Shown here: piece after piece, positions 1 to 64,000 of the stretch
How positions within the stretch are numbered: position 1 is the first letter of the stretch
Layout of the letters: each line of letters opens with the position of its first letter
NCBI GenBank assembly: GCA_038063455.1
Contig: JBBTVB010000002.1
Coordinates: 1,296 to 65,295 of the forward strand
DNA length: 64,000 nt
From: Patescibacteria group bacterium
GTDB lineage: Bacteria > Patescibacteriota > Patescibacteriia > PEXW01
Direction of reading: 5' to 3'
The notes under the pieces: model-generated
Seen by the model: only the letters and a program-made list of their open reading frames with translations
The model's database searches: none
Told to the model about the DNA's origin: nothing
Translations under genes and position numbers: made by a program

Positions 1-507
1 CTAGGATTCATGATGCACCGCCTCACAGGGTTGATCGAAGAGTCTCGGTTTCTGTAGCTTAGCGAGTACTGCAGCTGAGTATCTAACGGGATATTCTTCA
101 TACCACCTAATCATCGTGTCCTCGCCGACTACTTCGCAAATGTAGTTCAGTTGCAACTCAGTTTCTTCACGACTGGGTGGGTGGAAGTCGGGTACGCCCG
201 GGGAATGATGAATAAAAGTACCCAGATACTCCTTGCAGAATTGCTCGTAATCGCGCGTATGGAGGACGAAGGTGTGCCAATATTCATCGACAATCACCAT
301 CCCCAAATGGATGACCAGTATACGCGGGATGCCTTCGAGATTTTGCGAGCGATCTTGCTTCAGCCGGGCATTGAGCCATAACCACTTCAGTGCCTCTAAT
401 GCAATTTCCTGCGCCTCGGGCAATGAGACCGCATACATTACTCTGAACTTGTTAAGAACGCGGTCGTTCTTATAGTTCAAAGTTTCCTCAAGACTACGCA
501 TGTACAC
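1..507 (-). CDS. hypothetical protein, 168 aa
   Basis: Complete ORF with stop at 1-3. AAAGGAG Shine-Dalgarno lies about 7 nt before the ATG. A minus-strand TTGACA-17nt-TAGTCT promoter-like pair sits at 548-576. No motif I can name. Confidence 0.6.
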   Translation of the reverse strand: MYMRSLEETLNYKNDRVLNKFRVMYAVSLPEAQEIALEALKWLWLNARLKQDRSQNLEGIPRILVIHLGMVIVDEYWHTFVLHTRDYEQFCKEYLGTFIHHSPGVPDFHPPSREETELQLNYICEVVGEDTMIRWYEEYPVRYSAAVLAKLQKPRLFDQPCEAVHHES

Positions 508-595
508 TCCTTTCTAGAATTTATTGAGATTGTTAATGTGCACAAAAAGACTACTCGAAGGTGGCCTTTTTGTCAATGCCGTGCATGCAACGAGT

Positions 596-750
596 TGGTG
601 GGCCGGGTCCCGCCTCGGCGGGACGAAGGCGCAAGGCCAGCAGATTTACAGTCTTCCCTTTGGCGGCACCCCGTTTGTCCGTGAATACTCCGGTTTCGCA
701 TTCACCCCAATGGGTCGCACGCGTTCCGCACGGAACCCACTTCGGTACCT
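596..750 (-). pseudogene. degenerate tRNA-Tyr-derived copy (copy X, 3' side)
   Basis: On the minus strand it shares the D-arm, CTGTAAA anticodon loop, variable arm TGGCCTTGCGCCTTCG and a ...CCCACCA end with the intact tRNA at 769-856. It lacks the 5' acceptor strand and has an anticodon-stem mismatch. It carries a ~58-nt D-loop insertion and a non-canonical T-arm (GTCCCGCCGAGGCGGGAC). Confidence 0.55.
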
Positions 751-768
751 TCTGAAATTGACTTGGAC

Positions 769-856
769 TGGTGGGTCGGGAAGGGATCGAACCTTCGAAG
801 GCGCAAGGCCAGCAGATTTACAGTCTGCCCCGTTTGACCACTTCGGTACCGACCCA
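769..856 (-). tRNA. tRNA-Tyr (anticodon GTA), class II with long variable arm, CCA encoded
   Basis: Cloverleaf built by eye: acceptor GGGTCGG/CCGACCC, anticodon stem GCAGA/TCTGC with loop CTGTAAA, T-arm GAAGG-TTCGATC-CCTTC, discriminator A, then CCA. Confidence 0.9.
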
Positions 857-866
857 CATATAAATT

Positions 867-961
867 ACTGAAAATCAGTCTGTCCCGTTTGTCCGGGGCG
901 CTGCCGATGGGTCGCGCCCGTTCCCCCGCCTTGGCGGGGTAACCCACTTCGGTACCGACCC
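867..961 (-). pseudogene. degenerate tRNA-Tyr-derived copy (copy Z, 5' half)
   Basis: The minus strand starts with the exact tRNA-Tyr 5' end GGGTCGGTACCGAAGTGG. A ~50-nt GC-hairpin insertion follows, then ACAAACGGG. The anticodon arm is replaced by the hairpin ACTGA-TTT-TCAGT. There is no variable arm, T-arm or 3' acceptor. Confidence 0.55.
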
Positions 962-988
962 ATACAACTTTCGCAGGCTAACAGATAA

Positions 989-2146
989 CTATTTTTTCTT
1001 CAAGCGCACAAAGTGTCGCTTTCCTTTTTTGTACACACCTGGTTTTGCAAGCATTGCAGGGTCACCAATAATTTCGTCCTCAAAAGAAATCCCTTTCTGT
1101 TCGATAGCGCGGCGCATGGCCGAAACGGATTCTTGAAAATGCCCGGCCAAAGCCTGAGCTACAGTTTGGCCCGTAGAAAATATTGCCTCAGGAATATCAC
1201 TCGGTGCTTGCTTATTGGTAAAGACGTGAGTGAAGTGTTCCCCGGCTTTTTGTGCCGCCGCAGCCGAATGAAATTGCTCGACGATTGCCTGGGCGAGTTT
1301 CGCTTTTGCCTCGCGCGGATTTTTTGGCAGCGTAAATTCTTCCACTGGTAAATCGGTAAGCATCTCGGCAAACGTTGCCATGGCACTATCTGGCAACGAC
1401 ATGAGCTTCCCGTACATCTCTTCGGGCGCATCGGTAATCCGAATGTGGTTATCCAAGCTCTTGCTCATTTTCTGTTTGCCATCCGTACCCACAAGAATTT
1501 TCAAACTCATTACCTGTTGCGGCTTTTGGCCAAAAAACTCTTGCAGCGGCCGGGCTTGCAACTCGTTAAACGTCTGGTCACTGCCGATGATGGTCAAGTC
1601 CGACTGCAGCATGACTGAATCGTAGGCTTGCAGCACGGGGTACACAGGTTCGTGCAAGCCAATTTCTTCACCCGCCTTGCGCCGCTTGTCGAACATGTCG
1701 CGCTCCAGCATCCGCGCCACCGTGAAATTACTCATGATGCGCAGCAACTCTTCGGCCGTAATTTTTTCGTACCACTCACTGTTCCGTCGAATTTCTAGCT
1801 TGGACTTGTCCAGAATTCCGCCAACCTGGTCAATGTAGGTTTTGGCCGCGTGTTCCACTTCTTTTTTATCGTGCATCACGCGTGACTTTACCTTGTCGGT
1901 GGGGTCGCCGAACCGCGCAGTAAAATCCCCGACCAAAAAAATAACGGTGTGGCCCAAATCCTGAAATTGTCGAAGCTTGCGGTACACGGCTGCATGGCCC
2001 AAGTGCAAGTCCGGCCGCGTGGGGTCCACGCCGTGCTTAATGCGCAAAGGCTTGCCGCTGGCCAGGAGTTGCTCTAGGTCTTTGCGAACAATAATATCAG
2101 CCACCCCGCGGGTCAGAAGATCTTGGGTCTTGGCAGTGGAATACAT
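989..2146 (-). CDS. tyrS: tyrosyl-tRNA synthetase
   Basis: Class I signatures HLGH and KMSKS are present. A TyrRS-type block reads GVDPTRPDLHLGHAAV...GDFTARFGDPTDK. The C-terminus is basic and S4-like. Confidence 0.9.
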   Translation of the reverse strand: MYSTAKTQDLLTRGVADIIVRKDLEQLLASGKPLRIKHGVDPTRPDLHLGHAAVYRKLRQFQDLGHTVIFLVGDFTARFGDPTDKVKSRVMHDKKEVEHAAKTYIDQVGGILDKSKLEIRRNSEWYEKITAEELLRIMSNFTVARMLERDMFDKRRKAGEEIGLHEPVYPVLQAYDSVMLQSDLTIIGSDQTFNELQARPLQEFFGQKPQQVMSLKILVGTDGKQKMSKSLDNHIRITDAPEEMYGKLMSLPDSAMATFAEMLTDLPVEEFTLPKNPREAKAKLAQAIVEQFHSAAAAQKAGEHFTHVFTNKQAPSDIPEAIFSTGQTVAQALAGHFQESVSAMRRAIEQKGISFEDEIIGDPAMLAKPGVYKKGKRHFVRLKKK

Positions 2147-2391
2147 AGCTACAGTGTAGTTTTCCTAGGCGGAAAGGTCAAAAAAAGACTGCCGCACACC
2201 GCTCTAAATCTCGAGGTGTACAAATTGACACCACCCCTTGACACGAGTACCTTTTGAGGCATAGGCTTTGAGGTTATGTAAAAGAAACATGTATGTGCGC
2301 TCTACGTCCAATAAACCGGCGTAGCCACTGCATAAACCTGCAATTTAACAACTAAACAGGCTACTTAAAAGAGCCTCCTTAGGAGAGAAGC

Positions 2392-3003
2392 ATGGAAGCC
2401 GATAGGCCACCCGCAACACTCGCCAAAGATCCGCTCAACGGCTCAACCTGGACAATTTTTAACTACCTTTGGAACAAGTCGATGGGTAAGGTAATTGTCG
2501 TTACAACCCTACTGTGCGCACTCGTCGGTATAAGTCTTGCCAGCATCGTCGGGTACTACACCGTACAAATTACAAAAAGCCGTAAGCAAGCCGCAATGCG
2601 CATTGCACAATACGAGCAGGGCCTTGCCACATTACCGGCTGACCCGCAGCACGTTAACTCTGCCAATGCTAACAGCGAGGTTTTCTTTACTGAACCAAAG
2701 GTGATGCAGAAATTACTGCATCGTGTTTCTGAAATCGTGGATTCGCTCAACATACGCGAGCAGGTCCGCGGCTATCGCATTATCTATGACTTGCGACCAA
2801 AAGATTTTCTGGGTACAACACCCGACATTGGCATGCAAGTAGACATAATGTTGAAATGCGATTGCAAGCAAAACGGCTTCTACGACATTCTTGGATTAAA
2901 GATTGATCCACGCACTTTGCAAACCACGCTGCTCCGGCATTCGCTAGGGGCTTCAGTGGACGAGTACGAAACTTTTTACCTTCAGAAAGGAGGTGAAAAA
3001 TGA
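2392..3003 (+). CDS. hypothetical membrane-anchored protein, 203 aa
   Basis: AGGAGA SD before the ATG. One N-terminal TM helix (VIVVTTLLCALVGISLASIVGYY). Confidence 0.55.
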   Translation: MEADRPPATLAKDPLNGSTWTIFNYLWNKSMGKVIVVTTLLCALVGISLASIVGYYTVQITKSRKQAAMRIAQYEQGLATLPADPQHVNSANANSEVFFTEPKVMQKLLHRVSEIVDSLNIREQVRGYRIIYDLRPKDFLGTTPDIGMQVDIMLKCDCKQNGFYDILGLKIDPRTLQTTLLRHSLGASVDEYETFYLQKGGEK

Positions 3004-3206
3004 AGAAGCTAAGAAAGCTTATCGTCACGTGCATGCTTATGGCAGTTGTTGCAGCGGCATCATTACCGCCATCTGCACATGCACTCTCGCCAGCATGCGA
3101 GAAATTCAGGACATCCGTAGCGGGAACAAACTCCGCTTTTTGGGCAGCGCTAAAGTGTCTGGCCACAGATTTCCAAGGCTTTGTGGAAATCACCGGCGAC
3201 TTATAG
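3000..3206 (+). CDS. small secreted protein, 68 aa
   Basis: ATGA start/stop overlap with the upstream ORF. Signal-peptide-like N-terminus MKKLRKLIVTCMLMAVVAAASLPPSAHA. Confidence 0.45.
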   Translation: MKKLRKLIVTCMLMAVVAAASLPPSAHALSPACEKFRTSVAGTNSAFWAALKCLATDFQGFVEITGDL

Positions 3207-3251
3207 CGCGTCAGCAACATCTGCAGTGCACGCACTACAAGGAGGTGTCAC

Positions 3252-4136
3252 GTGCAACGTGACATAAACCGGCACGCAATGAAAACGGCCTACCAACCAA
3301 ATTTGCTCAAAGCAATGCTGGGGGTGGCCTGCATCGTCACTGCCGCAACATTCTGGCTATTTTTACGCAATAACCAGACATCCGAGCGCATGGTTAGCAT
3401 ACGCATTAAAAATGCACACGTACGACCAAGCGCATTCACGGCTCCCGAGACCAAGCCGACGCAAAAAAACATTGGCGGAGGAACAAGAAACAAAGAACTC
3501 CGAGGACAATTCGGGGAAAACGTTCGCGTTATCCCAGAAACGCCCGCCCCAACTATTGCGCGCCAGCTGAAAACGCCAGTGCATACACTTGTAGATATTG
3601 CCGTAACCCCAGACACGAACATTTCAGTGTCCGACCTGGAAGAAGCTGATATTGGGAAGTATGTACCGGAGGCTGAGTACGTCTATGAAGCTCCCCCACC
3701 TGAAACCACGGTGGTGGAGCCGACCGTCGTACAGTGCTCAGTCGTTGAGTATGTTGAGCCAGAGTATCCAATGTTTGCGAAAGAAAATGGAAAAGAAGGG
3801 GTGGCTAAGCTTATTGTCTTTGTGGACACGCTTGGCAACTTAACGCTCTTTCCAGAAGAAATAATGAGCAAACTTAAAGATACGCTGGAAGTCAAAACCA
3901 TGACTGCAAAAATTGATGGCGAGAAACACCGCTTCAACTACGTAGTAGATTACGAAGACCCACCTGACTTTTTCTTTGCAGCAAACGTTGCAAAAGTACT
4001 AAAGGAGTGGCGTTTCCGGCCTGCTGCGCGTAACGGCTCGCCAATCAATAGCCTGCTTGTGGTAAGCCATGCATTCTGCCTAACCGGAGACTGCAATACT
4101 AGCTTTACGCAAACAGGCCAGTACATGCGGCCATAA
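3252..4136 (+). CDS. membrane-anchored protein with TonB C-terminal-like domain
   Basis: GTG start 6 nt after AAGGAGG. N-terminal TM helix. C-terminal pattern EPEYPMFAKENGKEGVAKLIVFVD...WRFRPAARNGSPI resembles the TonB_C fold signature. Confidence 0.55.
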   Translation: MQRDINRHAMKTAYQPNLLKAMLGVACIVTAATFWLFLRNNQTSERMVSIRIKNAHVRPSAFTAPETKPTQKNIGGGTRNKELRGQFGENVRVIPETPAPTIARQLKTPVHTLVDIAVTPDTNISVSDLEEADIGKYVPEAEYVYEAPPPETTVVEPTVVQCSVVEYVEPEYPMFAKENGKEGVAKLIVFVDTLGNLTLFPEEIMSKLKDTLEVKTMTAKIDGEKHRFNYVVDYEDPPDFFFAANVAKVLKEWRFRPAARNGSPINSLLVVSHAFCLTGDCNTSFTQTGQYMRP

Positions 4137-4157
4137 TTGACATTCTGAACCTTTACC

Positions 4158-4193
4158 GTCCCGACTTTTACTACAAAGTCGGGACGTTTTTTT
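4158..4193 (+). terminator. rho-independent terminator
   Basis: GTCCCGACTT / AAGTCGGGAC stem followed by a T7 run. Confidence 0.8.
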
Positions 4194-4273
4194 ATCCTAT
4201 GTATTATCACCTCTATAAATTCGAAACCCCTGGCGGAACTCATCCCGCCTGGGGTAGTTTTTGGAATGAAAAA

Positions 4274-6847
4274 TTACGCTCGCAAAAAGCGGTTATGCGC
4301 GTGCGGCTTATGCACGTAGCGGAAGTACTGAATCTTGAAAAACTCGGTAAGCCCAAAGTACGCCACAATAAAAAGCGCAATAAGCCCAATCTGCGAAAGC
4401 GTGGGCACGGTGAAGTGGAAGGCCTGGGCCGTGGCTGGAATAAGCGGCAGCGCAATAATCGCTGCGCCGCTAAACACCAGCATGCCCAATAGCAACGCAC
4501 TTGGGCGCGCGGCTTTGAGGATAAACCGATTGCTCCGCACGGAAAGCACCAGAATAAGCTCGGTGAGCACGCTGACTATGACCCACAAGGTTCGCAACTG
4601 ATCCTCACCAAAACCCCGGAACGCCACGAAGGTGAGAATATCAAACATGGTGCTTACCAAGCCCAACGTAATGCCAATGAACGCCAGCTCACGTAAGTGG
4701 ATAGCGGCCGGCTTTTGCACTTCTTCGGCATCTACCCGGTCGGTAGCAACAACGACCAGCGGGAAGTCCGTGAGTAAATTGGTCAACAAAATTTGAATGG
4801 GCAGCAAGGGCAAGTACGGCACGACCATAGAAATAGCCACGATGCCAAAGAAGTTGCCGAAGTTCCCTATCATGGTGCAGCGCAGGTACTTGAGGATGTT
4901 TACAAAAATGGAGCGGCCCATGGCAATGCCACGGATAATAACGTGCAAGTCTTTTTCCAGAAGAACTACATCGCTGGCATCTTTAGCGACGTCAGACGCG
5001 CCCTGCACCACCATAGCCACATTCGCTAACTTCAAGGCTGGTGCGTCGTTCATACCTTCGCCCAAAAAGCCGACGGAGGCGTGCAGCTGCAGCACTTCGA
5101 TAATGCGATATTTCTGCGCGGGACTAATGCGGGCAAACACCGTGGCATTTTGCACGCGCTGCTCCAAGGCCTGGCCCTGCAGCTGTTCCAACTCATCGCC
5201 GGTGGCGACATCGGTGGTCTGCTGCACCAAACCCAACTGCCGGCCAATGGTTTCGGCCACCACTGGGCTGTCCCCGGTAATAATTTTGACTGCCACGTTC
5301 AACTTTTTGGCTTGCACCAACGTGTCGACCGCGGTTGGCTTGAGCGGGTCGGCAAACGCCACAATGCCAATAACTGTTAAGCCAACTTCATCGCGCACGT
5401 GGTACTCGGGCTGCACGCTTATAGGTTTAATGGCCACGGCCAACGTACGATCGCCCGCCCGCCCATAGCCCAGCACAATCCGCTCCAACTCAGCGCGCGC
5501 TTCGTTCATGGGCGCCGGGCCACTGGCCAGCTCGGCACTCTGGCTTTGTGCCAGGACAGATTCGGGCGCACCGCGCACCACCATCCAACGCTTGCCGTCA
5601 CTCAGCTGCACGATGCTGCTAGATCGGCGCCGTACCGGATCAAAAGGCAATTCCGCCACCACGGTCCCGCGGATTACCGGGTCCCCGGCCCGCGTCGCGT
5701 TATGCAATGCGGTTACAAACGATTGCGCTTGCGCGTCGTCCCCACCGGTAAAGCCAATACGCGCCCAGGCCAGGGTCGTAGCTGGGCGGGCGGCAAAGAC
5801 GTCTTTCACGGTGAGCAGATTCTGCGTGAGCGTACCGGTTTTATCCGTGCACAGCACTTGAATTTGCCCTAAGTCTTCAATAGCGGCCAAGCGTTTGACC
5901 ACGACTTTTTCTTGCGCCAGTTTTAACGCACCGCGGGAAAGCGTAATGGTCACAATCGTCGGCAACGCTTCGGGAATAACGCTCACGGCCAGCGCAATGG
6001 AAAAAAGCAATAATTCAATGGTGCTGCGCCCTTCGCCCGTAAACAGCCGCGTGACAAAAACCATAGCTAGGGTAATGCCTACCACGTACAGTAAAAATTT
6101 GCTGAACTTTTTTATACTGTCATCGAAACTCGAGTGTCGAACCGTCCCGGCGGTCAGCTGGGCAATGTCACCAAACACGGTTCGGGCGCCGGTGGCCACC
6201 ACCACCCCAACCGCCGTGCCCGAAACAACCGTGGTACCCATGAGCGCCAGGTTTGCGGCACGCTCGGGTGTGGACACGGCTGAGGGCAAAGCATTGGCAG
6301 ATTTTTTTACCGGTACAGACTCGCCGGTAAGCGTGGACTCATTGAGGACCAAATCCTGCACGTCGACGAGTCGGATATCAGCAGGCACGACTGTCCCCGG
6401 AACCAGCAGCACAATGTCCCCCACCACTAAGCCGATGCGGGTAATAACCTGTTCTTTGCCAGCCCGACGCACGGTGGCGTGTTCCTGGATGTACTTACGC
6501 AAGGCTTCCAGTGCCCGTGCGCTGCGATATTCCTGCGCAAAGCCCAAAACCGCGTTAATGAGGATGATAACGGCAATAGTAATGGCATCAACTGACTCGC
6601 CAACCAGGACAGAAATGATGCAGGCTGCCACCAGCAACAAAACCATGGGCGAACGGAACTGTCGCCAGATCAGACGCATGGTTGAGTCGGTTTCAGTGGT
6701 TATTTCGTTTGCACCATCCTGCTGTCGGCGTGTTTGTACTTGGTCCTCAGCCAACCCCTGAGCCGAAGTTTTGAACTTCGAGAAAAGCTCCACGGGCGAG
6801 AGAATAGCAGTTTCGGCAGTGTTTTTTAGGCTAGGTTTTGCTTGCAT
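4274..6847 (-). CDS. cation-translocating P-type ATPase (Mg/Ca-type)
   Basis: DKTGTLT phosphorylation site, LTGESVPV actuator motif, GEGMNDAPAL hinge and PEALP in TM4. 857 aa with about 10 TM segments. Confidence 0.9.
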   Translation of the reverse strand: MQAKPSLKNTAETAILSPVELFSKFKTSAQGLAEDQVQTRRQQDGANEITTETDSTMRLIWRQFRSPMVLLLVAACIISVLVGESVDAITIAVIILINAVLGFAQEYRSARALEALRKYIQEHATVRRAGKEQVITRIGLVVGDIVLLVPGTVVPADIRLVDVQDLVLNESTLTGESVPVKKSANALPSAVSTPERAANLALMGTTVVSGTAVGVVVATGARTVFGDIAQLTAGTVRHSSFDDSIKKFSKFLLYVVGITLAMVFVTRLFTGEGRSTIELLLFSIALAVSVIPEALPTIVTITLSRGALKLAQEKVVVKRLAAIEDLGQIQVLCTDKTGTLTQNLLTVKDVFAARPATTLAWARIGFTGGDDAQAQSFVTALHNATRAGDPVIRGTVVAELPFDPVRRRSSSIVQLSDGKRWMVVRGAPESVLAQSQSAELASGPAPMNEARAELERIVLGYGRAGDRTLAVAIKPISVQPEYHVRDEVGLTVIGIVAFADPLKPTAVDTLVQAKKLNVAVKIITGDSPVVAETIGRQLGLVQQTTDVATGDELEQLQGQALEQRVQNATVFARISPAQKYRIIEVLQLHASVGFLGEGMNDAPALKLANVAMVVQGASDVAKDASDVVLLEKDLHVIIRGIAMGRSIFVNILKYLRCTMIGNFGNFFGIVAISMVVPYLPLLPIQILLTNLLTDFPLVVVATDRVDAEEVQKPAAIHLRELAFIGITLGLVSTMFDILTFVAFRGFGEDQLRTLWVIVSVLTELILVLSVRSNRFILKAARPSALLLGMLVFSGAAIIALPLIPATAQAFHFTVPTLSQIGLIALFIVAYFGLTEFFKIQYFRYVHKPHAHNRFLRA

Positions 6848-6907
6848 TGTTTATTAGTATACACCCCCTCAGTAAGGCAAAATTTTGGCTAACTATAGCG
6901 GATTTTA

Positions 6908-6941
6908 TTCGTATTTCGTATATTCCTAAACCTAATTCGTA
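6908..6941. promoter_or_regulatory. TTCGTA hexamer repeats (3 copies) in the divergent ATPase/HU promoter region
   Basis: TTCGTA at 6908, 6915 and 6936. The same ATTCGTATTTCGTA string recurs at 14263-14276. Confidence 0.5.
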
Positions 6942-7003
6942 TTTCTTAATCTGCCCATTTCTTAAGAAATATGCTATGGTTTCTGCATCTTTCGCACTAA
7001 CAC

Positions 7004-7294
7004 ATGCATACCATGGCAAAAGGCATGAGCAAGTCAGCGTTCGTAGCCCACTTGGCCGAGAAGTCGGGCCACAGCAAGAAAGAGGTCACCGCAATGTGGG
7101 ACCTCATCGTCACCACGGCCTATGCCGAGGCGAAGAAGGGTGAAATCACACTGCCCGGCTTGGGCAAGTTGATGAAGAAGCACCGCGCTGCCCGCAAGGG
7201 TCGCAACCCAGCCACGGGTGCGGAAATCCAGATTCCGGCCAAAACGGTCGTGAAATTCCGGGTTGCCAAGGCGGCCAAGGACTCCATTCTTTAA
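7004..7294 (+). CDS. hup: HU/IHF-family DNA-binding protein
   Basis: LPGLGKL...RKGRNPATGAEIQIPAKTVVKFRVAKAAKD matches the HU arm and C-terminal pattern. The true start may be the ATG at 7013 or 7025. Confidence 0.85.
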   Translation: MHTMAKGMSKSAFVAHLAEKSGHSKKEVTAMWDLIVTTAYAEAKKGEITLPGLGKLMKKHRAARKGRNPATGAEIQIPAKTVVKFRVAKAAKDSIL

Positions 7295-7316
7295 GAAACC
7301 CTTAAGAATATCAATA

Positions 7317-7341
7317 AACCCCCATAAAATGGGGGTTTTTG
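7317..7341 (+). terminator. rho-independent terminator after hup
   Basis: AACCCCCA-TAAA-TGGGGGTT stem followed by a T run. Confidence 0.8.
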
Positions 7342-7366
7342 GTAAATATCAGTATATTTAAGTTAA

Positions 7367-7507
7367 TTGACAAAATATAAATTAAATGTTCTAATTCTAT
7401 TGACACAATATTGTAGTTTTGTATAAGGTGAAGCCAATGCAGCTTTGGAGGGGTACAGTGTTTTTCTGGTCCTATTGCTTGACAGTTTCCCGGTGGCTTG
7501 CTACAAC
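7367..7507 (+). promoter_or_regulatory. three tandem sigma70-like promoters upstream of the giant surface-protein gene
   Basis: TTGACA-17-TCTAAT (7367-7395), TTGACA-16-TATAAG (7400-7427) and TTGACA-17-TACAAC (7479-7507), all in an AT-rich spacer. Confidence 0.5.
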
Positions 7508-7671
7508 AACACGTTACTCAACCTAGCCCTTAAGGCCATTGCCTATGCAGCTTCTGCGGACGTCCCGAGCTATATAACCCACACATACGTGGTTTATAGT
7601 GTTTTCGTGTATATTCTTTCGAAAATTCAACGCCATTACCAGGCACCTATCTCGTTCTCTAGCTTGTCTCT

Positions 7672-10600
7672 ATGACCTACCTCTTTAAGTCGAACTGGCA
7701 TATGCCAAACCTTATCATCAAGAAGTCAACCAAACGCCGGGCGCTCAAGACCATTAACGTGATCTCGACCTTGGCCATTATTCTCAATACCGGGCTGGTT
7801 TCAGCCTTTATTAACCCGACTGCGGCGAGCGCTGCAGATACGGTGCTCAATTCGCCCAGTGAAAATATCGAAAACGCTAGCGGCGATTCATGGAACAATG
7901 CTAGTAGTGCCTATGCCAATGGTGGTGTAGCCGCAACTGATAGTAGCGGCGAACGACATCGATACTACAATTTCAATTTTTCAATCCCAAACGCTAGTTC
8001 AATAGACGGCATTTCGGTAAAGGCTGATGCCTGGTCTTCAGATTCATCCGGGTGCCAACTCGGGGTTGACCTCTCTTGGAACAGTGGATCAAGCTGGTCC
8101 AATGAAAAAACCCAAAACCTATCTGGGAACGAAGCTACGTACACCTTAGGTGGTAGCAGTGACAAATGGGGCAGCCATACATGGCAACCATCTGAATTTT
8201 CAAACGCCAACTTCCGGGTACGTGTCCGGGACATCGATCCTGGACAAAATTGTCAGGACAGCGCAACGACCAGCCTCGATTGGCTGCAGGCACAAATTCA
8301 CTACACCGAAGCGTCCGTTACCCCGACGCCGGTTGCAAACCCAGCCTTAGCCCAAACCTGCGGTTTGGATATTGGCTTGGTAGTCGACACATCTGGCAGC
8401 GTGAGTACCAGCGAAATGACGCAGATGAAAACTGCGCTGACGAACTTTACCAATGCTTTTGTCGGCACCCCAACCGTCTTTAGCTTGAGCTCGTTTGCCT
8501 TGGAATCGGTGGTGGAAAAGAATTTTTCCCGTACGCCTGCACAAATGGCCGCAGATATTAGCACGGACATCCCTGCTGATGGTGATGGATCGACGAACTG
8601 GGACGGCGGCTTAGCTCGTGGTTTCTCAACTTTTGACCCTCGCGCCGATAAAGCCAACCTCATCGTTATTGCCACAGATGGCAGCCCGAACCACTACGGC
8701 TACCCTGATGCTGTCCCAAGCGGCCCCGACCTTTGGGAAGAAGCATTGAACAAAGCAATCGAGCGTGCAAACGCAATTAAAACTGCGGGCACGCGAATTG
8801 TCGTGGTCGGCATCGGCGACGACAGCAGCGACCCATCGACCCCAGCCCAAAAGCTGGACAAAATGAAAGCCATTAGCGGCCCGAACGTTGCTACGGTACC
8901 TGCCAACATTACCACTAGCACCGACGTCATTAAGGTCACAAATTTTGACGACATTGGCGCGGCACTTTCGGCGTACGTCAAGCAGCTCTGCGGCGGCAAA
9001 ATCCTTGTGCAAAAACAGTTTGAAAACGATCCAAACGCAAGCCTTGCCGGCTACACTTTTGACGTGGATGGCAGCCCGAGCAACCCGGCAGCCCAGGTGA
9101 CCACTGCCACTGGCTCGCTCGCCTTCAACGACATGCTGAACGGCACTTACAGCGTTACGGAAACCGTGGTGCAACCAAATACCACGCTTGCCAGCGCAAC
9201 CTGTGTCAACGGTAACTCCCCCGTTGGTACACTCGACCTGAACGGCCGCACTATTAGCGGTTTGGCCATGGGCACGGACGACACCATTAGCTGTACCTTC
9301 GTCAACAAGCTGTTACCGCCACCAGACGGCACACTCAAGGTCAACAAGCAATTTGACGACAACGGCGATGGCCAAGTGGACCGCACAAACCCACAAGGCT
9401 GGACATGGGACATCACATCCGGCGACCAGAATATTGCCGGAGGTACCACCAAGACACTTACTGCCGGCAGCTATGGCGTGTCCGAAGACGCAATTGCGAA
9501 CTACACAGCAACCTGGTCGTGCAACAACCAGACCAGCGGCACCGGCACAAACTTCAACGTCACAGTGGTGGCTAATCAAGCCGTACAGTGCGCCTTCCTG
9601 AATACGCGCAACACCGGCCGCATTGTCTTTGACAAAGTGGTGGTTGGCGGCAGCGCACTGGACAGTGCTTTCACCTTTACGGTGAACGCGCAAAACTACA
9701 AAGATGGCGACGCTGCAACGTTCCTGACTGGCAGCTACCCATTGACCGAAGGCGCAGTGACCGGCTACACCCTCACAGGTGCCAGCGGCGCCTGCAGCCT
9801 GGGCCAGAACGGTGTGACGCTCAACGTCACCACCCAAGGCGGCACCTGCACCATTACCAACACCCGCGATACGGGTACGTTGATCGTGCACAAGGATGTG
9901 CTCAACCCTGACGGCGGCGCAGTTGCTGACACGCACAACTTTAGCGTGTTGCTCAACGCTGGCAACCAGAAGACCATTGCCGAGGGCACGGACGCAACCT
10001 ACAACAACCTCGACACCGGCACCTACACCATTGTGGAAAATGCCGACGGCGACTACACCTTTGTCAGCTACAGCGCGGATGGCGATGCCAACGTGGCGGG
10101 CGCACAGGTAACGGTCACCAAGGGCCAGACCACCCACCTCACGGTCACTAACAAGCAGAAGAAAGCCACTATCACCATCTACAAGAACGTCTTGAATGCC
10201 GCTGGTAACGAGGTGAGCGATGCAACAGCGTTTACCGTGCAGCGCACTGGCGGTAGCAACGGTAGCATTGCCGAGGGCGCCCCTTGGGCAGTCCAAGTTA
10301 ACCCTGGCACCTACACCTTTACCGAGGTTGCCAACAGCAACTACACCACCACCAGCACCAACCCGAAGCAGCTCACGGTGGGCAGCAACGGCACAGCCGA
10401 ATACACCTTTGTGAACAAGCAGAAGTCTTCTGGCATCAGCGGTAAGAAGTTCGAGGATGAAAACGGCAACGGCGTCCGCAACAACGGCGACGATGGCATG
10501 GATGACTGGAAGATCTACCTCGACCTCAACAACAATGACCAGTGGGACAATGGTGAACCCTACGACTGGACGGACAACAACGGCTACTACAGCTTCAGCA

Positions 10601-13428
10601 ACCTCAACGCTGGCACCTACACCGTGCGTGAAGTGCAGCAGAACGGCTGGCTCCAAACCGCACCGCAAGGTGGTGAATGGACCATCCAGCTCGCCGTCAA
10701 CCAGGAAGTAAGTGGTAAAGACTTCGGCAACTTCCAGCTCGGTAAAATCTGGGGCTACAAGTACGAAGACAAAGATGGCGACGGCAACGTGGACCAGAGC
10801 GACGTGAAGAAAGACGGTTGGACTATCTGCTTGAATGGTCCGTTGCAAAAATGTGTTGTCACTGGAGAAAACACCCAGGATCATAATTGGCCAGATGGCT
10901 ACTATGAATTCACCGGTCTTACCGCTGGCAACTACACCGTTACCGAGCAGCGCGCCACCGGCTGGTACGTCGTGGCCCCGCAACTTACGGGCTACAACGT
11001 AGCCATTGATTCCGGTGATGTTGAGCAGAAGAACTTCTTCAACTTCAAGGGTTTTGACCTGACCGTGAAGAAGCTCATTGACGGCGATGCCAGTTTGCAA
11101 ACCACCGGCGACCAAACACCAGGCCAAAACTGGGAAATCCAACTCTGGAAGAATGGGCAGCCATGCACAGTGCAGACCTGTGGTGACTTTACAAAGTACA
11201 CAGATCAAAACGGTACAGCCACCTGGACGAACTTGCCATACGGCGAGTACGAGGTAAAAGAAATTTTCAACGGCAACGAATGGCAAGCCCTGCTCTCGGA
11301 CAACATCACCGTGCCAAACTGGAGCGATGACGACAGCAGCAAGACGGTTGGCGAATTCGATGCAATGTCTGGTACAAACGTGGAAGTCACGTTTATTAAC
11401 TGGAAGCGCGCGCCGGTGAAGATTGCTGGATACAAGATCGTCTGTGAAAACGAATCTTATCTCCCCGATTGGGCATACCACAATGCGCCAGGCAGCATCA
11501 CTGCTTCCACTGCACAGAACTTCGTGAACTCTGTAAATGCACAATACGAACATAATGTGTGCGAACTAGTCCCGGACTGGAACTTCCAGTGGGGTTTTAG
11601 TGACCAGGTCGGCAACCCGGGTGACAACACCCCCGAAGCCGCGGCCAACTGGCACACCTTTGCCGCAAATGGCACGCCGGTAACCATTGATGCCTTCACC
11701 GGCACCAAGAACCTGCGCGTCCGCGAAGTGTGGAATGACCTGCACATCCCCTTCGACGGCACCATCAACCCGAAAAGCGTCAAGATCGGCGCTGAGTTCT
11801 ACTGCGGCACAGACATTAAGAACTTTGACAACTACGAGTACGTAGATGGCGTGCAGTACGGTTTGAATGGCAGCCAGCCGACGTACTACTGCGTAGCCTT
11901 CAATGTTCGCCAGACCGGAACTGTGACTGTGCATAAAAACTTTGATGATAACGGTGATGGTGAGATTGACCGTGTTAATCCCGAAGAATGGACTTGGGAC
12001 GTCGTTGATGGTCAACAGAACAATGTTGGTAGTGCGACGCTAACCCTGCCTACAGGCAATTACAGTCTTTCTGAAGATGTTATCGCGGGCTACTCCACAA
12101 CCTGGAGCTGCACAAACGAAACTACGGGCCAAGGTACGGTTATTCCAGTGGCGGTAGGTTACAACCAAAATGTTACGTGTACATTCACGAACACCTTACC
12201 GAAATTAACAATTACCAAAACTGCTAACCCTGCGGTCGTCAACGGCAACCAAGACGTGACTTACACAGTCATCTGGTCGGTCGCTGGAGCCAAAGCCACC
12301 GATGTGGTGGTTACTGACCCCATTCCAGCCAACACCAGCTTCGTCTCCATGAGCTGCACAGGCACCGTAGGTACCTGCACCACCAGCACCACTGGCACGC
12401 CAGTGAGCTCGGTCAGCTGGAACCTCGGTACCCGTAACCCAGGCGAAAACGGCACACTCGTGCTCGTGGTAAAGACTGCGGTTTCGGTGCCGAATGGCTC
12501 GGTTATTCCGAACATTGCCAATATCAAGAGCGCCGAAGTTGACCCGGTATTTGCTCAAGCCGACGTGAAGGCTGCAACTGCTCCGGTGCTGCAAATTACC
12601 AAGACTGGCAGCGCAACAATCGTAAACCCCGGCGACCCGCTTACCTACACCGTCAAGGTGAAGAACGTGGGCACAGACACCGCCGTGAACGCCGTGGCAA
12701 CGGATACTCTCCCAGCCGGCTTCAGCTTTGTTAGCACCAGCCCGGTCGCCAACAGCATTGTTGGGCAGACAGCCACCTGGAATTTGGGCAACATGATTGT
12801 GGGCCAGGAAGTAACGCTTACCTACACCGTGAACGTTGCGCCAGGCACCACGGCCGGTGTCTACGACAACATTGCCAAAGCAAAGGCAGACAACGCGCCG
12901 GAAGTGAGCACCAAAGTGCCGGTAACCACCCGCGTACCACAAGTCTTGGGTGAAACCACCAGCCCGGTGTTAGAAATTTCCAAGAGCGTTAATAAGAAAG
13001 CCGTTACGCCTGGTACGGTTGTTACCTACACCGTTAAGGTAAAAAACAGCGGCACGGGCAGCGCGATCAATGTCGTGCTTCAGGATATCCTGCCACTCGG
13101 CTTTACCTTCGATGGCACCAGCAACACCAGCCAATCTTGGAACCTCGGCAACATTGCCGTCGGTGAAACCAAGACGGTGAGCTACAAGGTAAAGGTTGGT
13201 TCCAGCGTGCCAAACGGCGCGTACGAAAATCTAGCGCTGGCCACTGCAGACAACCACGGCAAAGTGACGGCTACTGCGCCGGTCCAAGTGAAACGCGGCC
13301 GCGTGCTTGGTGCCACAGTGGATACCGGGGCCGGTATTGCTGACTACGCCATTGCAGCCAGCGGTCTGGGACTCATTATCCTGGGCTACGTTATCACCCG
13401 CCGCAAGAACGGTAACATAACCGCTTAA
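7672..13428 (+). CDS. giant cell-surface protein (VWA + SdrD-B/Cna-B-like + DUF11 repeats) with C-terminal membrane anchor
   Basis: 1918 aa. N-terminal signal/TM segment. VWA MIDAS motif DTSGS in GLDIGLVVDTSGSVS. Ca-binding SdrD-B-like blocks (FEDENGNGVRNNGDDG, YEDKDGDGNVDQSD). Three DUF11-like repeats (L.ITKT...TYTV.V.N.G). C-terminal hydrophobic helix followed by RRKNG. The alternative start at 7702 (MPNL) is possible. Confidence 0.9.
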   Translation: MTYLFKSNWHMPNLIIKKSTKRRALKTINVISTLAIILNTGLVSAFINPTAASAADTVLNSPSENIENASGDSWNNASSAYANGGVAATDSSGERHRYYNFNFSIPNASSIDGISVKADAWSSDSSGCQLGVDLSWNSGSSWSNEKTQNLSGNEATYTLGGSSDKWGSHTWQPSEFSNANFRVRVRDIDPGQNCQDSATTSLDWLQAQIHYTEASVTPTPVANPALAQTCGLDIGLVVDTSGSVSTSEMTQMKTALTNFTNAFVGTPTVFSLSSFALESVVEKNFSRTPAQMAADISTDIPADGDGSTNWDGGLARGFSTFDPRADKANLIVIATDGSPNHYGYPDAVPSGPDLWEEALNKAIERANAIKTAGTRIVVVGIGDDSSDPSTPAQKLDKMKAISGPNVATVPANITTSTDVIKVTNFDDIGAALSAYVKQLCGGKILVQKQFENDPNASLAGYTFDVDGSPSNPAAQVTTATGSLAFNDMLNGTYSVTETVVQPNTTLASATCVNGNSPVGTLDLNGRTISGLAMGTDDTISCTFVNKLLPPPDGTLKVNKQFDDNGDGQVDRTNPQGWTWDITSGDQNIAGGTTKTLTAGSYGVSEDAIANYTATWSCNNQTSGTGTNFNVTVVANQAVQCAFLNTRNTGRIVFDKVVVGGSALDSAFTFTVNAQNYKDGDAATFLTGSYPLTEGAVTGYTLTGASGACSLGQNGVTLNVTTQGGTCTITNTRDTGTLIVHKDVLNPDGGAVADTHNFSVLLNAGNQKTIAEGTDATYNNLDTGTYTIVENADGDYTFVSYSADGDANVAGAQVTVTKGQTTHLTVTNKQKKATITIYKNVLNAAGNEVSDATAFTVQRTGGSNGSIAEGAPWAVQVNPGTYTFTEVANSNYTTTSTNPKQLTVGSNGTAEYTFVNKQKSSGISGKKFEDENGNGVRNNGDDGMDDWKIYLDLNNNDQWDNGEPYDWTDNNGYYSFSNLNAGTYTVREVQQNGWLQTAPQGGEWTIQLAVNQEVSGKDFGNFQLGKIWGYKYEDKDGDGNVDQSDVKKDGWTICLNGPLQKCVVTGENTQDHNWPDGYYEFTGLTAGNYTVTEQRATGWYVVAPQLTGYNVAIDSGDVEQKNFFNFKGFDLTVKKLIDGDASLQTTGDQTPGQNWEIQLWKNGQPCTVQTCGDFTKYTDQNGTATWTNLPYGEYEVKEIFNGNEWQALLSDNITVPNWSDDDSSKTVGEFDAMSGTNVEVTFINWKRAPVKIAGYKIVCENESYLPDWAYHNAPGSITASTAQNFVNSVNAQYEHNVCELVPDWNFQWGFSDQVGNPGDNTPEAAANWHTFAANGTPVTIDAFTGTKNLRVREVWNDLHIPFDGTINPKSVKIGAEFYCGTDIKNFDNYEYVDGVQYGLNGSQPTYYCVAFNVRQTGTVTVHKNFDDNGDGEIDRVNPEEWTWDVVDGQQNNVGSATLTLPTGNYSLSEDVIAGYSTTWSCTNETTGQGTVIPVAVGYNQNVTCTFTNTLPKLTITKTANPAVVNGNQDVTYTVIWSVAGAKATDVVVTDPIPANTSFVSMSCTGTVGTCTTSTTGTPVSSVSWNLGTRNPGENGTLVLVVKTAVSVPNGSVIPNIANIKSAEVDPVFAQADVKAATAPVLQITKTGSATIVNPGDPLTYTVKVKNVGTDTAVNAVATDTLPAGFSFVSTSPVANSIVGQTATWNLGNMIVGQEVTLTYTVNVAPGTTAGVYDNIAKAKADNAPEVSTKVPVTTRVPQVLGETTSPVLEISKSVNKKAVTPGTVVTYTVKVKNSGTGSAINVVLQDILPLGFTFDGTSNTSQSWNLGNIAVGETKTVSYKVKVGSSVPNGAYENLALATADNHGKVTATAPVQVKRGRVLGATVDTGAGIADYAIAASGLGLIILGYVITRRKNGNITA

Positions 13429-13434
13429 GTACGA

Positions 13435-14193
13435 ATGGTTGATCTGATTCCAGATCGCCCAACCGGGAAACGTGTTACCCACTCGCCGCCCTGCACACCA
13501 GCGGGGCGGCGAGTGCATGGTGTGCGTGCTGCAGGCTTCCTGATTATTGGCGTCGGCATTGTTGTGCTCTCTTTCCCCTTGTGGCCAATTATCCGCTACA
13601 AACTGGCAGGCCCTATAAGCACGCCCGAAGAGCCAGTCTTCCCCTACGAAAGCAATTTAATTGCGGCGGACGGCACTGTTGCCGTGCCGACAGCAGACAA
13701 CCCACTGCAAGTACTCACTAATGTGAAGCAGGCACTTAATGTGCCGGTACAGGCCCCCAAACGGGCCAAGGCCAAAGTACTTAAAAAAACCCGACCCGCA
13801 GATAACCGTCTGGTTATACCTAAAATTGGCGTTAACCTGCCTATTGTGGAAGGCACGGACAGCGAAGACGCACTTTGGAAAGGCGCCTGGCGAGTGGCGG
13901 ACTCTTCTAACCCCAAAGAAGGCGGCAACACTGTACTCTCTGCCCATCGCTTTCGCTACCGTCCGCCGTCGAACCTGACGCTATATTTGCTGGACCAGGT
14001 GAAGCCTGGCGATATTATGATTGTCTACTGGGAAGGCAAAGAATACGACTACCGGGTGGGGAAAACGAAAATTGTGCCGCGCGAGAACACGGATATTGCC
14101 GAGCCGACACTGGTACCACAGCTTACGGTTTTTACCTGCCATCCATTATTTTCGACCAAAGAACGACTGGTGGTGGTTGGGGAGCTTATATAA
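13435..14193 (+). CDS. sortase-family transpeptidase
   Basis: N-terminal TM helix. Catalytic His in NTVLSAHRF, Cys in LTVFTCHP (TLxTC-like) and Arg in ERLVVVG. It begins 7 nt after the giant gene. Confidence 0.85.
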   Translation: MVDLIPDRPTGKRVTHSPPCTPAGRRVHGVRAAGFLIIGVGIVVLSFPLWPIIRYKLAGPISTPEEPVFPYESNLIAADGTVAVPTADNPLQVLTNVKQALNVPVQAPKRAKAKVLKKTRPADNRLVIPKIGVNLPIVEGTDSEDALWKGAWRVADSSNPKEGGNTVLSAHRFRYRPPSNLTLYLLDQVKPGDIMIVYWEGKEYDYRVGKTKIVPRENTDIAEPTLVPQLTVFTCHPLFSTKERLVVVGELI

Positions 14194-14263
14194 AACTTTG
14201 ACCAGCGCAGGCACGGAGACCAGCGCTTGGCATTTGGGACTATAATAGCTTGCATATGAACAA

Positions 14264-14303
14264 TTCGTATTTCGTAAATTCGTATCTTTTTTCGTAATTC
14301 GTA
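14264..14303. promoter_or_regulatory. TTCGTA hexamer array (5 copies) upstream of the CAP-domain gene promoter
   Basis: TTCGTA at 14264, 14271, 14279, 14291 and 14298. It ends 14 nt before the -35 TTGACT at 14317. Confidence 0.5.
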
Positions 14304-14348
14304 ACCTCTGCTATACTTGACTTTCCCGAGCAATTGTGATACAGTGCA

Positions 14349-15785
14349 ATGTTTATGAATACACTTACGGGCAAGAAAAAACTCCACCACCGCATCGCGC
14401 ACCATGCCAAGCACTGGTTTATTCCGCACGCCGGGAATGACCACCGGCCGCATGCGCTGCGGCCGCGCGCGCTCAAGACGTATGCGTACGTCATTATCAC
14501 AGCCAAAGTGGCTAGTGCGGCCTTCTTATTCATTGCTTTCCCAAACGAAGCCAAGTACGCCGCCTATACAGCCAATACGATTGTCAGTTTTACCAATGAG
14601 TCACGGCAAAAAAATGGCGTGAGTACGCTCCAGGCCAACTCCTTGCTCAACGAAGCGGCAACCCGCAAAGCCAAGGACATGCTCTCGCGCAACTACTTTG
14701 CGCACACCACCCCAGACGGCAAGCGCTTTTGGACCTGGATTGACGCCACGGGCTACAACTACACGCTCGCTGGCGAAAACCTGGCCGTTGATTTTACCTC
14801 GCCAGAATCCGCGCACGAAGCCCTCATGGCCAGCCCTACGCACCGCGAGAATATTCTCAACAAGCGCTACAAAGAAATTGGCGTCGCCGTAGTCACCGGC
14901 AAAATGGGTGGGGTGGAAACGACGGTGCTGGTAGAAATGTACGGCACGCAAGCGCCGAAAAAAACCACAACGGCGAAAGTTGTGGCCGCCAAGCCAAAGC
15001 CTACCACCAGCAAACCAACCAACACCCCCGCGAAGCCGGTAGCAAAACCTGCCCCGACCAAGCCGCAAGTGCAAGCTGGCCAAACGCCGAAGCCCAAAGG
15101 GAGCGTCACGCAGCAGAGTCTGGATCGACTCACCCTTACCACGGGCGGTACCGCCGACGTGTGGGCAGAATTTAAAAACACTGGCGAGCAGACCTGGAAA
15201 GCCGGTACGGTTACACTGGTTACCGAGCCCAGTGGCCGCGCATCGAGCTTTACCGATGCTTCATGGAGCAGCACCAGCACCGTGAGTACACTCGGAGAAG
15301 ACGTTTCCCCGCAAGAAGTGGTTCGGGTTGAGTTCAAAATTTCTGCCACCACCGTGGCAACCGAGGCACCAGAAAGCTTTGCACTCACCGATGCGAGCGG
15401 AACCATTCCTGGCACCACCCTTACCCTGGCACTCGCCGTGGCTACGCCGACAGCAGTCGCCACTAGCGAGCCAACGCCAACCCAAACCGACCTCACCAAG
15501 CCGGATACCGCCGTACCCACACCTGAGCCAACCCCCCAGACGATCCGCGGAACATACACCAGCTTGGTAAGCCTCGTAGCCGGTTTCGGCAACCGCTTTT
15601 TCCTGGCCATCCTATTCTTCCTGGTGCTGGCCCTGCTGATCAACATCTTCGTCAAGGTCCGCATCCAACACGCCCACGTCATTGGCCAAAGCATCGCAGT
15701 CATTGCCCTGGCTGCTACGGCACTTCTGCTTAAGTCCCACTTCCTCGAGAACATTGCCTCTGCTGTCCGGGTGCTGGGAGTTTAG
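14349..15785 (+). CDS. CAP/SCP (YkwD-like) domain protein with Pro/Thr-rich linker and C-terminal TM helices
   Basis: CAP-like block NYFAHTTPDGKRFW...GENLA...SPTHRENIL...YKEIGVAV. The promoter TTGACT-17-TACAGT ends at 14345, so the ATG at 14355 may be the real, near-leaderless start. Confidence 0.8.
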   Translation: MFMNTLTGKKKLHHRIAHHAKHWFIPHAGNDHRPHALRPRALKTYAYVIITAKVASAAFLFIAFPNEAKYAAYTANTIVSFTNESRQKNGVSTLQANSLLNEAATRKAKDMLSRNYFAHTTPDGKRFWTWIDATGYNYTLAGENLAVDFTSPESAHEALMASPTHRENILNKRYKEIGVAVVTGKMGGVETTVLVEMYGTQAPKKTTTAKVVAAKPKPTTSKPTNTPAKPVAKPAPTKPQVQAGQTPKPKGSVTQQSLDRLTLTTGGTADVWAEFKNTGEQTWKAGTVTLVTEPSGRASSFTDASWSSTSTVSTLGEDVSPQEVVRVEFKISATTVATEAPESFALTDASGTIPGTTLTLALAVATPTAVATSEPTPTQTDLTKPDTAVPTPEPTPQTIRGTYTSLVSLVAGFGNRFFLAILFFLVLALLINIFVKVRIQHAHVIGQSIAVIALAATALLLKSHFLENIASAVRVLGV

Positions 15786-16086
15786 CTTTGACCAATTCCT
15801 TTGGTTTTGCTAGAATGCAAGCACTGTAAAAGTAAAAATACACCCCCAAAGATTGCCCATTCTGTAGGAGGGATGGCCGAAAATGTTTACCATCGGCCTT
15901 GACATCTGCGCTCCTTTGTTTTGTAAGTAGTATTTTTTCCTGCCACGTGCAGGACACACCCCAAAAATGCCCAAAATATAGGGCTAGTAGCGAAGAGAAA
16001 TTATTTCAAGAAATCCAACCCTTACCTAGGGTTTTCTGATTTTGGAACAATTTTTCCCCACTACTAGCCTTTTCTTTTTCCTGCAT

Positions 16087-17397
16087 ATGCCTAACCTCCG
16101 CAAAGCTACACTCGCCTTTCTCGTCCTGGTCGGTCTTGGCCTCTGGACCGCCCAACCTGCATTTGCCGCCGAGCCCACCCTCACGGCCCTAACCCTTACG
16201 CCTGGGGCTGCAAGTCTGACTACAGACCAAACCACAACCTTTACCCTAACGGGCACGTACAGCGACGCCAGCACCAAGAATGTGACCGAATTGGCCGCCT
16301 GGAACCCCAATGGCGCGGGTTTTACGGGTATCCCTAGCCAGAAGGGCGCATTTACTGCCGTGGCCATTGGTACCTGGACAGTAACCGCAAGCCTGGAAGG
16401 TATATCGGCCTCGGCCACAGTAACAATTACCCATGGGCTACCAGTGGCGCTCAATTTGATGCCCACACCCGAAACGGTTACGACCGATACTATTACCCCT
16501 TTGCGCCTCTTTGCCATTGACGCCGACGGGAATGGCTGGGATGTGACGAGTGAAGCAACCTGGGCCACCAGTGAACCAACCGGCAAGGTAACCGTGTCAG
16601 GATACGCACCAGCTGTTCCTGGCAGCTGGACAGTTACCGCTACACTCGGCAGTTTGCAGGCCACCAGGACTTTTATGGTGACACCTGGCGTTGTGCAAGA
16701 TTTCAACATTACCCCAACAACCCCGCAAACCGTGAAGGTGGGTGGCGTTGCTCAGCTGCAAGCCACGGCCTATGACGCAGATGGCAACCTGCTTGATCCG
16801 GTAGTCACGTGGTCCGTAACCAACCCAAATATTGGAACTGTGGATGCAACTGGACTGTTCACTGCCAAGAGCGCAGGCCAAACCAATGTTATTGCCTTGG
16901 CTGGAAATACCCAGAGCATCACTCCTATCATTGTGCAGGGCGAAGAACTGGATGCAGAGAGCGACCCGGAAATTGTTGCTGTGGCAAAGCCGGTGGCCAC
17001 CCCACGCACGCCCCGTGTCGCTGCGGAAGAAATTGAAAAGCAGCCAGAGGTAAGCACCCAAACCCCTGCGCCTATTTCGACTGCTGCAACAGATTCGAAA
17101 GGTAATAATACACTTTCCCACGCCTGGATTATTACGCTCTTGATTGCGCACGGTATTTTGCTGGCGGGCTACTTTATGTGGCTCATGCGCCAAAAGAAGA
17201 GTTGGTGGTGGGCACCCCCGGCCGGCCTCACTGGTGTGATGCTCGCGGTCTACGCACTGGCCGTTGCAAAAAATACCTACCTGTGGTGGCCGTGGACTAT
17301 CATTGGCATAAGCGTTGTCTTTATTAGTGTGTACTACCAACGCTTTAGCCCGCACGAAGCAAGCCCGGGTAACACCAGCCCACCAACCACAAGTTAA
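16087..17397 (+). CDS. Big_2 (bacterial Ig-like) repeat surface protein with C-terminal TM helices
   Basis: Start moved to MPNLRKATLAFLVLVGLGLWTAQPAFA, a signal peptide. Several repeats of L.(L/I)TP......T..L.ATA.DADGN type. Confidence 0.75.
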   Translation: MPNLRKATLAFLVLVGLGLWTAQPAFAAEPTLTALTLTPGAASLTTDQTTTFTLTGTYSDASTKNVTELAAWNPNGAGFTGIPSQKGAFTAVAIGTWTVTASLEGISASATVTITHGLPVALNLMPTPETVTTDTITPLRLFAIDADGNGWDVTSEATWATSEPTGKVTVSGYAPAVPGSWTVTATLGSLQATRTFMVTPGVVQDFNITPTTPQTVKVGGVAQLQATAYDADGNLLDPVVTWSVTNPNIGTVDATGLFTAKSAGQTNVIALAGNTQSITPIIVQGEELDAESDPEIVAVAKPVATPRTPRVAAEEIEKQPEVSTQTPAPISTAATDSKGNNTLSHAWIITLLIAHGILLAGYFMWLMRQKKSWWWAPPAGLTGVMLAVYALAVAKNTYLWWPWTIIGISVVFISVYYQRFSPHEASPGNTSPPTTS

Positions 17398-17410
17398 TGC
17401 CTCAAACAAA

Positions 17411-17434
17411 GCTCCGCTAAACAGCGGGGCTTTT
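17411..17434 (+). terminator. rho-independent terminator
   Basis: GCTCCGCT-AAAC-AGCGGGGC stem followed by TTTT. Confidence 0.7.
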
Positions 17435-17456
17435 AAAACGCCCTTGTTTTCCTTTA

Positions 17457-17560
17457 CCCCTCCTGCGCCTCCCCTTTGAAAGGGGAGGATATTTATAGTG
17501 CATGCGAACTATCCCCTCCTCTCGGAGGAGGGGTGCCGAACCCGCAAGGGTGAGGCGGGG
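17457..17560 (+). repeat. CCTCC/GGAGG multi-hairpin intergenic repeat, copy 1
   Basis: Closing stem CCCCTCCT/AGGCGGGG. It encloses hairpin A (CCTCCCCTTTGAAAGGGGAGG), an AT-rich spacer, hairpin B (TCCCCTCCTCTCGGAGGAGGGGTG) and a small hairpin C. Confidence 0.75.
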
Positions 17561-17572
17561 CGGTTCTAAAAT

Positions 17573-18388
17573 CTACCGCGCTACCAAATACACGGCCAGC
17601 GCGCCCGCGGCGGCTAACCGGTACCACGCAAACACCGCAAGCGTATGGCCCTGCAAGTATCGAAGTAAAAAGCGGATGACCACGTAGCCAACGGCTGCGG
17701 ACATGGCAATGCCAATGCCAACCTGCAGCAACTCTGCTGAACTCGGACTCCCCTGCACCAGTTCCGTAGCTTTAAAAAGTCCGGCGCCAGCCACCACAGG
17801 CAGCGAGACCAAGAAAGCAAAGCGGGCGGCAGTTTGCCTATCCAAGCCGCGCGCCAGCCCGGCCACAATGGTCGCGCCCGAGCGGGAGATGCCGGGAATA
17901 AGCGCAATGACCTGGGCCACACCAATAATCCATGCGGAGCTGAAGCTAACAGTCTTGCTAACCGAACGGTGCTTGGCCCAATGTTCAACCCAGAAAAAGA
18001 CGAAGGCCCCAAGGGCGAGTGTGCACACCACGACCCAGAGATTCCGCACATGGCCTTCTACCCAGGCATCCGCAAAAAAACCTACGGCTGCGGCAGGAAT
18101 CGCGCCGACAATCACCGTCCACGCATGACGCTGGTCCGTATCCCCTGCCAGGTTCCAACGTCGAAGTGACCGAAAAAAACCACGCAGCAGGCTCACCACG
18201 TCCTGCCAGAAATAGATGAACAACGCCAAAAGCGTGCCCAAGTGCAACGACGCGTCAAAACGCAAACTATTGGCGACATCAAACGTCAGCAACTCATGAA
18301 AAGCCAGTAAGTGGCCAGAGCTAGAAATCGGCAGGAATTCGGTGAGTCCCTGCACGACGCCAAGAATAAAAGCGTGTATACTATCCAT
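17573..18388 (-). CDS. uppP: undecaprenyl-diphosphatase
   Basis: GVVQGLTEFLPISSSGHL signature. Start moved to MDSIHAF at 18388; the track ORF has a 37-aa non-homologous N-terminal extension. Confidence 0.9.
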   Translation of the reverse strand: MDSIHAFILGVVQGLTEFLPISSSGHLLAFHELLTFDVANSLRFDASLHLGTLLALFIYFWQDVVSLLRGFFRSLRRWNLAGDTDQRHAWTVIVGAIPAAAVGFFADAWVEGHVRNLWVVVCTLALGAFVFFWVEHWAKHRSVSKTVSFSSAWIIGVAQVIALIPGISRSGATIVAGLARGLDRQTAARFAFLVSLPVVAGAGLFKATELVQGSPSSAELLQVGIGIAMSAAVGYVVIRFLLRYLQGHTLAVFAWYRLAAAGALAVYLVAR

Positions 18389-18395
18389 ATTAACT

Positions 18396-18824
18396 ATGAA
18401 TTCGAGCATCATTATTGTACCAATTCTCACCGCCGTTGGCACGCAAGTGCTCAAGCTGGCTATTGACCACATTAAGGGCAACTTGGACCTGAAGCACATG
18501 TGGGACAGCTATGGGGGCATGCCCAGCTCCCACGCGGCGTTTGTGGCATCATTAACGACGATGGTGGGCTTTAGCGAGGGCATATGGTCAGCTGCGTTCG
18601 CCATTAGCTTTGTCTTCAGCCTCATTACCATCCGCGATGCCTTTGGTTTCCGCTACGAAATCGGCGTGCACGGCAAAATTCTCAATCGTTTAGTAAGCGA
18701 GCTACCGGGCGAGGAAGCGAAAACCTATCCTAAACTCTCTGAAAAGTGGGGCCACACCCCGGCAGAGATTAGTGTGGGCACAATTATCGGTATCCTGGTA
18801 GGTGCCATCGTGAGTGGGATGTAA
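18396..18824 (+). CDS. divergent PAP2-family membrane protein (DUF212/YuiD-like)
   Basis: GGMPSSHAAF motif with about 4 TM helices. Start moved to MNSSIII at 18396, 8 nt from the divergent uppP start. Confidence 0.7.
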   Translation: MNSSIIIVPILTAVGTQVLKLAIDHIKGNLDLKHMWDSYGGMPSSHAAFVASLTTMVGFSEGIWSAAFAISFVFSLITIRDAFGFRYEIGVHGKILNRLVSELPGEEAKTYPKLSEKWGHTPAEISVGTIIGILVGAIVSGM

Positions 18825-18854
18825 TATTGTTTTACAGGCACTCTTACACTTAGC

Positions 18855-19092
18855 ACGTCTTCGGGGTCTGGGGGTTCGAAAAGCGGACCCTGCGTATACG
18901 AGTCTAGTCTTTCCTACTCAGGACACGCGTTTGAGAACCTCCAGCAGTCTTTTGGTGATACCTTTTCTGCTGACAGAAAAGGTATCTGATTCGTGAGTAA
19001 TCAAAATAAACCGCACAAATACCTCTTCGTCGTCACGAAAAAATGCGAGATCCCTCCCCCTCGACTACACTCGGGGTCGGGATGACAAAAGA
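18855..19092 (+). repeat. structured intergenic element, copy A (paralog of 41376-41616 on the opposite strand)
   Basis: Aligns by eye over about 240 nt with the reverse complement of 41376-41616. Shared blocks are ACGTCT..GGGGTCTGGGGG, CTCCAGCAGTCTTT, CCTTTTCTGCTG.CAGAAAAGG, CGTGA.T.A, TCACGAA and GGATGACA.AAG. Hairpin stems differ by compensatory changes. Confidence 0.7.
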
Positions 19093-19125
19093 GTATAGAA
19101 AACTACTCTACCTACTTCGATACTT

Positions 19126-20040
19126 TTATTTCTGGCACTTTGGGCAATAGTGCGTCCCCCGTCCGCCCAAGCTGATGCGGACAATTTTTTTGCCGCACCG
19201 AAAGCACGGTTGGCCTTTGCGGTCATAGACTTTGTGGTACCGGCCATACGTCCCAATCGAACCATCGGTCCGGATAAATTCGCCAACCGACGAGCCGTGC
19301 GTGCGGATGGCATGCTGCAGCACGCGTTGCAGGCTTTGAAAAAGCCGCGGCCAATCTGCTGGCTTGAGTGATTGTACCTTGCGGGTGGGTTTAATGCGGG
19401 CAGCAAAAAGGATTTCATCCGCATAAATATTCCCTACCCCAGCAAGCAACGTTTGGTCAGTTAGTGCTTGCTTAATTGGCATATTAGGCCGCCGCCGCAG
19501 CGCTACCTGCAGGCGTGTTGCGGTAAAGCCGCGCGCCAGCGGCTCTGGGCCATACCCGGCCAGGTCCGCAACCTTTGGCAGGTCGGCATCCTGCACGGCC
19601 CGCCAGGTACCGAACAACCGAGCATCGTTATAGTAGAGCAAAGTGCCATCGCTAAAACGTACGGTGATGTGCGTGTGCTTGCTCGGCATGGCCTCCAGCG
19701 GCGCGTGGGCCGAGTTGAGCAACCGAATGAGCAAACGCTTTTGACCTTTGTGCTGGATAACCATTTGCCCAGCCATTTTTAGGTGGACAAAGAGCCACCA
19801 GCCGCCAGAGAGCTGAAATTGAATAAGTTTGGCTCGACGCACAACCCGCACAATTTTTTTACCAATAATAGCGCGCTGAAAAGCCCGCACGTGCACCTGT
19901 GAGTGCTGACGCCTGGGGCTTAAGGTTTTAGGGCCAACCGAAACAAGCTTCGGTTTGTGTACGACAACGCTGGCAACCCGCTTACCAGTGAGTCCCTGTA
20001 GACCACGGACGACGGTTTCGACCTCGGGCAGCTCGGGCAT
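19126..20040 (-). CDS. mutM: formamidopyrimidine-DNA glycosylase (Fpg/Nei family)
   Basis: N-terminal MPELPEVE with catalytic Pro2. C-terminal zinc finger CFRCG...CPKC. Confidence 0.9.
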   Translation of the reverse strand: MPELPEVETVVRGLQGLTGKRVASVVVHKPKLVSVGPKTLSPRRQHSQVHVRAFQRAIIGKKIVRVVRRAKLIQFQLSGGWWLFVHLKMAGQMVIQHKGQKRLLIRLLNSAHAPLEAMPSKHTHITVRFSDGTLLYYNDARLFGTWRAVQDADLPKVADLAGYGPEPLARGFTATRLQVALRRRPNMPIKQALTDQTLLAGVGNIYADEILFAARIKPTRKVQSLKPADWPRLFQSLQRVLQHAIRTHGSSVGEFIRTDGSIGTYGRYHKVYDRKGQPCFRCGKKIVRISLGGRGTHYCPKCQK

Positions 20041-20043
20041 GCG

Positions 20044-20487
20044 CTAGCTCAAGAACTGCTTGAACACACTGCGGAAGACGTCTGAACGTGTGGCAATGCC
20101 CAGCAGCTTGCCGCTTTCCACCACTAAGATGCGGCTCACATTATGCGCTAGCATCATCGAGCCGGCTTGCATCACCGGCGTGTCGGGGGTGGCGGTAATG
20201 CTATCCGTAACCATAATCTCTGACACCGGCTTGGCGGCGACGGTTTTCGCATTGCCTTCCAGCTCCACTTCTTGCAGCCAAAGTTCGGGGTTGCTCGAAA
20301 ACTCGGTGACGCTGGGGTAGAGCGCTCGAAAAATATCTTTCTCCGAAACCACACCCACGAGCTTCCCGGCCAACAGCACGGGCGCACCTTTAATGCCGTG
20401 CTGGATAAACAGGTGGATTGCTGAAGCCACAGACTGGTCGGCCGTTAGGGTATGCACGCTATGGGTCATGACGTCGCGTAGGCGCAT
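20044..20487 (-). CDS. CBS-domain pair protein
   Basis: Two CBS-like repeats (V.T...D.....A..LF..HGI.G.PV... and ...ITATPDTPV..A..MML.H.V.R.LVVE.GKLLGI.T..D). Confidence 0.75.
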   Translation of the reverse strand: MRLRDVMTHSVHTLTADQSVASAIHLFIQHGIKGAPVLLAGKLVGVVSEKDIFRALYPSVTEFSSNPELWLQEVELEGNAKTVAAKPVSEIMVTDSITATPDTPVMQAGSMMLAHNVSRILVVESGKLLGIATRSDVFRSVFKQFLS

Positions 20488-20489
20488 AG

Positions 20490-21491
20490 TTAGTTTCCGG
20501 TAAAGGGTGTGAACGACCGGGCAAATTCCAGCAAGTCTTTGCCGTTAATGGCGCTGTGACTAATGGCGACAATGTACGTGCCGCCTTGCTGCCATTCCAG
20601 GATGGTGCGGCCGCGCTCTTCGCGGTAGCGCCCGTCAACGCCATTAATTTTTACGCGAGCGTACGTATCCAGGCTATCAATTAACGGCGAAATTGCCCCA
20701 GGCGCTTCGATTATTTCCAGGCCTTTCAAGAAGTCAATCACCGGCGGGGGCGGGTAGCCGTCGTCGCCGTAGTACATGTGGAACTCGCTATTGAGCACAA
20801 AAATCTTTGGCTCGTAAAATGCATATCGTGCGGGCACAAGGGCCGGCCGGTAGAGCACGAAGGGGAGAGCCTGCTGGGCCTGCTCAATTGTTACAAAACT
20901 CGTCTGCTCTTTTGAGCCGTTCTGAATGGAGACAAAAGTCGCTGCAGCCGTAGCCACCATGCCAATGCTTAACAGTGCAATGAGGAAGTGCTCGCGGTGC
21001 CGCCGGATGACGGAGACCAGCTCAAACGCACAGCCAAAAAACAATCCGACAAGGGTACCAATAATAATCCAAAAAATCCCAAAGTTAAGCCAGTTCACTT
21101 TGGTCAAAACATTAATAATCAGCACCGCAATGCTAATCCAAAACCCAAAACTCAACCACCAGGCAATCTTGGTATAGCCGTAGTAGCCGGTTGCACCAAC
21201 CAGCACCGCCACAATAAGCAACGTGGGGGCACCAAAATTAACCAGGTCTTTCAGGTTTTCTAAGTAGCTCGTCGTCTCCGTGCCAAAAGTTAACGAAATA
21301 ACCGGCACCAGCATAAATGCCAAAAGCGCCAGCAGGCCGTACACGACCATAACCACAAGCCAACTCTTTAGATAGGGCGAGACTGGCGTAGAAAGCTCTT
21401 CCGGCTCCCGCGTTGCCAAACCTTGGGCCAAATTCGCAATTGCACTGGATGGCGCGGCCTTTTTTGGTTCGAGGAGGGGGTGAGAGATCAT
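20490..21491 (-). CDS. hypothetical polytopic membrane protein, 333 aa
   Basis: Five to six hydrophobic helices followed by a soluble C-terminal domain. Translationally coupled to the downstream CBS gene through a 2-nt gap. Confidence 0.6.
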   Translation of the reverse strand: MISHPLLEPKKAAPSSAIANLAQGLATREPEELSTPVSPYLKSWLVVMVVYGLLALLAFMLVPVISLTFGTETTSYLENLKDLVNFGAPTLLIVAVLVGATGYYGYTKIAWWLSFGFWISIAVLIINVLTKVNWLNFGIFWIIIGTLVGLFFGCAFELVSVIRRHREHFLIALLSIGMVATAAATFVSIQNGSKEQTSFVTIEQAQQALPFVLYRPALVPARYAFYEPKIFVLNSEFHMYYGDDGYPPPPVIDFLKGLEIIEAPGAISPLIDSLDTYARVKINGVDGRYREERGRTILEWQQGGTYIVAISHSAINGKDLLEFARSFTPFTGN

Positions 21492-21536
21492 CCCCTACAG
21501 TATATCAAACTTTACCCTGCATGAGGCGCAGGCAGG

Positions 21537-22235
21537 CTAGGCGCCAAAATTGCGTTTGCGTTTAGCGTAGTCGGCAAGGGCCTTATCCAAGTCCTGGTCT
21601 GAAAGTTCCGGCCAACGCTTATTGGTAAAGTAGAGTTCAGCATACGCGGCTTCCCAAAGCAGAAAGCCAGACGTTCGCTGCTCACCGGAAGTGCGAATAA
21701 TCAGGTCGGGGTCTGGCAAGGAGCCGTCGTACAAATTTTGGGTAATGGTTGCCTCGGTAATCTGGGCAGGATCAACCCCTCCCGCCACCATACGCTTGAA
21801 GGCATCCACGAGCTCTGCGCGGCCACCGTAGTTGAGCGCTAAGTTAAGCACGGCCTTCGTATTTTGCTTGGTGACTTCCATTGCTTCACGCAATTGCTGT
21901 TGGAGCGCAATGGGTAGCTGCTCCAATCTACCTAAAACATTAAATTTAATATTCTGGGCATGAAGCTGGCCAAGCTCATCTTTAATAACCCGCTGGCACA
22001 GCCGCATTAAGTAGCCAATTTCTTGTTTGGGCCGGTTCCAATTTTCATTGGAAAACGCAAAAACCGTAACAACGTTAATGCCTTTACGCAGGCACCACTC
22101 GAGGACGCGCTTGAAAGTGTGGCGACCTTGCTGGTGGCCCCGCAGGGAGCTTAACCCCTGGCTTTTTGCCCAGCGGCGGTTGCCATCCATAATAAAGCCA
22201 ACGTGCTTGGGGACGGTGGGGATTTTCGTGGACAT
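21537..22235 (-). CDS. uppS: di-trans,poly-cis-undecaprenyl-diphosphate synthase
   Basis: GFIMDGNRRWA and FAFSNENW..P..E motifs, plus RTSGE.R.S.FLLWE.AY.E. Confidence 0.9.
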   Translation of the reverse strand: MSTKIPTVPKHVGFIMDGNRRWAKSQGLSSLRGHQQGRHTFKRVLEWCLRKGINVVTVFAFSNENWNRPKQEIGYLMRLCQRVIKDELGQLHAQNIKFNVLGRLEQLPIALQQQLREAMEVTKQNTKAVLNLALNYGGRAELVDAFKRMVAGGVDPAQITEATITQNLYDGSLPDPDLIIRTSGEQRTSGFLLWEAAYAELYFTNKRWPELSDQDLDKALADYAKRKRNFGA

Positions 22236-22299
22236 AGGTACAAGGCTACTCTACGGTTGACTATACGTCAATACCGAGTTAGTCTGCCCAACGAAGCAA

Positions 22300-22375
22300 C
22301 GGGGTGTAGCGCAGTTGGTAGCGCGCGTCGTTCGGGACGACGAGGTCCCGGGTTCAAGTCCCGGCACCCCGACCA
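22300..22375 (+). tRNA. tRNA-Pro (anticodon CGG), CCA encoded
   Basis: Acceptor CGGGGTG/CACCCCG. Anticodon stem CGTCG/CGACG with loop TTCGGGA. T-arm CCGGG-TTCAAGT-CCCGG. Confidence 0.9.
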
Positions 22376-22444
22376 CATACGATAACTTTTTTAAAGTAAT
22401 TGGATTTCCGGGTTTGCCGCCAACTTTTGCAATCAACAAAGTGT

Positions 22445-22491
22445 GGGCGGCATCCCGCCCCATGGCGGGACAAGTCCCACCACCCCGACCA
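22445..22491 (+). repeat. GC hairpins plus duplicated 3' fragment of tRNA-Pro
   Basis: GGGCGGCATCCCGCCCCATGGCGGGA forms overlapping hairpins. It is followed by CAAGTCCCACCACCCCGACCA, compared with the tRNA 3' end CAAGTCCCGGCACCCCGACCA. Confidence 0.6.
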
Positions 22492-22494
22492 AAA

Positions 22495-23700
22495 TTAGTG
22501 TAGGTCCTCTACGCGCTCACCATTTGATGGTGTTGTTGTGTTTTTACCTCGCACAATAAACTTCGCGGCCAGTAGCGTCGCAATCGGTACGGCCAGCACC
22601 AGTGCCGAGCTACCCACTAAAGTCCGAATTACCTCTTCAGCAACCATTTCGCTGTTCAGCGTGGTCCACAGTGGCACCTCGGTATTCATACTAAAAAGTA
22701 AAAGGAGTGGGAAGGCAGCACCGGCATAGGCCAAGACTAAGGTATTCACCAGCGAGGCAATGTGCTCACGGCCAACAACCAATCCGCGACGCACGAGCTC
22801 ACGTCTGGAAAGATCCGGATTCGCCTCGTGGATTTGCGCCACGGCAGCAGTTTGACCGGTGGTAATGTCATCCAGCACGCCCAGCGCACCAATAATAATC
22901 CCGCCCAGGAGCAGGCCTTTCAGGTTAAGATTTTCCAGCGCGCCAAATTGTAAGTAAAACGCTTCTTCGGTACCCACGCCCGAAAGTTTTGCCAGGGAAA
23001 CAAAGAGTAGCGCCAAACCCGCAGCCAAGCCGAGCGTGATGAGCGTACTACCCAGCGCAATGCTGGTGCGCCGGTTAAAGCCGTGCGCAACGTACAACGA
23101 GATGACGGCGATGATGACCGCGCCGACCAAGCTCATACCTAGGGGGCTACTGCCGTTAAGAATCCGGGGGATAATAAAACTGGCGAGCACGACAATGCTC
23201 ACGGCTATGCCGATAATTGACGTAAAGCCTCGCCAGCGCCCGAAGAAGACCACCAGGCCAAAGAATATTGCCACCACCCAAGCCAGCGAGGGCAATCGAT
23301 AGTGGTCGGCAATGTAGTAGGCCACTTCACCATCCACCCCGACATTTTTGAGCAGCACCACGCGCTCGCCGACTGTAACTTTCTGGTAGTCCCGGATAGT
23401 TATTTCCCCACCATGTGCAACGGTAATGCGCTTGCCCTTTTCCGGACCGCGAGTTATTTCCAGTTCAACTTCCTGGTACGGCTGCGGCACGCCGCCTAGC
23501 TCCGTCATCCCCTGGTCAGGAATAGCGACAACTTTCGCGACTACGTATTCATCGGGAACAACCAGGGTTTCGGCTGCAACCGGCTGGCCCAGGCTGTCTT
23601 CTACAAAGACCTCTTCGGTTTCTTGCGCGCGCGCCGCCCCAGCCCAAAGCAACGCTACACAGAACCCGGCGAGAAGTGCTGCCCCAAGGCGAATAGGCAT
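22495..23700 (-). CDS. YibE/F-like polytopic membrane protein
   Basis: Signal peptide, a ~120-aa extracytoplasmic domain, then about 8 TM helices. The family call comes from overall pattern memory only. Confidence 0.55.
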   Translation of the reverse strand: MPIRLGAALLAGFCVALLWAGAARAQETEEVFVEDSLGQPVAAETLVVPDEYVVAKVVAIPDQGMTELGGVPQPYQEVELEITRGPEKGKRITVAHGGEITIRDYQKVTVGERVVLLKNVGVDGEVAYYIADHYRLPSLAWVVAIFFGLVVFFGRWRGFTSIIGIAVSIVVLASFIIPRILNGSSPLGMSLVGAVIIAVISLYVAHGFNRRTSIALGSTLITLGLAAGLALLFVSLAKLSGVGTEEAFYLQFGALENLNLKGLLLGGIIIGALGVLDDITTGQTAAVAQIHEANPDLSRRELVRRGLVVGREHIASLVNTLVLAYAGAAFPLLLLFSMNTEVPLWTTLNSEMVAEEVIRTLVGSSALVLAVPIATLLAAKFIVRGKNTTTPSNGERVEDLH

Positions 23701-23714
23701 ACGCGGAGCGTAGC

Positions 23715-24464
23715 CTACTCCAACAACAGGAGCAAGGCCATGACGCCGATGCCGACGAGCAGGAAAAGAAATTGCAAAAAGGACCGTCCGGTATGCTCTT
23801 CGCGATGAATCTCCGGAATCAAGTCAGCCGCGGCAATGTAAATAAACCCGCCAATGGTCAGCGGTACCAAGTACTGCGCCACGGCTTCAACTTGCTCGCC
23901 AATGACCAGCGTCACAACCGCACCGACAATTGCGGCACAGGCCGTGAGGAAGTTGAAAAATAACGCCTTGCGTTTGGTGTAGCCGGCATGCAGCAATATG
24001 CCAAAATCACCGATCTCTTGCGGTATTTCGTGCAGGACAACCGCAACCGTCGTGGCTACACCCACCGCCGGGTCGATCAGAAAACTCGCGGCAATAATCA
24101 CGCCATCCAAAAAGTTGTGCACTGCGTCGCCGACCAGGTTAATCGTGCCGACCGGATGCTGGTGTTGCTCGGTTGATGGTAAGTGGCAGTGCCGCCAGAA
24201 CAACACCTTCTCCAAAAGGAAAAATGCAACAATACCGCCCAGTACCATGACCGACACGCGGGTCACATCGCTAGCTTCTTCCATTACTTCTGGCAGCAAG
24301 TGCAGGAAGGCGTCACCGAGCAACGCGCCGGCCGCAAAGCTGACAAGAAAGAGCAAACCTTTACGCAACCGATCGAAATGCAAAGATAGCGTCGTTATGC
24401 CAATAAGCGAGACGAGGCTAACAATGATGACGCTGACGAGAGTGGCAAACCATGGGGTAGTCAT
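23715..24464 (-). CDS. zupT: ZIP-family zinc transporter
   Basis: HNFLDGV and HEIPQEIGDFGILL signatures. 8 TM helices. Confidence 0.85.
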   Translation of the reverse strand: MTTPWFATLVSVIIVSLVSLIGITTLSLHFDRLRKGLLFLVSFAAGALLGDAFLHLLPEVMEEASDVTRVSVMVLGGIVAFFLLEKVLFWRHCHLPSTEQHQHPVGTINLVGDAVHNFLDGVIIAASFLIDPAVGVATTVAVVLHEIPQEIGDFGILLHAGYTKRKALFFNFLTACAAIVGAVVTLVIGEQVEAVAQYLVPLTIGGFIYIAAADLIPEIHREEHTGRSFLQFLFLLVGIGVMALLLLLE

Positions 24465-24473
24465 AGCGTGTGC

Positions 24474-24875
24474 TTAAGCTGAGAGTGGAGAAGTGCAATT
24501 GGGACAAATCCCGTAAAATTCCAAGGCGTGGCTTACACTATGAAACCCGGCCCGTCTGGCAATGCGCCGTTCTTCAGTCTGTAAATGGGCGCCGACTTCG
24601 ATATCCTCAATGCGCTGGCATGACCGGCAAATGATGTGATGGTGGTGTGCTTTCTTGCGCTCGTAGCGGGTGACGCCATCGGCAAAGCGACTTTGCTCAA
24701 CCTTGCCGGCCTCAACGAGTTTTTCCAATTGCCGGTAAAGCGTAGTTTTGTGGGCCATGACACCCGCTGCCCCAAGTTGTTGCCGCAGGGCGGTTTCGCT
24801 CACCGGGCCCGGCACTTGGTCAAGCAGCCGCAAAACTGATTGATTTATAGTGGTTTTTCTAAAGAAAATAGCCAT
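24474..24875 (-). CDS. Fur-family metalloregulator (Zur-like by context)
   Basis: wHTH N-terminal domain. HHHHIICRSC...CPNC metal-site pattern. First gene of an operon with the ZIP transporter. Confidence 0.85.
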   Translation of the reverse strand: MAIFFRKTTINQSVLRLLDQVPGPVSETALRQQLGAAGVMAHKTTLYRQLEKLVEAGKVEQSRFADGVTRYERKKAHHHHIICRSCQRIEDIEVGAHLQTEERRIARRAGFHSVSHALEFYGICPNCTSPLSA

Positions 24876-24882
24876 GCGTGCA

Positions 24883-24911
24883 TTCTAATGCAACTCGGTT
24901 GCATTTGTCAA
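24883..24911 (-). promoter_or_regulatory. promoter of the fur-family/ZIP operon with an embedded palindromic operator
   Basis: Minus strand TTGACA-17-TTAGAA. The perfect palindrome ATGCAAC-TCG-GTTGCAT (24888-24904) fills the spacer. The ATG lies 7 nt after the -10. Confidence 0.6.
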
Positions 24912-25007
24912 ATGGCCTGCAAATTTTGACAATCCCCTAGCCAGTGTGTATTCTGAAGCATCCGTAAATTGCACATTGATACTTCAACTCCACGGAAGGA
25001 GAAACCG

Positions 25008-25229
25008 ATGCAAAGTTTGCTACGAATAATTCGGCAACGGCTGCAAAGGCAAAAAACTGTGCCGAATAACCCTGACGAAGAAGCACCTGTCGTTGGAAAC
25101 TACAACCATCAGACTGAATTGCTGCCCCCAAATCACAATCCGCTCGAAATGTGGGAGGGCGTAGCAGAGCACGTGCGCAGGAAGGATATGTTACGCCAGA
25201 ATACTGAAACACCGGTCAATGCATGTTGA
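25008..25229 (+). CDS. small hypothetical protein, 73 aa
   Basis: Promoter TTGACA-17-TATTCT at 24926-24954. GGAAGGAGAA SD 4 nt before the ATG at 25008. Confidence 0.45.
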   Translation: MQSLLRIIRQRLQRQKTVPNNPDEEAPVVGNYNHQTELLPPNHNPLEMWEGVAEHVRRKDMLRQNTETPVNAC

Positions 25230-25443
25230 CCACAAACGTATAACCTTTTTAGAAACGAGGCATGATGCCGCCTAAGCCCCCACACCCAGCGGTCCGCCGG
25301 GGACGCCAAGAAGCACGGTTCGTTCGAACACGACATGAAGAGCCCCACGTTATTGCCAAGAGGCAACCACACGCGCATGTTCCCAATCACAGTCCCCGCT
25401 CGCAGCTGGTGAAAAGGTAAGTACAAAACTCATCAAAAACATT

Positions 25444-25474
25444 GTCTCGCTACTTCGGTAGCGGGACTTTTTTT
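25444..25474. terminator. bidirectional rho-independent terminator
   Basis: GTCTCGCTAC-TTCG-GTAGCGGGAC stem followed by T7. A-rich on the other strand. Confidence 0.8.
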
Positions 25475-25775
25475 AATCTATGCCGAGTTGGGCCTTGGCA
25501 TCCTCGCTCATCTTACTTTTATCCCAGGGCGGGTCAAAAGTTATTTCGATGCGCGCATCATGCACGCCAAGCAGGCCACGGATTTTGCTGCCCGTGGTGT
25601 CGACAAAGTAGTCGAGCAGCGGGCAGCCCGGGGTGGTAAGCGTCATCAGTACGTGCACGTCGCTTTTTTCGTTTATGCTCACGTTGTAAATCAAACCTAA
25701 ATCAACAACGTTCACCCCCAGTTCTGGGTCATCACAGGTTTTCAGCACATCCATAACCTGGGCTTCGGTAACCAT
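25473..25775 (-). CDS. DUF59/MIP18-family Fe-S assembly protein (SufT-like)
   Basis: DPELGVNVVDLGLIY...TLTTPGCPL signature. Confidence 0.8.
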   Translation of the reverse strand: MVTEAQVMDVLKTCDDPELGVNVVDLGLIYNVSINEKSDVHVLMTLTTPGCPLLDYFVDTTGSKIRGLLGVHDARIEITFDPPWDKSKMSEDAKAQLGID

Positions 25776-25776
25776 A

Positions 25777-26481
25777 CTAGGCCGTCAGGTTAAAGTGATC
25801 GCCCAGGACTTTACCAATCACGTAGCCGAGCACGGCGGCGGAGAGTGAAATAGTGGTCATCTCTATGCCGCTGCGAATTGCCGACCGGTTAACCAAACGC
25901 GCTTTGCCCACGCCCACAAAAAAGAGGGCCAGCACGGTAAGGATGACAGACAGCCACAACGCCGTGGCCACCGGCAAGAACAGGTACGGGCCAATGGGAA
26001 TAATGCCGGCAATGAGATACGTAACGCCCATGTAGAGCGCGTTCAAACGCGGCTGCTCTTTACCTGGTAAATCCAGGTGCAAACCGTGCGCGTTCAACTC
26101 GCTAAAGAATAACTTGTCGTTGGGACGTACCCGTTTGAGTAAGACGCGAATCTCGGCAAGTTTGAAACCGCTCTTCTTATACGCCGCGGTTAACGCCCGC
26201 AGGGCTTTGGGCCGATTGCGCTTGAGTGCGGCCGCTGCCCGCTGCAGCGCATCCACATCTGCTTCTTGTTTGGACTTTGAGGAGAGGAAGGTGCCGGCAG
26301 CCATGGAAAGCGACTCAACGAAAATGACGACAATACCGGAAAGGATAACCAAAAAACGGTTTGACGTGCCGCCCGCCACCCCGGAAATAACCCCCAGCGT
26401 GGAAACCAGACTGTCTTCAATGCCAAAAACCACCTCGCGGATTTCCATTTGCAACCGAGCGCGGAATGTTTGTTTTGGCAT
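25777..26481 (-). CDS. VIT1/CCC1-family iron/manganese transporter
   Basis: N-terminal R..VFG..D.LVS..G.ISG block and five TM helices typical of VIT. Confidence 0.8.
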   Translation of the reverse strand: MPKQTFRARLQMEIREVVFGIEDSLVSTLGVISGVAGGTSNRFLVILSGIVVIFVESLSMAAGTFLSSKSKQEADVDALQRAAAALKRNRPKALRALTAAYKKSGFKLAEIRVLLKRVRPNDKLFFSELNAHGLHLDLPGKEQPRLNALYMGVTYLIAGIIPIGPYLFLPVATALWLSVILTVLALFFVGVGKARLVNRSAIRSGIEMTTISLSAAVLGYVIGKVLGDHFNLTA

Positions 26482-26511
26482 GGGTATAGTGTACCTCGCG
26501 TAACGGTCGGC

Positions 26512-27384
26512 TTACAAACGCACAATTTCCCCTTTACGGCGCACCAATTGCTCTGCGGTAAGCCGCGTCAGGAGCAAGCGAAAACGCTTCAGTCCCAAAC
26601 CTTGTTGCAGCAATGCTTGCTGCAAAGCCTGGGTACGAGAAGATTTCTTCGGTACTGTTTGTAACATAGCGATAATTTTCCCGCGCCAGTACCGGTCGCT
26701 ATCGGTAAAAGATTGTTGCTTAGCGCGGACCGGTGCAGGAGCAGTCAAGATCGCAGGGTATGCAGCGCAATTTTTTTGTAAAGGGCACACTGCACACTTC
26801 GGCGTGCGGGCTGTACACATGGTGGCACCAAAATCCATCAACGCAGAATTCCACGCCACGCTGTTGCTAGGCACGTGCTCGCTGGCCAACTGCCACATGA
26901 CCGGCTCGGTAATGCGCTGCGGGCCAGTGACTCCGTGGTACACCCGACCCAACACCCGTCGCACGTTTACATCGACCAGCGCCACCGGGGCGCCAAAGGC
27001 AAAACACGCGACAGCAGCGGACGTGTACGGCCCAATCCCTGGGAGCTGCTGCAATTCCTGGGGCGTCCTCGGTAATGTGCCATCATACTTTTTAACGACT
27101 TGCTTAGCGAGTTGATGCAAGTTACGCGCTCGCCGGTTGTAGCCAAGGCCCGACCACGCGGTAATCACACTCCCCTGCCTGGCGCGGGCCAAATGTCGCA
27201 AGGTCGGGAATTTTTGAAGAAAAACTTGGTACTTTGGAATCACCCGGTCCACCTGGGTCTGCTGCAGCATCATTTCCGAAACCAGGATGTGATATGGATT
27301 CTTTGTCCGGCGCCACGGCAAATCCCGCTGGTGTTTGCCATACCAGCTGAGCAATCGGCGTTGTAGGGTGCGACGCTGGCCCAT
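26512..27384 (-). CDS. mutY: A/G-specific adenine glycosylase (MutY family)
   Basis: LPWR..K.PY.ILVSE.MLQQTQV, an HhH region, and the Fe-S cluster C..R.P.C..CP....C. Start moved to the ATG at 27384 so it no longer overlaps ispH. Confidence 0.85.
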   Translation of the reverse strand: MGQRRTLQRRLLSWYGKHQRDLPWRRTKNPYHILVSEMMLQQTQVDRVIPKYQVFLQKFPTLRHLARARQGSVITAWSGLGYNRRARNLHQLAKQVVKKYDGTLPRTPQELQQLPGIGPYTSAAVACFAFGAPVALVDVNVRRVLGRVYHGVTGPQRITEPVMWQLASEHVPSNSVAWNSALMDFGATMCTARTPKCAVCPLQKNCAAYPAILTAPAPVRAKQQSFTDSDRYWRGKIIAMLQTVPKKSSRTQALQQALLQQGLGLKRFRLLLTRLTAEQLVRRKGEIVRL

Positions 27385-27388
27385 GGCG

Positions 27389-28390
27389 CTAGCGCACGCG
27401 CATTTTGGTATGTTGCTGGATGGCGTGCTTTGCCAAAATCGCTTTGCCCGCACCGGCGGCTTGCGCCGCCTTGAGTATCTCGGGTGGCAGGGCAAAATAT
27501 ACAGACTCGTGCAAAGTTTCTACATCTTTCGGCGTCCCGCCGCCCAATGCTTGGACGCGCTGCACAACTTGAATAAAAATATCCTCCGGGGTCGAAGCGC
27601 CCGACGTAACGCCAACAGCCCGTGCGCCGTCGAGCCAGGCCGATAAAATTTCTTCCGGTGTGTTGATCATGTACGCCCGGCTGCCGGATTTTTCTGCAAC
27701 TTCGCGCAAACGGTTGGCGTTCGAGCTGGTGGTTGAACCTACGACAATAACCACGTCACAGCGACTCGCCAGGTCTTTCACTGCAGTTTGCCGGTTCGTC
27801 GTGGCGTAGCAAATATCGCCTTTTGGCGGCGTCGTCATTTTTGGAAAGCGCTCGCGGAGCACGGCCATTATCTCCACCACGTCATCGACACTCAACGTAG
27901 TTTGTGAAAGCACGACAACTTTGTCTGGATTTTTCACCCGCACGGTTCGGGCTTCCTGCACATTGTCCACTAAGGTCGTCACCGCCGGCGCCTCGCCCAT
28001 GGTGCCAACCATTTCTACGTGCCCGCGGTGGCCCACCAGCAAAATTTCGTACCCTTCGCGCGCGTACCGAATCGCTTCCAAATGCACGCGCGTTACCAGC
28101 GGGCAGGTGGCGTCAATAACCCGCAGTCGTTTGGCTAGGGCTTCGGCCCGCAAACTCGGCGGCACGCCATGAGCGCTAAAAACTGTGACCGCGCCGTCGG
28201 GCACGTGGGTCAAATCCTCAACAAAAATTGCACCCTTTTCTACGAGCTGCTGCACCACGTGCGTATTGTGGACAATCTGATGCTTCATGTATACCGGCTT
28301 GCCATAGAGCTCCAGCGCCAGCTCGACAATGTCTATGGCCCGGTCAACGCCGGCGCAGAAACCACGGGGTTTTGCGAGCAAAATGTCCAT
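27389..28390 (-). CDS. ispH: 4-hydroxy-3-methylbut-2-enyl diphosphate reductase
   Basis: MDILLAKPRGFCAGVDRAI N-terminus. Conserved Cys residues and the SAHGV and VVGS..SSN blocks. Confidence 0.9.
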   Translation of the reverse strand: MDILLAKPRGFCAGVDRAIDIVELALELYGKPVYMKHQIVHNTHVVQQLVEKGAIFVEDLTHVPDGAVTVFSAHGVPPSLRAEALAKRLRVIDATCPLVTRVHLEAIRYAREGYEILLVGHRGHVEMVGTMGEAPAVTTLVDNVQEARTVRVKNPDKVVVLSQTTLSVDDVVEIMAVLRERFPKMTTPPKGDICYATTNRQTAVKDLASRCDVVIVVGSTTSSNANRLREVAEKSGSRAYMINTPEEILSAWLDGARAVGVTSGASTPEDIFIQVVQRVQALGGGTPKDVETLHESVYFALPPEILKAAQAAGAGKAILAKHAIQQHTKMRVR

Positions 28391-28451
28391 ATGCTAACGC
28401 TACCATACGCCCCTAGAATATTCCAAGCCAGTACGCTAAAATGCCAGCACC

Positions 28452-29963
28452 ATGAGCTCCAACACCCTGTACCGGAAATACCGCCCGCAGCGTTTTGCTG
28501 ACCTGCTCGGCCAAACGCACGTTGCGCAGACGCTGCAAAACGAAGTAGAGCGCAAGCAGCTGGGCCATGCCTACCTTTTTTCCGGGCCCCGCGGCATTGG
28601 CAAGACCAGCTCGGCGCGCATCTTGGCCAAAGCCGTCAACTGCCTGCACCCCAAAAAGGGCGAGCCAGACAATACCTGCGAAGCTTGCATCAGTATTAAT
28701 GAAAACCGCGCACTGGATGTTTTGGAAATTGACGCGGCCTCGTACACCGGCGTGGATAACATCCGCGACGTTATTGAACACAGCCGTTTTACCCCCAGCG
28801 CACTTACCTACAAGGTCTTTATTGTGGACGAAGTACACATGCTCTCGGCCGCGGCTTTTAATGCGTTACTCAAAACTTTGGAAGAGCCGCCCAGCCACGT
28901 GCTCTTTATCCTGGCCACGACGGAGCTGCATAAAGTGCCGGAGACTATCCTCTCGCGCTGCCAGCGTTTTGACTTCCGGCGCTTGAGCGATGCTGACTTG
29001 GGCAAGCGCTTGCGTTGGATTGCGCAGCAGGAAGAACGCACGGTGGATGATGAAGTTATTGAAGCCGTCGTCCGGGTTGCCGATGGCAGCAGCCGCGACG
29101 CCGAGAGTATTTTGGGCCAGCTCTTTGCCTTGGGCGGGAAGAAGATAACCCATGCCGAAGCCGACCTGGTGCTGCCGCGCTCGAATCAAGCGGCGGTTGA
29201 TGCACTGGTTACTGCGTTACTCAGCAACGACCAAGCCCAGGGTTTAACACTGGTGCAAGAAAATGCTGACCAAGGTACAGACCTCGAAGCCTTTCGGAAC
29301 GACATTGTGCGTCGGCTACGCGATTGCTTGCTGGCCCGGGTGATTCCAGCGCAACAGCGAAACATCCCGGCTGCAGTGCAAGAAGCCCTCGCTGGTGTGC
29401 CGGCACAACGGCTCGTACGCATGCTCGATGTCTTTCTCGACGTGCAACGCTACGTGAGTGTTGCGCCTATGCCGCAGCTCCCGCTTGAACTGGCCGTGGT
29501 TGAATCTACAACTGATGCACCAACGACACCAGCAATGCAGATACAACCAACCGCAACTGCAAAAGTACCAACTGCCCCAGCACCGGCGCCCACACCACCG
29601 ACCAACGGCAACCAACTCTGGCAATCAATAGTCAACAAGGTTTCGCATACGGTGCCAATGCTCGCCCTTTCTCTAAAAATGGTGCTGCCGGTGAGCCAGG
29701 ACGAAACCTCGCTCAAGCTTGCCAGCCCGTTCAAACTCCATGTAGAGCGCTTGCAAACCCCCAAAGCGATTGCCATACTCGAGTCCGCGGCTGGAAAAGG
29801 GGTCACGGTAACCATACACCACGACCCAGAGCTCAAACTTGACATGCCTGCAAGCACAACGCAGAATACCCCGAGTGAAGCATTTACCAATTCGCCCATA
29901 CAAACTCCGGCAGCCTCGGGCGATAAGCTCTGGGACCAGATTGTAAGCGCATTCAACGGCTAG
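28452..29963 (+). CDS. dnaX: DNA polymerase III subunit gamma/tau
   Basis: YRKYRPQ.F..L.GQ, Walker A GPRGIGKTS, a C..C Zn module, Walker B IVDEVHML and SRCQRF. Confidence 0.9.
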   Translation: MSSNTLYRKYRPQRFADLLGQTHVAQTLQNEVERKQLGHAYLFSGPRGIGKTSSARILAKAVNCLHPKKGEPDNTCEACISINENRALDVLEIDAASYTGVDNIRDVIEHSRFTPSALTYKVFIVDEVHMLSAAAFNALLKTLEEPPSHVLFILATTELHKVPETILSRCQRFDFRRLSDADLGKRLRWIAQQEERTVDDEVIEAVVRVADGSSRDAESILGQLFALGGKKITHAEADLVLPRSNQAAVDALVTALLSNDQAQGLTLVQENADQGTDLEAFRNDIVRRLRDCLLARVIPAQQRNIPAAVQEALAGVPAQRLVRMLDVFLDVQRYVSVAPMPQLPLELAVVESTTDAPTTPAMQIQPTATAKVPTAPAPAPTPPTNGNQLWQSIVNKVSHTVPMLALSLKMVLPVSQDETSLKLASPFKLHVERLQTPKAIAILESAAGKGVTVTIHHDPELKLDMPASTTQNTPSEAFTNSPIQTPAASGDKLWDQIVSAFNG

Positions 29964-30023
29964 CTATTCCGAGATCGTCTAATGGCCCCGCCGCAGCGGG
30001 GTCCCGCTATGGCGGGATAGGAC
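29964..30023 (+). pseudogene. duplicated 5' fragment of tRNA-Gln carrying a 32-nt double-hairpin insertion
   Basis: CTATTCCGAGATCGTCTAATGG + CCCCGCCGCAGCGGGGTCCCGCTATGGCGGGA + TAGGAC. The intact gene at 30275-30302 reads CTATTCCGGGATCGTCTAACGG + TAGGAC. Confidence 0.7.
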
Positions 30024-30029
30024 ATCACT

Positions 30030-30293
30030 ATGCAAAGCTACACGGTATACATCCTACAAAGTAGGAAGGATGGAGGGTACTACATCGGACAAACTGAAAA
30101 CCTAGGAGCTCGAGTCAAGAAACATGAACTAGGTCAAGTGCGGTCAACAAAGAATAGACGACCGTTCGTGTTGATTCAATCAGAAGGTTACAAGACAAGA
30201 GGTGAAGCTAGAAAAAGGGAAAACTACTTAAAAAGTCTGAAAGGAGGAAACGAGTTCAAAAAAATTATCAGTAACTATTCCGGGATCGTCTAA
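30030..30293 (+). CDS. GIY-YIG nuclease-family protein, 87 aa
   Basis: YTVYILQS..GGYYIGQTENL..R..KH motif. Looks AT-richer than its flanks. The last 5 codons and the TAA stop lie inside tRNA-Gln, at its positions 1-15. Confidence 0.8.
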   Translation: MQSYTVYILQSRKDGGYYIGQTENLGARVKKHELGQVRSTKNRRPFVLIQSEGYKTRGEARKRENYLKSLKGGNEFKKIISNYSGIV

Positions 30294-30352
30294 CGGTAGG
30301 ACTTCAGGTTCTGGTCCTGAATATCCTGGTTCGAATCCAGGTCCCGGAACCA
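30279..30352 (+). tRNA. tRNA-Gln (anticodon CTG), CCA encoded
   Basis: Acceptor TCCGGGA/TCCCGGA. D-stem GTC/GAC. Anticodon stem TCAGG/CCTGA with loop TTCTGGT. T-arm CCTGG-TTCGAAT-CCAGG. Confidence 0.9.
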
Positions 30353-30366
30353 CGCATTGCTAATCC

Positions 30367-30915
30367 ATGATTGACCACTCACAACTCACTCATCTGGGCG
30401 ACCTCACCTGGCCGGATGTTTTTGAGATTTGGCGGAAGAATGAAGCTGACTCCGAGGCTTGGCGTACAGCCTACACGGCGCGCGGGTTCGACTCCTGGGC
30501 AGCCTGGCGTATGAGCTATGCGGAACCGCTCAAACTGCCGACGCTTTCCTGGGCTTTGTACCAAGTAGACGAACCTGTCGCTACTGTCCCGCAATTTTTC
30601 GGCGGGCCGTTTCGAAGCTGGGTGGAACGCTACTACAATGGGGCGCCGCGTCTTGCCTTCCGGACCCTGGCCAGTCAGTCGACACCCCAGGCGAGTAAAA
30701 AAATACAACAACTTGTACAAAAGTTTCCAAGTCAGACTACCATTACCGGAATTCAGCTGGGGAACAGCACTATCATCGTGGAAGGCATGCACCGTTGTAT
30801 TGCTTTGGCAATTGCCAAAGCAACCGGCAAGAATATTTCCACACAATTACATCTCGTCCTAGCCGAACATCCCGATACAGAGCTGCCGCTGGTAGGACAA
30901 AGCACAAAGGACTAG
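30367..30915 (+). CDS. hypothetical protein, 182 aa (possible ParB/Srx-like C-terminal motif)
   Basis: Long ORF starting 14 nt after tRNA-Gln. IIVEGMHRCIALAIA weakly recalls the (D/E)GxHR motif of ParB-like nucleases. Confidence 0.5.
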   Translation: MIDHSQLTHLGDLTWPDVFEIWRKNEADSEAWRTAYTARGFDSWAAWRMSYAEPLKLPTLSWALYQVDEPVATVPQFFGGPFRSWVERYYNGAPRLAFRTLASQSTPQASKKIQQLVQKFPSQTTITGIQLGNSTIIVEGMHRCIALAIAKATGKNISTQLHLVLAEHPDTELPLVGQSTKD

Positions 30916-30943
30916 AGCAAAGTGCAATCCAAGTTACCCACAT

Positions 30944-30973
30944 TTGACCCCTTCGCTCCGGTGGGTGTAGAAT
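30944..30973 (+). promoter_or_regulatory. sigma70-like promoter of the riboswitch-led operon
   Basis: TTGACC-18nt-TAGAAT, with a TG two nucleotides upstream of the -10. Confidence 0.6.
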
Positions 30974-30984
30974 TTGCGTACAGT

Positions 30985-31205
30985 TCTGTTCCACGAGGAT
31001 ACGATCAGGGAATGGGGTGAGGCCAGCCAGGCTATTCCCCAGCAGTCGCGCTACTGTAATCTGCCCAACGGCAGAGAGCCAGAGTACTGATCCAGAGCTG
31101 AAACAGTATACCCTTCGCGAAATAAGGGAATGACTCATACGAAGACTCGATATGAGTCTATCGTTATGACCATTTTCCTCCCCGCGAGCAAATGGTTCTT
31201 TTATA
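30985..31205 (+). promoter_or_regulatory. cobalamin (B12) riboswitch-like leader with terminator expression platform
   Basis: AGGGAATGGGGTGAGG...CAGCAGTCGCGCTACTGTAA...GAGCCAGAGTACTGATC resembles the core AGGGAA/GGGUGAG/GCAGCCCCCGCUACUGU and the B12 box. GATCAG (31003) pairs with CTGATC (31086). A terminator-like stem ACCATTT/AAATGGT plus TCTTTTAT lies at 31168-31204. Confidence 0.75.
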
Positions 31206-31228
31206 CATACGAAAGATTGGAGTAATAC

Positions 31229-31801
31229 ATGAAAGAACAGTCAGTAGCAAGAAGGACTTTTTTAAGAATGGCAGGACGAGGACTCATCACCATCGTCACC
31301 GGTGGCACGATACTTAGCCTCTTGGAATCTTGTGGCAATGATACAGACCTTGGACTCAATCCCAAGGAAAACGGATTTTCACTGGAACCCACAGGCGCAA
31401 CCTATGAAGGTCGACGAGTATTCCGTACGGTTAGCCCTGCAACCAACATCCACCGTACGCTATGGCCCCCGCCACCGCCCGACTGCCACGTGGAAAAAGA
31501 ATTCCCGGTGAACTTCATCCCACCAGGCGAATCCATAACTATGCTGGAAGCACTGGTTGGTGCAGGCCACACACTTGAGCTGGTGGAGTACCCAGGCCTT
31601 GGCTGGTACGTTATCCGGATAGATAACGGCTGCCACCCCAGTGGCAAGTACGGCTGGGTATTCAACGGGCTAGGTGCCAGCGGACCGATACCTATTGATG
31701 GATCGGTGAGCAACATCCCCCTTTCCTTTGGCAACTACGTGCAGTACGAGTACAACCAACCAGTTCCGCAAAGAAACATACCGGCTGATGCAACCTACTA
31801 G
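31229..31801 (+). CDS. Tat-signal lipoprotein with DUF4430-like (transcobalamin beta-domain-like) domain
   Basis: ARRTFLRMAG twin-arginine motif and an LLESC lipobox-like site. ITMLEAL..AGHTLELVEYPGLGWYVIRIDN...YGWVFNG...FGNYVQYEY fits the DUF4430 pattern. Confidence 0.65.
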   Translation: MKEQSVARRTFLRMAGRGLITIVTGGTILSLLESCGNDTDLGLNPKENGFSLEPTGATYEGRRVFRTVSPATNIHRTLWPPPPPDCHVEKEFPVNFIPPGESITMLEALVGAGHTLELVEYPGLGWYVIRIDNGCHPSGKYGWVFNGLGASGPIPIDGSVSNIPLSFGNYVQYEYNQPVPQRNIPADATY

Positions 31802-31805
31802 CAAC

Positions 31806-31846
31806 GGAAGGGAGAGCGACACAACCTCTCCCTTCCCCAATTTTTC
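31806..31846 (+). terminator. terminator-like hairpin between the first and second genes of the cluster
   Basis: GGAAGGGAGAG / CTCTCCCTTCC 11-bp stem followed by CCAATTTTTCT. Confidence 0.5.
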
Positions 31847-31877
31847 TCACAATCCCCTCGTTTTATAACCCTGCCAT

Positions 31878-33647
31878 ATGAAAAAAATATATAGCGTAGT
31901 GCTGCTGCTCACCTTACTGGTTAGCTTTGCGCCGGTCCGCGCAGCTGTGGACCAAAGCACGGTCGCCTACTTGCAACAAATCAGCCAGAACGCCTGGACC
32001 ACCCAAGCCCTGGTGGCAGCTGGGGTGCAAAATGTACATATTGACTACCTGGCTGGCACGAACCCAGTCACGGCTAGCGACTATGCCAAAACCATCCTAG
32101 CTCTGGCTGCGGCCGGCAAAAATCCAGCCGCCTACAATGGCAAAAACTTTCTCACGGGTTTATCGGCCTTGTACCAGAGCAACCAGCTTGGCGACCTAAC
32201 CTTGCTCTCTGACGACTTCTGGGGGTTGCTGGCCTTGGGTGCAGCCGGCGTGGGTGCGCAGGATACCGTCGTAACTGGAGTTCGGCAGTTTATTGCCAGC
32301 CACCAGAATAGCGATGGCGGCTGGTCGTATGCCCCGGCCACCGAGAGTGATACCAACGACACTGCCGCGGCAGTTATGGCGCTAGTCGAGGGCGGTCTGG
32401 CGGCAAGTAATGCCAAAATCCAATCAGCCATTACCTACCTCCGCAACCAGCAAAATACCGACGGTGGCTTTGCCTTTACCAAAGGCTTTGAATCCGACAG
32501 CGCCTCTGACGCCTGGGTTATTGCGGCGCTCAAAAAGGTCGGCGTGGATGCCGCCAGCTGGCAGGTCAATGGAAAAAATCCAGTAACGCACTTAGAAAGC
32601 TTGCGCCTGGACACTGGCGCCTTTACCTGGGTAGCTTCCAACCGCCAAGCCAACCCGTTGATGACCGCGTATGCCGCCGTTGCGCTAAGCGGTAAGAGCT
32701 TCCCAGTGCTGCGCTACACGCAAGAGGTTGGCCCGCTACCAGTAACCACGCAGCTGCGCATCGAGGCGCCGGCCGGCACCCTCTGCGACACGGCAGTGCT
32801 GGCTGCAACAGCGTTGGAGATTTTGGAAAAAGGCGCGGCGCTGTGCAACTACACCTACCAAGTGGTGAACACGACCTTGGGCAAGTACGTGCAGTCCGTC
32901 AACGGTGTAGCCGCGGCCGGCAACCAGGGTTGGCTGTACCGCGTTAACTGGCAGGCACCGGCGGTGGGTGCGGCTGACTACAGCCTGCAACCCGGTGACT
33001 ACGTCATGTGGTCATTCGGCAAGTCCAGCGACGTGCCGATCAAGCTAACCTTGGCGACTGACCCGCTACGCGTCGGTCAAGAACGCACGGCAACGGTGGA
33101 ACACTTTGATACCAGCTGGCACCCGACCGCCGGCGCGCAACTGATTGTCGGCAGCCAGCACTACACTACAGATGCGGCTGGACATGCGGTCATCGCGCCT
33201 GCCGCCGCCGGCAGCTACAACGCCTATGCCGAAAAAACTGATGCCATTCGCAGCAGCCGCGTCACGCTGACCGTTGTTACGGGCGCCAGCCAAACTGTGG
33301 ACCTTTCGGTAAATATTGATAACCCAATTGTCGGCGGTGACAGCATTGGCTTTATCGTCACGCCCGATGCCGTCACGTTTGGCACACTCAAGCCTGGACA
33401 ATCGGCCACCGGTGCACTCAACGTAAAAAACATCGGGCAGACGAATATTCGAGTGGAAGCGGCAGTGAGTGGCGACGCATTGTTCCAACAGTCGCTCTCG
33501 CTCAACGCCGGTGCCTGGGCAGACTACGAAGCCAACCTGAACAAAGCGCAAGATGCCAATGTCCAGCTAGCCCTGGCCGTGCCGCAGACCTACCAGGACG
33601 CAGGCCAAAAAACCGGCCAGCTCATTTTCTGGGCCAGCGCCCGCTAG
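31878..33647 (+). CDS. secreted alpha/alpha-toroid (prenyltransferase/terpene-cyclase-like repeat) + DUF4430 + Ig-like protein
   Basis: Signal peptide. Repeats SDGGWSYAP..ESDTNDTAAAVMAL and TDGGFAFTKGFESDSASDAWVIAAL. DUF4430-like block YVQSVNGV...GWLYRVNW......Y.LQPGDYVMWSFG. Beta-rich C-terminus. Confidence 0.7.
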   Translation: MKKIYSVVLLLTLLVSFAPVRAAVDQSTVAYLQQISQNAWTTQALVAAGVQNVHIDYLAGTNPVTASDYAKTILALAAAGKNPAAYNGKNFLTGLSALYQSNQLGDLTLLSDDFWGLLALGAAGVGAQDTVVTGVRQFIASHQNSDGGWSYAPATESDTNDTAAAVMALVEGGLAASNAKIQSAITYLRNQQNTDGGFAFTKGFESDSASDAWVIAALKKVGVDAASWQVNGKNPVTHLESLRLDTGAFTWVASNRQANPLMTAYAAVALSGKSFPVLRYTQEVGPLPVTTQLRIEAPAGTLCDTAVLAATALEILEKGAALCNYTYQVVNTTLGKYVQSVNGVAAAGNQGWLYRVNWQAPAVGAADYSLQPGDYVMWSFGKSSDVPIKLTLATDPLRVGQERTATVEHFDTSWHPTAGAQLIVGSQHYTTDAAGHAVIAPAAAGSYNAYAEKTDAIRSSRVTLTVVTGASQTVDLSVNIDNPIVGGDSIGFIVTPDAVTFGTLKPGQSATGALNVKNIGQTNIRVEAAVSGDALFQQSLSLNAGAWADYEANLNKAQDANVQLALAVPQTYQDAGQKTGQLIFWASAR

Positions 33648-33651
33648 CCCT

Positions 33652-34149
33652 ATGCGCCGCTTGCTCTTACTAATTGGTTGCCTGGCACTATTCTGGCCGC
33701 TGGGCCTGCACGCTGCGGGTATCCTGGTACAACCCAGCAGCCTGCGGGTCGAGGTGCCGGTGGGCCAAACGCGTGAAGAAAAATTTACTGTCCAAAACCT
33801 TACGGACGCGCCGGCAACATTCACGGTCTCGGCCGATGAATTGCCAGAGGTCTTCCAGATTCCTGACAACAAATTCAGTTTGACCGGGCAGGAACGCAAA
33901 ACCGTAAACGTACGCATAACCCCAACTGCCGGCGGCGTCTCCACCACCAATCTTTCGATTGTGGCCGCAAGTAGCGAACCAACCACTTTTAACGCTGCGG
34001 CCGGGGTCAAAGTGCCGGTCACGCTGGTGGGTTTACCCAAGGTCAAAAAATATCCCTGGACGCTATTTGCGCTTATCGCTGGGGTGACGGTGACGCTTGC
34101 AGGAGGGCTTGGCTATATCTACTGGGGACGACGAAACCCGGTGCAGTAG
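33652..34149 (+). CDS. small secreted beta-sandwich-like protein with C-terminal TM anchor
   Basis: Signal peptide, alternating beta pattern, then a C-terminal helix plus GRRNP. It begins 5 nt after the upstream stop. Confidence 0.55.
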   Translation: MRRLLLLIGCLALFWPLGLHAAGILVQPSSLRVEVPVGQTREEKFTVQNLTDAPATFTVSADELPEVFQIPDNKFSLTGQERKTVNVRITPTAGGVSTTNLSIVAASSEPTTFNAAAGVKVPVTLVGLPKVKKYPWTLFALIAGVTVTLAGGLGYIYWGRRNPVQ

Positions 34150-34181
34150 GCGGGAAGCAGAGGGCGTGCTAGGGTTGCTTT

Positions 34182-35519
34182 ATGACACCCGAAACCCAAC
34201 AATCCGGCTTTACCCCGCCCCACCTGGCGGGCTCTTCTCGTAAACATACAAACACCGTAGCACCTGACACAGGTGGAGCGGGGTTTACTGGCCTGGGCAT
34301 TGCGCCCCAGCTGCTCGACGCGCTCGATAAGCTCAAGTTTACTACGCCCACGCCAGTCCAGAAGCAATCCATCCCTATTGGCATAGAGGGCAAGGACCTT
34401 ATTGCCATTGCGCAGACCGGCACAGGCAAGACGTTGGCGTTTGGCATCCCGGTTATCCAGCGGCTGGCCCAAGTCAAAGGCCGCGGACTCATCCTGTTGC
34501 CGACCCGCGAGCTGGCTATCCAAGTAGACGAATCGTTACAGGCAATTGGCCGCACCATTGGTTTGCGCACTGCCGTACTCATCGGCGGCGCGTCCATGCA
34601 CGTCCAGCGCCAGCACTTGCAGCGCAAGCCGCACGTCATTATTGCTACGCCCGGCCGCTTGCTCGATCACGTGGAGCAGCGCATGGTTAGCCTCTCCGAC
34701 ATTCGCATCCTGATTCTGGATGAAGCCGACCGCATGCTGGACATGGGCTTTGCCCCACAAATCAAACGCATCTTTGCTGTGCTGCCCACTGAACGGCAAA
34801 CCATGCTGTTCTCAGCCACCATGCCGCAAGAAATTGTGACTATTGCCCAAAAGCACATGAAGATTCCCTTGCGCGTCGAAATTGCGCGCGCGGGCACAGC
34901 CGCCGACAAGGTAACGCAAGAAGTATTCTTCATTGCCAAAGAAGCCAAGGTGCGGCTATTGGAAGCACTCCTGACGCAATACCCCGGTTCGGTGTTGGTC
35001 TTTACCCGCACCAAACATGCGGCACGCAAACTTGCGGGCTATGTAAAAACCATGGGGCACGCGGCAGCGGATATCCATTCGGACCGCAGTTTGGCCCAGC
35101 GCCGACAGGCCTTGGAAGGTTTTAAAACTGGTCGCTACCGCGTGCTCGTGGCCACCGACATTGCTGCCCGCGGCATAGATGTAACCGGCATTGAACTGGT
35201 GGTCAATTTTGACCTGCCAATGAACACCCAAGACTACGTCCACCGCATTGGCCGCACGGGCCGAGCCGGACGCAGCGGCCGGGCCATTTCGTTTGCTACC
35301 TTTGACCAGCGGCGCGACGTGCGGGACATCGAACGGCTCATTCGCACGCAACTACCTATTAAGCCGACACCGGAACTACCACCGGCCCGCGCGCACGAAC
35401 CCGAAATGCCACCCGATCGGCAGCAACGCCAACCACACGCGTGGCCCGCACGACGACCTATGGCCGGGGGCCGAGGTGGTGGATTCCGCGGCGGACAGCG
35501 TCGGGGTCGCGGACGATAA
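34182..35519 (+). CDS. DEAD-box ATP-dependent RNA helicase
   Basis: Q-motif, AQTGTGKT, PTRELA, DEAD, SAT and HRIGRTGRAG, with an Arg/Gly-rich tail. Confidence 0.9.
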   Translation: MTPETQQSGFTPPHLAGSSRKHTNTVAPDTGGAGFTGLGIAPQLLDALDKLKFTTPTPVQKQSIPIGIEGKDLIAIAQTGTGKTLAFGIPVIQRLAQVKGRGLILLPTRELAIQVDESLQAIGRTIGLRTAVLIGGASMHVQRQHLQRKPHVIIATPGRLLDHVEQRMVSLSDIRILILDEADRMLDMGFAPQIKRIFAVLPTERQTMLFSATMPQEIVTIAQKHMKIPLRVEIARAGTAADKVTQEVFFIAKEAKVRLLEALLTQYPGSVLVFTRTKHAARKLAGYVKTMGHAAADIHSDRSLAQRRQALEGFKTGRYRVLVATDIAARGIDVTGIELVVNFDLPMNTQDYVHRIGRTGRAGRSGRAISFATFDQRRDVRDIERLIRTQLPIKPTPELPPARAHEPEMPPDRQQRQPHAWPARRPMAGGRGGGFRGGQRRGRGR

Positions 35520-35584
35520 TTGCACCGTATTGCTTTTCGGCTAGTGATAGCGTACACTATGGGCGGCTTTTGCTCATACTTTTT

Positions 35585-36598
35585 ATGCGTACCAAAATCA
35601 TTGCAACTATTGGCCCTCGGTCTGAATCACCCGAGCTGCTCCGCGCGTTGGCAGCTGCTGGCATGAACATTGCCCGCATGAATTTCTCACACTGCACGCC
35701 AGCCGAATATATTGCCCGCGCCGCACTACTTCGCACCATTGCTGCAGAGACCAAGCAGGAGCTGCACATCATGCAAGACCTCAAAGGCCCACGCTTACGC
35801 GTCGGGAACCTTACCGCAGAAGGGCGGACCTTCCTGGCTGACGAAACAATTACCTTCTCTACCAAGCAAGGCGCAGCCGAAACCTTGTGGATTGACGACC
35901 CCTACCTGCACATCGACATCCAGCCAGCCGAACCACTGTTTCTGGCCAATGGCGCCATCGAAATGGTGGTCACGGATGTGCAAGATGACCGCATTACTAC
36001 CAGGGTCATCCGCGGCGGCAAGGTATTTAAAAACGCGGCCGTAAATGTGCCGCGCACGCATTTAACGACCGCAGGTCTAACTGAGAAAGACATTACCGAC
36101 GTACAATTCGCCCTGGAGCAAGGTGTGGACTACGTTGCACTCTCGTTCGTGCAGTCTGCAGATGACGTGAACCGGCTCAAAGACATTGTCAAAGGCCGCG
36201 CAAAAATCATTGCAAAAATTGAGCGGCGCGTTGCTCTGAGTCACATCGACGAAATTATCCAAGCTGCCGACGGCATCATGGTAGCTCGCGGTGATCTTGG
36301 GGCAGAGCTGCCCGTGGAAGAAGTGCCGTTCGTCCAGAAAAATCTTATTCGCCATGCCGCCTGGCACAACAAGCCGAGTATCGTGGCCACCCAGATGCTC
36401 TTCTCTATGGTGGACCACGCCCATCCCACCCGGGCCGAAGTGTCTGATGTTGCCAACGCCGTGTGGGATGGGGCTGATGCGGTCATGCTCTCGGATGAAA
36501 CTGCCTCCGGCCAATTCCCCATCGAATCACTCAGCACCATGGCGCGCATTGTAAAACGCACCGAACACTTTCGTTACCGCATGGAATCTGCGCTTTAA
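35585..36598 (+). CDS. pyk: pyruvate kinase, short form (337 aa)
   Basis: MRTKIIATIGP.S......L...GMN.ARMNFSH, then MVARGDLG.E and ATQML.SM. Start moved to 35585. It ends without the usual C-terminal domain. Confidence 0.8.
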   Translation: MRTKIIATIGPRSESPELLRALAAAGMNIARMNFSHCTPAEYIARAALLRTIAAETKQELHIMQDLKGPRLRVGNLTAEGRTFLADETITFSTKQGAAETLWIDDPYLHIDIQPAEPLFLANGAIEMVVTDVQDDRITTRVIRGGKVFKNAAVNVPRTHLTTAGLTEKDITDVQFALEQGVDYVALSFVQSADDVNRLKDIVKGRAKIIAKIERRVALSHIDEIIQAADGIMVARGDLGAELPVEEVPFVQKNLIRHAAWHNKPSIVATQMLFSMVDHAHPTRAEVSDVANAVWDGADAVMLSDETASGQFPIESLSTMARIVKRTEHFRYRMESAL

Positions 36599-36737
36599 TG
36601 AAATGCGCCTAGTAAGCATGATATCACGGGCGAGGTTGGGGAGTGACGACTTCCCGACCGACTTTTTTTAGCACAGAATTGTAGAGTTCAACAAAACACC
36701 AGTCTCGCGACTGGTGTTTTTAATTGAAGTAAGGGAA

Positions 36738-37439
36738 TTACAGTTCGTCGATCTTGTCCTGCGTTTCTGGCGTTTCAACGTCACCTTCAACTGAAGGCAG
36801 CACTTCGTGCGGCACGTCGGTGGTCACCGCGTCGGCGGTTTCTTGGCCGGGAATGTGTTTGATAATATTTTCAACTGCCGCAAAGCGCGCTTGCTGGTCT
36901 TTGGGTAAAAGGATGACGACATCGTCACCCGGCTCACCTTTAAAATAGGTGATGCTGGCCAGGAGTACCCGATACACAATGCCGGCAGCAACCACTTGGA
37001 ATTCGTCCGTCTGTTCGTCACGTACTAATTTGCCAACCACGCGGTTGCGGTCTACCGGCCCAATCTGCTTGTAGATAAAAGATCCATCGCCAGTAATTGT
37101 AAGTTTGAGTTTGTCGCCTTCAACCAGCTTGGACTTGGACGCGTAGTTCGCCGGCACGGAATATTGTTTCCCGTCTGGCCCAACCATGTGCTGGCCGTCA
37201 AAGAGTCCTTCGATAATCCGGCTGTCACCGTCAACACTCACCGATCCGGCTTTGCGAGCCTGGGCGGCAATATTAATTCGCTTGCCGGGGGTGCCGGCGG
37301 CGTCATCCAAAATCTGCTCCGCGGATTGAATCGAGGCTTTGGCCTCGGCCAAGAGCTGGCGGACGGCGGCGAGGGGGTCGAGTTCTTGGTCTGTGTCTGT
37401 CATATGTGTGTTAGGGAAAGGTTTATTTCGCACGTCCAA
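36738..37439 (-). CDS. hypothetical acidic protein, 233 aa
   Basis: Long ORF flanked by a bidirectional terminator (AACACCAGTC/GACTGGTGTT at about 36692-36720). The start may be the MTDTDQ ATG at 37403. Confidence 0.6.
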   Translation of the reverse strand: MDVRNKPFPNTHMTDTDQELDPLAAVRQLLAEAKASIQSAEQILDDAAGTPGKRINIAAQARKAGSVSVDGDSRIIEGLFDGQHMVGPDGKQYSVPANYASKSKLVEGDKLKLTITGDGSFIYKQIGPVDRNRVVGKLVRDEQTDEFQVVAAGIVYRVLLASITYFKGEPGDDVVILLPKDQQARFAAVENIIKHIPGQETADAVTTDVPHEVLPSVEGDVETPETQDKIDEL

Positions 37440-37577
37440 TGTAGCAAAGCGGGTCTAAACGGTCAACCCTGCACTTGTAACGAGCCCTAACGCAGGTCTC
37501 CCTGCCCGCCGAACTCGTAATGGCGAGGCAGCCGGGCGTGCCTGCCCGATCACAAAAGACGGTACAGCCCGTTAGCT

Positions 37578-38108
37578 TTAGTCGCCCTTAAAGAACGGCA
37601 CTACGTACCGGTATATTGTCATGGCATTCGGCATGGGTTTATCCACCCGGTCTGGCGTCCAGCCCGGGATAGAAAACGCGTAAGAAATAATTCGCGTACC
37701 CGGACGGCACTCAGCTTCAAATTTGCGTTTGAGCTTGCGCATAGCCGGCGGGGTCAGGAAGCAAAAAATAACATTGGCAGGGTGGAAATTCACGTGGAAA
37801 AAATTTTGACACAAAACCTGCACGCGCGGCACGGACCGGCGAAAACGTAACCACGCGATAAAAAATGGCAACAGTGAAAGTTCGTAGCCAATTATTTTTT
37901 TAGCTTCGGTTGCCGCAAACACTTTGAGTAGTCGGCCTTCACCTGCGCCAAGCTCGTACACCGTGTCAGTTGCCTGCAAAGCCGCGAGGTCGCGAACCCG
38001 GTCAAAATCTTTTGCCCAGGTCGGCACCCACGGCGCAGCTTTGAAGCCCGCCCACGCCGCCGAGGCAATAAGCGTAAACAAAATGACAATGGTAATAGTT
38101 AACCACAT
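37578..38108 (-). CDS. membrane-anchored class I SAM-dependent methyltransferase
   Basis: VYELGAGEGRL glycine-rich motif I. N-terminal TM helix. Start moved to 38108. Confidence 0.7.
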   Translation of the reverse strand: MWLTITIVILFTLIASAAWAGFKAAPWVPTWAKDFDRVRDLAALQATDTVYELGAGEGRLLKVFAATEAKKIIGYELSLLPFFIAWLRFRRSVPRVQVLCQNFFHVNFHPANVIFCFLTPPAMRKLKRKFEAECRPGTRIISYAFSIPGWTPDRVDKPMPNAMTIYRYVVPFFKGD

Positions 38109-38214
38109 GGCTGTAGTGTGGCACGGCAAAGAGGGATTGACAAACGCACCCACCTATGCTATGCTCGTTTGTTCACATCGTACTTTGAAACAATCCAAAT
38201 AAAGGAGGCGCATT

Positions 38215-38751
38215 ATGCGTCGCAAAGCAGTCTCTACTATCATCTTATGTATTCTGGTCCTTACGACAACGGCATGCGATCGACTGATCAGTGATGTGAT
38301 AACGGCGACAGACTCATATACAGCCCTTATCATTACTGTAAGACGTACAACTAACGGAGATGTTTTTCCAGGAGTATTCACCTCAACAACCAGGCCAAAC
38401 TACTCAACGTACACAAATGTTGATGGGGTCTCAGAGATGCCAGCAAGGAATCAGGCCCAGAACCAAACAGTGCATTTTGAATGGCGCGCTCGGCTGAATG
38501 GCGAACTCAGGGCACAGAACTATACTTTCGCACTAACGAAAGGCCCACGGCATGTGGACTGGCGACTCAATGACGATCCGCTTAATCCAAACTACAAGCT
38601 TGGTTCACCTCCTGTTGTCCAACGCGATGGAGCAGTGAAACTTGGAAGTACCTTATACATACCTTTTGGTGCTTGCGAGACGATCCTTGTAGATACGACA
38701 ATTGTCGAAATTCTTGTCCAAAGAGACCTTGTCACAAACAGCGCCAATTAA
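38215..38751 (+). CDS. hypothetical lipoprotein, 178 aa
   Basis: AAAGGAGG SD. Signal peptide with an LTTTAC lipobox-like site. A terminator (CCCGGTAAC...GTTACCGGG + T6) follows. Confidence 0.6.
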   Translation: MRRKAVSTIILCILVLTTTACDRLISDVITATDSYTALIITVRRTTNGDVFPGVFTSTTRPNYSTYTNVDGVSEMPARNQAQNQTVHFEWRARLNGELRAQNYTFALTKGPRHVDWRLNDDPLNPNYKLGSPPVVQRDGAVKLGSTLYIPFGACETILVDTTIVEILVQRDLVTNSAN

Positions 38752-38888
38752 AGTAAAGCCCGGTAACTATTGTGAAAACACAATTATGTTACCGGGCATT
38801 TTTTATTACCCCACGAACTTGCCAAAAACTCCAAAACGTGCTAGAATATGTTTAGTAGTAATAAAAAGCAGCGAAAACAAACCTCACT

Positions 38889-39821
38889 ATGCCTATAGCC
38901 GAAGTTTCGGCACGGAGTTTCCGGTGGATTAATATTACCGGAGCCACGGCCGATGACGCACCAGAAATCCGATACCTGCGGGAACACTTCCCGTACTTTA
39001 GCGCACTTGATATTAAAGACTGCGTCAGCACCGGCCAGCGACCGAAGTTAGAAGTGTACGATCGGTACGCTTTTTTGGTACTCATGTTCCCCATTTACAA
39101 TCGGCAGACCCGGGAAATTGAGTCGTCAGAGATTGATTTTTTCATTGGTAAAGATTTCCTCATAACCATCCACGACAACAAGCGGCATGTGTTAGAAGAA
39201 ACATTTAAAGAGTTCCACGCCCAAGCAAAATCTTCTAACGAAGCACCTGATGTTCTCTTAACCGTCATTGACCTTATTAACAAACTTCTCGGCGCCTGCT
39301 TCCCCATGCTCGACCACATTTCGCTGGACTTGCACGCCATTGAACGACTTATTTTCCGGGGCAAAGAGCGGGAAATGGTCCAGGAAATTTTGGTTACCCG
39401 CCGCAACATTGTGGATTTCCGCAAAATTATGCAAGCCCAGAAGAATACCATTAAAAAGCTGACGCTGGCGCAGCGTGTGCTGGGCTTGCCGAATGCGGAG
39501 CACGTGGGCAATGTGTTAAGCAACACCGTCGAGCGTTCCAAAGAAATCTGGGATAATCTCGAAGCCTTTAAAGAAGCAGTCGAAGCTCTGCAAGCTACGA
39601 ATGAGTCGCTTATCTCGTACCGCCTCAACGACGTGATGAAGACCTACACCACTATCTCGGTAGTTATCTTCACCCTCACACTCATTACTACCATCTTCGC
39701 CGCCCGACTCCCCCACACTCCGCTGATAGAAACTGACTACGGCTTCTACGCCATGCTCGGGATTCTTTTGGTAGTGGCGCTATCGGCGGTTGGAATATTT
39801 AAATGGAAGCGTTGGCTGTAA
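38889..39821 (+). CDS. CorA-like divalent-cation transporter family protein lacking the GMN signature
   Basis: CorA-like cytoplasmic domain and two C-terminal TM helices. The loop reads [15 protein letters not shown] where YGMNF is expected. Promoter TTGCCA-17-TAGAAT lies upstream. Confidence 0.7.
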
Positions 39822-39825
39822 ACCT

Positions 39826-40797
39826 ATGGACACAACCTACATCATCATCGTTGTTGCGGTCCTGGCCATCGTGGTGGTCATGGCTTTGCGCAAGCAGTCG
39901 CAAGGTGCGAGCATGCACAGCGGCGGCCACATGCTATCGCTCTACTCCAAAGATCTCACTAGCCTAGCCAAAGCCGGCAAGCTGGACCCGGTCATCGGCC
40001 GCAAAAACGAAATTTACCGCGTCATCGAAATCCTGTCGCGTCGCACCAAGAACAACCCTGTCCTCATTGGCAAATCCGGCGTGGGTAAAACTGCCATTGT
40101 CGAAGAGCTGGCCAACGAGCTGGCAACGGGCAATGTACCCGAAACGCTAAAAACGAAACGTGTGCTTGCGCTCGATCTCTCGGGTTTGGTTGCCGGCACC
40201 AAGTACCGCGGTGAATTTGAAAAGCGTTTAAAAACGTTGGTTGACGAAATTATTGCCGCCGAGCGCCATATTATTTTATTCATCGACGAAATCCACACTT
40301 TGGCCGAAGCCGGTGAAGCCACTGGCGCAATTGACGCCGCGGATATCCTCAAACCCGCACTAGCGCGCGGCGAACTCCAGGTCATCGGCGCAACGACGCT
40401 GGAAGAGTACCGCAAATACGTGGAAAAAGACCAAACCCTGGAGCGACGTTTTCAGCCGGTTATTGTGGAAGAGCCCTCCCCTACCCAGACCATTGAGATC
40501 CTAAAGGGCTTACGGAAAAAGTACGAAAGCTACCACCACGTTACCTACTCGGATGCAATCCTGGAAGCAATTGTGCAGCTGGCCCAGCAACACCTGCAAG
40601 AGCGGGTGTTTCCCGACAAAGCCATCGACATTTTGGATGAAGCCGGTTCCCGCGTGCACCTGGAGCAAATCGAGTCGGGCAAATCAAGTACGGGAAATAA
40701 GGAAGTGCAACTGGAAGACCTACGGATTATTGTGAATAGCTTTGTTGAACTGCCCAAACAGGAAGCGGCTATGCTGGGCAAACCAAACGTGCAATAA
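39826..40797 (+). CDS. membrane-anchored single-domain Clp/Hsp100 D1-type AAA+ ATPase
   Basis: N-terminal TM helix. Then LDPVIGR..E......[32 protein letters not shown] and [29 protein letters not shown]. There is no N-domain and no D2 domain. Confidence 0.75.
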
Positions 40798-40820
40798 TTT
40801 ATCTACAGTATTGAAAGGAG

Positions 40821-41294
40821 GTGAGAACTATGGAAAGAATGTTTGACCACAAAGTTAACTACGGATCCCCGGTGGTTCTCGCCCTGAGCTTTATTTTTGT
40901 GTTCCTCTTGGGCCTGTTCTTCATCTGGGCAATCGGCAACGCCACCGACAGTATTGGCCCAAACATGGCAGCTTTCAAGCACAAAGATGAGCAAGCGCAG
41001 TCAGCCGTGTATACTAGTGGCGCTTGGGCAGCCAGCAAGGGTTGCTTGGTAGCGTACGTGCAGGCAGACAATGCCGGCTCCTTTGCCGACACCAAGATGA
41101 CATCCGCGCAGAAAGTTGCAGCAGTCGTAGCCAAGTATGATGCCACCAAGTTGCAGGACCTGAATACGAAAGTGGTTTCCTGCGCAGCCAAGAGCATCCC
41201 TGTAAGCTGGGGCGGCGCCGTTCTCGTGAGCGTAACCAAGACGGGCGCGACGGATTTCAGTGTTGAGAGCGTAGCAACGATGCTCGCCGAGTAA
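40821..41294 (+). CDS. hypothetical membrane-anchored protein, 157 aa
   Basis: GAAAGGAGGTG SD. One TM helix. Confidence 0.6.
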   Translation: MRTMERMFDHKVNYGSPVVLALSFIFVFLLGLFFIWAIGNATDSIGPNMAAFKHKDEQAQSAVYTSGAWAASKGCLVAYVQADNAGSFADTKMTSAQKVAAVVAKYDATKLQDLNTKVVSCAAKSIPVSWGGAVLVSVTKTGATDFSVESVATMLAE

Positions 41295-41329
41295 CAAAAA
41301 CAAAACCTCAAAGGCATAGGAGAGGTTAA

Positions 41330-41369
41330 CCCGAAAACCTGATCGTCTACAGCGATCGGGTTTTCGTTT
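41330..41369. terminator. bidirectional rho-independent terminator
   Basis: CCCGAAAACCTGATCG / CGATCGGGTTTTCG long stem followed by TTTA. Confidence 0.75.
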
Positions 41370-41375
41370 ATAGTG

Positions 41376-41616
41376 CTTCTGTCATCCTGAGTCCTGCACT
41401 AGCAGGAAGAAGGATCTTGCTGTTTATTCGTGAAGACGCAGTGATGTTCGTCAGTTACTATTGGTCATTCACGCATTCACCACCTTTTCTGGCAGCAGAA
41501 AAGGTGGTGCCCAAAGACTGCTGGAGATGGCTCGACGCGGTCGCCTCCGTAGGACGGCAGAGTACCCTGGATGCTCGGCCCCGCGGCGATCCACCCCCAG
41601 ACCCCCGGCAGACGTT
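41376..41616 (-). repeat. structured intergenic element, copy B (paralog of 18855-19092)
   Basis: See copy A. Contains the perfect 14-bp hairpin CACCACCTTTTCTG-CTGC-CAGAAAAGGTGGTG and the hairpin ATCCT..TCCTGC-TAGT-GCAGGA..AGGAT. Confidence 0.7.
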
Positions 41617-41900
41617 CTCAAAAAGCATACCCTATAGACTAAAGTCATTTGGCATGTACTTGTTGCCCTGCGCAGTCCCGTCAGCAGGCGGGACGGAGCA
41701 GTCGTGCCGGGGTAGGGGGTGTCGGAGCTGAAAACCGGACGAGGTTTCCAGCGGGGCGGCCCCGCCAGACGGCGGGGTAAACCTTCGACACTCCGAGCCC
41801 CTGGCCCCTGACAAGAGAAAACGTTAGTGAACAAAAGGAGCCGAACGAATGGCAATTCGTCGTCACCCAATGCCGCCAGCCGCTGCTCACCTTCAGCTAG
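41617..41900 (-). ncRNA. ORF-free GC-rich hairpin-dense region contiguous with copy B (candidate structured RNA, class unknown)
   Basis: Only Arg/Pro-rich, non-protein-like ORFs occur on either strand. Long-range helix GGGGCTCGGAG/CTCCGACACCCC encloses CCCCGCC-GTCT-GGCGGGG. Further hairpins are GTCCCG...CGGGAC and ACGAAT-TGCC-ATTCGT. Confidence 0.4.
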
Positions 41901-41904
41901 TAAT

Positions 41905-42903
41905 TTATAGTGCGGTGGGAAGTATGGGTAAAAAATCTTGCAAAGCCCCGGCCACATCTTCATAGGTCGCCGAGCGCACTAACTGGCCGCGTAAAGTTGC
42001 AGCATTCGGCAAACCCTTCACGTACCAAGCTAAATGTTTTCGTAATTCAATGAGGCCGCGCGGGCCGTGGGCAGCAAACGCAATCTGCGCGTGTTGCAAG
42101 ATTGCGTGCTTGGTGGCTTCCCAATCCCGCGGGATGTACCGACCGGTCGCCAGGTACGCTTTAATCTCCTCGAAAAGCCAGGGCCTGCCCCAGCTACCGC
42201 GCGCCACGCCCACGCCATCGGCCCCGGTTTGGTCGAGAAGGGCCTTCGCATCTTCGGGCGTGTGCACGCCACCATTCGCCAGCACAATGCCTGGGAATGC
42301 TTTCTTCACCTGGGTTATCGCATCTACATTCGGTGAACCGTCAAAAGGGCGTTCAAAGCTGCGACCGTGAATCATAACCGTGGCAACCGGTAAACCTTTA
42401 ATAACCTCAATAAGGTCGAGCGCTGTTACTTGCCCTTCCGGATCGTCTACGGCGCAACCTTCTTTACAAATGCTGGCGCGAATCTTAATGGATACCGGAA
42501 TCGGCGATCCCTCGCAGGTAGCTTGCACAATCTCGCGGACCAAATCTAGTCGGCGCATTAAGGTCACTCCCCCGCCGTGCTTCACTACTTTGTAGGCCGG
42601 GCAGCCGAAGTTAATATCCACGCCCGCAAAACCCAATTCGGCTAGCACCTTTGCGCTCTTAAAATAGTGTCCCGGATTTTTGCCGAACACCTGGCACACT
42701 ACCGGCTGCTCGGCCGCAGAGAACTTGAGCATCTCAAAGGTCTTCTTGCTCTCGTACACAATCGCGTCCGTGGACACGAATTCCGTGTACAGCACGTCCG
42801 CCCCGCCGGCTTTGCACATTTGCCGGAAGGCCGTGTCAGTGACACCGGCCATGGGGGCCAGCGCCAAAATCGGCTTGGGGAGGCTAAGCCAGAAGTTCTG
42901 CAT
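41905..42903 (-). CDS. dus: tRNA-dihydrouridine synthase
   Basis: LAPMAGVTD.AFR, the block DINFGCPAYKVVKHGGG with the catalytic Cys, and HGR. Confidence 0.85.
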   Translation of the reverse strand: MQNFWLSLPKPILALAPMAGVTDTAFRQMCKAGGADVLYTEFVSTDAIVYESKKTFEMLKFSAAEQPVVCQVFGKNPGHYFKSAKVLAELGFAGVDINFGCPAYKVVKHGGGVTLMRRLDLVREIVQATCEGSPIPVSIKIRASICKEGCAVDDPEGQVTALDLIEVIKGLPVATVMIHGRSFERPFDGSPNVDAITQVKKAFPGIVLANGGVHTPEDAKALLDQTGADGVGVARGSWGRPWLFEEIKAYLATGRYIPRDWEATKHAILQHAQIAFAAHGPRGLIELRKHLAWYVKGLPNAATLRGQLVRSATYEDVAGALQDFLPILPTAL

Positions 42904-42988
42904 AGACCTACCCTAGCAGAACTTTACTATACCTGTGAAGTTACAAAACACCTCGGTTTTCCCGAGGTGTTTGCTTTGCTTCTTCTTT

Positions 42989-44467
42989 CTAGTCTGCAAT
43001 CTCTATGGGTATCAGATTTTTGACCGTTGGGCATTTGGCTGCCTTGGGCGTGTTGCCCTCGTGGCCCTGGTCCACCCGCCCACCATTGGGCGCTGGCTCG
43101 TTGGCATAACTTGCACCGGGTGTGCCAGCATTGCGGGAAGGTGAATCACACTTCAGGTGGTAGTTACCGGCGGCTGCGTTTTCGAATAGCGGATCAGCAC
43201 TGGCATTGCCAATACTTGCGGCCGTTGGCAAGCCTGCATTGACCTGCCAGACATTGGTATAAGTGGTTGGAATGTCCAAACCGGCCTCTGCATACAAACC
43301 CCCAAGCGGGTTGTTAGAAATAATGGAGTCCTGAACCAAATTATTTGTACTTCCGGCTAATGCAATTATGCCGCGACCATTTGTGTCATACCATTGGCCT
43401 TCATAATACCATCCACCAGCTGGATGATTATCTATGGTGTTAAGTATAAAACGATTATTATTGGATTGTTGCAAGCGCACGCCAACACCGCCAACAAAAT
43501 AATCGAGTACGCCGCATTCGTAACCATTGCTGTAAATGAGGTTGTTGCTAAAGGTATTTGTGTTTGCGCCGTATACATACATGCCGGTGCAACGATTATT
43601 CGAAATGGTATTGCCGGTAAACGTATTATCCGATGATTCCCAAACGCTGACCCCGTGCAAGGCGCCCTGGATGAGAGAATTCGTTACTTGTACTTGCGTA
43701 GAATGTGTTAGCGCTAAGCCCGAGTTGCGAGCGCCTAAAATTTTGACGTTTGTTAACAGAATATTTTCACCATCGCGAATTTCTAAACCGCTGCCGGCAT
43801 AGGGTTCGCGGTAGAGGGTTAAGCCATCAATGGCAAGCCACTTTGTACCAACAGTACGGAAGCCATTTCCTTTGAGGCACTTAAGTACAGGCTGCTCACC
43901 AAATTTTGCCTTTATCACATTTGTCGTTTCTGGGCCTGTGCCGCTGTCGTCAACTCCCAGTGCACAGCCGTAGCTATCCGGGCCGGTGGTAAAATTTTCT
44001 ACGTACATGCCGCTGCCCTGGGCAATTTCGATAGTTACCCCGGCCATGTTCTTAAGCTCGATAAGCGCGTCGTTCAAACTGGTGTAGGCATTTGCCCAGG
44101 TCTTGCCGTTCTTGGCGCCGCGGGCACTATTGTCTACGTAGATAACTTTGCCGCCCAAAACCGGAGTTATCGGCGCCAGCTTGGCCGAAGCTGTTGCGGA
44201 TGGTGCGGCAAGTGTGGTTTTGTAATCGGCAGAAAAGTCTGCCAGCGGAAACTGCTTTGCTGTAGTCGTTGTAGTGGTCGGCTTGGCCACGCCATCTACT
44301 TTGAGCGAGGTTGGGAACACAATGGCCAACGCTGCAACTGCACCAAAAAGTGTGACGCCAACCACCACCATAAAAGCTGCGAGCAACTTCGGCCCGCTCT
44401 GATTTACCCAGTTGGCTATAGGTTCAACCTGCTTCTGCTTTTTAGTGGCACGTGAAATTTTTTTCAT
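42989..44467 (-). CDS. membrane-anchored right-handed parallel beta-helix repeat protein
   Basis: N-terminal TM helix. Multiple G..I......N.I..N.I repeats (NTFTGNTISNNRCTGMYVYGANTNTFSNNLIYSN). Confidence 0.7.
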   Translation of the reverse strand: MKKISRATKKQKQVEPIANWVNQSGPKLLAAFMVVVGVTLFGAVAALAIVFPTSLKVDGVAKPTTTTTTAKQFPLADFSADYKTTLAAPSATASAKLAPITPVLGGKVIYVDNSARGAKNGKTWANAYTSLNDALIELKNMAGVTIEIAQGSGMYVENFTTGPDSYGCALGVDDSGTGPETTNVIKAKFGEQPVLKCLKGNGFRTVGTKWLAIDGLTLYREPYAGSGLEIRDGENILLTNVKILGARNSGLALTHSTQVQVTNSLIQGALHGVSVWESSDNTFTGNTISNNRCTGMYVYGANTNTFSNNLIYSNGYECGVLDYFVGGVGVRLQQSNNNRFILNTIDNHPAGGWYYEGQWYDTNGRGIIALAGSTNNLVQDSIISNNPLGGLYAEAGLDIPTTYTNVWQVNAGLPTAASIGNASADPLFENAAAGNYHLKCDSPSRNAGTPGASYANEPAPNGGRVDQGHEGNTPKAAKCPTVKNLIPIEIAD

Positions 44468-44536
44468 AGGCTTTTTATACAGCGTAAAAATGTAAGATGA
44501 TAGTAGGATACCACATTTTTTACTTTTTGTACAGTG

Positions 44537-45910
44537 CTAGCGCGGGCCCAACACCGGGCCCTCGGGTGTGTCTTTGAGCGAGAAACCCGAGCCTTCAATC
44601 TGCACCCGCAGCTCGTCGGACTTTTTCCAGTCTTTGGCTTTGCGGGCAGCCTCCCGCTCGTCAACCATGGCTTGTACATCCATAGGCACGTCAACAACGG
44701 CTGGCGCGGCCTTCGCTAAGCCCAAACCCAGTAATGTATCCATTTGCAACAGGCTTGCCTTCTTCATGCTGTCTGGCGTGTTGCTCTTTAGTAATTCCCA
44801 CACCACGGCTAAGGCCTGGGGGGTGTTAAGGTCGTATTCGATTGCCTGAAAGAACTTTGCTTCAAAGTCTGCGGCATCGCCAGCGGGTGCATCCATCTGC
44901 GCCACTCTTTGCGTAATTTCATCCAGCGCGGTTTGAGCAGCGCGTAGGCCTTCCCAAGTGAAATTGAGTTTGCTGCGGTAGTGTGTACCCAAGCAATAGT
45001 AACGGAAGGCCAAAGGTGAGAAACCTTTTGCTCGAAGGTCATCCAAGGTGTAGGCGTTCCTCAGCGACTTGGCCATCTTGCCGTCATCTACCAGCAAGAA
45101 TTCGTTGTGCACCCAGTATTTTACAAACTGTTTGCCGGTGGCGCCTTCGCTCTGGGCAATCTCGTTGGTGTGGTGCACGGGAATGTGGTCGACGCCGCCG
45201 GTGTGCAAATCAAAACTTTCACCCAGGGCTTTCATGCTCATGGCCGAGCATTCAATGTGCCAGCCCGGGAAGCCAACACCCCAAGGGCTTTCCCACTCCA
45301 TTTGCCGCTGCTCCCCTGCTGGTGAAAACTTCCACAAAGCAAAGTCTGTTGGATTGCGCTTCTCTTTATTTGCTTCCACCCGTGCGCCTTCCTGTTGGCC
45401 GGCCAAATTCAAGCGGGCAAAATCGCTATAACGCGGAAACTTGCTCGTATCATAATATACGCCATCGGACGTTTTGTAGGTCAACGCCTTATCTTCTAAC
45501 TTCTTGATGAGCGCAATCTGTTCGGCAATGTTATCGGTTGCCTTCAGCCATTGGTCTGGGTCGATAACCCGCAACTCCTTAAGGTCGGCTTTAAAGAGCT
45601 GGGTGTACTTTTCGGCCACATCCCAGACCGAAATTTTTTCTCGCTTGGCACCTATTTCCAGTTTATCCTCGCCTTCATCCGCGTCTGCGACCAAATGGCC
45701 AACATCGGTAATGTTCATAATAAACTGCACGTCGAAACCTGCTTGCTGTAAAGCACGGTGCAAAATATCATCAAAGATATAGGCTCGCAGATTACCAATA
45801 TGTGCCCGGTCATACACCGTCGGCCCACAGGCATAGAACCCGACCTTAGGCGGATGGATTGGTGTGAATTCCTCAACCTTACGGGTGAGGGTATTGAAAA
45901 GTTTGAGCAT
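44537..45910 (-). CDS. cysS: cysteinyl-tRNA synthetase
   Basis: CGPTVYD.AHIGN (HIGH-like), GWHIECS and KMAKS. Confidence 0.9.
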   Translation of the reverse strand: MLKLFNTLTRKVEEFTPIHPPKVGFYACGPTVYDRAHIGNLRAYIFDDILHRALQQAGFDVQFIMNITDVGHLVADADEGEDKLEIGAKREKISVWDVAEKYTQLFKADLKELRVIDPDQWLKATDNIAEQIALIKKLEDKALTYKTSDGVYYDTSKFPRYSDFARLNLAGQQEGARVEANKEKRNPTDFALWKFSPAGEQRQMEWESPWGVGFPGWHIECSAMSMKALGESFDLHTGGVDHIPVHHTNEIAQSEGATGKQFVKYWVHNEFLLVDDGKMAKSLRNAYTLDDLRAKGFSPLAFRYYCLGTHYRSKLNFTWEGLRAAQTALDEITQRVAQMDAPAGDAADFEAKFFQAIEYDLNTPQALAVVWELLKSNTPDSMKKASLLQMDTLLGLGLAKAAPAVVDVPMDVQAMVDEREAARKAKDWKKSDELRVQIEGSGFSLKDTPEGPVLGPR

Positions 45911-45930
45911 GGCTATAGTGTAGCAAATTC

Positions 45931-46019
45931 GACCCCTCCCAGCCCTCTCCTTCGTAAGGGGAGGAGTTTATAAAAATCCCCTCCTCTCGGAGGAGGGGTG
46001 GCCAATGGCCGGGGTGGTC
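45931..46019 (+). repeat. CCTCC/GGAGG multi-hairpin intergenic repeat, copy 2
   Basis: Hairpin A (CCTCTCCTTCGTAAGGGGAGG), an AT spacer, hairpin B (TCCCCTCCTCTCGGAGGAGGGGTG, identical to copy 1), hairpin C (GGCCAATGGCC) and the closing GGGGTGGTC. Confidence 0.75.
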
Positions 46020-46585
46020 TACACTTCGTATTTAAACTTCTTCTTTTCTTTTGCTGCGCCACCAAAGAGCATCATGGCCACGATGGGGGCAATTATCCAG
46101 ACAAAGCGCGCGTTGGGCGTGGCAAATACCCACTTGGTTATAGGCGCCAACTTTTCTACGGCCTCTTTCGGCAAGTAGTTAAGGGTCACGCTCACCAGCA
46201 AACCGACATGGAGAACAGAATATAAAAGTACCTGATACCATTTTCCTTTATCGTCGGACGAGGCGATGGTACGGAGCAAGGCTGAATGGGAAAGAAAAAA
46301 GAAGAGCAGAACAAAGACGCCCAAGAACACGCCAATCTTTATGGCGACTGGGGTATTGATAGTTATGGTGGTGATGTTGCCTAGGAATGGCGCGCTGTTA
46401 ACGATGGCCAGGGCCATGTAAATAGACACCATGATAACGATAATCCTGTCCCGACCGAGACTTAAGCCGTACAAAAAAGCCGCAATCACAAAAAACATGA
46501 TGATGAATAAATCCCAGGTAGGTTGGGCCCAGTTAATGCTGGCCCAGAAGCTTTGTGCAGATGTGCCGACCGAAGTCAGGTCCAT
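46019..46585 (-). CDS. hypothetical polytopic membrane protein, 188 aa
   Basis: Five to six TM helices. Long ORF. Confidence 0.6.
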   Translation of the reverse strand: MDLTSVGTSAQSFWASINWAQPTWDLFIIMFFVIAAFLYGLSLGRDRIIVIMVSIYMALAIVNSAPFLGNITTITINTPVAIKIGVFLGVFVLLFFFLSHSALLRTIASSDDKGKWYQVLLYSVLHVGLLVSVTLNYLPKEAVEKLAPITKWVFATPNARFVWIIAPIVAMMLFGGAAKEKKKFKYEV

Positions 46586-46741
46586 GGTTTTCAGGTTTGA
46601 TATTGAACATGCAGATTATACCACTTTTCAGCCTAGCGAACAAGTTACATATTGACAAAAACTCCAGTTTAAACTATTATGGGGTGTTCACAGTTACTTG
46701 AAAACTACATAAAACCGCGACAGCAGTCGCAGGAGGAAAAC

Positions 46742-47440
46742 GTGGATCTTAAGAGCATCAAAACTCAATGGGGCATCCCTATTCTTACAGCTGATGCAGT
46801 ATACGAATACTTGGAGCAGGTTGGCATTCGGTCTTGGCCAGAGCTTGAGCCACCAGCTGACCTTGCAACATACATTGCAAGCCCTCTCACGGATGAGCAG
46901 CGAACCGAACTACGCTACGCACCAAAGGCGGAAGTAGTTACCCATCGCGATCCAAAGGGGAACCCATTCCGTGGTTTTCGAACGGTAATGAAAAACTGGG
47001 CGACAACATTCTGCCTGCTGCCCGGTGATTATGTCGTCTTGGTTGCGGAATGGAAACACGGTGCCAATGTGATTAGCTTGGTTCCACCTTCTGGTGTACC
47101 AAGCAAAAAAGACAATGGCTCTATGGAGACCTGCGCGAAACGTGAGTTTGAAGAAGAAACTGGAATGGGGCTGGAGCATGTTGAGCTGCTCAGCGGTCCG
47201 AATGGACTGCCGATCGCAACACGCGGTCTCACGACATCGTACTTCCCATTTCTTGGTCGAACGTTTGAAGACATCCACGTGGGTCCTTCATCACTTGATG
47301 AAAAGGAAACCCTTCAACTATTGCTTATGCCACTTACTGAGTGGCTACAGCTCATTGAAACAGGCCGAGTCTACGAGGAATGCGCTGTCAGTATCACCTT
47401 CCTAGCTCTTAACCGACTTGGACGTTTACGTCTAAGCTAA
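46742..47440 (+). CDS. NUDIX hydrolase-family protein
   Basis: Nudix-box-like ...G.METCAKREFEEETGM. Start moved to a GTG 5 nt after GGAGGA. Promoter TTGACA-17-TATTAT at about 46651-46679. Confidence 0.7.
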   Translation: MDLKSIKTQWGIPILTADAVYEYLEQVGIRSWPELEPPADLATYIASPLTDEQRTELRYAPKAEVVTHRDPKGNPFRGFRTVMKNWATTFCLLPGDYVVLVAEWKHGANVISLVPPSGVPSKKDNGSMETCAKREFEEETGMGLEHVELLSGPNGLPIATRGLTTSYFPFLGRTFEDIHVGPSSLDEKETLQLLLMPLTEWLQLIETGRVYEECAVSITFLALNRLGRLRLS

Positions 47441-47565
47441 ACCAAAATCGTATGTTCAACACCCCCAACAGCAATGTTGTGGGGTGTTTTAATATTAAAA
47501 AAATCACCGGGCACCTCGATTGTGGAGGCAACGCCGGTGATGATGGTACTCTCGGGTGAGAGTAG

Positions 47566-47796
47566 TTACTTTGCAATCCAATGCTGCGCAACAATGTGGT
47601 TATCAGAATCGAAACGGACTTCGCCACCGACAATACATTCAGGCGAACCAAGTGGAACGCGGGGTCCCAACATTTTCTGTAGTCCTGTTTTGCACAGGTT
47701 TAGGGTTACTTGTTTTCGCGTACCTCCTTTGTGGCGCGCAACAATGACGCATGTGTCGGCTTCAAAAGTGACTCTTTGAATGAGCTTGGTATCCAC
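47566..47796 (-). CDS. small hypothetical protein, 76 aa
   Basis: Own promoter TTGACG-17-TAGGAT (47822-47850). AAGGAGGT SD 4 nt before the GTG at 47796. A strong terminator ATCACCGG...CCGGTGAT + T8 follows. Confidence 0.6.
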   Translation of the reverse strand: MDTKLIQRVTFEADTCVIVARHKGGTRKQVTLNLCKTGLQKMLGPRVPLGSPECIVGGEVRFDSDNHIVAQHWIAK

Positions 47797-47856
47797 ATGA
47801 ACCTCCTTGTGTTTGTTCCGTATCCTAACCAACGCTTGAAAAAACGTCAACCTTGG

Positions 47857-48969
47857 TTAGCTATCGACTTCTTCCCCTTCCAACTCGGCGAGTTTTTTGA
47901 GGAGCTTTTTACGCTCGCCAGATATTTTTCGCGGCGTATCGACAATGATAGTAACCAAATGGTCGCCCCGCCCGCGCTTGCGCAAGTGCGGCACGCCTTT
48001 GTCGGCCAAACGGAATACTTTGCCCGACTGCGTGCCGGCCGGGATCTTCATTGACACTGGGCCATCCAAAGTTTCAACTTCTACCTTGGTGCCTAACGCG
48101 GCACTGGCGAGCCCTAAGTGAGCGTCAGAAATAATATCGGCGCCTGTACGTTTGTATCGTGGATCAGTCTGCACTTGGATGCGCAAGAATAAATCCCCTG
48201 CGCCAGCGCCGCGTTCGCCGGCTTCGCCCTGGCCCGAGAGGCGCAAGGTTTCACCGTCGTCTATGCCTGCTGGAACGTTGACCTTAATGAGCACGTCTTG
48301 CTTGCGCTTGCCATCGCCGCCGCAGGTCTTGCACTTTTGGCTGGGAATACTGCCCTGGCCATCGCAAGTGCTGCACACCACGGCTTGCGCCATTTGGCCG
48401 AAAATGGAATTGACCACGCGCTGTACTTGGCCACTGCCCTTGCAGGTGGAACAGGTAGTCACTTTTGTGCCCGGTTCAGCCCCGCTGCCATCGCATACGT
48501 TACAAACTGCTTCTTTGTAGAGTGAAAATTCTTTCGTGACCCCAAATACCGCCTCGCGGAAGGTTAGCCGCAAATCAGCTTGAATGTCGGCACCGGATTG
48601 TTTTCGGGTTCGACGCGATCGGCCCCCGCCAAAACCAAACATGTCGCCGAAAATATCACCCAGGTCGCCCATATCCACATTGCCTTGAAAACCACCTTGC
48701 TGGCCAAATCCGCCAAAGCCTGCCCCAGCGCCTGGGCCGCCGCCCTGCCGCCGCGCATCATCAAAGGTTTGGCCATACTGGTCATACTGCCCGCGCTTCT
48801 CTTTGTTCGAGAGCACTTGGTACGCCTCGTTCACCTCTTTAAACTTGGTTTCGTCGCCGTGGGTTTTGTCCGGATGAAATTCGTGCGCTTTCTTGCGAAA
48901 GGCTTTTTTTATTTCGTCCTCGGTGGCACTGCGCGAAACGCCGAGCAAATCGTAGTAGTCTTTGGCCAT
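47857..48969 (-). CDS. dnaJ: chaperone DnaJ
   Basis: J-domain with HPD, a G/F-rich linker and four CxxCxGxG zinc motifs. Confidence 0.95.
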
Positions 48970-48975
48970 AGTGTC

Positions 48976-50151
48976 TTACACTCCCAGATTCTGCACTATA
49001 ACCGTTTTTTCGGTGATGCGCAAGAGTCCGAGCTTGCGGTACAGCCAGGCAATGAGCGGGGCGAAAGCGTAAATGAGGTAGCGAAACACAATGCTGCCCA
49101 GTTGCAGGATGAAGAAGAATGACAGCGCCAAGATGGGCGGGAAAAGTTTTTGGTAGGGGTCGACGTACTTGGCAATATTCCGGGTAAGAATTTTTTCAAC
49201 GACGCTGTCCATAGTATCGCTGCCGGTGGCTGCGACGCCAAAGGTCTGTAAGAATTCTGTCCGCGCTTCATCTAAGAGTGCCCGTTGGGCTGCCGAGAGC
49301 TGGGCCAAAGCTTGCGCTTGTAAAAAAGCACGCTGCTGCTCCAAATTCGATTCCACGTGCTGGGTAACAGCACTGCTCGCTGCCGGGTTATCAAAAACCG
49401 GATTCACTCTTTTTAACTGTTCGGTAATGGCTTTATACGCCTCTTGCTTCTTCGCGTCGCTATCTAAAGTCTGGGTAATTTGCGGGGTCACAAATTCGCC
49501 AAACTTGTCGGTAACCACCAAGCTCAAAAACTGGTCTAACGTCATGCTGCCGCGGTAGCCAGGAATTTGCTTGGGCAAGTAGGCGTTGAGTCCGCTGCGA
49601 GCGGTGCTGGTTAAATCTGCTCGGACACCAGCCGCGGTTTGCGCCGATGTGCCCAGGGTGGCAAAGTAACAAAGGGATATGCCCACGAAAATAATAGCCA
49701 GCGTACCGCTTATACCAGCCGCAACCGTGCTCTGTGGTTGGGGTTGTACGCGGTTTTTCGCGTCGCGGACAATATTCCAAGCACATGCCATGAGCCCAAC
49801 GTACACACAAGCAACCGCAACGTAGGTGGCCGGCTGCAATGGGAAGAAAACCAGTAGTCCGATGCTGCAAAAGAATGCAACGCAACCAGTACCCCAAAAA
49901 TGTGTCCGCCGAAACGCCATAGCCACTATTCCAAATAGCGCCAGCATAACGCAAAAGAAAACCACAGCTATGAGTAGCTGCTGCACCTGCGCCCACCGCG
50001 GCAGGGTTACCAGGTCGTGCTGTAAGGGCAGGCTCAAACTCCACCAAAAAAGCAGGGAAAAAATAAAAGCCACCCCGCCCATAACCCAAAACTTCCAGGT
50101 AGCTGGCTTTTTCTCAACTGGTTGCTTGGCAGGGGTAACGGGGGTGATCAT
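48976..50151 (-). CDS. hypothetical polytopic membrane protein, 391 aa
   Basis: Long ORF with N- and C-terminal TM clusters. A 6-nt gap separates it from dnaJ. Confidence 0.6.
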   Translation of the reverse strand: MITPVTPAKQPVEKKPATWKFWVMGGVAFIFSLLFWWSLSLPLQHDLVTLPRWAQVQQLLIAVVFFCVMLALFGIVAMAFRRTHFWGTGCVAFFCSIGLLVFFPLQPATYVAVACVYVGLMACAWNIVRDAKNRVQPQPQSTVAAGISGTLAIIFVGISLCYFATLGTSAQTAAGVRADLTSTARSGLNAYLPKQIPGYRGSMTLDQFLSLVVTDKFGEFVTPQITQTLDSDAKKQEAYKAITEQLKRVNPVFDNPAASSAVTQHVESNLEQQRAFLQAQALAQLSAAQRALLDEARTEFLQTFGVAATGSDTMDSVVEKILTRNIAKYVDPYQKLFPPILALSFFFILQLGSIVFRYLIYAFAPLIAWLYRKLGLLRITEKTVIVQNLGV

Positions 50152-50251
50152 GTATACAGGTAGTTTACAGCATTGTTACAATCTTGACATTTTCGGGTGT
50201 ATGTCGTAGCCTGCCACAAGTTAACACAAACCTACAAAATGGAGGTCCAAC

Positions 50252-50482
50252 GTGGCTGTAGATCAAAAGTTCATTCAATCGGCAGTGTACAGACTGCACT
50301 ACAAAGGCAACCCAGTCACTGGCTCTAGCCACGACAAAGGGGTTACCAAGGCGTGCATTGCTCTAACGGTTCCACCTTACACGCTGTGGGTGGATATTAC
50401 GACTATGAACGCTTCAGATTTTGCCCCGCCTGTATACCAGCGGCGTGTAACTCATCCAGCCGAATCTCAATCTCAAGCCTAG
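50252..50482 (+). CDS. small hypothetical protein, 76 aa
   Basis: Promoter TTGACA-17-TAGCCT (50184-50212). GGAGG 6 nt before the GTG. Terminator ATCTGCC...GGCAGAT + T7 (50504-50537). Confidence 0.55.
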   Translation: MAVDQKFIQSAVYRLHYKGNPVTGSSHDKGVTKACIALTVPPYTLWVDITTMNASDFAPPVYQRRVTHPAESQSQA

Positions 50483-50595
50483 GCGCACGCATCTGTGTGC
50501 CCCATCTGCCCCACTAAACCTGAGGCAGATTTTTTTCCCCGTTTTAAAACTCCTATTCGGATGTAGGTAGCGAGCTTGCTCGCCAGTACATCATT

Positions 50596-50886
50596 TTACG
50601 CCTGAAAACCAATCCCGCTGGTGGTCGGCGCGTCGGCTTCGGTAATTTTGCCAAAAGCCTTTTCGTACTTTTCCAGGTTCTCTTTAACCGCACCAAGAAT
50701 GCGCTTCATATGGCCGGGGGAAACAATAACCCGCGCCGTAGCTACGCCCGTACCCTGCGCCGGGTAGATGTTAATGAAGTCGAGAACGAATTCCTCTTTA
50801 CTATGCGCCACACCCATCATGTTGGCGTACACGCCCTTAAGGGTAGCATCGTCAATTTTTATCTGGATTTGTTGCTGCTGGTTCAT
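50596..50886 (-). CDS. DUF3467-like small protein, 96 aa
   Basis: Y(A)N...V.....EF.LDF...........AR...SP...K.....L......YE..FG pattern. Start moved to MNQQQQ at 50886. Confidence 0.65.
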   Translation of the reverse strand: MNQQQQIQIKIDDATLKGVYANMMGVAHSKEEFVLDFINIYPAQGTGVATARVIVSPGHMKRILGAVKENLEKYEKAFGKITEADAPTTSGIGFQA

Positions 50887-51034
50887 ATGGATAAAGGGTT
50901 TAAGACGATACAACAATTGTACCACGGAGGTTGACCCAGTCCCACTTTTCCTGACAAAAAAGTGGAGCTGGGTTGACGCCAGACAGGGAATGCTTATACT
51001 TGCGTGCATAAATCAAACATACACGGAGGTACAG

Positions 51035-51322
51035 ATGACCGAGATTAGACACGCAAATAGCGTAAGATTTACAAGCCGGAACACTGGGTGTGCAGCATGC
51101 GAACTCGTGTGTGGCGGCGGCGATGGCGAGCATATCGAAACCATTAGCATCGAGGACTTTGAGAATGGCCACGCACAGATGAATAAGACGGTAGCCGATG
51201 AGGATGGCTATAGTACCAACCTGAATGTGACTACCTGCTCGTTTACGAATGCAACACAAAAGCAATTCAAAAAGTGGTTGGAGGAAAATAGTAATATTCC
51301 CCTACACACATTTATGGGTTAA
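51035..51322 (+). CDS. small hypothetical protein, 95 aa
   Basis: Promoter TTGACG-17-ATACTT (50973-51001). ACGGAGGT SD 5 nt before the ATG. Bidirectional terminator at 51342-51376. Confidence 0.55.
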   Translation: MTEIRHANSVRFTSRNTGCAACELVCGGGDGEHIETISIEDFENGHAQMNKTVADEDGYSTNLNVTTCSFTNATQKQFKKWLEENSNIPLHTFMG

Positions 51323-51374
51323 GCCCCAGCGCACACCATGCAGCCGTCGGTCTACTCTATACCGGCGGCTTTTT

Positions 51375-51662
51375 TTATTTTTGCTTTTTTGCCGTGCCCC
51401 GGTAGAGCACTTTAAACTTGAGGCGACTAACATTTTGATGTTTCTTCCCACGTTCAGCCTTCGCGCCAAGCACCCACACTTTAATGCCGCCGCTCCCTTT
51501 CTTTTCCGTTTCGCTGGTAACGGCCACGTCGAACTCAATAAACGAGCTGGCTGACCGCCGGTCGGTAGTTATGCGGAACTGGTGGTGCGTGGTCTTGCTG
51601 GCCCCATCCATGCCTTGAGCAATGGACGTGAGCGTACTGGTTATAAAGTCGGTGAGGTTCAT
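51375..51662 (-). CDS. trypco2-like (trypsin-co-occurring domain 2-like) small protein, 95 aa
   Basis: The pattern L.DFI.....S......FIEFDVAVTSETEKKGSGGIKVWVLGAKAE......H...LKFKV matches my memory of the trypco2 family consensus. No search was run. Confidence 0.5.
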   Translation of the reverse strand: MNLTDFITSTLTSIAQGMDGASKTTHHQFRITTDRRSASSFIEFDVAVTSETEKKGSGGIKVWVLGAKAERGKKHQNVSRLKFKVLYRGTAKKQK

Positions 51663-51716
51663 AGGAGTATTACTGAGTTAAACTATTAAAACTCTTGGAG
51701 GAAGTTGCTACACCCC

Positions 51717-52781
51717 TTACGATGCCGCCTTCACGCCATAGTGCGACGCGGCAAATGTGTACTGTTCCACAAAAATTTTTCGCAAGGGAACAATAGTATT
51801 CAATTCGTACAGTGCCAGCGTTGCCTCCCGATAGGCTACCTCATCCACACTTCGATAAGACAACGGTGCGCGACCATGTGCGAGAAGTACGGCATTTGCC
51901 ATGAGTCGGGCGGTACGTTTGTTGCCATCACCAAACGGCTGAATGTAGCTAATTCCCAGGAGTGCCACAAACGCCTTGGCGTAGGGTGAGGTCATACTGT
52001 TCACCGAGGTTGTCAGCTGGTCTACTGCTTCGGTAACCTGGTGTGCGTTATCCAGCGGCTGGTAACGTGAGCCAACAACACCAACGGGCTTGCTTCGAAA
52101 ACCTAGGTCAATATCTAAATCTGCAACGAGTAAGGCGTGTACCTTTTCCAGATGAGCGCGCGTGACGGTGCGGAAGTCCGTAGCGTGTGAATAAATCCAG
52201 GTAAACGCGGCCTTGTGGTTCAGGATCATTGCTGCCTCTTGCTTATCGTGTCCAACAGCAGGCGTGTTTTCCAGAAGCAACTTCTCCGTATCGAGGAGGG
52301 TGTAGGTGTTGCCCTCAATTTTTGAAGATTTCCAAGACAGCTCAATAACGAGCCGTTCGAGCTCCTTCTTCTGCATTGCTTCCGAAAGGTCCGTTGTTCG
52401 CACCTCGTATGCCTGTGTCGCCTGCTGCAGCATGTCCGCCTCCTGCTTGGAGAAAATATCAACCGGTAACTCTGGAAATAACTGGAAGTTGAAGTTCTGA
52501 AAACCGTACCGTTTATCCGGCTCCACCGCACAGTACTGCCGCGCATCAACATCAGCAAATACCCGGCCAACCGTGGCAATTTTGTACCGGGTTGCGCGGC
52601 CAGACCCGACAACCGCGAGTAAACCGGTTGCTACCATTTCCGAAAGCGCACGTTTTATCGTAACCAACGAAGTACGTAGTCCTGCTTCGGTAACTCTTGT
52701 GTGTACGGCAGAAGACGACATTTCCCCAAACTGGAGAAAGATCTTAAGCAATTGCTGCTGTTTTTCGTTTATTTCTATCAT
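51717..52781 (-). CDS. Fic/Doc-family protein with N-terminal wHTH, inhibitory SxxxEG motif and a degenerate active-site motif
   Basis: SSKIEGN fits (S/T)xxxE(G/N). The active-site position reads IQPFGDGNKRTAR where HxFx(D/E)GN(G/K)RxxR is expected, so His is replaced by Gln and the NKR is Doc-like. Confidence 0.75.
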   Translation of the reverse strand: MIEINEKQQQLLKIFLQFGEMSSSAVHTRVTEAGLRTSLVTIKRALSEMVATGLLAVVGSGRATRYKIATVGRVFADVDARQYCAVEPDKRYGFQNFNFQLFPELPVDIFSKQEADMLQQATQAYEVRTTDLSEAMQKKELERLVIELSWKSSKIEGNTYTLLDTEKLLLENTPAVGHDKQEAAMILNHKAAFTWIYSHATDFRTVTRAHLEKVHALLVADLDIDLGFRSKPVGVVGSRYQPLDNAHQVTEAVDQLTTSVNSMTSPYAKAFVALLGISYIQPFGDGNKRTARLMANAVLLAHGRAPLSYRSVDEVAYREATLALYELNTIVPLRKIFVEQYTFAASHYGVKAAS

Positions 52782-52805
52782 AATCGTATCATTAATACAC
52801 TTCTA

Positions 52806-52824
52806 TCGTATCATAATGATACGA
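52806..52824. promoter_or_regulatory. perfect palindrome upstream of the Fic-like gene (candidate operator)
   Basis: TCGTATCAT-A-ATGATACGA at 52806-52824. An extra half-site ATCGTATCAT at 52783-52792 abuts the start codon. Confidence 0.5.
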
Positions 52825-53016
52825 AAAAAGCAAGGAATTGCGTTTGATTGAACCTTTTATAAGTTGTTCCCCCGGTTCCCCGTTCTAAGTTCTCCGTTCT
52901 CTGTACTTTGATCCCTACCCCCCCGCCTGCCCCAAGAGGGACCGCAGAGGGGAACAGGTTGACTAATTAGCGAGCTCTTACTAGGCTTGCCTTGAAACAC
53001 AAGGAGGTAAAAATGA

Positions 53017-53292
53017 CTATTCGATAACGTCAATTTTGACAATCATTCCGAGGGGCAACGCTGTTTTCTTCTGGAACGGCAGCTTGACCCGCCAATCAAA
53101 GTTTCATCACTGCACATACGCACCGGGGCACTTCAGATTGGAACCACCGAAGAAATCTCGCCTATGTTCATAAAAGGTGAAACGGATATTGGGCAGGTGT
53201 TATTGCTGCCGCCCGAACATTACCAGCAGTTCCAAGCCTGGTGCATTCGAATCAACATTTCATTCGAAAACGCAAACGAGCTACCAAACTAA
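53017..53292 (+). pseudogene. 91-sense-codon open frame without a canonical in-frame start near its 5' end (frameshifted gene or recoding candidate)
   Basis: Promoter TTGACT-17-TAGGCT (52959-52987). A perfect AAGGAGGT SD plus the ATG at 53013 opens only a 4-codon ORF (MTIR*). The long frame is +1 relative to it. Terminator AAGACTCGC/GCGAGTCTT + T-run at 53311-53340. Confidence 0.45.
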
Positions 53293-53366
53293 ATTTCCCA
53301 AAACCTCATTAAGACTCGCTACGGCGAGTCTTTTCTTTTTGCCCCAAATCCCCCCGGCGAGAAATC

Positions 53367-53924
53367 CTACTCTTCAATCTGCGGCGCGAGATGGGTAAAT
53401 TCAACCAACTTCTTTTTCGCTTCGGCAATTATAGGATGCTCCCACCCTTCTGCAATTGCGGCAATGCCTTTTTCGTACTTTTGTGTGTACTCTTCGACCG
53501 TACCATGGCGAAATATTTTTTCGTACCTAGCCTCTGCAAAGCCAATAAACAATACTAAGTGATGAATGTAATCGGCACACTTTAGGGCTTTGTAGTCGGG
53601 GCTTGCAGTCTGTAAATGTGCTTGTGTGAGCTCCTGCCTTTCTGCCCAGGGAATAGTCTGGTCTACAGTCGCCTCTTCTACTAAAGTGGCTACGTCTCCA
53701 GAGAAATTTGCGCGGACCTCCTCTATCGTGCAGTCAGTATCTTCAACAACATCATGGAGCAAACCAGCAATAATGACATGCTCGGGAAAACCGTGACGTT
53801 CCAAAATCGCCGCCACGTTAAACGGGTGGGATATAAACGGCTCGGCACTATCAATCTTATACTTCTGATCTTGGTGCCACTTTGCCACGAACATTGTGGC
53901 TTTGTTGTAGAGCTGAAGATTCAT
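53367..53924 (-). CDS. HD-domain hydrolase of the RelA/SpoT type (small alarmone hydrolase-like)
   Basis: ISHPFNVAAIL...AGLLHDVVEDT...V..LVEE.T pattern. An extended -10 TGCTAGAAT (53931-53939) ends 6 nt before the ATG, which suggests a leaderless mRNA. Confidence 0.75.
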   Translation of the reverse strand: MNLQLYNKATMFVAKWHQDQKYKIDSAEPFISHPFNVAAILERHGFPEHVIIAGLLHDVVEDTDCTIEEVRANFSGDVATLVEEATVDQTIPWAERQELTQAHLQTASPDYKALKCADYIHHLVLFIGFAEARYEKIFRHGTVEEYTQKYEKGIAAIAEGWEHPIIAEAKKKLVEFTHLAPQIEE

Positions 53925-54051
53925 ATCTGTATTCTAGCACCCTCCCTCCACTTTACCCCCCCCCCGCCTGCCGCAGAAGGGCCGCAGGGGGAAGCGTAAA
54001 AAATAAAATGACCTTCTTAAAATAAGGCCTCAGAATTAGACTAAAAGCTTT

Positions 54052-54456
54052 TTAAGCGATTGCTTTCGCAAATGACCTATTTGTAGTTAACTTACCAAAA
54101 AGTAAGTCCACGATACCCCAAAATTTTTCGCCTTTGGATTCTCTACTCTTATAAAGTCTCTCAGCAAGGAGGCGCATTTCAGGTACCTCCCTAGAGTAAA
54201 CAGAGTAGAAGCTTTGAATACTAAAATATTCAATCTTTGCAGAAGTTTTATCAATTGAAATTGAAAGATTATTATCAATCGGAAAAAGAATTGATTCAGG
54301 TGAGGGTTTGGCGTTCGGATCGCTCCAGTAAAACTCATCATTTTGCTTGTCGTAAAACATCCCCCATTGACCATCTCTAAGTTGCTCAGCAGTTACTGAG
54401 AGATTATTCATGAATATAGATAAAAATTCCTGGGTGTCTAAATTAGTTTTCGGCAT
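54052..54456 (-). CDS. hypothetical protein, 134 aa (weak DUF2283-like pattern)
   Basis: AT-rich ORF overlapping the upstream ORF by 19 nt. MFYDKQNDEFYWS...ISIDKTSAKIEYFSIQSF weakly recalls YD...D.ly......vD....g.ivgiEi. Confidence 0.45.
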   Translation of the reverse strand: MPKTNLDTQEFLSIFMNNLSVTAEQLRDGQWGMFYDKQNDEFYWSDPNAKPSPESILFPIDNNLSISIDKTSAKIEYFSIQSFYSVYSREVPEMRLLAERLYKSRESKGEKFWGIVDLLFGKLTTNRSFAKAIA

Positions 54457-54920
54457 AGGTTTTCAGCAATTGTCGGAAATACATTATATGTAGTAATAAA
54501 AATTCTTTTGCCTTTTTCGTCAGTAGCAAAGCAAATTTTCAGATAATCTGGGCCTTTAGGTTTTGATTGATAAATGCTGTACATGCAGCGAATGCGTTTA
54601 TCATGATTAGAAGGACAAATGCATTTACTATTCCGAAAAGTATCCGGGATAAGGACCTCTAAAAACCGTTGACACCCACCTTCTTGATACCACCATTTAA
54701 ATGGATTCCTTCGATGATCTTCGAGGTTCTTTTTGTCGAGCAATAATCTATAGCCTGAAAACCCACCTTTGTCAAGGACTAGATCAAGAACATACTCTTT
54801 TGGGCTGCCGGTAAACAAAATGTTTGACTGATTAAAAAACAAGAATTTTGCGTATTCAAAGGGGTTCGCACAAAGACATTCATTGACCTTAATGTACCAC
54901 GTAATCGCAGAGTCGGCCAA
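54438..54920 (-). CDS. hypothetical protein, 160 aa (weak DUF4258/toxin-like C-terminus)
   Basis: AT-rich ORF with a TTG start and no in-frame ATG early on. The C-terminal KICFATDEKGKRIFITTYNV resembles the ...viTvy ending of DUF4258-type toxins. Confidence 0.4.
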   Translation of the reverse strand: MADSAITWYIKVNECLCANPFEYAKFLFFNQSNILFTGSPKEYVLDLVLDKGGFSGYRLLLDKKNLEDHRRNPFKWWYQEGGCQRFLEVLIPDTFRNSKCICPSNHDKRIRCMYSIYQSKPKGPDYLKICFATDEKGKRIFITTYNVFPTIAENLCRKLI

Positions 54921-54962
54921 TTGTCCCCGCCTGCCGCATAGGGGAAGTAGTTGATTTATTCT

Positions 54963-56144
54963 TCATTCTAAATTAGGAACGTGCCCGTAATTCGACAAAC
55001 CCTGATTTAATAAATTATATATCTCTGTATCAACGATTGGATTTTTTGAAAAAATTGGCAGTACAGCCACATGCTCTGCGGGTTCAGCCTCTTTATCGGT
55101 TTGGTAATGAAACGAAAAGTTGGTAAAAAATATCCCATTTTCTTCTGAGGGGTTGCTTTGATCATGAGCACCAAGAGAGTCAACATTCCTTTTAATGTCT
55201 TCAAACCAAGGTTTATCCGGAAAATTCATGCCTGGGGTCAATGGAGCATTGAGATCAATAAATATCATGAACGGTATACCCCCTGGATTTTGTGCTAGGG
55301 CTTCTTCCAGCTTATCACGCACATCCGCTCTCATTAGCTCCTCAAGGTTCGCTGTTCCTGGTGTATGTATAACACCATGCCTATGTCGGCTTTTTGCTTC
55401 AACAGCAATCGATATATTTTTTCCTTTGTGTGTTGCAATGAACTCACAATGTGGTGCTTTGGGGTTACCACGGTCCAAAAATTCAATTTCAAAACCCAGG
55501 CGCGTGAAAATTGCAGCAATTGCTATTTCATACCTTGCACCTTGGTACTGATCTAAATTTTTCAAGCGATTAATCTGCCTTTGGAATAATTTTGCTCTAT
55601 GTTGCACACAATAAACATCAAAGGCCAACGCAAAAAGGGATTTGGACCAACCATCAGGCATTGCTCCCCATCGCTCACCCACTCTATTTGACGGTAGAGC
55701 ATTCCTTTTCTTCCAGTCATTATAATGAATGTAACATTGAATAATATAATGTTGTTCGGACTCGGGTAATGTTAGTTGTTCTTTTACCCAAGGCTCTCCG
55801 AGAGTCACCCCAAGTAACTCAATAATGAACTCATGAAATGTCTGCTTTAATGGTAACGAATGATATAGCCGCCCGCCTACAGCACGTACACGCTTCCCCT
55901 GGTACTCTGTTTGGATATGAGGAAGGTAATACCCCTTTGACTCTAGGGCGGCTTGTTCAGCCTGTATTTTTTGGAAATGACTGATTACCTCTTGCATATC
56001 TTCCTGCGTAGGACGCTTTTCATCTTGACCTAAGTGACATTTTTTATATTTTTTTCCACTTCCACAATAACAGGGGTCATTCCTGCCAATTTTGCTCTTT
56101 CCGAATTTTCTCATATGAATAGAATTTTGACTTAATTGCAGCAT
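54963..56144 (-). CDS. SEC-C motif protein with PD-(D/E)xK nuclease-like C-terminal region
   Basis: N-terminal GRNDPCYCGSGKKYKKCH. Later YEIAIAAIF...EIEFLD...CEFIA....ISIAVEAKSR fits an E/D...ExK nuclease core. AT-rich. The start may be the ATG at 56114. Confidence 0.65.
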   Translation of the reverse strand: MLQLSQNSIHMRKFGKSKIGRNDPCYCGSGKKYKKCHLGQDEKRPTQEDMQEVISHFQKIQAEQAALESKGYYLPHIQTEYQGKRVRAVGGRLYHSLPLKQTFHEFIIELLGVTLGEPWVKEQLTLPESEQHYIIQCYIHYNDWKKRNALPSNRVGERWGAMPDGWSKSLFALAFDVYCVQHRAKLFQRQINRLKNLDQYQGARYEIAIAAIFTRLGFEIEFLDRGNPKAPHCEFIATHKGKNISIAVEAKSRHRHGVIHTPGTANLEELMRADVRDKLEEALAQNPGGIPFMIFIDLNAPLTPGMNFPDKPWFEDIKRNVDSLGAHDQSNPSEENGIFFTNFSFHYQTDKEAEPAEHVAVLPIFSKNPIVDTEIYNLLNQGLSNYGHVPNLE

Positions 56145-56150
56145 TAACTA

Positions 56151-56176
56151 AAAAGGGGGCTGAGAGCCCCCTTTTT
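56151..56176. terminator. bidirectional terminator after dnaK
   Basis: AAAA-GGGGGCT-GAG-AGCCCCC-TTTTT. Confidence 0.85.
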
Positions 56177-56178
56177 AG

Positions 56179-58101
56179 TTACTTCTTAACCTCCTCGTAC
56201 TTCGCATCCACCGGCTCGTCCTTAGACCCTGAGCCTGTCGAAGGGTCATCCTTCTTATCCCCTCCTGCCGCAGGCCCCGAGCTTGTCGAGGGGTCGGCTT
56301 TCTGGTCCTTGTACATCGCCTGACCAATCTTCTGAATCGTCTGCCCCAAATCATCCGTGGCTTTCTTGATGGCATCCTTGTCCTCGCCATCCTTCACCTT
56401 TTTCACGGCCTCGATCTTTTCTTCAACTTCCTTCTTCACGTCGGCCGGGACTTTGTCACCGCCGTCTTTTATCGCTTTCTCCGCCGTGAACACCAAGCTA
56501 TCCGCACCGTTGCGCACGTCAATAAGCTCGCGCTTCTGCTTGTCCTCGTCCGCGTGCAGGGCGGCATCCTGCTTCATGCGTTCCACTTCGTCTTTGGATA
56601 AGCCGGACGACGCCGTAATGGTAATGCTCTGCTCTTTGCCGCTGGCCTTGTCTTTGGCCTTCACGTTGAGGATGCCGTTGGCGTCAATGTCGAACGTCAC
56701 TTCCACCTGCGGCACGCCGCGCGGCGCCGGCGGGATGCCGGACAGGATGAACCGGCCCAGGGACTTGTTGTCCCCAGCCATGGGTCGCTCCCCTTGCAGG
56801 ACGTGAATTTCCACCGAGGTTTGATTATCCGCGGCCGTGGAGAACACTTGGGACTTTGAGGTGGGGATAGTGGTATTGCGCTCGATGAGCGGGGTGGACA
56901 CGCTGCCCAGGGTTTCCAGGCCCACGGAGAGCGGGGTCACGTCCAGCAACAGCACGTCGCGTACTTCGCCTTGCAGCACGCCGGCTTGCACGGCTGCGCC
57001 AATGGCCACCACTTCGTCCGGGTTCACGCCCAGGTGGGGCTTTTTGCCGAAAAACTTTTCTACAGTTGATAGCACCAACGGCATACGAGTCATGCCGCCG
57101 ACCATGATCACTTCGTTAATGTCGGCGGGCGTAAGGCCGGCGTCTGCCAAAGCCTTCTTGGTTGGTTCCAGGGTTTGCTCCACCAGGTCGCCCACCAGCT
57201 GCTCCAACTTGGCGCGGGAGAGCTTGAGTACCAAGTGCTTGGGGCCGGACGCATCCGTGGTAATAAACGGCTGGTTGATCTCGGTTTCCGTGGTGGTGGA
57301 AAGCTCGTGCTTGGCCTTTTCCGCGCTCTCCTTAAGGCGCTGCAGGGCCATCTGGTCGTTGCCCAGATCAATGCCCTGGTCCTTCTTGAACTCGTCGATA
57401 ATCCAGTGGATAATCCGCTGGTCAAAGTCGTCGCCGCCCAGGTGGGTGTCGCCGTTGGTGGCTTTCACTTCCACCGTGTCGTTGGACACTTCCAGGATGG
57501 AAATGTCGAACGTGCCGCCGCCCAGGTCGTACACCGCAATTTTCTCGTCCTTCTTCTTGTTAAAGCCGTAGGCGAGCGCCGCGGCCGTGGGTTCGTTGAT
57601 AATGCGCTTCACCGTAAGGCCGGCAATTTCGCCGGCGTCCTTGGTGGCTTGGCGCTGACTATCGTCAAAATAGGCAGGAACCGTGATGACCGCTTCGGTA
57701 ATTTTCTCACCGAGCTTGGCTTCGGCGTCTTCTTTCATTTTTTGGAGGACGAGCGCGGAGATTTCTTGGGGGGCCATAGATTTGTCACCCATGCTCACTT
57801 TAACGCCTTCGCCTGCTTGGACAACTTTAAACGGAAAGACTTTGACGTCGCGTTGGACTTCTTCGTCGTTCCAGTGCCGGCCAATCAGGCGCTTGATGGA
57901 GTAGAGCGTATTTTGCGGGTTCACCACGGCTTGGCGCTTGGCCACTTGGCCCACCAGGCGCTCGCCGGTTTTGGAAATAGCTACAACAGAAGGCGTGGTG
58001 CGGTTGCCTTCCTTGTTTTCTAGTACCTTTGGCTCACCGCCTTCGATGATGGCCATGCAGGAGTTGGTTGTACCGAGGTCGATACCGAGAATTTTTGACA
58101 T
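56179..58101 (-). CDS. dnaK: chaperone DnaK (Hsp70)
   Basis: [17 protein letters not shown] and VGGMTRMP blocks. 640 aa. Confidence 0.97.
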
Positions 58102-58143
58102 AGTTACGGAGAGATTAAAGAGTTAGTTGATTAGTGAAGTAAG

Positions 58144-58302
58144 AATTACCACCCCGCCCCGTGCTCGGGGCACCCCTCCTTAGTTAAGGAGGGGAGGCTA
58201 AGGAAGATGATGAATGGGGAAAGAAAACGTTTTGAGTGTTTGTCTCCCCTCCTCGGATGAGGAGGGGTGGCTCCCGCTACTGCGGGAGATGGGGTGGTAA
58301 TT
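58144..58302 (+). repeat. CCTCC/GGAGG multi-hairpin intergenic repeat, copy 3
   Basis: Closing stem ACCACCCC/GGGGTGGT. Hairpins CCCCG-TGCT-CGGGG, CCCCTCCTTAGTTAAGGAGGGG, TCCCCTCCTCGGATGAGGAGGGGTG and TCCCGC-TACT-GCGGGA. Confidence 0.8.
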
Positions 58303-58642
58303 AGTTCGTGAGAGAATCGCTGTCGAGCACTTTGTGCAGTTCCATAATGTCATCACTGTCCACGTCATTCACATCCTTGAACTTCATCACATCCTGCGCG
58401 GTCAAGTCCGTTATCATCCCGCGGAACATCAGGCCTTGGGGCGACATGGTCATGGTGGCCACGGCCGACGTGCCGCAGTTGCCGCACTTCAGGTGGAGCA
58501 GGGTGGAACCATTTTCTTCGGCCAGCACCTGCGTCTTGCGGAAGTCGAACAGGTTGCCGCAGCTGGGGCAGTGGCCGTCCAGGCGCAGGTGGTCGGACTT
58601 GTTGCCATCTTTACCGAAACTGGGAAGGGCGAATTGGGCCAT
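58301..58642 (-). CDS. zinc-ribbon protein, 113 aa
   Basis: CPSC...(24 aa)...CGNC four-Cys pattern with an acidic C-terminus. Sits between grpE and dnaK on the same strand. Confidence 0.65.
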   Translation of the reverse strand: MAQFALPSFGKDGNKSDHLRLDGHCPSCGNLFDFRKTQVLAEENGSTLLHLKCGNCGTSAVATMTMSPQGLMFRGMITDLTAQDVMKFKDVNDVDSDDIMELHKVLDSDSLTN

Positions 58643-58664
58643 AGGGTAGTTAGTTTTGGGGAGG

Positions 58665-58810
58665 AATTACCACCCCCTGCCCCCTCCTTTTCGTAAGGAG
58701 GGGAGGCAAAGGGTGAAAATCCATACGCCTAATGAAATGATCTTTCTCTCTGCTTCCCCTCCTCGGATGAGGAGGGGTGGATCCCGCTACTGCGGGAGAC
58801 GGGGTGGTAA
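58665..58810 (+). repeat. CCTCC/GGAGG multi-hairpin intergenic repeat, copy 4
   Basis: Same architecture as copy 3. The last ~60 nt differ from copy 3 at only 2 positions. Confidence 0.8.
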
Positions 58811-58813
58811 CCC

Positions 58814-59308
58814 TTACTCGCTCACCGTCACTTTTGCGTGTCGTATTACTTTACCTTGAATAGTGTAGCCGCCAGTGCTTTCTTCCAGAATCGTGTGCGG
58901 CGCTGTTCCTTCCTGCTTTTTCTTAGCCACGGCTTCGTGCATTTCCGGGTTAAAGGTTTGGCCGACGGTTTGAATTTCTTCCACACCCATGGTCTTGAGC
59001 ATGTCGCGGAATTGCCGCAGGATGTGGTCAAACCCTTGGACCCAAGATTCTTTGGTCAGGTTTTCGGGCACGTGCTTCATGGCGGTCTTCAAGTTATCCA
59101 GGATGGGTAAGAGCTCCAGGAGTAAACCCGCGTTGGCAAACTGCACAATTTCCATTTTCTCTTTTTCTGTGTCGCGCTTCAGGTTGAGGTAGTCGGCCTT
59201 GGCGCGCTTCCAGCCGTCCAAATATTCCTGATTGAGCTGCTGGAGTTTTTCCAGATCCGTCAGGACTTTCTCGGTGTCTTTTTCTAAGGTGGTGGGTTGG
59301 TCGGTCAT
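58814..59308 (-). CDS. grpE: nucleotide exchange factor GrpE
   Basis: Coiled-coil N-terminal region, then F.P..HEA.......EG......E...GY.....V.R.A.V.V. Confidence 0.9.
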   Translation of the reverse strand: MTDQPTTLEKDTEKVLTDLEKLQQLNQEYLDGWKRAKADYLNLKRDTEKEKMEIVQFANAGLLLELLPILDNLKTAMKHVPENLTKESWVQGFDHILRQFRDMLKTMGVEEIQTVGQTFNPEMHEAVAKKKQEGTAPHTILEESTGGYTIQGKVIRHAKVTVSE

Positions 59309-59312
59309 GGGT

Positions 59313-60017
59313 TTACATTAAGCCGCGGGTGTAGCGCAGGAGGGGTAGGAGGCGGTCGTAGTCCATGCGCATGGGGCCGAGCAGGGCGATCATAGTAACG
59401 TCGCCTGCCTCGGCCGGCTTGCCGGACGGGTCGATGCGCGTGACCACAATGCTGCAGCGCTCGTCCACCGGATTGTCGCTGCCCACCAGCACCACCACGT
59501 CGTCGGTGGCTTGGTCATACAGCTTGGCCAGCACGCTATCGAGGTGGTCGACGATGTTTGAAATGTGCTGCACCATTTGCTGCTCCTGAAACTCCGGCTG
59601 GCTGAAAAGGTTGAACAGACCCGTATAGAAGGTGTCGTCCGGGCCAAAGCTCACAATGGCGGTTTGCTTGCTGGCATCGGCCAGGGTTTTGGCCACATGC
59701 TTAATTACCTGCTGGCGCTCCGTAGCCTCGTTAGAGGCCTTCTGGAGGGCTTCCTGGGCCTTCTTAGGGACATCCTGCTCGGTTATAAACCGCTCCAAAA
59801 ACCACTTCCAGCCCTTTTCCGTCGGCACCCGGCCGGCAGAGGTGTGGGGGTGGGTCAGGTAGCCTTCCTGCTCCAATTCGGCCAGGTCGTTGCGGACCGT
59901 GGCGGGTGAGCATTCCAGGTTAGACTTTTCCAGCAAGTAGCGGCTGCCGATAGGTTCACCTAGGGCAATATGCTGGCGGACAATGGTACGGAAGAGTTGT
60001 TCCTTACGATTTTCCAT
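59313..60017 (-). CDS. hrcA: heat-inducible transcription repressor HrcA (short form)
   Basis: N-terminal wHTH (PIGSRYL...SPATVRNDLAELE.EGYL.HPHTSAGR.PT..G). Start moved to MENRKEQ at 60017. A CIRCE element lies 15 nt upstream. Confidence 0.85.
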   Translation of the reverse strand: MENRKEQLFRTIVRQHIALGEPIGSRYLLEKSNLECSPATVRNDLAELEQEGYLTHPHTSAGRVPTEKGWKWFLERFITEQDVPKKAQEALQKASNEATERQQVIKHVAKTLADASKQTAIVSFGPDDTFYTGLFNLFSQPEFQEQQMVQHISNIVDHLDSVLAKLYDQATDDVVVLVGSDNPVDERCSIVVTRIDPSGKPAEAGDVTMIALLGPMRMDYDRLLPLLRYTRGLM

Positions 60018-60031
60018 GGATGTTCTAGAGT

Positions 60032-60058
60032 TTAGCACTCTTTAGTGCCGAGTGCTAA
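60032..60058. promoter_or_regulatory. CIRCE operator (HrcA binding site)
   Basis: Perfect TTAGCACTC-N9-GAGTGCTAA. The minus-strand promoter TTGACA-17-TATAGT lies immediately upstream. Confidence 0.9.
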
Positions 60059-60151
60059 TACTATATACCGCAACAAAACCAGTGTCAATAAGTCTGGATT
60101 AAAAAAACCTGCCAGGTGTGAAGTGGCAGGTGTACAGACTAAACGTTTTGA

Positions 60152-60976
60152 CTACAGCGGAATGTCGGCAAGCGACTGCACTGCCCACATCCGCGCATTA
60201 ATTTGCTCGCCCGGTTGGTTGCGCCGCAGCCAGTATCCGCCGCGCAGGTTGAGCTGGTCTACCGGGGCTTGCACGTCGATGGCGAAGGAATCCCCTACCG
60301 CAATTGCCTGGGCGGCCAGAATATTTTTCCCAGTTGCGATCTCTGCATTCCTGAGCATGGCTTCATAAAAACGCTTGTCAGGTTTTTCATACGGGTCCCC
60401 GGTGGTAACACTCGCCGGACGCACGCCCAGGGGGACTAGCGTCTCTAGCCGTTTGGCTTTTTCGGTGCGGGCAAAATCGGGGTCGTACGCCCAAACGTCA
60501 TTTTGCCAGCGCAAGTGACCGTCGGAACCCGTAAAAATATGATACGGAATTCCGGCGTCATCCAAGCGCTGCAAAAATGGCAAGGTGTCCGGGTACAACG
60601 TGGCTCGCTCTGCAACTGCTTGCCAGAAGACAACAGCGACTTCGGCAGCTTGCGCCGGGGTCATGGGCAGGTTGATCTGCTCGGCCGCATACATGGCACA
60701 AATTTGCCGGCTCCATGGAAAAAACATGTCCTGCCCTTGAAGCTCGGTAAAGCGCCGCCGAAGCTTGGTAAAACCTTCTTGGCCGCCTGGGACGTTGGCC
60801 CAGTCGTCATTTTGCACGCGTTTGGCCTGCAAAACAGTTTGGAACGCGCCGTCAAATGCTTGAGCAAAGGGAGCACCATAGCTTGTGGCCAGGATGGCCA
60901 TAGCAGCAGCGTTGCCGGGATCGAAGTCCAGCAACGTGTAGTCGTAGTCAAAGAAAACATCTGTTATCGGGTGCAT
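60152..60976 (-). CDS. HAD-superfamily hydrolase-like protein
   Basis: N-terminal FFDYDYTL resembles the DxDxT motif I. A late GDS..D block resembles motif IV. Confidence 0.55.
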   Translation of the reverse strand: MHPITDVFFDYDYTLLDFDPGNAAAMAILATSYGAPFAQAFDGAFQTVLQAKRVQNDDWANVPGGQEGFTKLRRRFTELQGQDMFFPWSRQICAMYAAEQINLPMTPAQAAEVAVVFWQAVAERATLYPDTLPFLQRLDDAGIPYHIFTGSDGHLRWQNDVWAYDPDFARTEKAKRLETLVPLGVRPASVTTGDPYEKPDKRFYEAMLRNAEIATGKNILAAQAIAVGDSFAIDVQAPVDQLNLRGGYWLRRNQPGEQINARMWAVQSLADIPL

Positions 60977-61037
60977 AAACCTCCAGTGTTGGTGATTGTT
61001 TTTTGAAAGTGGAGCCTACCCGAAAGCGGCTGCAAGG

Positions 61038-61685
61038 TCAACCCTGGCGCCGGTGCTTGCGGTGGACGTGCACGTGGTGCTTGATTGCCCGGTAGTAAAA
61101 CCAAACCACGCCCACGACCGCGATAAGGTTGGCGGCGCCAATGAGCGTCACGTCAGCCTGGTTGACCGCGTCAATCACCAGCAACAACCTGTCCCCTAAA
61201 ACGTAACCCAAACCAACATAGAGCGTGGCCCACACGGCTTGGCCAAAAACTTCTGCCGGGAAGTAGCGCCGCCAGGGCAAAGGTGAAGCCCCGGCCAAGA
61301 TATTTATTTGTGCGGCAATGCTCGCTAAGAAAAACCGCGACACAAACACCCCCCAGGCCCCGTAGCGCAGCAGCACCCGGTCAGCGCGTTCTAATGTGCC
61401 GGGTTTTATAAAGCGGGTCCCGTATTTGAGCAGGATGGGCCGGCCAAATTTTCGACCCACAAAAAAGCCTAGATTATCCCCGGTCACCAGGGCAGTAAAA
61501 ACCGTCAGCCACACCCCAACCAGCGATAAATTACCCGCTCGGGCCAAGCTACCGGCAAAAATAACCACTGGGCCCATGGGAATAGAGGCCACGAACTCAA
61601 ACGCCTCGAACGCAATAAAGCCCCACAGCCCAATAAGACCGTAGTCCGTAAATACCCGAAGAAAAAAACTATCCGCTATAACCAT
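61038..61685 (-). CDS. DedA/VTT-family membrane protein
   Basis: G...G..FGRPILLKYG.RF........A...L.RYG...VF.SRF pattern. Start moved to MVIADSFF at 61685. Confidence 0.75.
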   Translation of the reverse strand: MVIADSFFLRVFTDYGLIGLWGFIAFEAFEFVASIPMGPVVIFAGSLARAGNLSLVGVWLTVFTALVTGDNLGFFVGRKFGRPILLKYGTRFIKPGTLERADRVLLRYGAWGVFVSRFFLASIAAQINILAGASPLPWRRYFPAEVFGQAVWATLYVGLGYVLGDRLLLVIDAVNQADVTLIGAANLIAVVGVVWFYYRAIKHHVHVHRKHRRQG

Positions 61686-61859
61686 GCAGGTAGTATACAG
61701 GAGAGCTAGCGCCCTACGACGCACTACGTAGGGTTTTATTTTCAACAACGCAGCGCGCCTTGGAGAAGGCGCACTCAACATTTGAGGACCAAGCGCATGC
61801 TCTCCCCGCCTGCCTCGCAAACTTGGCGAGCAGGCAGGCAGCATGCGCTTTACCAGCCT

Positions 61860-62708
61860 TTACTTTCCGTTCGGGTACACCACAATCATAACCTTCTTTC
61901 CTGTCGTCACCTTCCCGCCGTTCCAGTCGTGGATGGCATTCCAGAGCACGTCGGGTTTATACACGTAACCATTACCTTTGCGCGTGCCAGGGTCGTTAGT
62001 AATAATCCGGCCATCCTTCATCCAGCCGCGGATAGTAAGCATGTGGTACTTGGGACCGTCGTTACGGAAGTTTGGATTTTTGAGGAGCTTGCCGGCCGTA
62101 GGAATAATCACCGGCCGACCGGCGGCGACGTGGGCTTTGACGTCATCGATGCTTTTCATAGACACTACGTCCACGCGCTTGTAGCCGTACAGGTCCTTCA
62201 TCATCCTGGCGGTTTGAGCTGCGGTCGTGTCTTTAAAGTCGCCAAAGGTTGTATTCTCGTAGGCAATCATCTTGGTAAACTGCGCTTCTATTTGCGTCGC
62301 AGTCGGGCTCTTTACCTTAGTCCAAAAGTAATGGACTGTGAGCACAGCGGCTTCCTCACAGGTTTCGTTGTGCACATCGTCCCAATTGGCGGTGGGGGCT
62401 TGCAGCACAAACGGCACGCTCAAGTTAAATTCTTTGGGGAGTGTTGTCGCAGCATTTACATCCACCTGTTCGCCATCTACCTGGCCAGTGCTGGTATTGG
62501 CATTCTCATTGATTGGTGTTGACGTTGCTTCGTTAGTAACTTCGGTAACGGCAGGAAGGGTGCTGGGCTGGTCATCAAAAAAACGCGCACGAATAACGTC
62601 ACGCTCCAGGTAGATACCTGAAGCAATCAAGAGCACCGCAAAAAGTGAACCGCCAATGACAACCTTACGCATAGCAATGAGTATAGTTGAGAACCAAAAA
62701 GAATACAC
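61860..62708 (-). CDS. membrane-anchored C39-like (papain-fold) peptidase-family protein
   Basis: N-terminal TM helix. LSVPFVLQAP..NW.......TCEEAAVL.V..YW and a late H/D pair (YHMLTIRGW...IITNDPG). The family call comes from pattern memory only. Confidence 0.5.
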   Translation of the reverse strand: MYSFWFSTILIAMRKVVIGGSLFAVLLIASGIYLERDVIRARFFDDQPSTLPAVTEVTNEATSTPINENANTSTGQVDGEQVDVNAATTLPKEFNLSVPFVLQAPTANWDDVHNETCEEAAVLTVHYFWTKVKSPTATQIEAQFTKMIAYENTTFGDFKDTTAAQTARMMKDLYGYKRVDVVSMKSIDDVKAHVAAGRPVIIPTAGKLLKNPNFRNDGPKYHMLTIRGWMKDGRIITNDPGTRKGNGYVYKPDVLWNAIHDWNGGKVTTGKKVMIVVYPNGK

Positions 62709-62731
62709 GAGATGGGGTTAAATGTCAAGGG

Positions 62732-62901
62732 TTGACGCGGCACAACCCTGCCCGTACAGTACATGTGCCTTGAACAAAGTGTGCAAAAAATAACCTACAC
62801 AGGGAGGATACAAAAAAACGCTTACTCCTTGGCAGAACCAAGGGAAAAATCGACAAGCGTGACTGCTTCGATGGAGAGCCGGTGCAACGGCTCTCTTTTT
62901 T
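62732..62901 (+). ncRNA. promoter-to-terminator unit of about 135 nt (candidate sRNA)
   Basis: TTGACG-17-TACAGT (62732-62760). Internal hairpin TCCTTGG-CAGAA-CCAAGGG. Terminator GAGAGCCG-GTGCAA-CGGCTCTC + T6 (62874-62901). Confidence 0.4.
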
Positions 62902-62964
62902 AGCAATAAAATAAAGGCCAATGATGTGTATCATTGGCCTTCAATGTGCAGTTTTCCCCTGCCT

Positions 62965-63069
62965 CTAACGATTTTCGCGAGAGTTGGCAGACTCTGTTGC
63001 TGCTGCCATCTCCATAAGCGTCTGTGCGCCTAGGACCGGACCGCCGTTGTTTGAAAAAGGGATACTCAC
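62965..63069 (-). CDS. 34-aa peptide gene with its own promoter and terminator
   Basis: Minus-strand TTGACA-17-TATCAT (63129-63157). ACGGAGGT SD 5 nt before the GTG at 63069. Peptide MSIPFSNNGGPVLGAQTLMEMAAATESANSRENR. Terminator AAGGCCAATGAT/ATCATTGGCCTT (62914-62941) followed by a T-rich run. Confidence 0.45.
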   Translation of the reverse strand: MSIPFSNNGGPVLGAQTLMEMAAATESANSRENR

Positions 63070-63366
63070 TGGAACCTCCGTGTGGTTGTTGGTTTCCGCC
63101 CTACCTTGGGTGTGCTTTAAAACTCTTGATGATAGCGCAGGTTCGGGGATTTGTCAAGGCCTTATTCTCAACATAGCAATGCTTGCGTATACTTTGAAGG
63201 TAACAAGTATAAAAAAAATAATACTGTAAAAAACGGAGGTAGCGGTAGATGACGAAATAAAAAAACAGATTGAGAAGTACAACAAAGCATTCAGTAGATG
63301 GGGCCGAATCATATGGTTCATGCACCTCTTTTTATTGAACATTGCTCTATGTAAATTTGGCCAATC

Positions 63367-63430
63367 TTAGCCATTTTGGCTAACCTTAGCCAAGCTGTGT
63401 ATTGACAGAGTTGTCACCTAGGAGTATGCT
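63367..63430 (+). promoter_or_regulatory. TTAGCCA/TGGCTAA repeat cluster plus sigma70-like promoter
   Basis: TTAGCCA (63367), TGGCTAA (63377) and TTAGCCA (63386) lie just upstream of TTGACA-17-TATGCT (63402-63430). Confidence 0.5.
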
Positions 63431-63447
63431 ACATCGTTACGGTTGAG

Positions 63448-63594
63448 ATGGCTTCCCGGCCAAACGCGTGCCACTTTGAAAACTGCATAGGATTCCTAGC
63501 CAGCTGCCCCGCTTGGGCACTGGTTGGAGAGAGCGTCTTCTCCGCCTCTGGCGGAATGACGAAAATACATAGCGAAAGCTATGCCAAGCGCTGA
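63448..63594 (+). CDS. possible 48-aa Cys-containing peptide
   Basis: The ATG lies about 11 nt after the predicted TSS and the SD is weak. Peptide MASRPNACHFENCIGFLASCPAW.... A terminator follows at 63648-63688. It could equally be a non-coding RNA. Confidence 0.3.
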   Translation: MASRPNACHFENCIGFLASCPAWALVGESVFSASGGMTKIHSESYAKR

Positions 63595-63647
63595 ACGCAA
63601 ATTACCTATTCGCCAATAATATATTCGCAACATGATTACTACCAAAT

Positions 63648-63688
63648 AACGGACTCTCTCCCAAACAGGGCAGGGTCCGTTTTGTTTG
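63648..63688 (+). terminator. rho-independent terminator
   Basis: AACGGAC...GTCCGTT stem followed by TTGTTTG. Confidence 0.65.
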
Positions 63689-63798
63689 TAGGTCGGGGGA
63701 GCTTGTCTCCCCCCTCTTATCCAGCCTGTAAAAACACTTACCGTCTGGAACTGGAGAAGCAACAAGACAAACAGAAAACATATCGAGGGAGAATCACA

Positions 63799-64000
63799 AT
63801 GCTTACGACAATCATCGTTCTTGCGATCATTACTTTCATCATCCTTTTGGCGACGAAGACCATTCACCTTTCTGGTGGGCTGCACTGGGCCAACTGGAAA
63901 GTGAAAACCAAAAATGAGCGCCAGAACAGAGACATCATTGGCCCAGATCCAATATGGGGAAACGCGACAATAGTCGGCACAAATCAAGAGCAATGGTTAC
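63799..64000 (+). CDS. hypothetical membrane protein, 5' partial (runs off the window)
   Basis: GAGGGAG SD 8 nt before the ATG. N-terminal TM helix MLTTIIVLAIITFIILLATK. The frame stays open to the window end. Confidence 0.55.
   Translation, partial: MLTTIIVLAIITFIILLATKTIHLSGGLHWANWKVKTKNERQNRDIIGPDPIWGNATIVGTNQEQWL

Follow-up and report, generated by a model that had tools for sequence, protein, structure and literature searches.

The window, that is, the whole stretch of 64,000 nt analysed here (Patescibacteria group bacterium, GCA_038063455.1, contig JBBTVB010000002.1, positions 1,296-65,295 of the forward strand), carries four copies (c1 to c4) of one element. All four had been claimed in a sequence-only reading of this DNA and were found in place, and the intergenic position near a start or stop codon that was ascribed to them was true of every copy. 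Three of the copies are contained in minus-strand operons (cysS; grpE-ORF113-dnaK), and c1 is placed after a terminator with convergent genes on its sides.

Elements and half-units in the window

The search of the window was done by using a covariance model (R1) trained with 28 half-units, all from other phyla. Exactly eight half-units were matched, two per element (E from 9e-14 to 0.012), and the best non-member score was E=0.4; four copies are therefore the complete count for the window. Candidates for further diverged copies at 2230, 22440-22490 and 53935-53995 were rejected as members (R1, E>1). With the same model the eight half-units assembled into four inverted pairs, and the single closed multi-hairpin RNA module of the sequence-only reading gave way to two inverted copies of one half-unit. 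The common orientation described there held, with one polarity shared by all four copies and the canonical half at the right.

As judged from the sequence, each element is a head-to-head inverted pair of one DNA repeat of ~40-60 nt, with the segments in the order pyrimidine (Y) arm, loop (loop 1), purine (R) arm, linker (loop 2) and third strand. The consensus consists of a Y arm CCCCTCCT[C/T], a loop of 3-5 nt, an R arm [G/A]AGGAGGGG, a linker (3-5 nt, or else a GC mini-hairpin that closes on itself), and a G/T-rich third strand of 8-9 nt, GGGGTGGT[A]. Left and right halves are reverse complements of each other, giving terminal inverted repeats. The features are given below, with the matches by R1 and by the finder for PIT (potential intrastrand triplex; Hoyne et al. 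2000, as cited in PMC4666352), respectively.

17452-17568: c1, between the terminator after the Big_2 ORF and the uppP/BacA stop codon
17455-17488, minus strand: c1 left half-unit (R1 match 17452-17492, minus, E=1.4e-4; also matched by the family-agnostic PIT finder), with the hairpin CCTCCCCTT-TCA-AAGGGGAGG (Y arm, loop, R arm; plus-strand 17468-17488), the linker CGCA (17464-17467) and the third strand GGAGGGGTA (complement of 17455-17463), an exact 9/9 mirror of the R arm
17489-17512, no strand: AT-rich spacer separating the half-units of c1 (from sequence)
17513-17564, plus strand: c1 right half-unit (R1 match 17509-17568, plus, E=1e-10; fold), with the hairpin CCCCTCCTC-TCG-GAGGAGGGG (17513-17533), a linker containing an ACCC-GCAA-GGGT hairpin (17534-17556) and the third strand GGGGCGGT (17557-17564), with one mismatch to the mirror rule
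45928-46022: c2, between the stop of a 188-aa ORF and the cysS start
45932-45966, minus strand: c2 left half-unit, partly decayed (R1 match 45928-45968, minus, E=0.012), with a hairpin with one wobble or mismatch (plus-strand 45943-45964), a short linker and the third strand GGAGGGGT (complement of 45932-45939)
45978-46018, plus strand: c2 right half-unit (R1 match 45974-46022, plus, E=9e-14; exact PIT finder match), with the hairpin CCCCTCCTC-TCG-GAGGAGGGG (45978-45998), the linker TGGCCAATGGCC containing a GGCC-AAT-GGCC hairpin (45999-46010) and the third strand GGGGTGGT (46011-46018)
58144-58302: c3, between the ORF113 stop and the dnaK start
58147-58194, minus strand: c3 left half-unit (R1 match 58144-58198, minus, E=1.2e-12), with the hairpin CCCCTCCTT-AGTT-AAGGAGGGG (plus-strand 58173-58194), the linker hairpin GCCCCG-TGCT-CGGGGC (58156-58171) and the third strand GGGGTGGTA (complement of 58147-58155), an exact 9/9 mirror
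58195-58245, no strand: AT-rich spacer of c3, alignable with the c4 spacer only at its start
58246-58299, plus strand: c3 right half-unit (R1 match 58242-58302, plus, E=1.3e-9; exact PIT finder match), with the hairpin CCCCTCCTC-GGAT-GAGGAGGGG (58246-58267), a linker containing a CTCCCGC-TACT-GCGGGAG hairpin (58268-58290) and the third strand GGGGTGGTA (58291-58299)
58665-58812: c4, between the grpE stop and the ORF113 start
58668-58703, minus strand: c4 left half-unit (R1 match 58665-58707, minus, E=6.5e-7), with the hairpin CCCCTCCTT-TTCGT-AAGGAGGGG (plus-strand 58681-58703), a 4-nt linker without a linker hairpin (58677-58680), similar to loop 2 of E. coli TMECO, and the third strand GGGGTGGTA (complement of 58668-58676), an exact mirror
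58704-58755, no strand: AT-rich spacer of c4 (from sequence)
58756-58809, plus strand: c4 right half-unit (R1 match 58752-58812, plus, E=1e-8; exact PIT finder match), with the hairpin CCCCTCCTC-GGAT-GAGGAGGGG (58756-58777), a linker containing a TCCCGC-TACT-GCGGGA hairpin (58778-58800) and the third strand GGGGTGGTA (58801-58809)

The Y/R stem was 9-10 bp in all eight half-units, within the 6-15 nt of the class II purine motif, and loop 1 was 3-5 nt. Loop 2 was 3-4 nt in three halves (left halves of c1, c2 and c4) and 12-23 nt in the other five, where the closed hairpin fold brings its ends together. The spacers between half-units differ from copy to copy in length and sequence. The hairpin CCCCTCCTC-(TCG or GGAT)-GAGGAGGGGTG, described earlier as nearly invariant, was exact in all four copies, and a relaxed form of its pattern gave three matches in the window (0.02 expected by chance). 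Folding of every copy was much better than that of shuffled sequence on either strand (z from -2.5 to -9.9). At the Rfam gathering thresholds, the only families matched in the window and 18 loci were tRNA, rRNA, a group I intron, a riboswitch and unrelated sRNAs; in an E-value scan, the region 58100-58850 showed nothing beyond chance miRNA-like matches far below threshold, and the full-text literature search with the motif strings gave only unrelated eukaryotic papers.

Mirror rule and covariation of the third strand

The third strand GGGGTGGT mirrors the A/G arm AGGAGGGG exactly, as a purine-motif intrastrand DNA triplex requires and as seen in the BoxC/PIT/TMECO repeats. Among the eight third strands of the window, six were exact, one had a single mismatch and one was decayed (left half of c2), its ortholog in the loci L210 and L211 being exact (CCTCCCCT-ctcgg-AGGGGAGG-atta-aGGAGGGGT). 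In the 64 kb the exact-rule, family-agnostic finder matched these elements only, with 0 matches in 20 shuffles. A hairpin's own mirror pattern was found within 90 nt downstream in 56.5% of 866 hairpin strand-instances, a statistic with a ceiling of ~50% because every hairpin was read on both strands; upstream, the own pattern was seen in just 11% of the full 897 instances, and the mirror patterns of other hairpin classes in 7.7%.

Variant arms are accompanied by matching third strands (AGGAGGAG with GAGGTGGT, AGGGGAGG with GGAGGGGT, GGAGAGGG with its own pattern, and more). Compared as sequences, the variants covary in triplex register, which explains why c1 and c2 start with ACCCCTCC rather than ACCACCCC and offers comparative evidence for selection on a three-stranded fold. 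In the hairpins, 97.3% of the cells were paired and double changes were found in 10 of 14 pairs, and the observed values were reached by 0 of 500 shuffles; the covariation that the sequence-only reading had proposed to look for is thus present. The linker hairpin covaries freely, whereas the main hairpin is conserved in sequence.

An outer closing stem ACCACCCC...GGGGTGGT had also been described. Its pairing is good in c3 and c4 only, and in c1 and c2 the left end (T)ACCCCTCC pairs poorly. The terminal 8-mers are the mirror-image third strands for their own hairpins; their complementarity to each other, degraded in c1 and c2, results from the inverted symmetry, and the outer stem is a by-product.

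On single-stranded DNA the third strand would fold back into the major groove of its hairpin, with G*G:C and T*A:T triads in the predicted fold, as in a class II purine-motif intrastrand triplex. For TMECO single strands a stable triplex was formed in vitro (oligonucleotides; CD, NMR and melting), and no triplex of E. coli TMECO was detected in vivo in duplex DNA (PMC4666352). From the sequence we infer triplex formation in vivo for the present repeats, and the element most likely acts as DNA, transiently single-stranded in replication, repair or transcription, rather than as RNA.

Distribution and association with DUF559 genes

Copies outside the window, for which a scan had been suggested earlier, were present in relatives and in other phyla: more than 120 loci, among the matches listed, belong to Acidobacteriota, Pseudomonadota, Bacteroidota, Ignavibacteriota, Verrucomicrobiota and Patescibacteria, and the family spans no fewer than six phyla. 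Singlets and inverted doublets, both head-to-head and tail-to-tail, were found across the loci. The proposal of a dispersed, REP/BIME/MITE-like family of intergenic palindromic repeats is supported. The 8-9-nt arms and the third strand are nearly unchanged across the six phyla. The search for phage carriage gave only 4 motif matches in 2.9 million viral contigs.

Presence/absence polymorphism, another check suggested earlier, was found among relatives. Both c3 and c4 are missing from a close relative with an ORF113 94% identical in DNA, in which only 32 nt separate ORF113 from dnaK; in other relatives, copies occupy different spacers of this operon, and c2 is kept at the orthologous site in a relative with a CysS 82% identical. 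No clear target-site duplication was seen on comparison of filled and empty sites, the empty-site spacer (L208) being too diverged for exact alignment. The ends of the elements in this clade are TTA...TAA. ORF113 (58301-58642) was rejected as cargo between c3 and c4, since it is conserved in hrcA-grpE-hsp20-ORF113-dnaK operons of relatives without the elements.

The only recurrent neighbour gene among the more than 120 loci listed encodes DUF559, a YcjD-like protein of the Vsr-fold PD-(D/E)XK type. A DUF559 gene abuts the repeat in four motif-selected loci. With the exact-rule finder, a triplex repeat was found within 300 nt of the DUF559 gene in 71 of 83 distinct loci, and on both sides of it in 46, often as inverted repeats of 45-75 nt. 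Repeat density was 4.16 per kb near DUF559 and 0.11 per kb elsewhere on the same contigs (p=6e-107), a contrast that partly reflects intergenic versus coding DNA. Eighty metagenome DUF559 loci were fetched by similarity to three repeat-adjacent proteins, and flanking inverted repeats were present in 53 of the 77 in which the flanks could be tested, with identity up to 100% over 62-67 nt, variable linker included; by this choice of sample the association is established for that subfamily. Catalytic-type residues D54, E65, D67 and H71 were invariant in 85-86 of 86 DUF559 proteins, the closest solved structure being 3HRL, an uncharacterised Neisseria DUF559 protein.

Repeat variants follow the DUF559 lineages (e.g. 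the Bacteroides type). In the Terriglobia SPRUCE 48 MAG, one DUF559 gene lies between doublets and at least 10 gene-less doublets have identical loops, and in the Hainich aquifer contig (L125) doublets of the c3 type flank a DUF559 gene. No DUF559 gene was found in the 64-kb window, and its copies are accordingly called orphans. The same repeat flanking DUF559 genes in many phyla suggests, at the level of sequence, an enzyme partner for the repeats.

Outside the subfamily, six plasmid-database records and E. coli K-12 ycjD (a seventh locus, identified earlier) were inspected. Triplex-type repeats were seen by eye beside the gene in the Deinococcus, Azospirillum, Neisseria, Picosynechococcus and E. 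coli records, and partially in Sphingomonas; the exact-rule finder picked up four of these records, but not Picosynechococcus or either E. coli locus (plasmid record and K-12). In K-12, ycjD is the sole DUF559 gene and lies 168 nt from TMECO no. 9, with repeats on one side only. It is present in 3378 of 5426 E. coli genomes and absent from 38% of complete genomes. TMECO-like copies numbered 1-3 in B2 strains and 10-14 in O157/O145, both without ycjD, and 18-30 in most other E. coli strains. The trend between ycjD and copy number is suggestive and is confounded by phylogeny; O157 and others without ycjD still carry 10-14 copies, so that the repeats outlive the gene.

Known repeat systems and alternative explanations

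BoxC/PIT/TMECO repeats were first noted in the 1990s. They are known from E. coli and other Proteobacteria (Holder et al. 2015, PMC4666352), and as of 2015 they had no assigned function, partner protein or explanation of spread, and no link to any gene or mobile element was reported by the TMECO authors (PMC4666352). The present repeats share with them the order of C-rich arm, loop, G-rich arm, loop 2 and mirroring G-rich segment, the intergenic, multi-copy occurrence without strand bias as singles or inverted pairs, and the differences in loci between close strains. The segments are CCCCTCCT/AGGAGGGG/GGGGTGGT here and CCCTCNCCC/GGGNGAGGG/GGGNGAGGG in TMECO, and the TMECO/BoxC consensus CCCTCNCCC-N3-6-GGGNGAGGG-N3-GGGNGAGGG fits no window copy (arms CCCCTCCT[C/T] and CCTCCCCTT). 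T*A:T triads dominate here, and loop 2, 3 nt in TMECO, is mostly a GC hairpin of 12-35 nt that closes on itself; this length exceeds the limit of 1-6 nt for segment-joining loops in the published ITxF search (PMC4666352), the range of Hoyne et al. being given there as 0-10 nt. The present repeats occur also in Patescibacteria, Acidobacteriota, Bacteroidota and others, whereas BoxC/PIT/TMECO are found in Proteobacteria and Cyanobacteria. By these sequence features the window family is related in kind to TMECO/BoxC and is a different family; it extends the triplex-repeat kind to at least six phyla, the tiny genomes of Patescibacteria included.

We consider it probable that the window elements are triplex-repeat pairs acting as DNA and are gene-less copies of a DUF559-linked selfish system, analogous to REP/REPIN-RAYT. 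The half-units, in many phyla the inverted terminal repeats of a small DUF559 endonuclease gene, would be recognised or cut by the nuclease in their folded form, and repair of the breaks, with other repeat copies as template, would cause the elements to spread or to be erased; the window's four would be orphan copies. Such spread and erasure would explain the differing neighbouring intergenic sites among close relatives. DUF559 belongs to the same PD-(D/E)XK clade as Vsr and the Vsr-like homing endonuclease I-Bth0305I (PMC3424549), with a shared fold and the D...ExD...H motif, and we infer the action of the nuclease on the repeat and the mechanism of spread by analogy. The DUF559 system could plausibly spread as homing endonucleases do, through break repair, with the differences from I-Bth0305I that the DUF559 genes are free-standing, outside introns and inteins, and are flanked by repeats with no split host gene. 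The literature search for DUF559, COG2852, PF04480 and ycjD gave no paper tying the protein to repeats. To our knowledge, no biochemical activity of any small DUF559 protein has been described. Strand transfer is beyond the reach of a 115-aa nuclease alone.

More tentatively, small DUF559 (YcjD-like) nucleases might be the missing trans-acting partners of BoxC/PIT-type triplex repeats bacteria-wide, in a REP-RAYT-like selfish system with an intrastrand triple helix for recognition and a Vsr-fold nuclease as enzyme, of which the window copies, in a genome of the candidate phyla radiation, would be orphans. DUF559/YcjD would then be a candidate protein partner for these long-unexplained repeats, directly testable in E. 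coli. If the link is true, it would provide a natural example of a protein family associated with DNA triplexes, and would define a new class of nuclease-associated repeats shaping intergenic regions, here of a heat-shock operon.

Passive spread of triplex-prone repeats without a dedicated enzyme (by replication slippage, illegitimate recombination or gene conversion), with DUF559 genes homing into or captured at the repeats, is considered rather unlikely. TMECO loci are hot spots of small deletions and rearrangements with no mobility factor found (PMC4666352), and the retention of repeats in E. coli lineages without ycjD and the one-sided flanking of ycjD are in its favour. However, near-identity of the arms and third strand in six phyla is hard to obtain without a co-travelling, sequence-specific partner, and the matching of flanking copies as pairs down to the variable linker, the correspondence of repeat variants to DUF559 lineages and the strict conservation of the active-site residues also argue against it.

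Structured RNA modules in operon transcripts, acting as mRNA stabiliser, processing site or SD/anti-SD sequestering module as the sequence-only reading had it, are improbable. Very stable RNA folds on both strands, the three copies within minus-strand operons and the GGAGG and CCTCC of the arms speak for such a role. Watson-Crick pairing of RNA, however, leaves the mirror-image third strand and its covariation unexplained, and purine-motif triplexes were reported not to form in RNA (PMC4666352), where E. coli PIT elements are also cited as having neither promoter nor terminator activity. Moreover, the inverted pairs read nearly alike on both strands, c1 lies past a terminator between convergent genes, no Rfam family matched, and the 32-nt spacer upstream of dnaK suffices in the close relative. 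A function for the SD/anti-SD and 16S 3'-end likeness is not supported: the motif is conserved in Bacteroidota, Acidobacteriota and Proteobacteria, as inverted repeats around a nuclease gene. In six phyla these units border such a gene as inverted repeats. The hairpins may have an incidental RNA-level effect on host operons.

A classical REP/BIME identity, with a RAYT (Y1 transposase) acting on the elements, or a MITE descent from a conventional insertion sequence is very improbable, in spite of the intergenic, palindromic, multi-copy character, the terminal inverted repeats and the singlets and two kinds of inverted doublets, as in BIMEs and REPINs. In common with REP/REPIN-RAYT systems, one protein gene lies between inverted repeats, gene-less intergenic singlets and doublets are many, and each unit folds on single-stranded DNA. 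The gene, however, encodes a Vsr-fold nuclease and not an HUH/Y1 transposase; the unit is a triplex-type mirror repeat, its third strand foreign to REPs, and not a simple palindrome; and the core is conserved across phyla, whereas REPs are species-specific. The GTAG or CGTC tag is missing from most copies, the ends being GGTAA in the window, GGTG or GGTC in most others and GGTAG in Bacteroides copies only. The ORFs between or beside half-units among the more than 120 loci listed were ordinary genes or DUF559, with no RAYT or transposase. Like MITEs, the elements measure 90-170 bp, with an AT-rich spacer between terminal inverted repeats, have longer gene-bearing relatives with the same ends, and are intergenic and polymorphic in presence; those relatives, however, encode only a DUF559 nuclease of 115-125 aa, no transposase was found, and no target-site duplication could be established.

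Local duplication only, or chance likeness of GC-rich terminator-like hairpins, can be dismissed: c3 and c4 are only 360 nt apart with identical right halves, but c1 and c2 lie 12 kb and 40 kb from them, all eight halves are recognised by a model from other phyla, the exact-rule finder has no matches in shuffles, and more than 120 loci at least lie in other genomes.

Four intergenic elements and their half-units

The four elements (c1 to c4) described in the sequence-only reading were all present in the window, with the following locations and gene contexts.

c1, 17452-17568: between the terminator after a Big_2 ORF (plus strand) and the stop codon of uppP/BacA (minus strand)
c2, 45928-46022: between the stop codon of a 188-aa ORF and the start codon of cysS, both genes on the minus strand
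c3, 58144-58302: flanks ORF113, together with c4, in the minus-strand hrcA-grpE-ORF113-dnaK operon
c4, 58665-58812: flanks ORF113, together with c3, in the same minus-strand operon

Hairpin B, one of the two main hairpins in each element, had been called nearly invariant and was exact in 4/4 copies; a relaxed hairpin B pattern gave 3 matches in the window versus 0.02 expected. Much better folding than that of shuffled sequence was obtained for c1-c4 on either strand, and no Rfam family was found for the elements or half-units. The four-element finding is real and exceeds a local curiosity.

Scanning of one genome per species with hairpin B gave at least 120 loci, and the matches listed included Acidobacteriota, Bacteroidota, Ignavibacteriota, Verrucomicrobiota and several Patescibacteria, as well as Burkholderiales, Gammaproteobacteria and Sphingomonadales. 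In the other phyla, the sequence around the hairpin B matches had the same composite architecture as the window elements, with the left end as the reverse complement of the right end. The halves in Bacteroides were oriented oppositely to those of the window elements, in the order hairpin, GC hairpin, GGGGTGGT, spacer, ACCACCCC, GC hairpin and hairpin. Because of the reverse-complement ends and the reversed Bacteroides order, the half-element was taken as the real unit, alone or in either inverted arrangement. A covariance model built from 28 half-units, none of which came from the window, detected exactly 8 half-units in the window, 2 per element (E from 9e-14 to 0.012), with the next-best match at E=0.4. 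Covariation was confirmed with 146 distinct half-units, in which 97.3% of pair cells were paired and both-side changes occurred in 10/14 pairs, values reached by 0/500 shuffles; the linker hairpin covaried freely and the main hairpin was sequence-conserved.

Two intergenic tracts that are rich in C and contain small GC hairpins (window 53935-53995 and 22416-22495; motifs caccctccctcc...ccccccccc...gccgcagaagggccgcaggggg and ...cccaccaccccgac) were superficially similar and were rejected as members (model E>1). The commonest linker was GGCGC-GAA-GCGCC (e.g. loci L007, L033 and L155; alignment A3), which contains GCGAAGC, an unusually stable DNA mini-hairpin (GNA triloop, C:G closure); this would fit folding as DNA, not RNA. 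The doublets of the Terriglobia SPRUCE 48 MAG (L005, L013, L030, L094 and L115) sit inside a longer repeat that has an outer inverted motif of its own (ggaagggcggggctt.acaggctgcggaaaaa ...), which suggests nested or composite repeats. In a Candidatus Kerfeldbacteria locus (L074), the 16S rRNA gene of 2310 nt (488-2797), with a group I intron at 1455-1885, carries a half-unit at 1369-1427.

The third-strand rule

The E. coli BoxC/PIT/TMECO repeats follow the pattern CCCTCNCCC-N3-6-GGGNGAGGG-N3-GGGNGAGGG, in which the second G-rich block can occupy the hairpin groove as a class II purine-motif intrastrand triplex, as demonstrated with single strands in vitro (Holder et al. 2015, PMC4666352). The window half-unit obeys the same three-segment logic: the purine arm is 5'-AGGAGGGG-3' and the third strand 5'-GGGGTGGT-3', which mirrors the arm exactly, with T facing A; the triads, in an antiparallel register, would be T*A:T and G*G:C. 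The left halves of c1 and c2 have the hairpin arm AAGGGGAGG and the third strand GGAGGGGTA; it is by the mirror rule with this variant arm that their plus strand starts with (T)ACCCCTCC instead of ACCACCCC. Mirror repeats are not known to arise by duplication or inversion.

The rule was tested on 866 strand-instances of perfect Y/R hairpins in classes with at least 4 instances. In 56.5%, the outer 8 nt of the hairpin itself recurred as an exact mirror within 90 nt downstream, the ceiling being about half since each hairpin is counted once per strand; the own mirror pattern was found upstream in 11% (of all 897 instances), and the mirror patterns of other hairpin classes in 7.7%. At least 10 variant classes each had a third strand to match. 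In the 64-kb window, a family-agnostic finder of the exact rule matched the four elements and nothing else, and it gave 0 matches in 20 shuffles.

Two earlier interpretations were revised accordingly. The complementarity of the end 8-mers, regarded as an outer closing stem, follows automatically from the inverted symmetry, so the stem is a by-product, and the conserved feature is, as judged from the sequences, a putative three-stranded fold. The role proposed for the transcribed RNA was judged less likely than one as DNA: according to PMC4666352, purine-motif triplexes do not form in RNA and PIT elements showed neither promoter nor terminator activity, which points to the elements acting as DNA. 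We infer that the window sequence would itself form the triplex.

ORF113 and polymorphism at the window loci

ORF113 (58301-58642, minus strand) encodes 113 aa that include two CxxC pairs and match no Pfam family. Only 7 homolog clusters were found among 5.8 billion proteins, always directly upstream of dnaK and within one Parcubacteria clade, and ORF113 may be a lineage-specific component of the chaperone operon; the closest proteins to those of the window were from Patescibacteria/Parcubacteria. ORF113 as cargo of the elements was rejected, as relatives have hrcA-grpE-hsp20-ORF113-dnaK operons.

The presence/absence polymorphism looked for between strains was found at c3 and c4, since a relative with 94% ORF113 DNA identity has an ORF113-dnaK spacer of 32 nt and no element. 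Other relatives carry half-units or doublets at different spacers of the hrcA-dnaK operon. A Hainich relative (CysS 82% identical) has kept c2 at the orthologous site; its copy shows substitutions, and the left half conforms exactly to both the hairpin rule and the mirror rule. At the window loci, a target-site duplication could not be pinned down.

The sole public contig with an identical ORF113 (L001, Hain_H32_02um_R1_52808, 2179 nt, Hainich groundwater metagenome) terminates inside c4 and bears the c3 right-half sequence at that end, so that the repeat is where the short-read assembly broke or collapsed. hsp20 lies between grpE and ORF113 in L202, L203, L205 and L208, where the window has only c4 (58643-58813); it was lost or never gained in the window lineage.

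Association with DUF559 nuclease genes

The genes between half-units were ordinary, with the sole exception of a small DUF559 (PF04480) gene, which abuts the repeat in four loci of three phyla (Acidobacteriota, Bacteroidota and two Patescibacteria lineages). In the reverse test, 80 metagenome loci, constituting one DUF559 subfamily, were picked by similarity to the repeat-abutting proteins. Flanking inverted repeats were found around the gene in 53/77 testable loci, with identities up to 98.6% over 73 nt and 100% over 62-67 nt, variable linker included, and the covariance model matched 60/72 searched loci. With seven isolate loci added (83 distinct loci), the family-agnostic finder placed a triplex repeat within 300 nt of the gene in 71, on both sides in 46, at a density of 4.16 per kb near DUF559 versus 0.11 per kb elsewhere (p=6e-107). 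Beyond the sampled subfamily, support came from six plasmid-database records and K-12 ycjD, of which the exact-rule finder scored 4/7 loci.

The usual layout was hairpin, linker, GGGGTGGT, 40-90 nt, gene, ACCACCCC, linker and hairpin; in Deinococcus and Azospirillum the gene lies within a closed arrangement as in the window. Repeat variants followed the protein lineages (e.g. the Bacteroides type). Residues D54, E65, D67 and H71 were invariant in 85-86 of 86 proteins, the closest solved structure was 3HRL, an uncharacterised Neisseria protein, and the DUF559 clade includes Vsr and a homing endonuclease (PMC3424549).

Three cases agree with the association. A Terriglobia MAG combines a single gene-bearing copy with at least 10 gene-less doublets with identical loops; on a Hainich contig (L125), doublets with the hairpin A of c3 and the TAA-type ends of the window flank a DUF559 gene; and K-12 ycjD (1351407-1351760) is 168 nt away from TMECO no. 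9. No DUF559 gene was found in the 64-kb window, and by extension from these loci such a nuclease may act on the window repeat.

ycjD (DUF559) was found in 3378/5426 complete E. coli genomes; its site, between fabI and sapF, is alternatively occupied by the eefRABCD efflux operon, and the homology of the two alleles stops about 40 nt before TMECO no. 9 (L219, K-12 1349300-1352300; L220, ST131). TMECO-like copies numbered 1-3 in B2 strains, which are without ycjD and have the lowest number, 10-14 in O157/O145 and 18-30 in most others; the repeats therefore persist without ycjD. This trend fits the DUF559 hypothesis, but it is confounded by phylogeny.

Intrastrand-triplex repeats are a kind already known. 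What appears to be new is, above all, how systematically the repeats flank DUF559 genes, together with the family's sequence, its hairpin linker and its wide range of phyla. The DUF559/YcjD-repeat connection was not found in the searched literature, and Holder et al. reported finding no link between the repeats and mobile elements (PMC4666352). The mobilizable plasmid pAQ6 of Picosynechococcus PCC 7002 (L213, 20473-21999) carries a DUF559 gene with arrays of CCCCC-loop-GGGGG-tca-GGGGG type repeats on both sides; such all-G triplex motifs are reported to be abundant in cyanobacteria.

Follow-up and report, generated by a model that had tools for sequence, protein, structure and literature searches.

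Putative small structured RNAs with a covarying pseudoknot core in intergenic regions of Patescibacteria

The U.A-U triple helix is a known device by which RNA gains rigidity and resistance to nucleases. In the SAM-II, SAM-V and preQ1-II aptamers, a U-rich loop 1 joins the second stem of an H-type pseudoknot in base triples along the major groove of this stem. Bacterial small RNAs may also come as families of siblings, as with Qrr, RsmX/Y/Z and CsrB/C, several paralogues of which are independently transcribed per genome, share a common core and vary in copy number by species. Intergenic regions furthermore harbor BOX elements in pneumococci, BIME/REP elements in enterobacteria and Correia elements in Neisseria, which are multi-copy, modular repeats that are polymorphic between close relatives and potentially transcribed. 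The scaffold of TnpB reRNA has a triplex and, in addition, a pseudoknot in which the stem-loop of the triplex engages through its apical loop; in omega-RNA, the pairing partner of this loop consists of the nucleotides flanking the 3′ guide (PMC10711439).

Here, we analyzed a stretch of 64,000 nucleotides (in the following, the window) from a groundwater Patescibacteria MAG near Ca. Kerfeldbacteria. Two of its intergenic elements, copies A and B (Table 1), are members of an undescribed small non-coding RNA family that so far is confined to Patescibacteria (CPR) or metagenome contigs of undetermined origin. The preliminary description had reported that region 18855-19092 (+) aligns with the reverse complement of 41376-41616, and the alignment indeed runs over the full length, with a mean column identity of 78% (flanks counted). 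The two copies are paralogues by nhmmer (E=1.7e-18 and 8.5e-19, one per search direction), and CTCCAGCAGTCTTT occurs in the window at these two places only. Against dinucleotide shuffles, their folds reach z values of -3.3 and -4.3, respectively. The compensatory helix changes that had been noted between them are real: the outer pairs of P2 are GAUAC/GUAUC in one copy and CACCA/UGGUG in the other, the outer pair of P4 changes between C-G and U-A, and the inner stem of P4 is swapped for another one. Several of the blocks that had been called single-stranded are paired instead, since CTCCAG is the 3′ strand of P1, CAG the pseudoknot strand, and CGTGA and TCACG are the strands of P3. Also, copy B had been placed directly downstream of dus, which is not the case; approximately 290 nt lie between them, and these contain an oppositely oriented third member of the family, copy C.

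Table 1. Positions of the family members in the window and of their structural parts
Feature	Position	Strand	Basis
Copy A, type 1, full length (P1, pseudoknot, P2, P3, P4)	18855..19092	+	alignment with copy B
Promoter-like A/T box TACACT / TTAGCA, upstream of copy A	18845..18855	+	read from sequence, inference only
Copy A, P1 5′ strand CUGGGGGUUC, partner 18935-18944	18868..18877	+	MFE fold
Copy A, variable domain inside P1	18878..18934	+	alignments: sequence and length vary by copy
Copy A, P1 3′ strand GAACCUCCAG	18935..18944	+	MFE fold and covariation
Copy A, pseudoknot 5′ strand CAG, partner P2 loop CUG 18970-18972	18945..18947	+	covariation, 10 copies
Copy A, L1 pyrimidine tract UCUUUU, parallel mirror of P2 AGAAAA; proposed third strand of major-groove triplex	18948..18953	+	mirror patterns; triplex inferred
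Copy A, P2 hairpin GAUACCUUUUCUG-CUGA-CAGAAAAGGUAUC	18957..18986	+	perfect 13-bp inverted repeat
Copy A, P3 module: CGUGA...UCACG stem, inner UAAU/GUCG pairs; A/C-rich ~27-nt loop ending CUUCGUCG	18992..19037	+	
Copy A, P4 hairpin AUCCC...GGGAU and inner stem	19050..19083	+	covariation among three copies
Copy A, conserved tail GACAAAAG and weak terminal hairpin AGAGUA...UACUCU	19084..19109	+	A/B alignment
Bidirectional intrinsic-terminator hairpin, common to copy B and convergent 157-aa gene (40821-41294 +)	41332..41366	.	15-bp stem
Copy B, type 1, full length	41376..41616	-	A/B alignment, inverted repeats
Copy B, P4	41384-41415	-	
Copy B, P3	41429-41473	-	
Copy B, P2	41478-41509	-	
Copy B, L1	41512-41517	-	
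Copy B, pseudoknot	41518-41520 with 41493-41495	-	
Copy B, P1	41594-41600 with 41521-41527	-	
Spacer of ~54 nt between divergent 5′ ends of copies B and C	41617..41670	.	
Copy C, type 2, divergent third relative, head-to-head with copy B	~41671..41866	+	repeat search, alignment
Copy C, 5′ hairpin	41675-41694	+	
Copy C, long G-rich/C-rich P1	41709-41727 with 41791-41808	+	
Copy C, P3-like module ending UUCGUCGUCAC	41822-41866	+	

In agreement with the earlier view that the elements hold no plausible ORF, no ORF is conserved on either strand among the copies. A protein-coding small ORF or a type I toxin was considered and rejected, as the ORFs vary in frame and length; depending on the copy, the invariant TTCGTCGTCAC block falls into any of three frames, and copy B has an early stop. 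That no known RNA family matches was also borne out: in Rfam 15, where membership requires a score at or above the gathering threshold of the family, neither locus matched any of the 4227 covariance models. At the gathering score, the whole window yielded three tRNAs and nothing else; at E<=10, loci A and B gave only noise from eukaryotic miRNAs and snoRNAs (12-17 bits), and the distant loci L023, L046 and L036 gave one tRNA and nothing else at E<=0.1. Searches of the literature brought up no relevant account of a comparable RNA in CPR bacteria. The proposal of a novel structured RNA family is thus supported by the lack of an Rfam match, by helices that are kept in homologues and by the non-coding nature of the copies. 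We are largely confident that the copies form a true family of structured, strand-specific RNAs; its expression is unproven, there being no transcript data.

On the sense strand, P1 encloses a variable domain, and the three nucleotides immediately 3′ of P1 form an H-type pseudoknot with the loop at the tip of P2, a long U/A-rich hairpin; P3 and P4 are optional modules that follow this core. We aligned 10 copies structurally, placing them with a model built from only three. The substitutions in homologues do not break the helices; they are compensatory and maintain P1, the pseudoknot, P2, P3 and P4 alike. In the 10-copy alignment, 94.8% of the cells are paired, and 22 of 33 pairs show double changes. 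This value was reached by none of 500 shuffles, and slid controls gave 2-7 pairs. The pairing of P1, whose columns are 100% paired (3/7 pairs covarying), spans 55-100 nt and is upheld by compensatory change. Covarying pairs number 10/14 in P2 and 6/9 in P3, and 4/11 in P4 (three copies), a module confined to copies A, B, H and I. The 3-bp pseudoknot was absent from the model used for the alignment, and yet it is 100% paired in the 10 copies and all of its pairs covary (3/3), in six complementary variants (CAG/CUG, CGG/CCG, CGC/GCG, UGG/CCA, AAC/GUU and CAC/GUG).

The L1 tract that follows the pseudoknot strand is always a parallel mirror of the purine strand of P2. Five patterns occur, namely UCUUUU with AGAAAA, UUCUUU with AAGAAA, UUUCUUUC with AAAGAAAG, UUCUUUU with AAGAAAA, and UUUU with AAAA. 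This constant mirroring suggests a major-groove triple helix, and L1 and P2 probably form one, though this rests on the logic of the sequence alone. A descriptor of the tertiary signature by itself retrieved 12 copies, all on the sense strand, and nothing in 0.95 Mb of control DNA or in shuffles. Reading the alignment from the opposite strand would turn 15 G.U cells into A.C mismatches. The comparison of sense and antisense minimum free energies did not clearly favor the sense strand (7/11 copies). Other pairings were not retained. A 5′ GGG with the UCU after P1, the first alifold proposal, was set aside because it competes with the covarying pseudoknot and leaves unexplained why the C of L1 tracks the G of P2. 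In copy A, the P3 loop can also pair with the 3′ strand of P2, which is no feature of the family (-6.6 kcal/mol with own loops, -6.3 kcal/mol with foreign loops).

As an explanation of the whole, the role in trans outlined below included, we favor, with a probability of roughly 0.55, that the copies are genes for lineage-restricted small structured non-coding RNAs of approximately 150-260 nt. Each copy would be its own transcription unit, as inferred from the TA-rich box that precedes it and the terminator that often follows. In all copies, such a TA-box can be read from the sequence at a distance of 5-12 nt before the conserved 5′ G-run. Since a consensus sigma-70 scan found nothing at the box of copy A, its role as a promoter is an inference only; copy A also lacks a consensus terminator on the + strand, and at copy A, L023 and L136, scans for consensus promoters and terminators were negative. 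An extended -10 promoter (TTTACA-18-TAAAAT, 10/12) and an intrinsic terminator bracket the RNA of L036a, and L036b has a promoter-like site. The terminator hairpin downstream of copy B is followed by a T-run on the + strand (terminator scan) and by GUUUUCGGGUU on the strand of copy B, and is also kept in L010-L013.

In the RNA, the pyrimidine tract would occupy the major groove of P2, where U.A-U and C+.G-C triples may make the core rigid. In the telomerase RNA pseudoknot and the ENE of MALAT1 and PAN, too, a pyrimidine strand runs parallel to the purines of an A-U-rich helix as its third strand, C+.G-C included; unlike these, the present RNA is bacterial and has no evident template or poly(A) partner and no homology to them. 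A protein or small ligand could recognize the invariant pseudoknot/triplex core as a stable platform, with the RNA acting in trans, and the variable P1 insert, the P3 loop and P4 may give the paralogues their specific properties. A trans-acting RNA or RNP mechanism is inferred, not shown, and in our estimate falls a little short of an even bet. No partner protein, ligand or target was identified by complementarity searches in the window or among its annotated proteins. Extended complementarity to the copies is absent from the window, and the conserved C/U-rich loop has no more antisense or seed targets there than expected by chance; complementary 13-mers elsewhere in the window (copy A 0, B 1, C 1) are at chance level, the rest of the genome not being covered. 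The family resembles Qrr, RsmX/Y/Z and CsrB/C in having sibling paralogues that share a core and vary in copy number between species, but those RNAs are simple stem-loops with known partners or motifs (Hfq seeds, GGA repeats), none of which were found here.

The family extends beyond the window. Related metagenome contigs and CPR MAGs at a greater distance, labelled Buchananbacteria and Saccharibacteria, contain approximately 12 further copies, and all copies that can be assigned taxonomically come from Patescibacteria (CPR) MAGs. Covariance models matched copy A at 18860-19043 (175 bits with R1, 150 bits with R2) and copy B at 41423-41608 (194 and 152 bits). Model R2 found members in Buchananbacteria- and Saccharibacteria-labelled MAGs of 34-37% GC, and 0.95 Mb of non-CPR and viral DNA yielded no match to it. 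A degenerate pattern of the P3 module that fitted all four first-known copies had no match in 185,579 species-representative genomes or in the metagenome collection; this signature is therefore too narrow or too lineage-specific. In viral contigs, the hairpin pattern had no match, and the 44 matches of a loose P3 pattern were discarded as chance because none fits the profile or the model.

Turnover of the copies between close relatives is quick. New copies would originate through duplication or through insertion in intergenic gaps, with a preference for convergent neighbors and for the vicinity of dus, and would soon disappear again. The site of copy A is empty in L005, L006, L008 and L009, where fpg and the DUF212 gene overlap or abut; in the window, the gap between them is 301 nt. 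Presence/absence polymorphism at an orthologous site thus applies to copy A, which is a lineage-specific insertion, and the notion of an orthologous sRNA gene that is retained in place downstream of fpg was rejected because relatives have the site empty. The gap between dus and the 157-aa gene is wholly remodelled between genomes with 96% identical Dus. Copies are modular, being assembled from P1, the pseudoknot-P2 core, P3 and P4, and the modules are also found separately: P3 stands alone in L006 and is present in type-2 copies, and copy C lacks the P2/pseudoknot core. Copy C matches the L005 copy by nhmmer (E~1e-15 to 1e-17), and this type 2 sits at different, non-homologous loci in the window and in L005, such that the same subtype occurs at non-homologous loci in close relatives. 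A divergent pair like B and C, of type 1 and type 3, occurs in L136 and L140. We note that shifting loci and separable modules are commoner among proliferating repeats than among ordinary sRNA genes.

Given its modular make-up, the inserted copy A and the quick turnover, the family could still be selfish or mobile. The copies could be a proliferating non-autonomous element whose fold serves its own propagation without a host function; an enzyme encoded at another genomic locus would recognize it either as RNA (retro-mobilisation) or in the form of single-stranded DNA. The empty copy A sites, the remodelled dus gap, the differing type 2 loci and the modular composition all speak for this, as do the density of three copies within 64 kb, the divergent pairs and the clustering of copies beside dus in three different orientations, which suggests a preferred insertion site. 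However, copies A and B and their surroundings have internal helices only, without terminal inverted repeats, target-site duplications or flanking direct repeats, and the 28 annotated proteins of the window include no transposase, TnpB/IscB, reverse transcriptase or integrase. The mutual identity of copies in one genome is just ~70-78%, which rules out a recent burst, and the compensatory conservation of the core across very distant CPR lineages indicates long-term selection. Promoter and terminator signals also bracket some of the copies. On this evidence, we regard a purely selfish element as unlikely, but not as dismissed.

Another possibility is an orphan guide or scaffold RNA of an RNA-guided protein encoded elsewhere (TnpB/IscB omega-RNA-like, TldR-like or Cas12-like), with the pseudoknot/triplex as protein-binding scaffold and a variable segment as guide. 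TnpB/Cas12-type scaffolds are likewise compact, combine a base-triple stem-loop with a short pseudoknot of its apical loop, and surround an invariant core with variable stems; here, the core is flanked by variable parts in the P1 insert, in the P3 loop and in the 3′ tail. CPR bacteria including Kerfeldbacteria host type V systems. The topology differs, though, in that the loop pairs 5′ of the hairpin, directly after P1, and not beside a 3′ guide. An omega-RNA would be expected at the end of an IS200/IS605/IS607 element beside tnpB or iscB, but the flanks are DUF212/fpg and dus/hypothetical, and no tnpB, iscB, cas gene or CRISPR array adjoins any copy in the window. With no protospacer-like match of at least 13 nt in the window beyond chance, and no match to HEARO or any other Rfam family or similarity in sequence or covariance model, such a guide RNA is improbable.

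No better placed is a cis-acting element, be it a riboswitch-like ligand sensor, a 3′-UTR stabiliser or an antisense regulator of a neighbor, especially dus. The architecture is that of the SAM-II, SAM-V and preQ1-II type, with an H-type pseudoknot and major-groove triples, the triples being an inference here. Like-oriented genes lie downstream of copies G and H (L141, L145), and several copies converge on or abut dus without a terminator in between. Yet the gene that follows copies A, B and L036a is convergent, which leaves these copies without a downstream gene to regulate, and hence they do not qualify as 5′ leaders with an expression platform. The neighboring genes are unrelated among copies (DUF212/fpg, dus, tig-like, Big_2/uppP), the orientation to dus is inconstant, and no dus was found beside the pattern-found copies L136-L145, so that the link to dus is partial. 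Unlike the aptamers, the present RNA is 3-5 times larger, with P1, P3 and P4 domains, occurs in several paralogues per genome and does not reside in the 5′ UTRs of metabolic genes; RF00521, RF01826, RF01054 and the other riboswitch models gave no match.

Even less can be said for a DNA-level feature without RNA function, such as a REP/BIME/BOX-like repeat, a terminator cluster or a protein-binding palindrome. BOX, BIME/REP and Correia elements are likewise multi-copy, modular and intergenic, often in convergent gaps, and likewise presence/absence polymorphic between close relatives and potentially transcribed. The present copies are modular, too, and occupy gaps between convergent genes, their P2 hairpin is nearly palindromic, and other GC-rich hairpin repeats sit at gene ends in this genome. 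But the copies are far more diverged than those elements and lack terminal inverted repeats, and their pseudoknotted tertiary core covaries across distant lineages. A pseudoknot and a parallel mirror that are strand-specific, matched by the descriptor on one strand only, are unexpected in double-stranded DNA sites. G.U pairs are present as well, and the long-range P1 is kept by compensatory change. P2 is no terminator on either strand, since its U-tract precedes the hairpin.

A strongly diverged housekeeping RNA (6S, RNase P, SRP, tmRNA, Y RNA) missed by Rfam can hardly be entertained, for although CPR RNAs are often divergent and one copy repeatedly lies at a similar place by dus, there are three copies of differing module content in 64 kb, copy A is absent in four close relatives, no Rfam model matches even at E<=10, ARAGORN finds no tmRNA, and the multi-branch pseudoknot, in our own reading, is neither a 6S rod nor an SRP domain IV hairpin and lacks the conserved regions of RNase P.

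With small structured RNA genes as the preferred reading, what does the family mean for its hosts? CPR bacteria (Patescibacteria) make up a large share of bacterial diversity and live as episymbionts with tiny genomes, and to our knowledge their non-coding RNA repertoire is almost uncharted. It is a tentative possibility, and no more than that, that we are dealing with a new RNA class, so far of CPR only, whose pseudoknot and extended major-groove triplex form the heart of an unknown system: either the RNA subunit or sensor of an undescribed RNP that is ancestrally tied to dus, or a non-autonomous RNA element that spreads without terminal repeats in a SINE-like manner. We know of no such RNA-mediated mobility in bacteria. 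The genomic link to dus is unexplained. The core is kept from GC-rich Kerfeldbacteria-like genomes to those of Buchananbacteria with 34% GC, and reduced genomes still carry several copies of the family. The compensatory upkeep of so elaborate a tertiary core implies that it does something important, for the cell or for the RNA itself. Its structure is concrete and testable, with a pseudoknot that would contain up to 6-8 consecutive base triples, which, if the inferred triples form, is unusually long for a bacterial RNA. The family gives a starting point from which to seek a protein or ligand partner, and it provides a case study for the gain and loss of sRNA genes or RNA elements between very close relatives.

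Aligned end to end, two intergenic elements of the window, copy A and the reverse complement of copy B, show a mean column identity of 78% with flanks included, as expected for the paralogs proposed in the preliminary description, and nhmmer relates them in both directions (E=1.7e-18 and 8.5e-19). Within the window, the 14-mer CTCCAGCAGTCTTT occurs only in these two copies, and their folding energies lie well below those of dinucleotide shuffles (z -3.3 and -4.3). The compensatory differences first listed for the central and the 3′ hairpin were confirmed. Some blocks described as single-stranded are helix strands, and copy B does not lie directly downstream of dus (tRNA-dihydrouridine synthase), as had been claimed, because another family member, copy C, lies in between.

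Starting from a covariance model of only three copies, we obtained an alignment of ten full-length copies, one of them from Ca. Buchananbacteria (L023, 34% GC), that was fitted to the model for three helices: P1, which encloses a variable domain, the hairpin P2, and P3, an optional 3′ module. Standard pairs fill 94.8% of the cells (83.1% in shuffles), and both sides have changed in 22 of the 33 pairs, as compared to 6.0±1.8 in shuffles, which reached the observed value in 0/500 cases, and 2-7 in slid controls. Homologs outside the window thus keep the helices by compensatory change; broken helices would have refuted the original proposal. P1 is 100% paired, with C-G, U-A, G-C or U.G as its outer pair, and covariation is found in 10/14 pairs of P2 and 6/9 of P3. 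A second 3′ module, P4, is present only in copies A and B and two members outside the window (H, I), with covariation in 4/11 pairs when three copies are compared. A switch between P2 and the P3 loop was tested and rejected.

Adjoining P1 on its 3′ side is a trinucleotide that pairs with the first three positions of the P2 tetraloop. Although the model did not include this pseudoknot, its pairing is 100% and 3/3 pairs covary, and six complementary versions exist when distant members from a second covariance model (R2) are included (CAG/CUG, CGG/CCG, CGC/GCG, UGG/CCA, AAC/GUU, CAC/GUG). Such a topology defines a classical H-type pseudoknot and obliges loop 1 to run across the deep groove of P2. 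In all cases this loop consists of a pyrimidine tract mirroring, in parallel, the purine strand of P2 (UCUUUU/AGAAAA, UUCUUU/AAGAAA, UUCUUUU/AAGAAAA, UUUU/AAAA, UUUCUUUC/AAAGAAAG), and the position of C in the loop tracks that of G in P2. Watson-Crick pairing of loop 1 would need an antiparallel complement, which is not observed. Since U.A-U and C+.G-C Hoogsteen triples predict both the mirror and the tracking, we infer from sequence a major-groove triplex of 4-8 layers, a structure that has not been demonstrated. A descriptor of the tertiary signature alone picked up 12 copies, invariably on the sense strand, and none in 0.95 Mb of control DNA or in five shuffles; R2 likewise had no matches in non-CPR and viral DNA (0.95 Mb). 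The strand is defined by 15 G.U cells, by the pyrimidines of the third strand and by descriptor matches on one strand only, while minimum free energy does not decide by itself. An RNA family that is structured, strand-specific and pseudoknotted in its core is firmly supported by these data, at a probability of about 0.85.

The failure to recognize a known RNA at first reading held up, since no Rfam family reached its gathering score; at E<=10 there was only eukaryotic miRNA/snoRNA noise (12-17 bits), and distant members had no Rfam match at E<=0.1. ARAGORN found three tRNAs but no tmRNA. Nor is there a plausible ORF, as had been stated: ORFs vary in frame and length between copies on either strand, the invariant block TTCGTCGTCAC falls into three reading frames, and the only shared start codon is followed four codons later by a stop in copy B. 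Simple antisense targets within the window were tested and rejected. Neither Rfam nor the literature searched describes the family, though it is not categorically new, as this type of tertiary motif is already known from other RNAs.

The window comes from MAG GCA_964364675.1 (contig CAYIMS010000001.1), and its sequence also occurs in Hainich groundwater assemblies. Its organism is a CPR bacterium, since the closest Dus relatives are from "Patescibacteria group bacterium H51-bin156_1" (96%) and Ca. Kerfeldbacteria (82%), followed by Uhrbacteria and Buchananbacteria (~55%). Copy C, a type-2 relative head-to-head with copy B, was reached through repeat D8 and a counterpart that uppP and a Big_2 gene flank in the related contig L005. 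A first degenerate pattern had no matches in genome and metagenome collections, whereas a P2 hairpin pattern pulled out more Hainich and JGI contigs, and members in L141, L145 and L138 as well as in L136 and L140 (two per contig) stood up in profile searches. The total is only ~15 copies, some of them close kin, without whole-genome scans, and the JGI contigs L136, L138 and L140 are counted without determined taxonomy. Divergent pairs of unlike subtypes are frequent, with a spacer of roughly 50-55 nt, suggesting that the two share a bidirectional promoter region or were duplicated together.

Among dus-anchored CPR loci, three of four full-length matches lie within 50 nt of dus (P~1e-6 for all DNA, ~6e-4 for intergenic DNA only), and a fifth, minimal copy lies ~150 nt away. 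In five genomes members lie 16-190 nt from dus, and their orientation to it can be convergent, tandem or divergent; no dus was found near the pattern-found copies. The clustering may stem from an ancestral locus, a preferred site of insertion or a functional connection. In Kerfeldbacteria relatives, the gap between dus and the 157-aa gene holds a different conserved element, undetected by the covariance models, with a GGGGAAACCCUAGGGUUUCCCC hairpin, a C/U-rich tract and a GUCGCA...UGCGAC stem. A hairpin GUUCCUUUUU...AAAAAGGGAAC downstream of dus in another Patescibacteria MAG recalls P2 and could represent yet another, diverged relative.

Features of the window and of related or metagenome contigs (L numbers)
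Feature	Sequence	Coordinates (strand)
DUF212/PAP2-like gene	window	18342-18824 (+)
Copy A	window	18855-19092 (+)
Direct repeats in copy A	window	18855-18868 and 19021-19034; 18861-18871 and 19071-19081
fpg	window	19126-20040 (-)
157-aa gene, no Pfam match	window	40821-41294 (+)
Copy B, divergent with copy C	window	41376-41616 (-)
Copy C	window	~41671-41866 (+)
dus	window	41905-42903 (-)
Divergent pair	L136	1318-1557 (-), 1613-1785 (+)
Divergent pair	L140	7511-7689 (-), 7744-7915 (+)
dus-linked members	window	41376-41866
dus-linked member	L010	7374-7552
dus-linked member	L023	10975-11146
dus-linked member	L046	5372-5534
dus-linked member	L036	~11130-11215
Different dus-gap element	L011	1088-1288
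Different dus-gap element	L012	10976-11181
Different dus-gap element	L013	7538-7695
P2-like hairpin	L015	~11040-11100 (locus minus strand)
GC-rich hairpins	window	17450-17490, 17511-17540, 45976-46005, 58170-58786
GC-rich hairpins	L010	~7600-7660
GC-rich hairpins	L141	~12740-12765
GC-rich hairpins	L145	~11790
GC-rich hairpins	L014	
dnaK	window	56179-58101
56-nt repeat	window	58245-58300, 58755-58810
Partial tRNA-Tyr duplicate	window	624-658 and 796-830
tRNA-Tyr	window	769-855 (-)
tyrS	window	989-2146
ClpA/B-like AAA+ protein	window	39790-40797
Fic-domain protein	window	51717-52781

The main rival explanation, a selfish, proliferating element, draws on insertion polymorphism and modularity. The fpg and DUF212 genes overlap or abut in four relatives (Fpg identity 83%, 78%, 71%, 60%), and copy A sits in a 301-nt gap between them seen only in the window lineage. 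The content of the uppP/Big_2 gap ranges from a type-2 copy (L005) through a lone 50-nt P3 module (L006) to nothing (L008, L009); the window has unrelated GC hairpins there. Despite 96%-identical Dus, the dus gap has been remodelled, with one type-1 copy in opposite orientation in L010 where the window has B and C. Modules are separable: the core occurs without P3 (L036), P1 and P3 without the core (type 2), and P3 alone (L006). We nevertheless consider a selfish element unlikely, as the copies diverged long ago and the fold is deeply conserved, terminal inverted repeats and target-site duplications are lacking, and none of the 28 annotated window proteins is a transposase, TnpB/IscB, reverse transcriptase or integrase; these are ordinary housekeeping proteins (tyrS, P-type ATPase, sortase, uppS, ispH, dnaX, DEAD helicase, pyruvate kinase, dnaJ, dnaK, Fic and others). 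Direct repeats inside copy A (ACGUCUUCGGGGUC resembling ACCUCUUCGUCGUC, and UCGGGGUCUGG resembling UCGGGGUCGGG) hint at an origin of modules by internal duplication. Guide-RNA-like scaffolds also have a triplex stem-loop with a pseudoknot-forming loop, but there the pseudoknot partner is on the opposite side, and no effector gene lies near the copies in the window. A riboswitch or cis-regulatory element is contradicted by context, and a DNA repeat or diverged housekeeping RNA by strand-specific tertiary covariation and copy number.

The window and its relatives also carry short GC-rich hairpins at gene ends (repeats D3, D4, D11; type CCCCTCCTC...GAGGAGGGG), which are probably terminator-like or REP-like elements of the clade. 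A 56-nt repeat (96% identity, 510 nt apart) brackets a 113-aa ORF just downstream of dnaK and may be a local duplication or small cassette. Beside tyrS, 35 nt of tRNA-Tyr are duplicated at a distance of 170 nt (97% identity), possibly a relic of an old integration event at this tRNA. A short ClpA/B-like AAA+ protein (335 aa, AAA and AAA_lid_9 only) adjoining corA and a Fic-domain protein are not linked to the RNA family.

As read from the sequence, a TA-rich box precedes the conserved 5′ G-run by a few nucleotides in all copies. One copy in the AT-rich L036 lies between an extended -10 promoter (TTTACA-18-TAAAAT, 10/12) and an intrinsic terminator, the second L036 copy has a promoter-like site, and copy B ends at a strong bidirectional terminator hairpin, while consensus promoter/terminator scans were negative at copy A, L023 and L136. 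In the absence of expression data, independent transcription is for these reasons plausible but unproven. Our favored, still tentative inference is that the copies are independently transcribed small RNAs that may act in trans or as part of an RNP, in which the rigid pseudoknot/triplex core would provide a platform for recognition and stability and the variable modules would confer specificity.

Follow-up and report, generated by a model that had tools for sequence, protein, structure and literature searches.

A candidate vitamin B12 acquisition locus behind a divergent cobalamin-type riboswitch in a Patescibacteria bacterium

Does a three-gene surface-protein cluster in a Patescibacteria MAG serve the capture of vitamin B12, and how much of it answers to the vitamin? 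An initial annotation of a 64-kb stretch of this genome (the window) had read the locus as an uncharacterised, transporter-less module for extracellular B12 scavenging, consisting of a promoter, a leader of about 245 nt and three genes. These sequence features are all present where they had been placed (Table 1): three ORFs were confirmed, and the leader (~250 nt) extends for ~249 nt from a predicted transcription start at ~30980 to the ATG at 31229. We consider it probable, at roughly three chances in four, that the locus allows a Patescibacteria (CPR) bacterium to acquire vitamin B12 (corrinoid) and is shut off by B12 via a cobalamin riboswitch. The initial interpretation as a whole stands in part, with support for the riboswitch, the architecture of gene 2 and the caveat about a hairpin before that gene, but not for the DUF4430 identity of gene 1, the system-wide absence of a transporter or the novelty of the concept.

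Table 1. Predicted features of the locus, in window coordinates.
Feature	Position	Strand	Details
Sigma-70-type promoter	30944..30973	+	-35 TTGACC (30944-30949), 18-nt spacer, -10 TAGAAT (30968-30973); 10/12 match to consensus
Cobalamin riboswitch aptamer	30981..31100	+	RF00174 sub-gathering, 28.3 bits; custom model R1, 66.1 bits; core identity; covariation
Aptamer P1	30981-88/31093-31100	+
Aptamer P2	30990-99	+
Aptamer P3	31003-08/31087-92	+
Aptamer P4	31013-17/31037-41	+	inserted hairpin at 31021-33
Aptamer P5	31042-46/31053-57	+	loop L5 CGCGCU at 31047-52
Aptamer P6	31060-65/31070-75	+
B12 box	31077-92	+	AGCCAGAGUACUGAUC
Regulatory hairpin, P13-like	31111..31128	+	CCCUU, loop CGCGAAAU, AAGGG; loop CGCG complementary to L5
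Intermediate hairpin of expression platform	31133..31159	+	GACUCAUA...UAUGAGUC
Weak intrinsic terminator T1	31168..31203	+	GACCAUUU, 14-nt loop, AAAUGGUU, then UUCUUUUAU; -8.7 kcal/mol
Gene 1, 190-aa lipoprotein	31229..31801	+	RR-TFL Tat-like motif; Cys35; SD GGAG at 31219-22
Strong hairpin T2, gene 1-gene 2 spacer	31808..31850	+	GGAAGGGAGAG...CUCUCCCUUCC, then CCAAUUUUUCU; perfect 11-bp G+C-rich stem 31808-31838, then T-run CCAATTTTTCT; -20.6 kcal/mol
Gene 2, 589-aa secreted protein, transcobalamin-like	31878..33647	+	signal peptide; alpha/alpha toroid ~aa 26-275; SLBB/DUF4430 ~aa 289-385; Ig-like ~aa 386-467 and 492-588; Pfam, AF2, Foldseek
Gene 3, 165 aa	33652..34149	+	signal peptide; one Ig-like (ASH / choice-of-anchor-D-like) domain; C-terminal transmembrane helix

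The leader as a divergent cobalamin-type riboswitch

The hallmark strings of cobalamin riboswitches that had been annotated in the leader were recovered at their positions (AGGGAA, 31007-12; GGGGTGAGG, 31014-22; CAGCAGTCGCGCTACTGTAA, 31040-59), as was the B12-box-like GAGCCAGAGTACTGATC (31076-92), which pairs with GATCAG at 31003-08. A scan of the whole 64-kb window with RF00174 at the Rfam gathering score returned no match, and the search proposed in the initial annotation fell short of that threshold; a permissive scan gave a full-length match of 28.3 bits (gathering score 31.5 bits, E = 2e-5). A covariance model (R1) trained on five relatives, with the window sequence left out, scored the window leader at 66.1 bits (E ~5e-16) as its sole match in the 64 kb. 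The window aptamer and six relatives have 45 invariant core columns in common, and the core strings of the aptamer are the same in relatives and in canonical riboswitches, whose core consists of the 18-mer GCAGTCGCGCTACTGTAA. Compensatory changes were found in 26 of 40 base pairs, a number reached by none of 500 shuffles. In the same alignment, 89.9% of cells are paired, compared to 38–51% when the partners are slid, a comparison that favors the structure since the alignment had been made to fit the model; RNAalifold recovered the aptamer helices from the relatives alone. On this comparative evidence only (the R1 model, covariation and shared core) rather than on the Rfam threshold, the leader is identified as a genuine but divergent cobalamin-type riboswitch with a terminator-type expression platform, as first proposed.

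Compared to the members of clan CL00101 (RF00174 Cobalamin, RF01482 AdoCbl and RF01689 AdoCbl-II), the window aptamer has the same core (GGGAA, GGUG, GCAGUCGCGCUACUGUAA and the B12 box AGCCAGA..ACUGAU) and the same P1–P6 architecture, and it likewise is followed by a hairpin with an L5-complementary loop and then by a terminator. It differs in scoring under the RF00174 gathering threshold, in a P6 that is a plain 6-bp hairpin lacking the peripheral extension, in the extra hairpin inserted in the P4/P5 loop, and in an unusually weak terminator. The promoter ends 7 nt before helix P1. Matches to a consensus-type promoter are not significant by themselves (3 observed versus 1.9 expected); most relatives carry promoter-like boxes (TTGACA-type, identified by eye) at the equivalent place upstream of the aptamer.

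Expression platform and reach of the control

A hairpin with a TTCGCG loop lies 3' of every aptamer with a CGCG L5, unrelated taxa included, and the CGCG:CGCG loop complementarity spans 4–5 bp in all nine leaders of this class, compared to only 2–3 bp in other classes. In the window, 5 bp are possible between L5 and the P13 loop (UCGCG:CGCGA). An intermediate hairpin separates the regulatory hairpin from the terminator in relatives as well, and their terminators at the T1 position are much stronger (-17 to -26 kcal/mol) than that of the window (-8.7 kcal/mol), which has only two G-C pairs in its stem and was missed by a simple terminator scan. The 5' arm and loop of T1 can pair instead with 31113-31130 to form an anti-terminator. 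P13 and T1 are mutually compatible in folding, and T1 forms when P13 is enforced; it is disrupted in the unconstrained minimum free energy structure, which shows the anti-terminator and also pairs the SD region with 31106-13, an arrangement ill-suited to the ON state.

These structures and their comparison suggest a mechanism in which the aptamer folds after transcription starts. Upon corrinoid binding, the L5 CGCG (31047-50) would kiss the CGCG of the downstream hairpin loop (31116-19) and lock the P13-like hairpin, such that AGGGAA (31125-30) could not invade the next stem; the weak T1 would then form and halt transcription ahead of gene 1. In the absence of B12, the anti-terminator would form and gene 1 would be transcribed, with genes 2 and 3 following as far as polymerase reads through hairpin T2.

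The terminator-like hairpin that had been noted before gene 2 (31806-31846) is real, and the caveat attached to it was right: T2 is probably a terminator or attenuator, and with this strong hairpin and its T-run separating gene 2 from gene 1, control of genes 2 and 3 by the riboswitch is uncertain in the source locus. The riboswitch could thus control gene 1 only, with T2 stopping transcription completely and genes 2 and 3 forming a separate unit, B12-independent or differently regulated, that starts in the 76-nt spacer. The perfect G+C-rich stem and T-run of T2 favor this reading, as do equivalent hairpins following a small lipoprotein ORF in three related loci (L004, L211 and L209) and a -10-like TATAAC hexamer (31864-69, found by eye). 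This hexamer, however, lacks the final T and a -35 partner; the promoter scan was negative between 31229 and 31878, and the T-run begins 4 nt past the T2 stem, as is usual for partial terminators. Moreover, relatives without a gene 1-type ORF have gene 2 directly behind the riboswitch, which indicates that gene 2 was ancestrally controlled by B12. We regard separate regulation of genes 2 and 3 as unlikely, though a serious contender.

A transcobalamin-like protein and its partners

The fusion of toroid repeats, a DUF4430 domain and an Ig-like tail annotated for gene 2 agrees with both its Pfam matches and its AF2 model (pLDDT 86.5); the tail comprises two Ig-like beta-sandwiches. DUF4430 (PF14478) matched residues 312–381 (E = 4.6e-10; 40.3 bits versus a gathering score of 23.8), and Prenyltrans (3e-8) and SQHop_cyclase matches were also obtained. 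When the model was compared to the PDB with Foldseek, each of the best 15 matches (E = 1.4e-12 to 4.3e-10) was to transcobalamin, intrinsic factor or haptocorrin, with alignments of 402–444 columns covering both domains, in support of the resemblance to these carriers that had been proposed. Gene 2 has ~100 homologues, nearly all in Patescibacteria, and its signal peptide and invariant Cys303 and Cys323 fit an extracellular protein.

The eukaryotic B12 carriers (PF01122 + PF14478; 2BB5, 2PMV and 4KKI) are thus the closest structural matches of gene 2 in the PDB, but identity to transcobalamin is ~14% and PF01122 (Cobalamin_bind) is absent from the Pfam matches at E ≤ 0.1 (one distant toroid homologue, P0106, carries it). 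This putative binder also differs from these carriers in its two additional C-terminal Ig-like domains and in having a dedicated membrane-anchored partner, the product of gene 3, in place of receptor-mediated endocytosis. We propose that the exported protein captures corrinoid between its toroid and SLBB/DUF4430 domains, as in transcobalamin, and is kept at the cell surface by its own Ig-like tail together with the gene 3 product.

The proteins might instead bind a ligand other than complete cobalamin (cobinamide or another corrinoid precursor, another tetrapyrrole, an isoprenoid or a glycan), the link to B12 being regulatory only. The toroid does resemble terpene cyclases and prenyltransferases, in its Pfam families and in squalene cyclases that appear in the Foldseek search at 1e-6; Burroughs et al. 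(PMC1796856) noted that the SLBB proteins of archaea might take up some other metabolite, and CbrT also transports cobinamide (PMC5997447). In that search, B12 carriers nevertheless score six orders of magnitude better than any terpene enzyme, with both domains aligned, and in relatives the genes have B12 riboswitches in front of them and BtuR and NrdJ as neighbors, leaving a non-cobalamin ligand improbable.

Gene 3 is, as annotated, a small anchored beta-sandwich protein, with Ig-like profile matches that all fall under the cut-off. In all 15 related loci with downstream sequence, its homologue is the next gene after gene 2, and we propose that gene 3 encodes the membrane tether for gene 2.

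Gene 1 had been described as a Tat-signal lipoprotein that is essentially one DUF4430 domain. The lipoprotein and its Tat-like motif hold, but the domain was not confirmed, because neither Pfam (E ≤ 0.1) nor NCBIfam gives a DUF4430 match. Its one true homologue among 1.84 billion representatives is another lipoprotein, P0123. Alignment by hhalign with five small DUF4430 proteins gave a probability below 1%; a custom 27-sequence DUF4430 profile aligned in register (P = 2.8e-4, hhalign probability 41%), with one-to-one hmmsearch E-values of 0.0026 for gene 1 and 2.5e-5 for P0123. The single-sequence AF2 model was unusable. Gene 1 is a real, rare lipoprotein for which a DUF4430 assignment is no more than suggestive; the C-terminal domain might adopt an SLBB/DUF4430 fold that has diverged very far. 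The ORFs in the gene 1 slot of L004, L211 and L209 are mutually unalignable, and gene 1 may encode a surface component that evolves fast and plays an accessory part, perhaps as a second binder of the SLBB type.

Related loci and the route of import

A cobalamin-clan aptamer precedes the gene 2 family in all 14 related loci with enough upstream sequence; seven of these exceed the Rfam gathering score, and the others are sub-threshold or R1 matches. The same operon encodes a DUF6580 membrane protein in 10 of 15 related loci, and many also contain a small DUF4430 protein, a BtuR adenosyltransferase and an adjoining NrdJ (B12-dependent class II ribonucleotide reductase). The sole relevant PDB match of DUF6580 is the 182-aa chain of 6FNP (E = 1.1e-4), the ECF-CbrT structure (PMC5997447), which marks DUF6580 as distantly homologous to CbrT, the S-component of that B12 ECF transporter. 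The description of the cluster as transporter-less therefore holds for the cluster and the window scans, in which no B12 transporter was recognisable, but not for these relatives. Among the 60 ORFs of the window, the 46 scanned with Pfam showed no ABC, ECF or TonB-dependent B12 components, and tblastn of the window with DUF6580, BtuR, NrdJ and small DUF4430 proteins from L081 and L083 found nothing. Because these searches of the 64 kb showed no transporter, BtuR or B12-dependent enzyme, B12 use by the source organism is deduced from its relatives only. Import would need a transporter located outside the window; in relatives this role probably falls to the co-operonic DUF6580, after which the cofactor, adenosylated by BtuR, would serve the class II ribonucleotide reductase.

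That the leader is a decayed, no longer functional riboswitch in a locus being lost, as its sub-threshold score, its far weaker T1 and the missing BtuR, small DUF4430, DUF6580 and NrdJ genes might suggest, is very improbable, since no core nucleotide and none of the six helices has been lost, P1 pairs perfectly over 8 bp with a sequence different from that of relatives, the reading frames of genes 1 to 3 are intact, the minimal layout of genes 2 and 3 recurs in four other loci, and the riboswitches of three close relatives with full operons (L081, L083 and L085) also score under the Rfam threshold, making the low score a property of the subtype.

A B12 acquisition locus of this kind has precedents. 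Secreted bacterial proteins that combine an alpha/alpha toroid with SLBB (= DUF4430) were predicted to be B12 scavengers by Burroughs, Balaji, Iyer & Aravind in 2007 (PMC1796856). Both sets are secreted toroid + SLBB fusions with Ig-fold additions and a predicted role in B12 scavenging, with paralogous SLBB proteins in the operon and hosts that lack B12 synthesis. Those operons, however, contain CbiO/CbiQ-type ECF modules and occur mostly in Firmicutes and archaea, whereas the source locus is from the CPR, lacks an ECF module and has as partner gene an Ig-like anchor, joined in relatives by DUF6580, BtuR and NrdJ. The relatives' operon follows the logic of the Lactobacillus delbrueckii cluster nrdJ-cbrS-cbrT-pduO for ECF-CbrT B12 uptake (PMC5997447), with NrdJ, an adenosyltransferase and the small CbrT-like DUF6580. 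It differs in that the adenosyltransferase is of the CobA/BtuR rather than the PduO type and that a transcobalamin-like binder and an anchor are added; none of the genes of the L. delbrueckii cluster occur in the 64-kb window. The concept of an extracellular B12-scavenging module is therefore a computational prediction of 2007, for which we found no experimental test in the literature, and what is new is the locus as a lineage-specific CPR variant.

More tentatively, and with doubt outweighing confidence, we suggest that CPR/Patescibacteria possess a dedicated, lineage-wide B12-piracy apparatus of which the window holds a minimal form, comprising a surface-held, transcobalamin-like capture protein with a dedicated Ig-like membrane anchor, a rapidly diversifying riboswitch-controlled lipoprotein slot, and import by a solitary CbrT-like DUF6580 without an operonic ECF module. 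The gene 1 lipoprotein slot might tune corrinoid or host specificity. If such an apparatus exists, bacterial and animal B12 carriers would share a capture-and-hand-off mechanism in addition to a fold, and obligate epibionts would have a concrete route for taking the cofactor from their hosts.

Riboswitch aptamer and leader folding

The initial annotation had read a promoter and a cobalamin-riboswitch-like leader ahead of the cluster, and each leader string that it quoted was located in the window where it had placed it. The promoter, TTGACC-18-TAGAAT, matched at 10/12 in a consensus scan of the window, with 7 nt separating its -10 box from helix P1 of the RNA. Such matches alone are not rare (three promoter-like matches found versus 1.9 expected by chance); similar boxes occupy the same position in most relatives. 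At the Rfam gathering threshold, RF00174 was absent from the whole window, the scan yielding just three tRNAs. A permissive scan did align RF00174 to the leader over its full length, but the score of 28.3 bits fell short of the 31.5-bit cut-off (E = 2e-5 in a search of this small size), and we therefore sought comparative evidence. For the B12 box and P1, the Infernal alignment to RF00174 was discarded in favor of the pairing seen in the MFE fold and the relatives.

Homologues of gene 2 number ∼100 at 35–50% identity and come nearly all from Patescibacteria. A genome-contig scan for gene 2 relatives was dominated by Streptomyces toroid proteins, with only L001-L015 usable. We gathered 15 related loci, and a cobalamin-clan aptamer lies 5' of the gene 2 homologue in all 14 that have enough upstream sequence. 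Seven loci (L001-L005, L087, and L088) scored above the Rfam threshold, while three fell below gathering scores as the window does (24.1 bits in L081, 26.8 in L083, and 32.1 in L086, the last with RF01689). L085 received no Rfam score and carries the same CPR subtype upstream of gene 2; the remaining aptamers were identified by sequence and a custom covariance model. Standard annotation would overlook the CPR-subtype riboswitches upstream of gene 2 in L081, L083, L085, and L086. On an Anaerolineales contig (L016), a strong RF00174 riboswitch (66.2 bits) lies just 5' of a toroid-domain protein, and B12 control of toroid proteins therefore reaches beyond CPR.

The window shares 45 invariant columns with L081, L083, L085, L091, L211, and L212. 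The core 18-mer GCAGYCGCGCTACTGTAA also lies at the center of canonical, long-form cobalamin riboswitches from unrelated soil taxa, and a metagenome scan with it yielded chiefly canonical riboswitches from unrelated taxa, the sole new gene 2 locus being L091. RNAalifold applied to five relatives only recovered P1, P3, P4, P5, P6, and a downstream hairpin, with compensatory changes at 15/40 pairs. A covariance model built from these five, with the window left out, scored the window leader at 66.1 bits (E ∼5e-16, on a rough calibration), the sole match in 64 kb on both strands. In an 11-sequence model-guided alignment, which is biased towards the model structure, 89.9% of cells were paired versus 71% in column shuffles and 38–51% with slid partners, and compensatory changes appeared at 26 of the 40 pairs; 0/500 shuffles reached the observed values. 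P1 of the window (CAGUUCUG/CAGAGCUG) is a perfect helix whose sequence is wholly unlike the relatives' AUAAUUU/AAAUUAU. We conclude that sequence comparison points to a real cobalamin riboswitch aptamer in the window, and that the RF00174 threshold overlooks this CPR riboswitch subtype.

Every leader with a CGCG L5 carries a TTCGCG-loop hairpin after the aptamer, canonical riboswitches of other phyla included. In the window, L5 and the loop of this hairpin could form 5 bp (UCGCG:CGCGA), a complementarity that we take to match the L5-L13 kissing loop in published cobalamin riboswitch structures. Loop complementarity is just 2–3 bp in leaders with a non-CGCG L5 (contiguous-helix table), so kissing-loop covariation is not proven. 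When the hairpin was enforced in folding, a weak terminator (-8.7 kcal/mol) formed; when it was not, the MFE fold paired AGGGAA (31125-30) with UUUUCC of the terminator 5' arm and CUUCGCG with CGCGAG in the terminator loop, and the terminator was lost (-33.3 kcal/mol unconstrained versus -30.6 kcal/mol with the hairpin enforced). Constrained folding gives a coherent switch in the model. In the MFE fold the SD region is moreover paired with 31106-13, which is hard to reconcile with an ON state. Relatives keep the same three-hairpin order with far stronger terminators (-17 to -26 kcal/mol). The terminator-type expression platform proposed for the window leader is thus plausible but weak in these folds: its terminator forms under constraint, but a simple terminator scan called none there.

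Gene products and the hairpin before gene 2

The window belongs to a Patescibacteria (CPR) metagenome-assembled genome, and the gene 2 product is 100% identical to the NCBI entry [quoted passage not shown] and carries a Sec signal peptide. The Pfam and AlphaFold comparisons suggested for it bore out the domains named initially: it matched DUF4430 (4.6e-10), Prenyltrans (3e-8), and SQHop_cyclase, and the AlphaFold model, built from 23 homologues (pLDDT 86.5), comprises a helical toroid (∼aa 26–275), a beta-grasp domain (∼289–385), and two beta-sandwiches. In a Foldseek search of the PDB with this model, ranks 1–15 were all transcobalamin, intrinsic factor, or haptocorrin (E = 1.4e-12 to 4.3e-10, 402–444 aligned columns across both domains), followed by squalene cyclases and prenyltransferases at only ∼1e-6 with the toroid alone aligned. 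Identity to the B12 carriers is ∼14% and a Pfam scan gave no PF01122 match; by sequence, gene 2 falls outside the eukaryotic B12-carrier family. As modeled, its product is folded like a B12 carrier and is predicted to act likewise.

Gene 3, described initially as a small anchored beta-sandwich protein, indeed encodes a signal peptide, one Ig-like domain (matches to ASH, Cep192, and choice-of-anchor-D, all under cut-off), and a C-terminal hydrophobic helix, and a homologue directly follows gene 2 in 15/15 loci with downstream sequence. The gene 3 product may tether the gene 2 protein, itself without an anchor, to the membrane.

Gene 1 (“hypothetical protein AAB515_00530” in NCBI) is preceded by a good SD sequence, and its product has an RR-TFL motif and Cys35. 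The gene is a near-orphan: a word-indexed homology search returned itself alone, and when 1.84 billion representatives were searched exhaustively with HMMER, P0123 was the one true relative. This 186-aa lipoprotein shares 39% identity with gene 1 across the C-terminal 95 residues (BLASTP E = 2e-16), and its 886-bp contig is laid out as the window is, with an ORF, a hairpin, and then an ORF starting with a signal peptide. The claim that gene 1 is essentially one DUF4430 domain found no match in Pfam or NCBIfam and was negative by hhalign with a 5-sequence DUF4430 profile, but a 27-sequence profile of this gene family aligned in the correct register (P = 2.8e-4, probability 41%); a single-sequence AF2 model was unusable (pLDDT 32). 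A single DUF4430 domain is thus possible but unproven.

Small lipoprotein ORFs also lie between the riboswitch and gene 2 in L004 and L211, and BLASTP gave no significant alignment of gene 1 with either. The lipoproteins found in this slot are mutually unalignable save the gene 1/P0123 pair, and a strong hairpin follows each. The slot appears to be a fast-evolving cassette and is possibly exchangeable.

The hairpin that the initial annotation saw before gene 2, T2, was found as an 11-bp perfect stem (-20.6 kcal/mol) followed by CCAAUUUUUCU, and a T2-like hairpin is present in 4/4 loci with a lipoprotein in the slot. We favor T2 as a partial terminator that lowers expression of genes 2 and 3 relative to gene 1, because gene 2 lies directly behind the riboswitch in loci where the slot is empty. 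That same arrangement counts against a serious, if rather less probable, rival in which T2 is a full stop and genes 2 and 3 are expressed from a separate unrecognized promoter; the scan also found no promoter-like site between T2 and gene 2. T2 as a displaced ancestral riboswitch terminator was rejected: its arms run purine-5'/pyrimidine-3', the order is reversed in the CCCCUUUCUC/GAGAGAGGGG terminators of the relatives, and in L211 a separate hairpin after the ORF coexists with a full riboswitch terminator.

Candidate B12 uptake genes in related loci

The description of the cluster as transporter-less holds within the window: tblastn with the relatives' proteins found no NrdJ, BtuR, small DUF4430, or DUF6580 there, and Pfam scans of 46 of the 60 window ORFs found no ABC, ECF, or TonB-dependent B12 components or B12 enzyme. 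It probably does not hold for the system: DUF6580 (PF20221) occurs in 10/15 loci. The full order in L081, L083, L085, L091, L211, and L212 is NrdJ, riboswitch, gene 2, gene 3, BtuR, small DUF4430, DUF6580, and PilT-like ATPase; L210, whose contig ends just upstream of gene 2, carries this set from gene 2 as far as DUF6580, and the window, L001, L004, L086, and L087 are minimal loci with genes 2 and 3 only.

DUF6580 is a 6-TM-sized family of >4,357 members, mostly from Patescibacteria among the matches listed, that NCBI names “putative transport protein.” None of the 120 matches listed came from a contig of 417,908 bp, the length of the one that holds the window. Across the entire PDB the DUF6580 profile matched a single membrane protein, the 182-aa chain of 6FNP; E was 6.7e-4 for a 4-sequence profile and 1.1e-4 for one of 31 sequences. 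This entry is ECF-CbrT, the B12 transporter of L. delbrueckii (PMC5997447), and from its size we infer that the chain is the S-component CbrT. No ECF A/T genes were seen in the DUF6580-bearing loci. The L. delbrueckii cluster nrdJ-cbrS-cbrT-pduO follows the same logic as the CPR operon. Judged by gene content, the system as a whole is predicted not to be transporter-less. A PilT/T2SSE-type ATPase gene follows DUF6580 in all full operons, reflecting a functional link or mere synteny.

Elsewhere in the window, a 1918-aa surface protein with VWA, SpaA/prealbumin-like, SdrD_B, DUF11, and CARDB domains has a sortase gene immediately after it, an arrangement that resembles a sortase-dependent adhesin or pilin-like locus, here in a CPR genome. 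A metal-homeostasis block encodes YibE/F, a ZIP transporter, a Fur-family regulator, and a VIT1 iron transporter. The DEAD-box helicase and pyruvate kinase ORFs overlap by 79 nt, and the latter probably starts further downstream than 35441. The riboswitch promoter lies 600 nt downstream of the tRNA-Gln gene, and the interval holds a 182-aa ORF that could not be annotated.

Coordinates of features in the window and in related loci
Feature	Locus	Position (strand)	Remark
Promoter match	window	30944-30973	
Hairpin after aptamer	window	31111-31128	loop CGCGAAAU
Weak leader terminator	window	31168-31197	followed by UUCUUUUAU
Gene 1	window	31229-31801	lipoprotein in slot
Hairpin T2	window	31808-31838	
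Gene 2	window	31878-33647	
Gene 3	window	33652-34149	
Slot lipoproteins	L004; L211; L209	2470-2928; 3449-3937; 192-752	
RF00174 riboswitch	L016	2384-2520	toroid-domain match 3001-4548
DUF6580	L081; L083; L085; L088; others	8545-9084; 8432-8983; 8510-9043; 7791-8324	
PilT/T2SSE-type ATPase	L081; L083; L085; L211; L212	9153-10190; 9084-10121; 9076-10113; 8046-9083; 6750-7787	345 aa
Surface protein	window	7672-14193 (+)	
Metal-homeostasis block	window	22495-26481 (-)	
DEAD-box helicase	window	34182-35519 (+)	
Pyruvate kinase	window	35441-36598 (+)	GTG start
tRNA-Tyr(GTA)	window	769-855 (-)	
tRNA-Pro(CGG)	window	22300-22375 (+)	
tRNA-Gln(CTG)	window	30279-30352 (+)	
182-aa ORF	window	30367-30915	

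Relation to the earlier B12-scavenging prediction

CPR bacteria have minimal genomes, lack B12 synthesis, and commonly need B12 for the ribonucleotide reductase behind their DNA synthesis; B12 uptake genes under riboswitch control are commonplace. The observation in the initial annotation was borne out and its B12-capture interpretation largely holds, and the scavenging idea is a published prediction rather than a new one. Burroughs, Balaji, Iyer, and Aravind (2007; PMC1796856) established the SLBB superfamily. They described secreted toroid + SLBB fusions of bacteria that carry Ig-fold additions, paralogous SLBB proteins within one operon, and hosts without B12 synthesis, features that recur here, as well as operons that include CbiO and CbiQ. 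From this they derived a B12-scavenging role, a prediction, and suggested that animal transcobalamin was acquired from bacteria. In the literature searched, whose coverage is incomplete, we found no later experimental test of this prediction, no CPR study of it, and no paper on how CPR bacteria obtain B12. What is new is the CPR-specific form: its riboswitch subtype scores under the Rfam threshold, an Ig-like anchor is the obligatory partner, the lipoprotein slot evolves fast, and relatives show a tie to the CbrT-like DUF6580 family, BtuR, and NrdJ.

The locus and its relatives provide a concrete, testable gene set: the riboswitch, a transcobalamin-like binder, an Ig-like anchor, SLBB proteins, DUF6580, and BtuR. 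If B12 uptake by DUF6580 were confirmed, a family of >4,000 proteins would gain a function, and the gene 2 family bears on the 2007 prediction that animal B12 carriers descended from bacterial surface scavengers.
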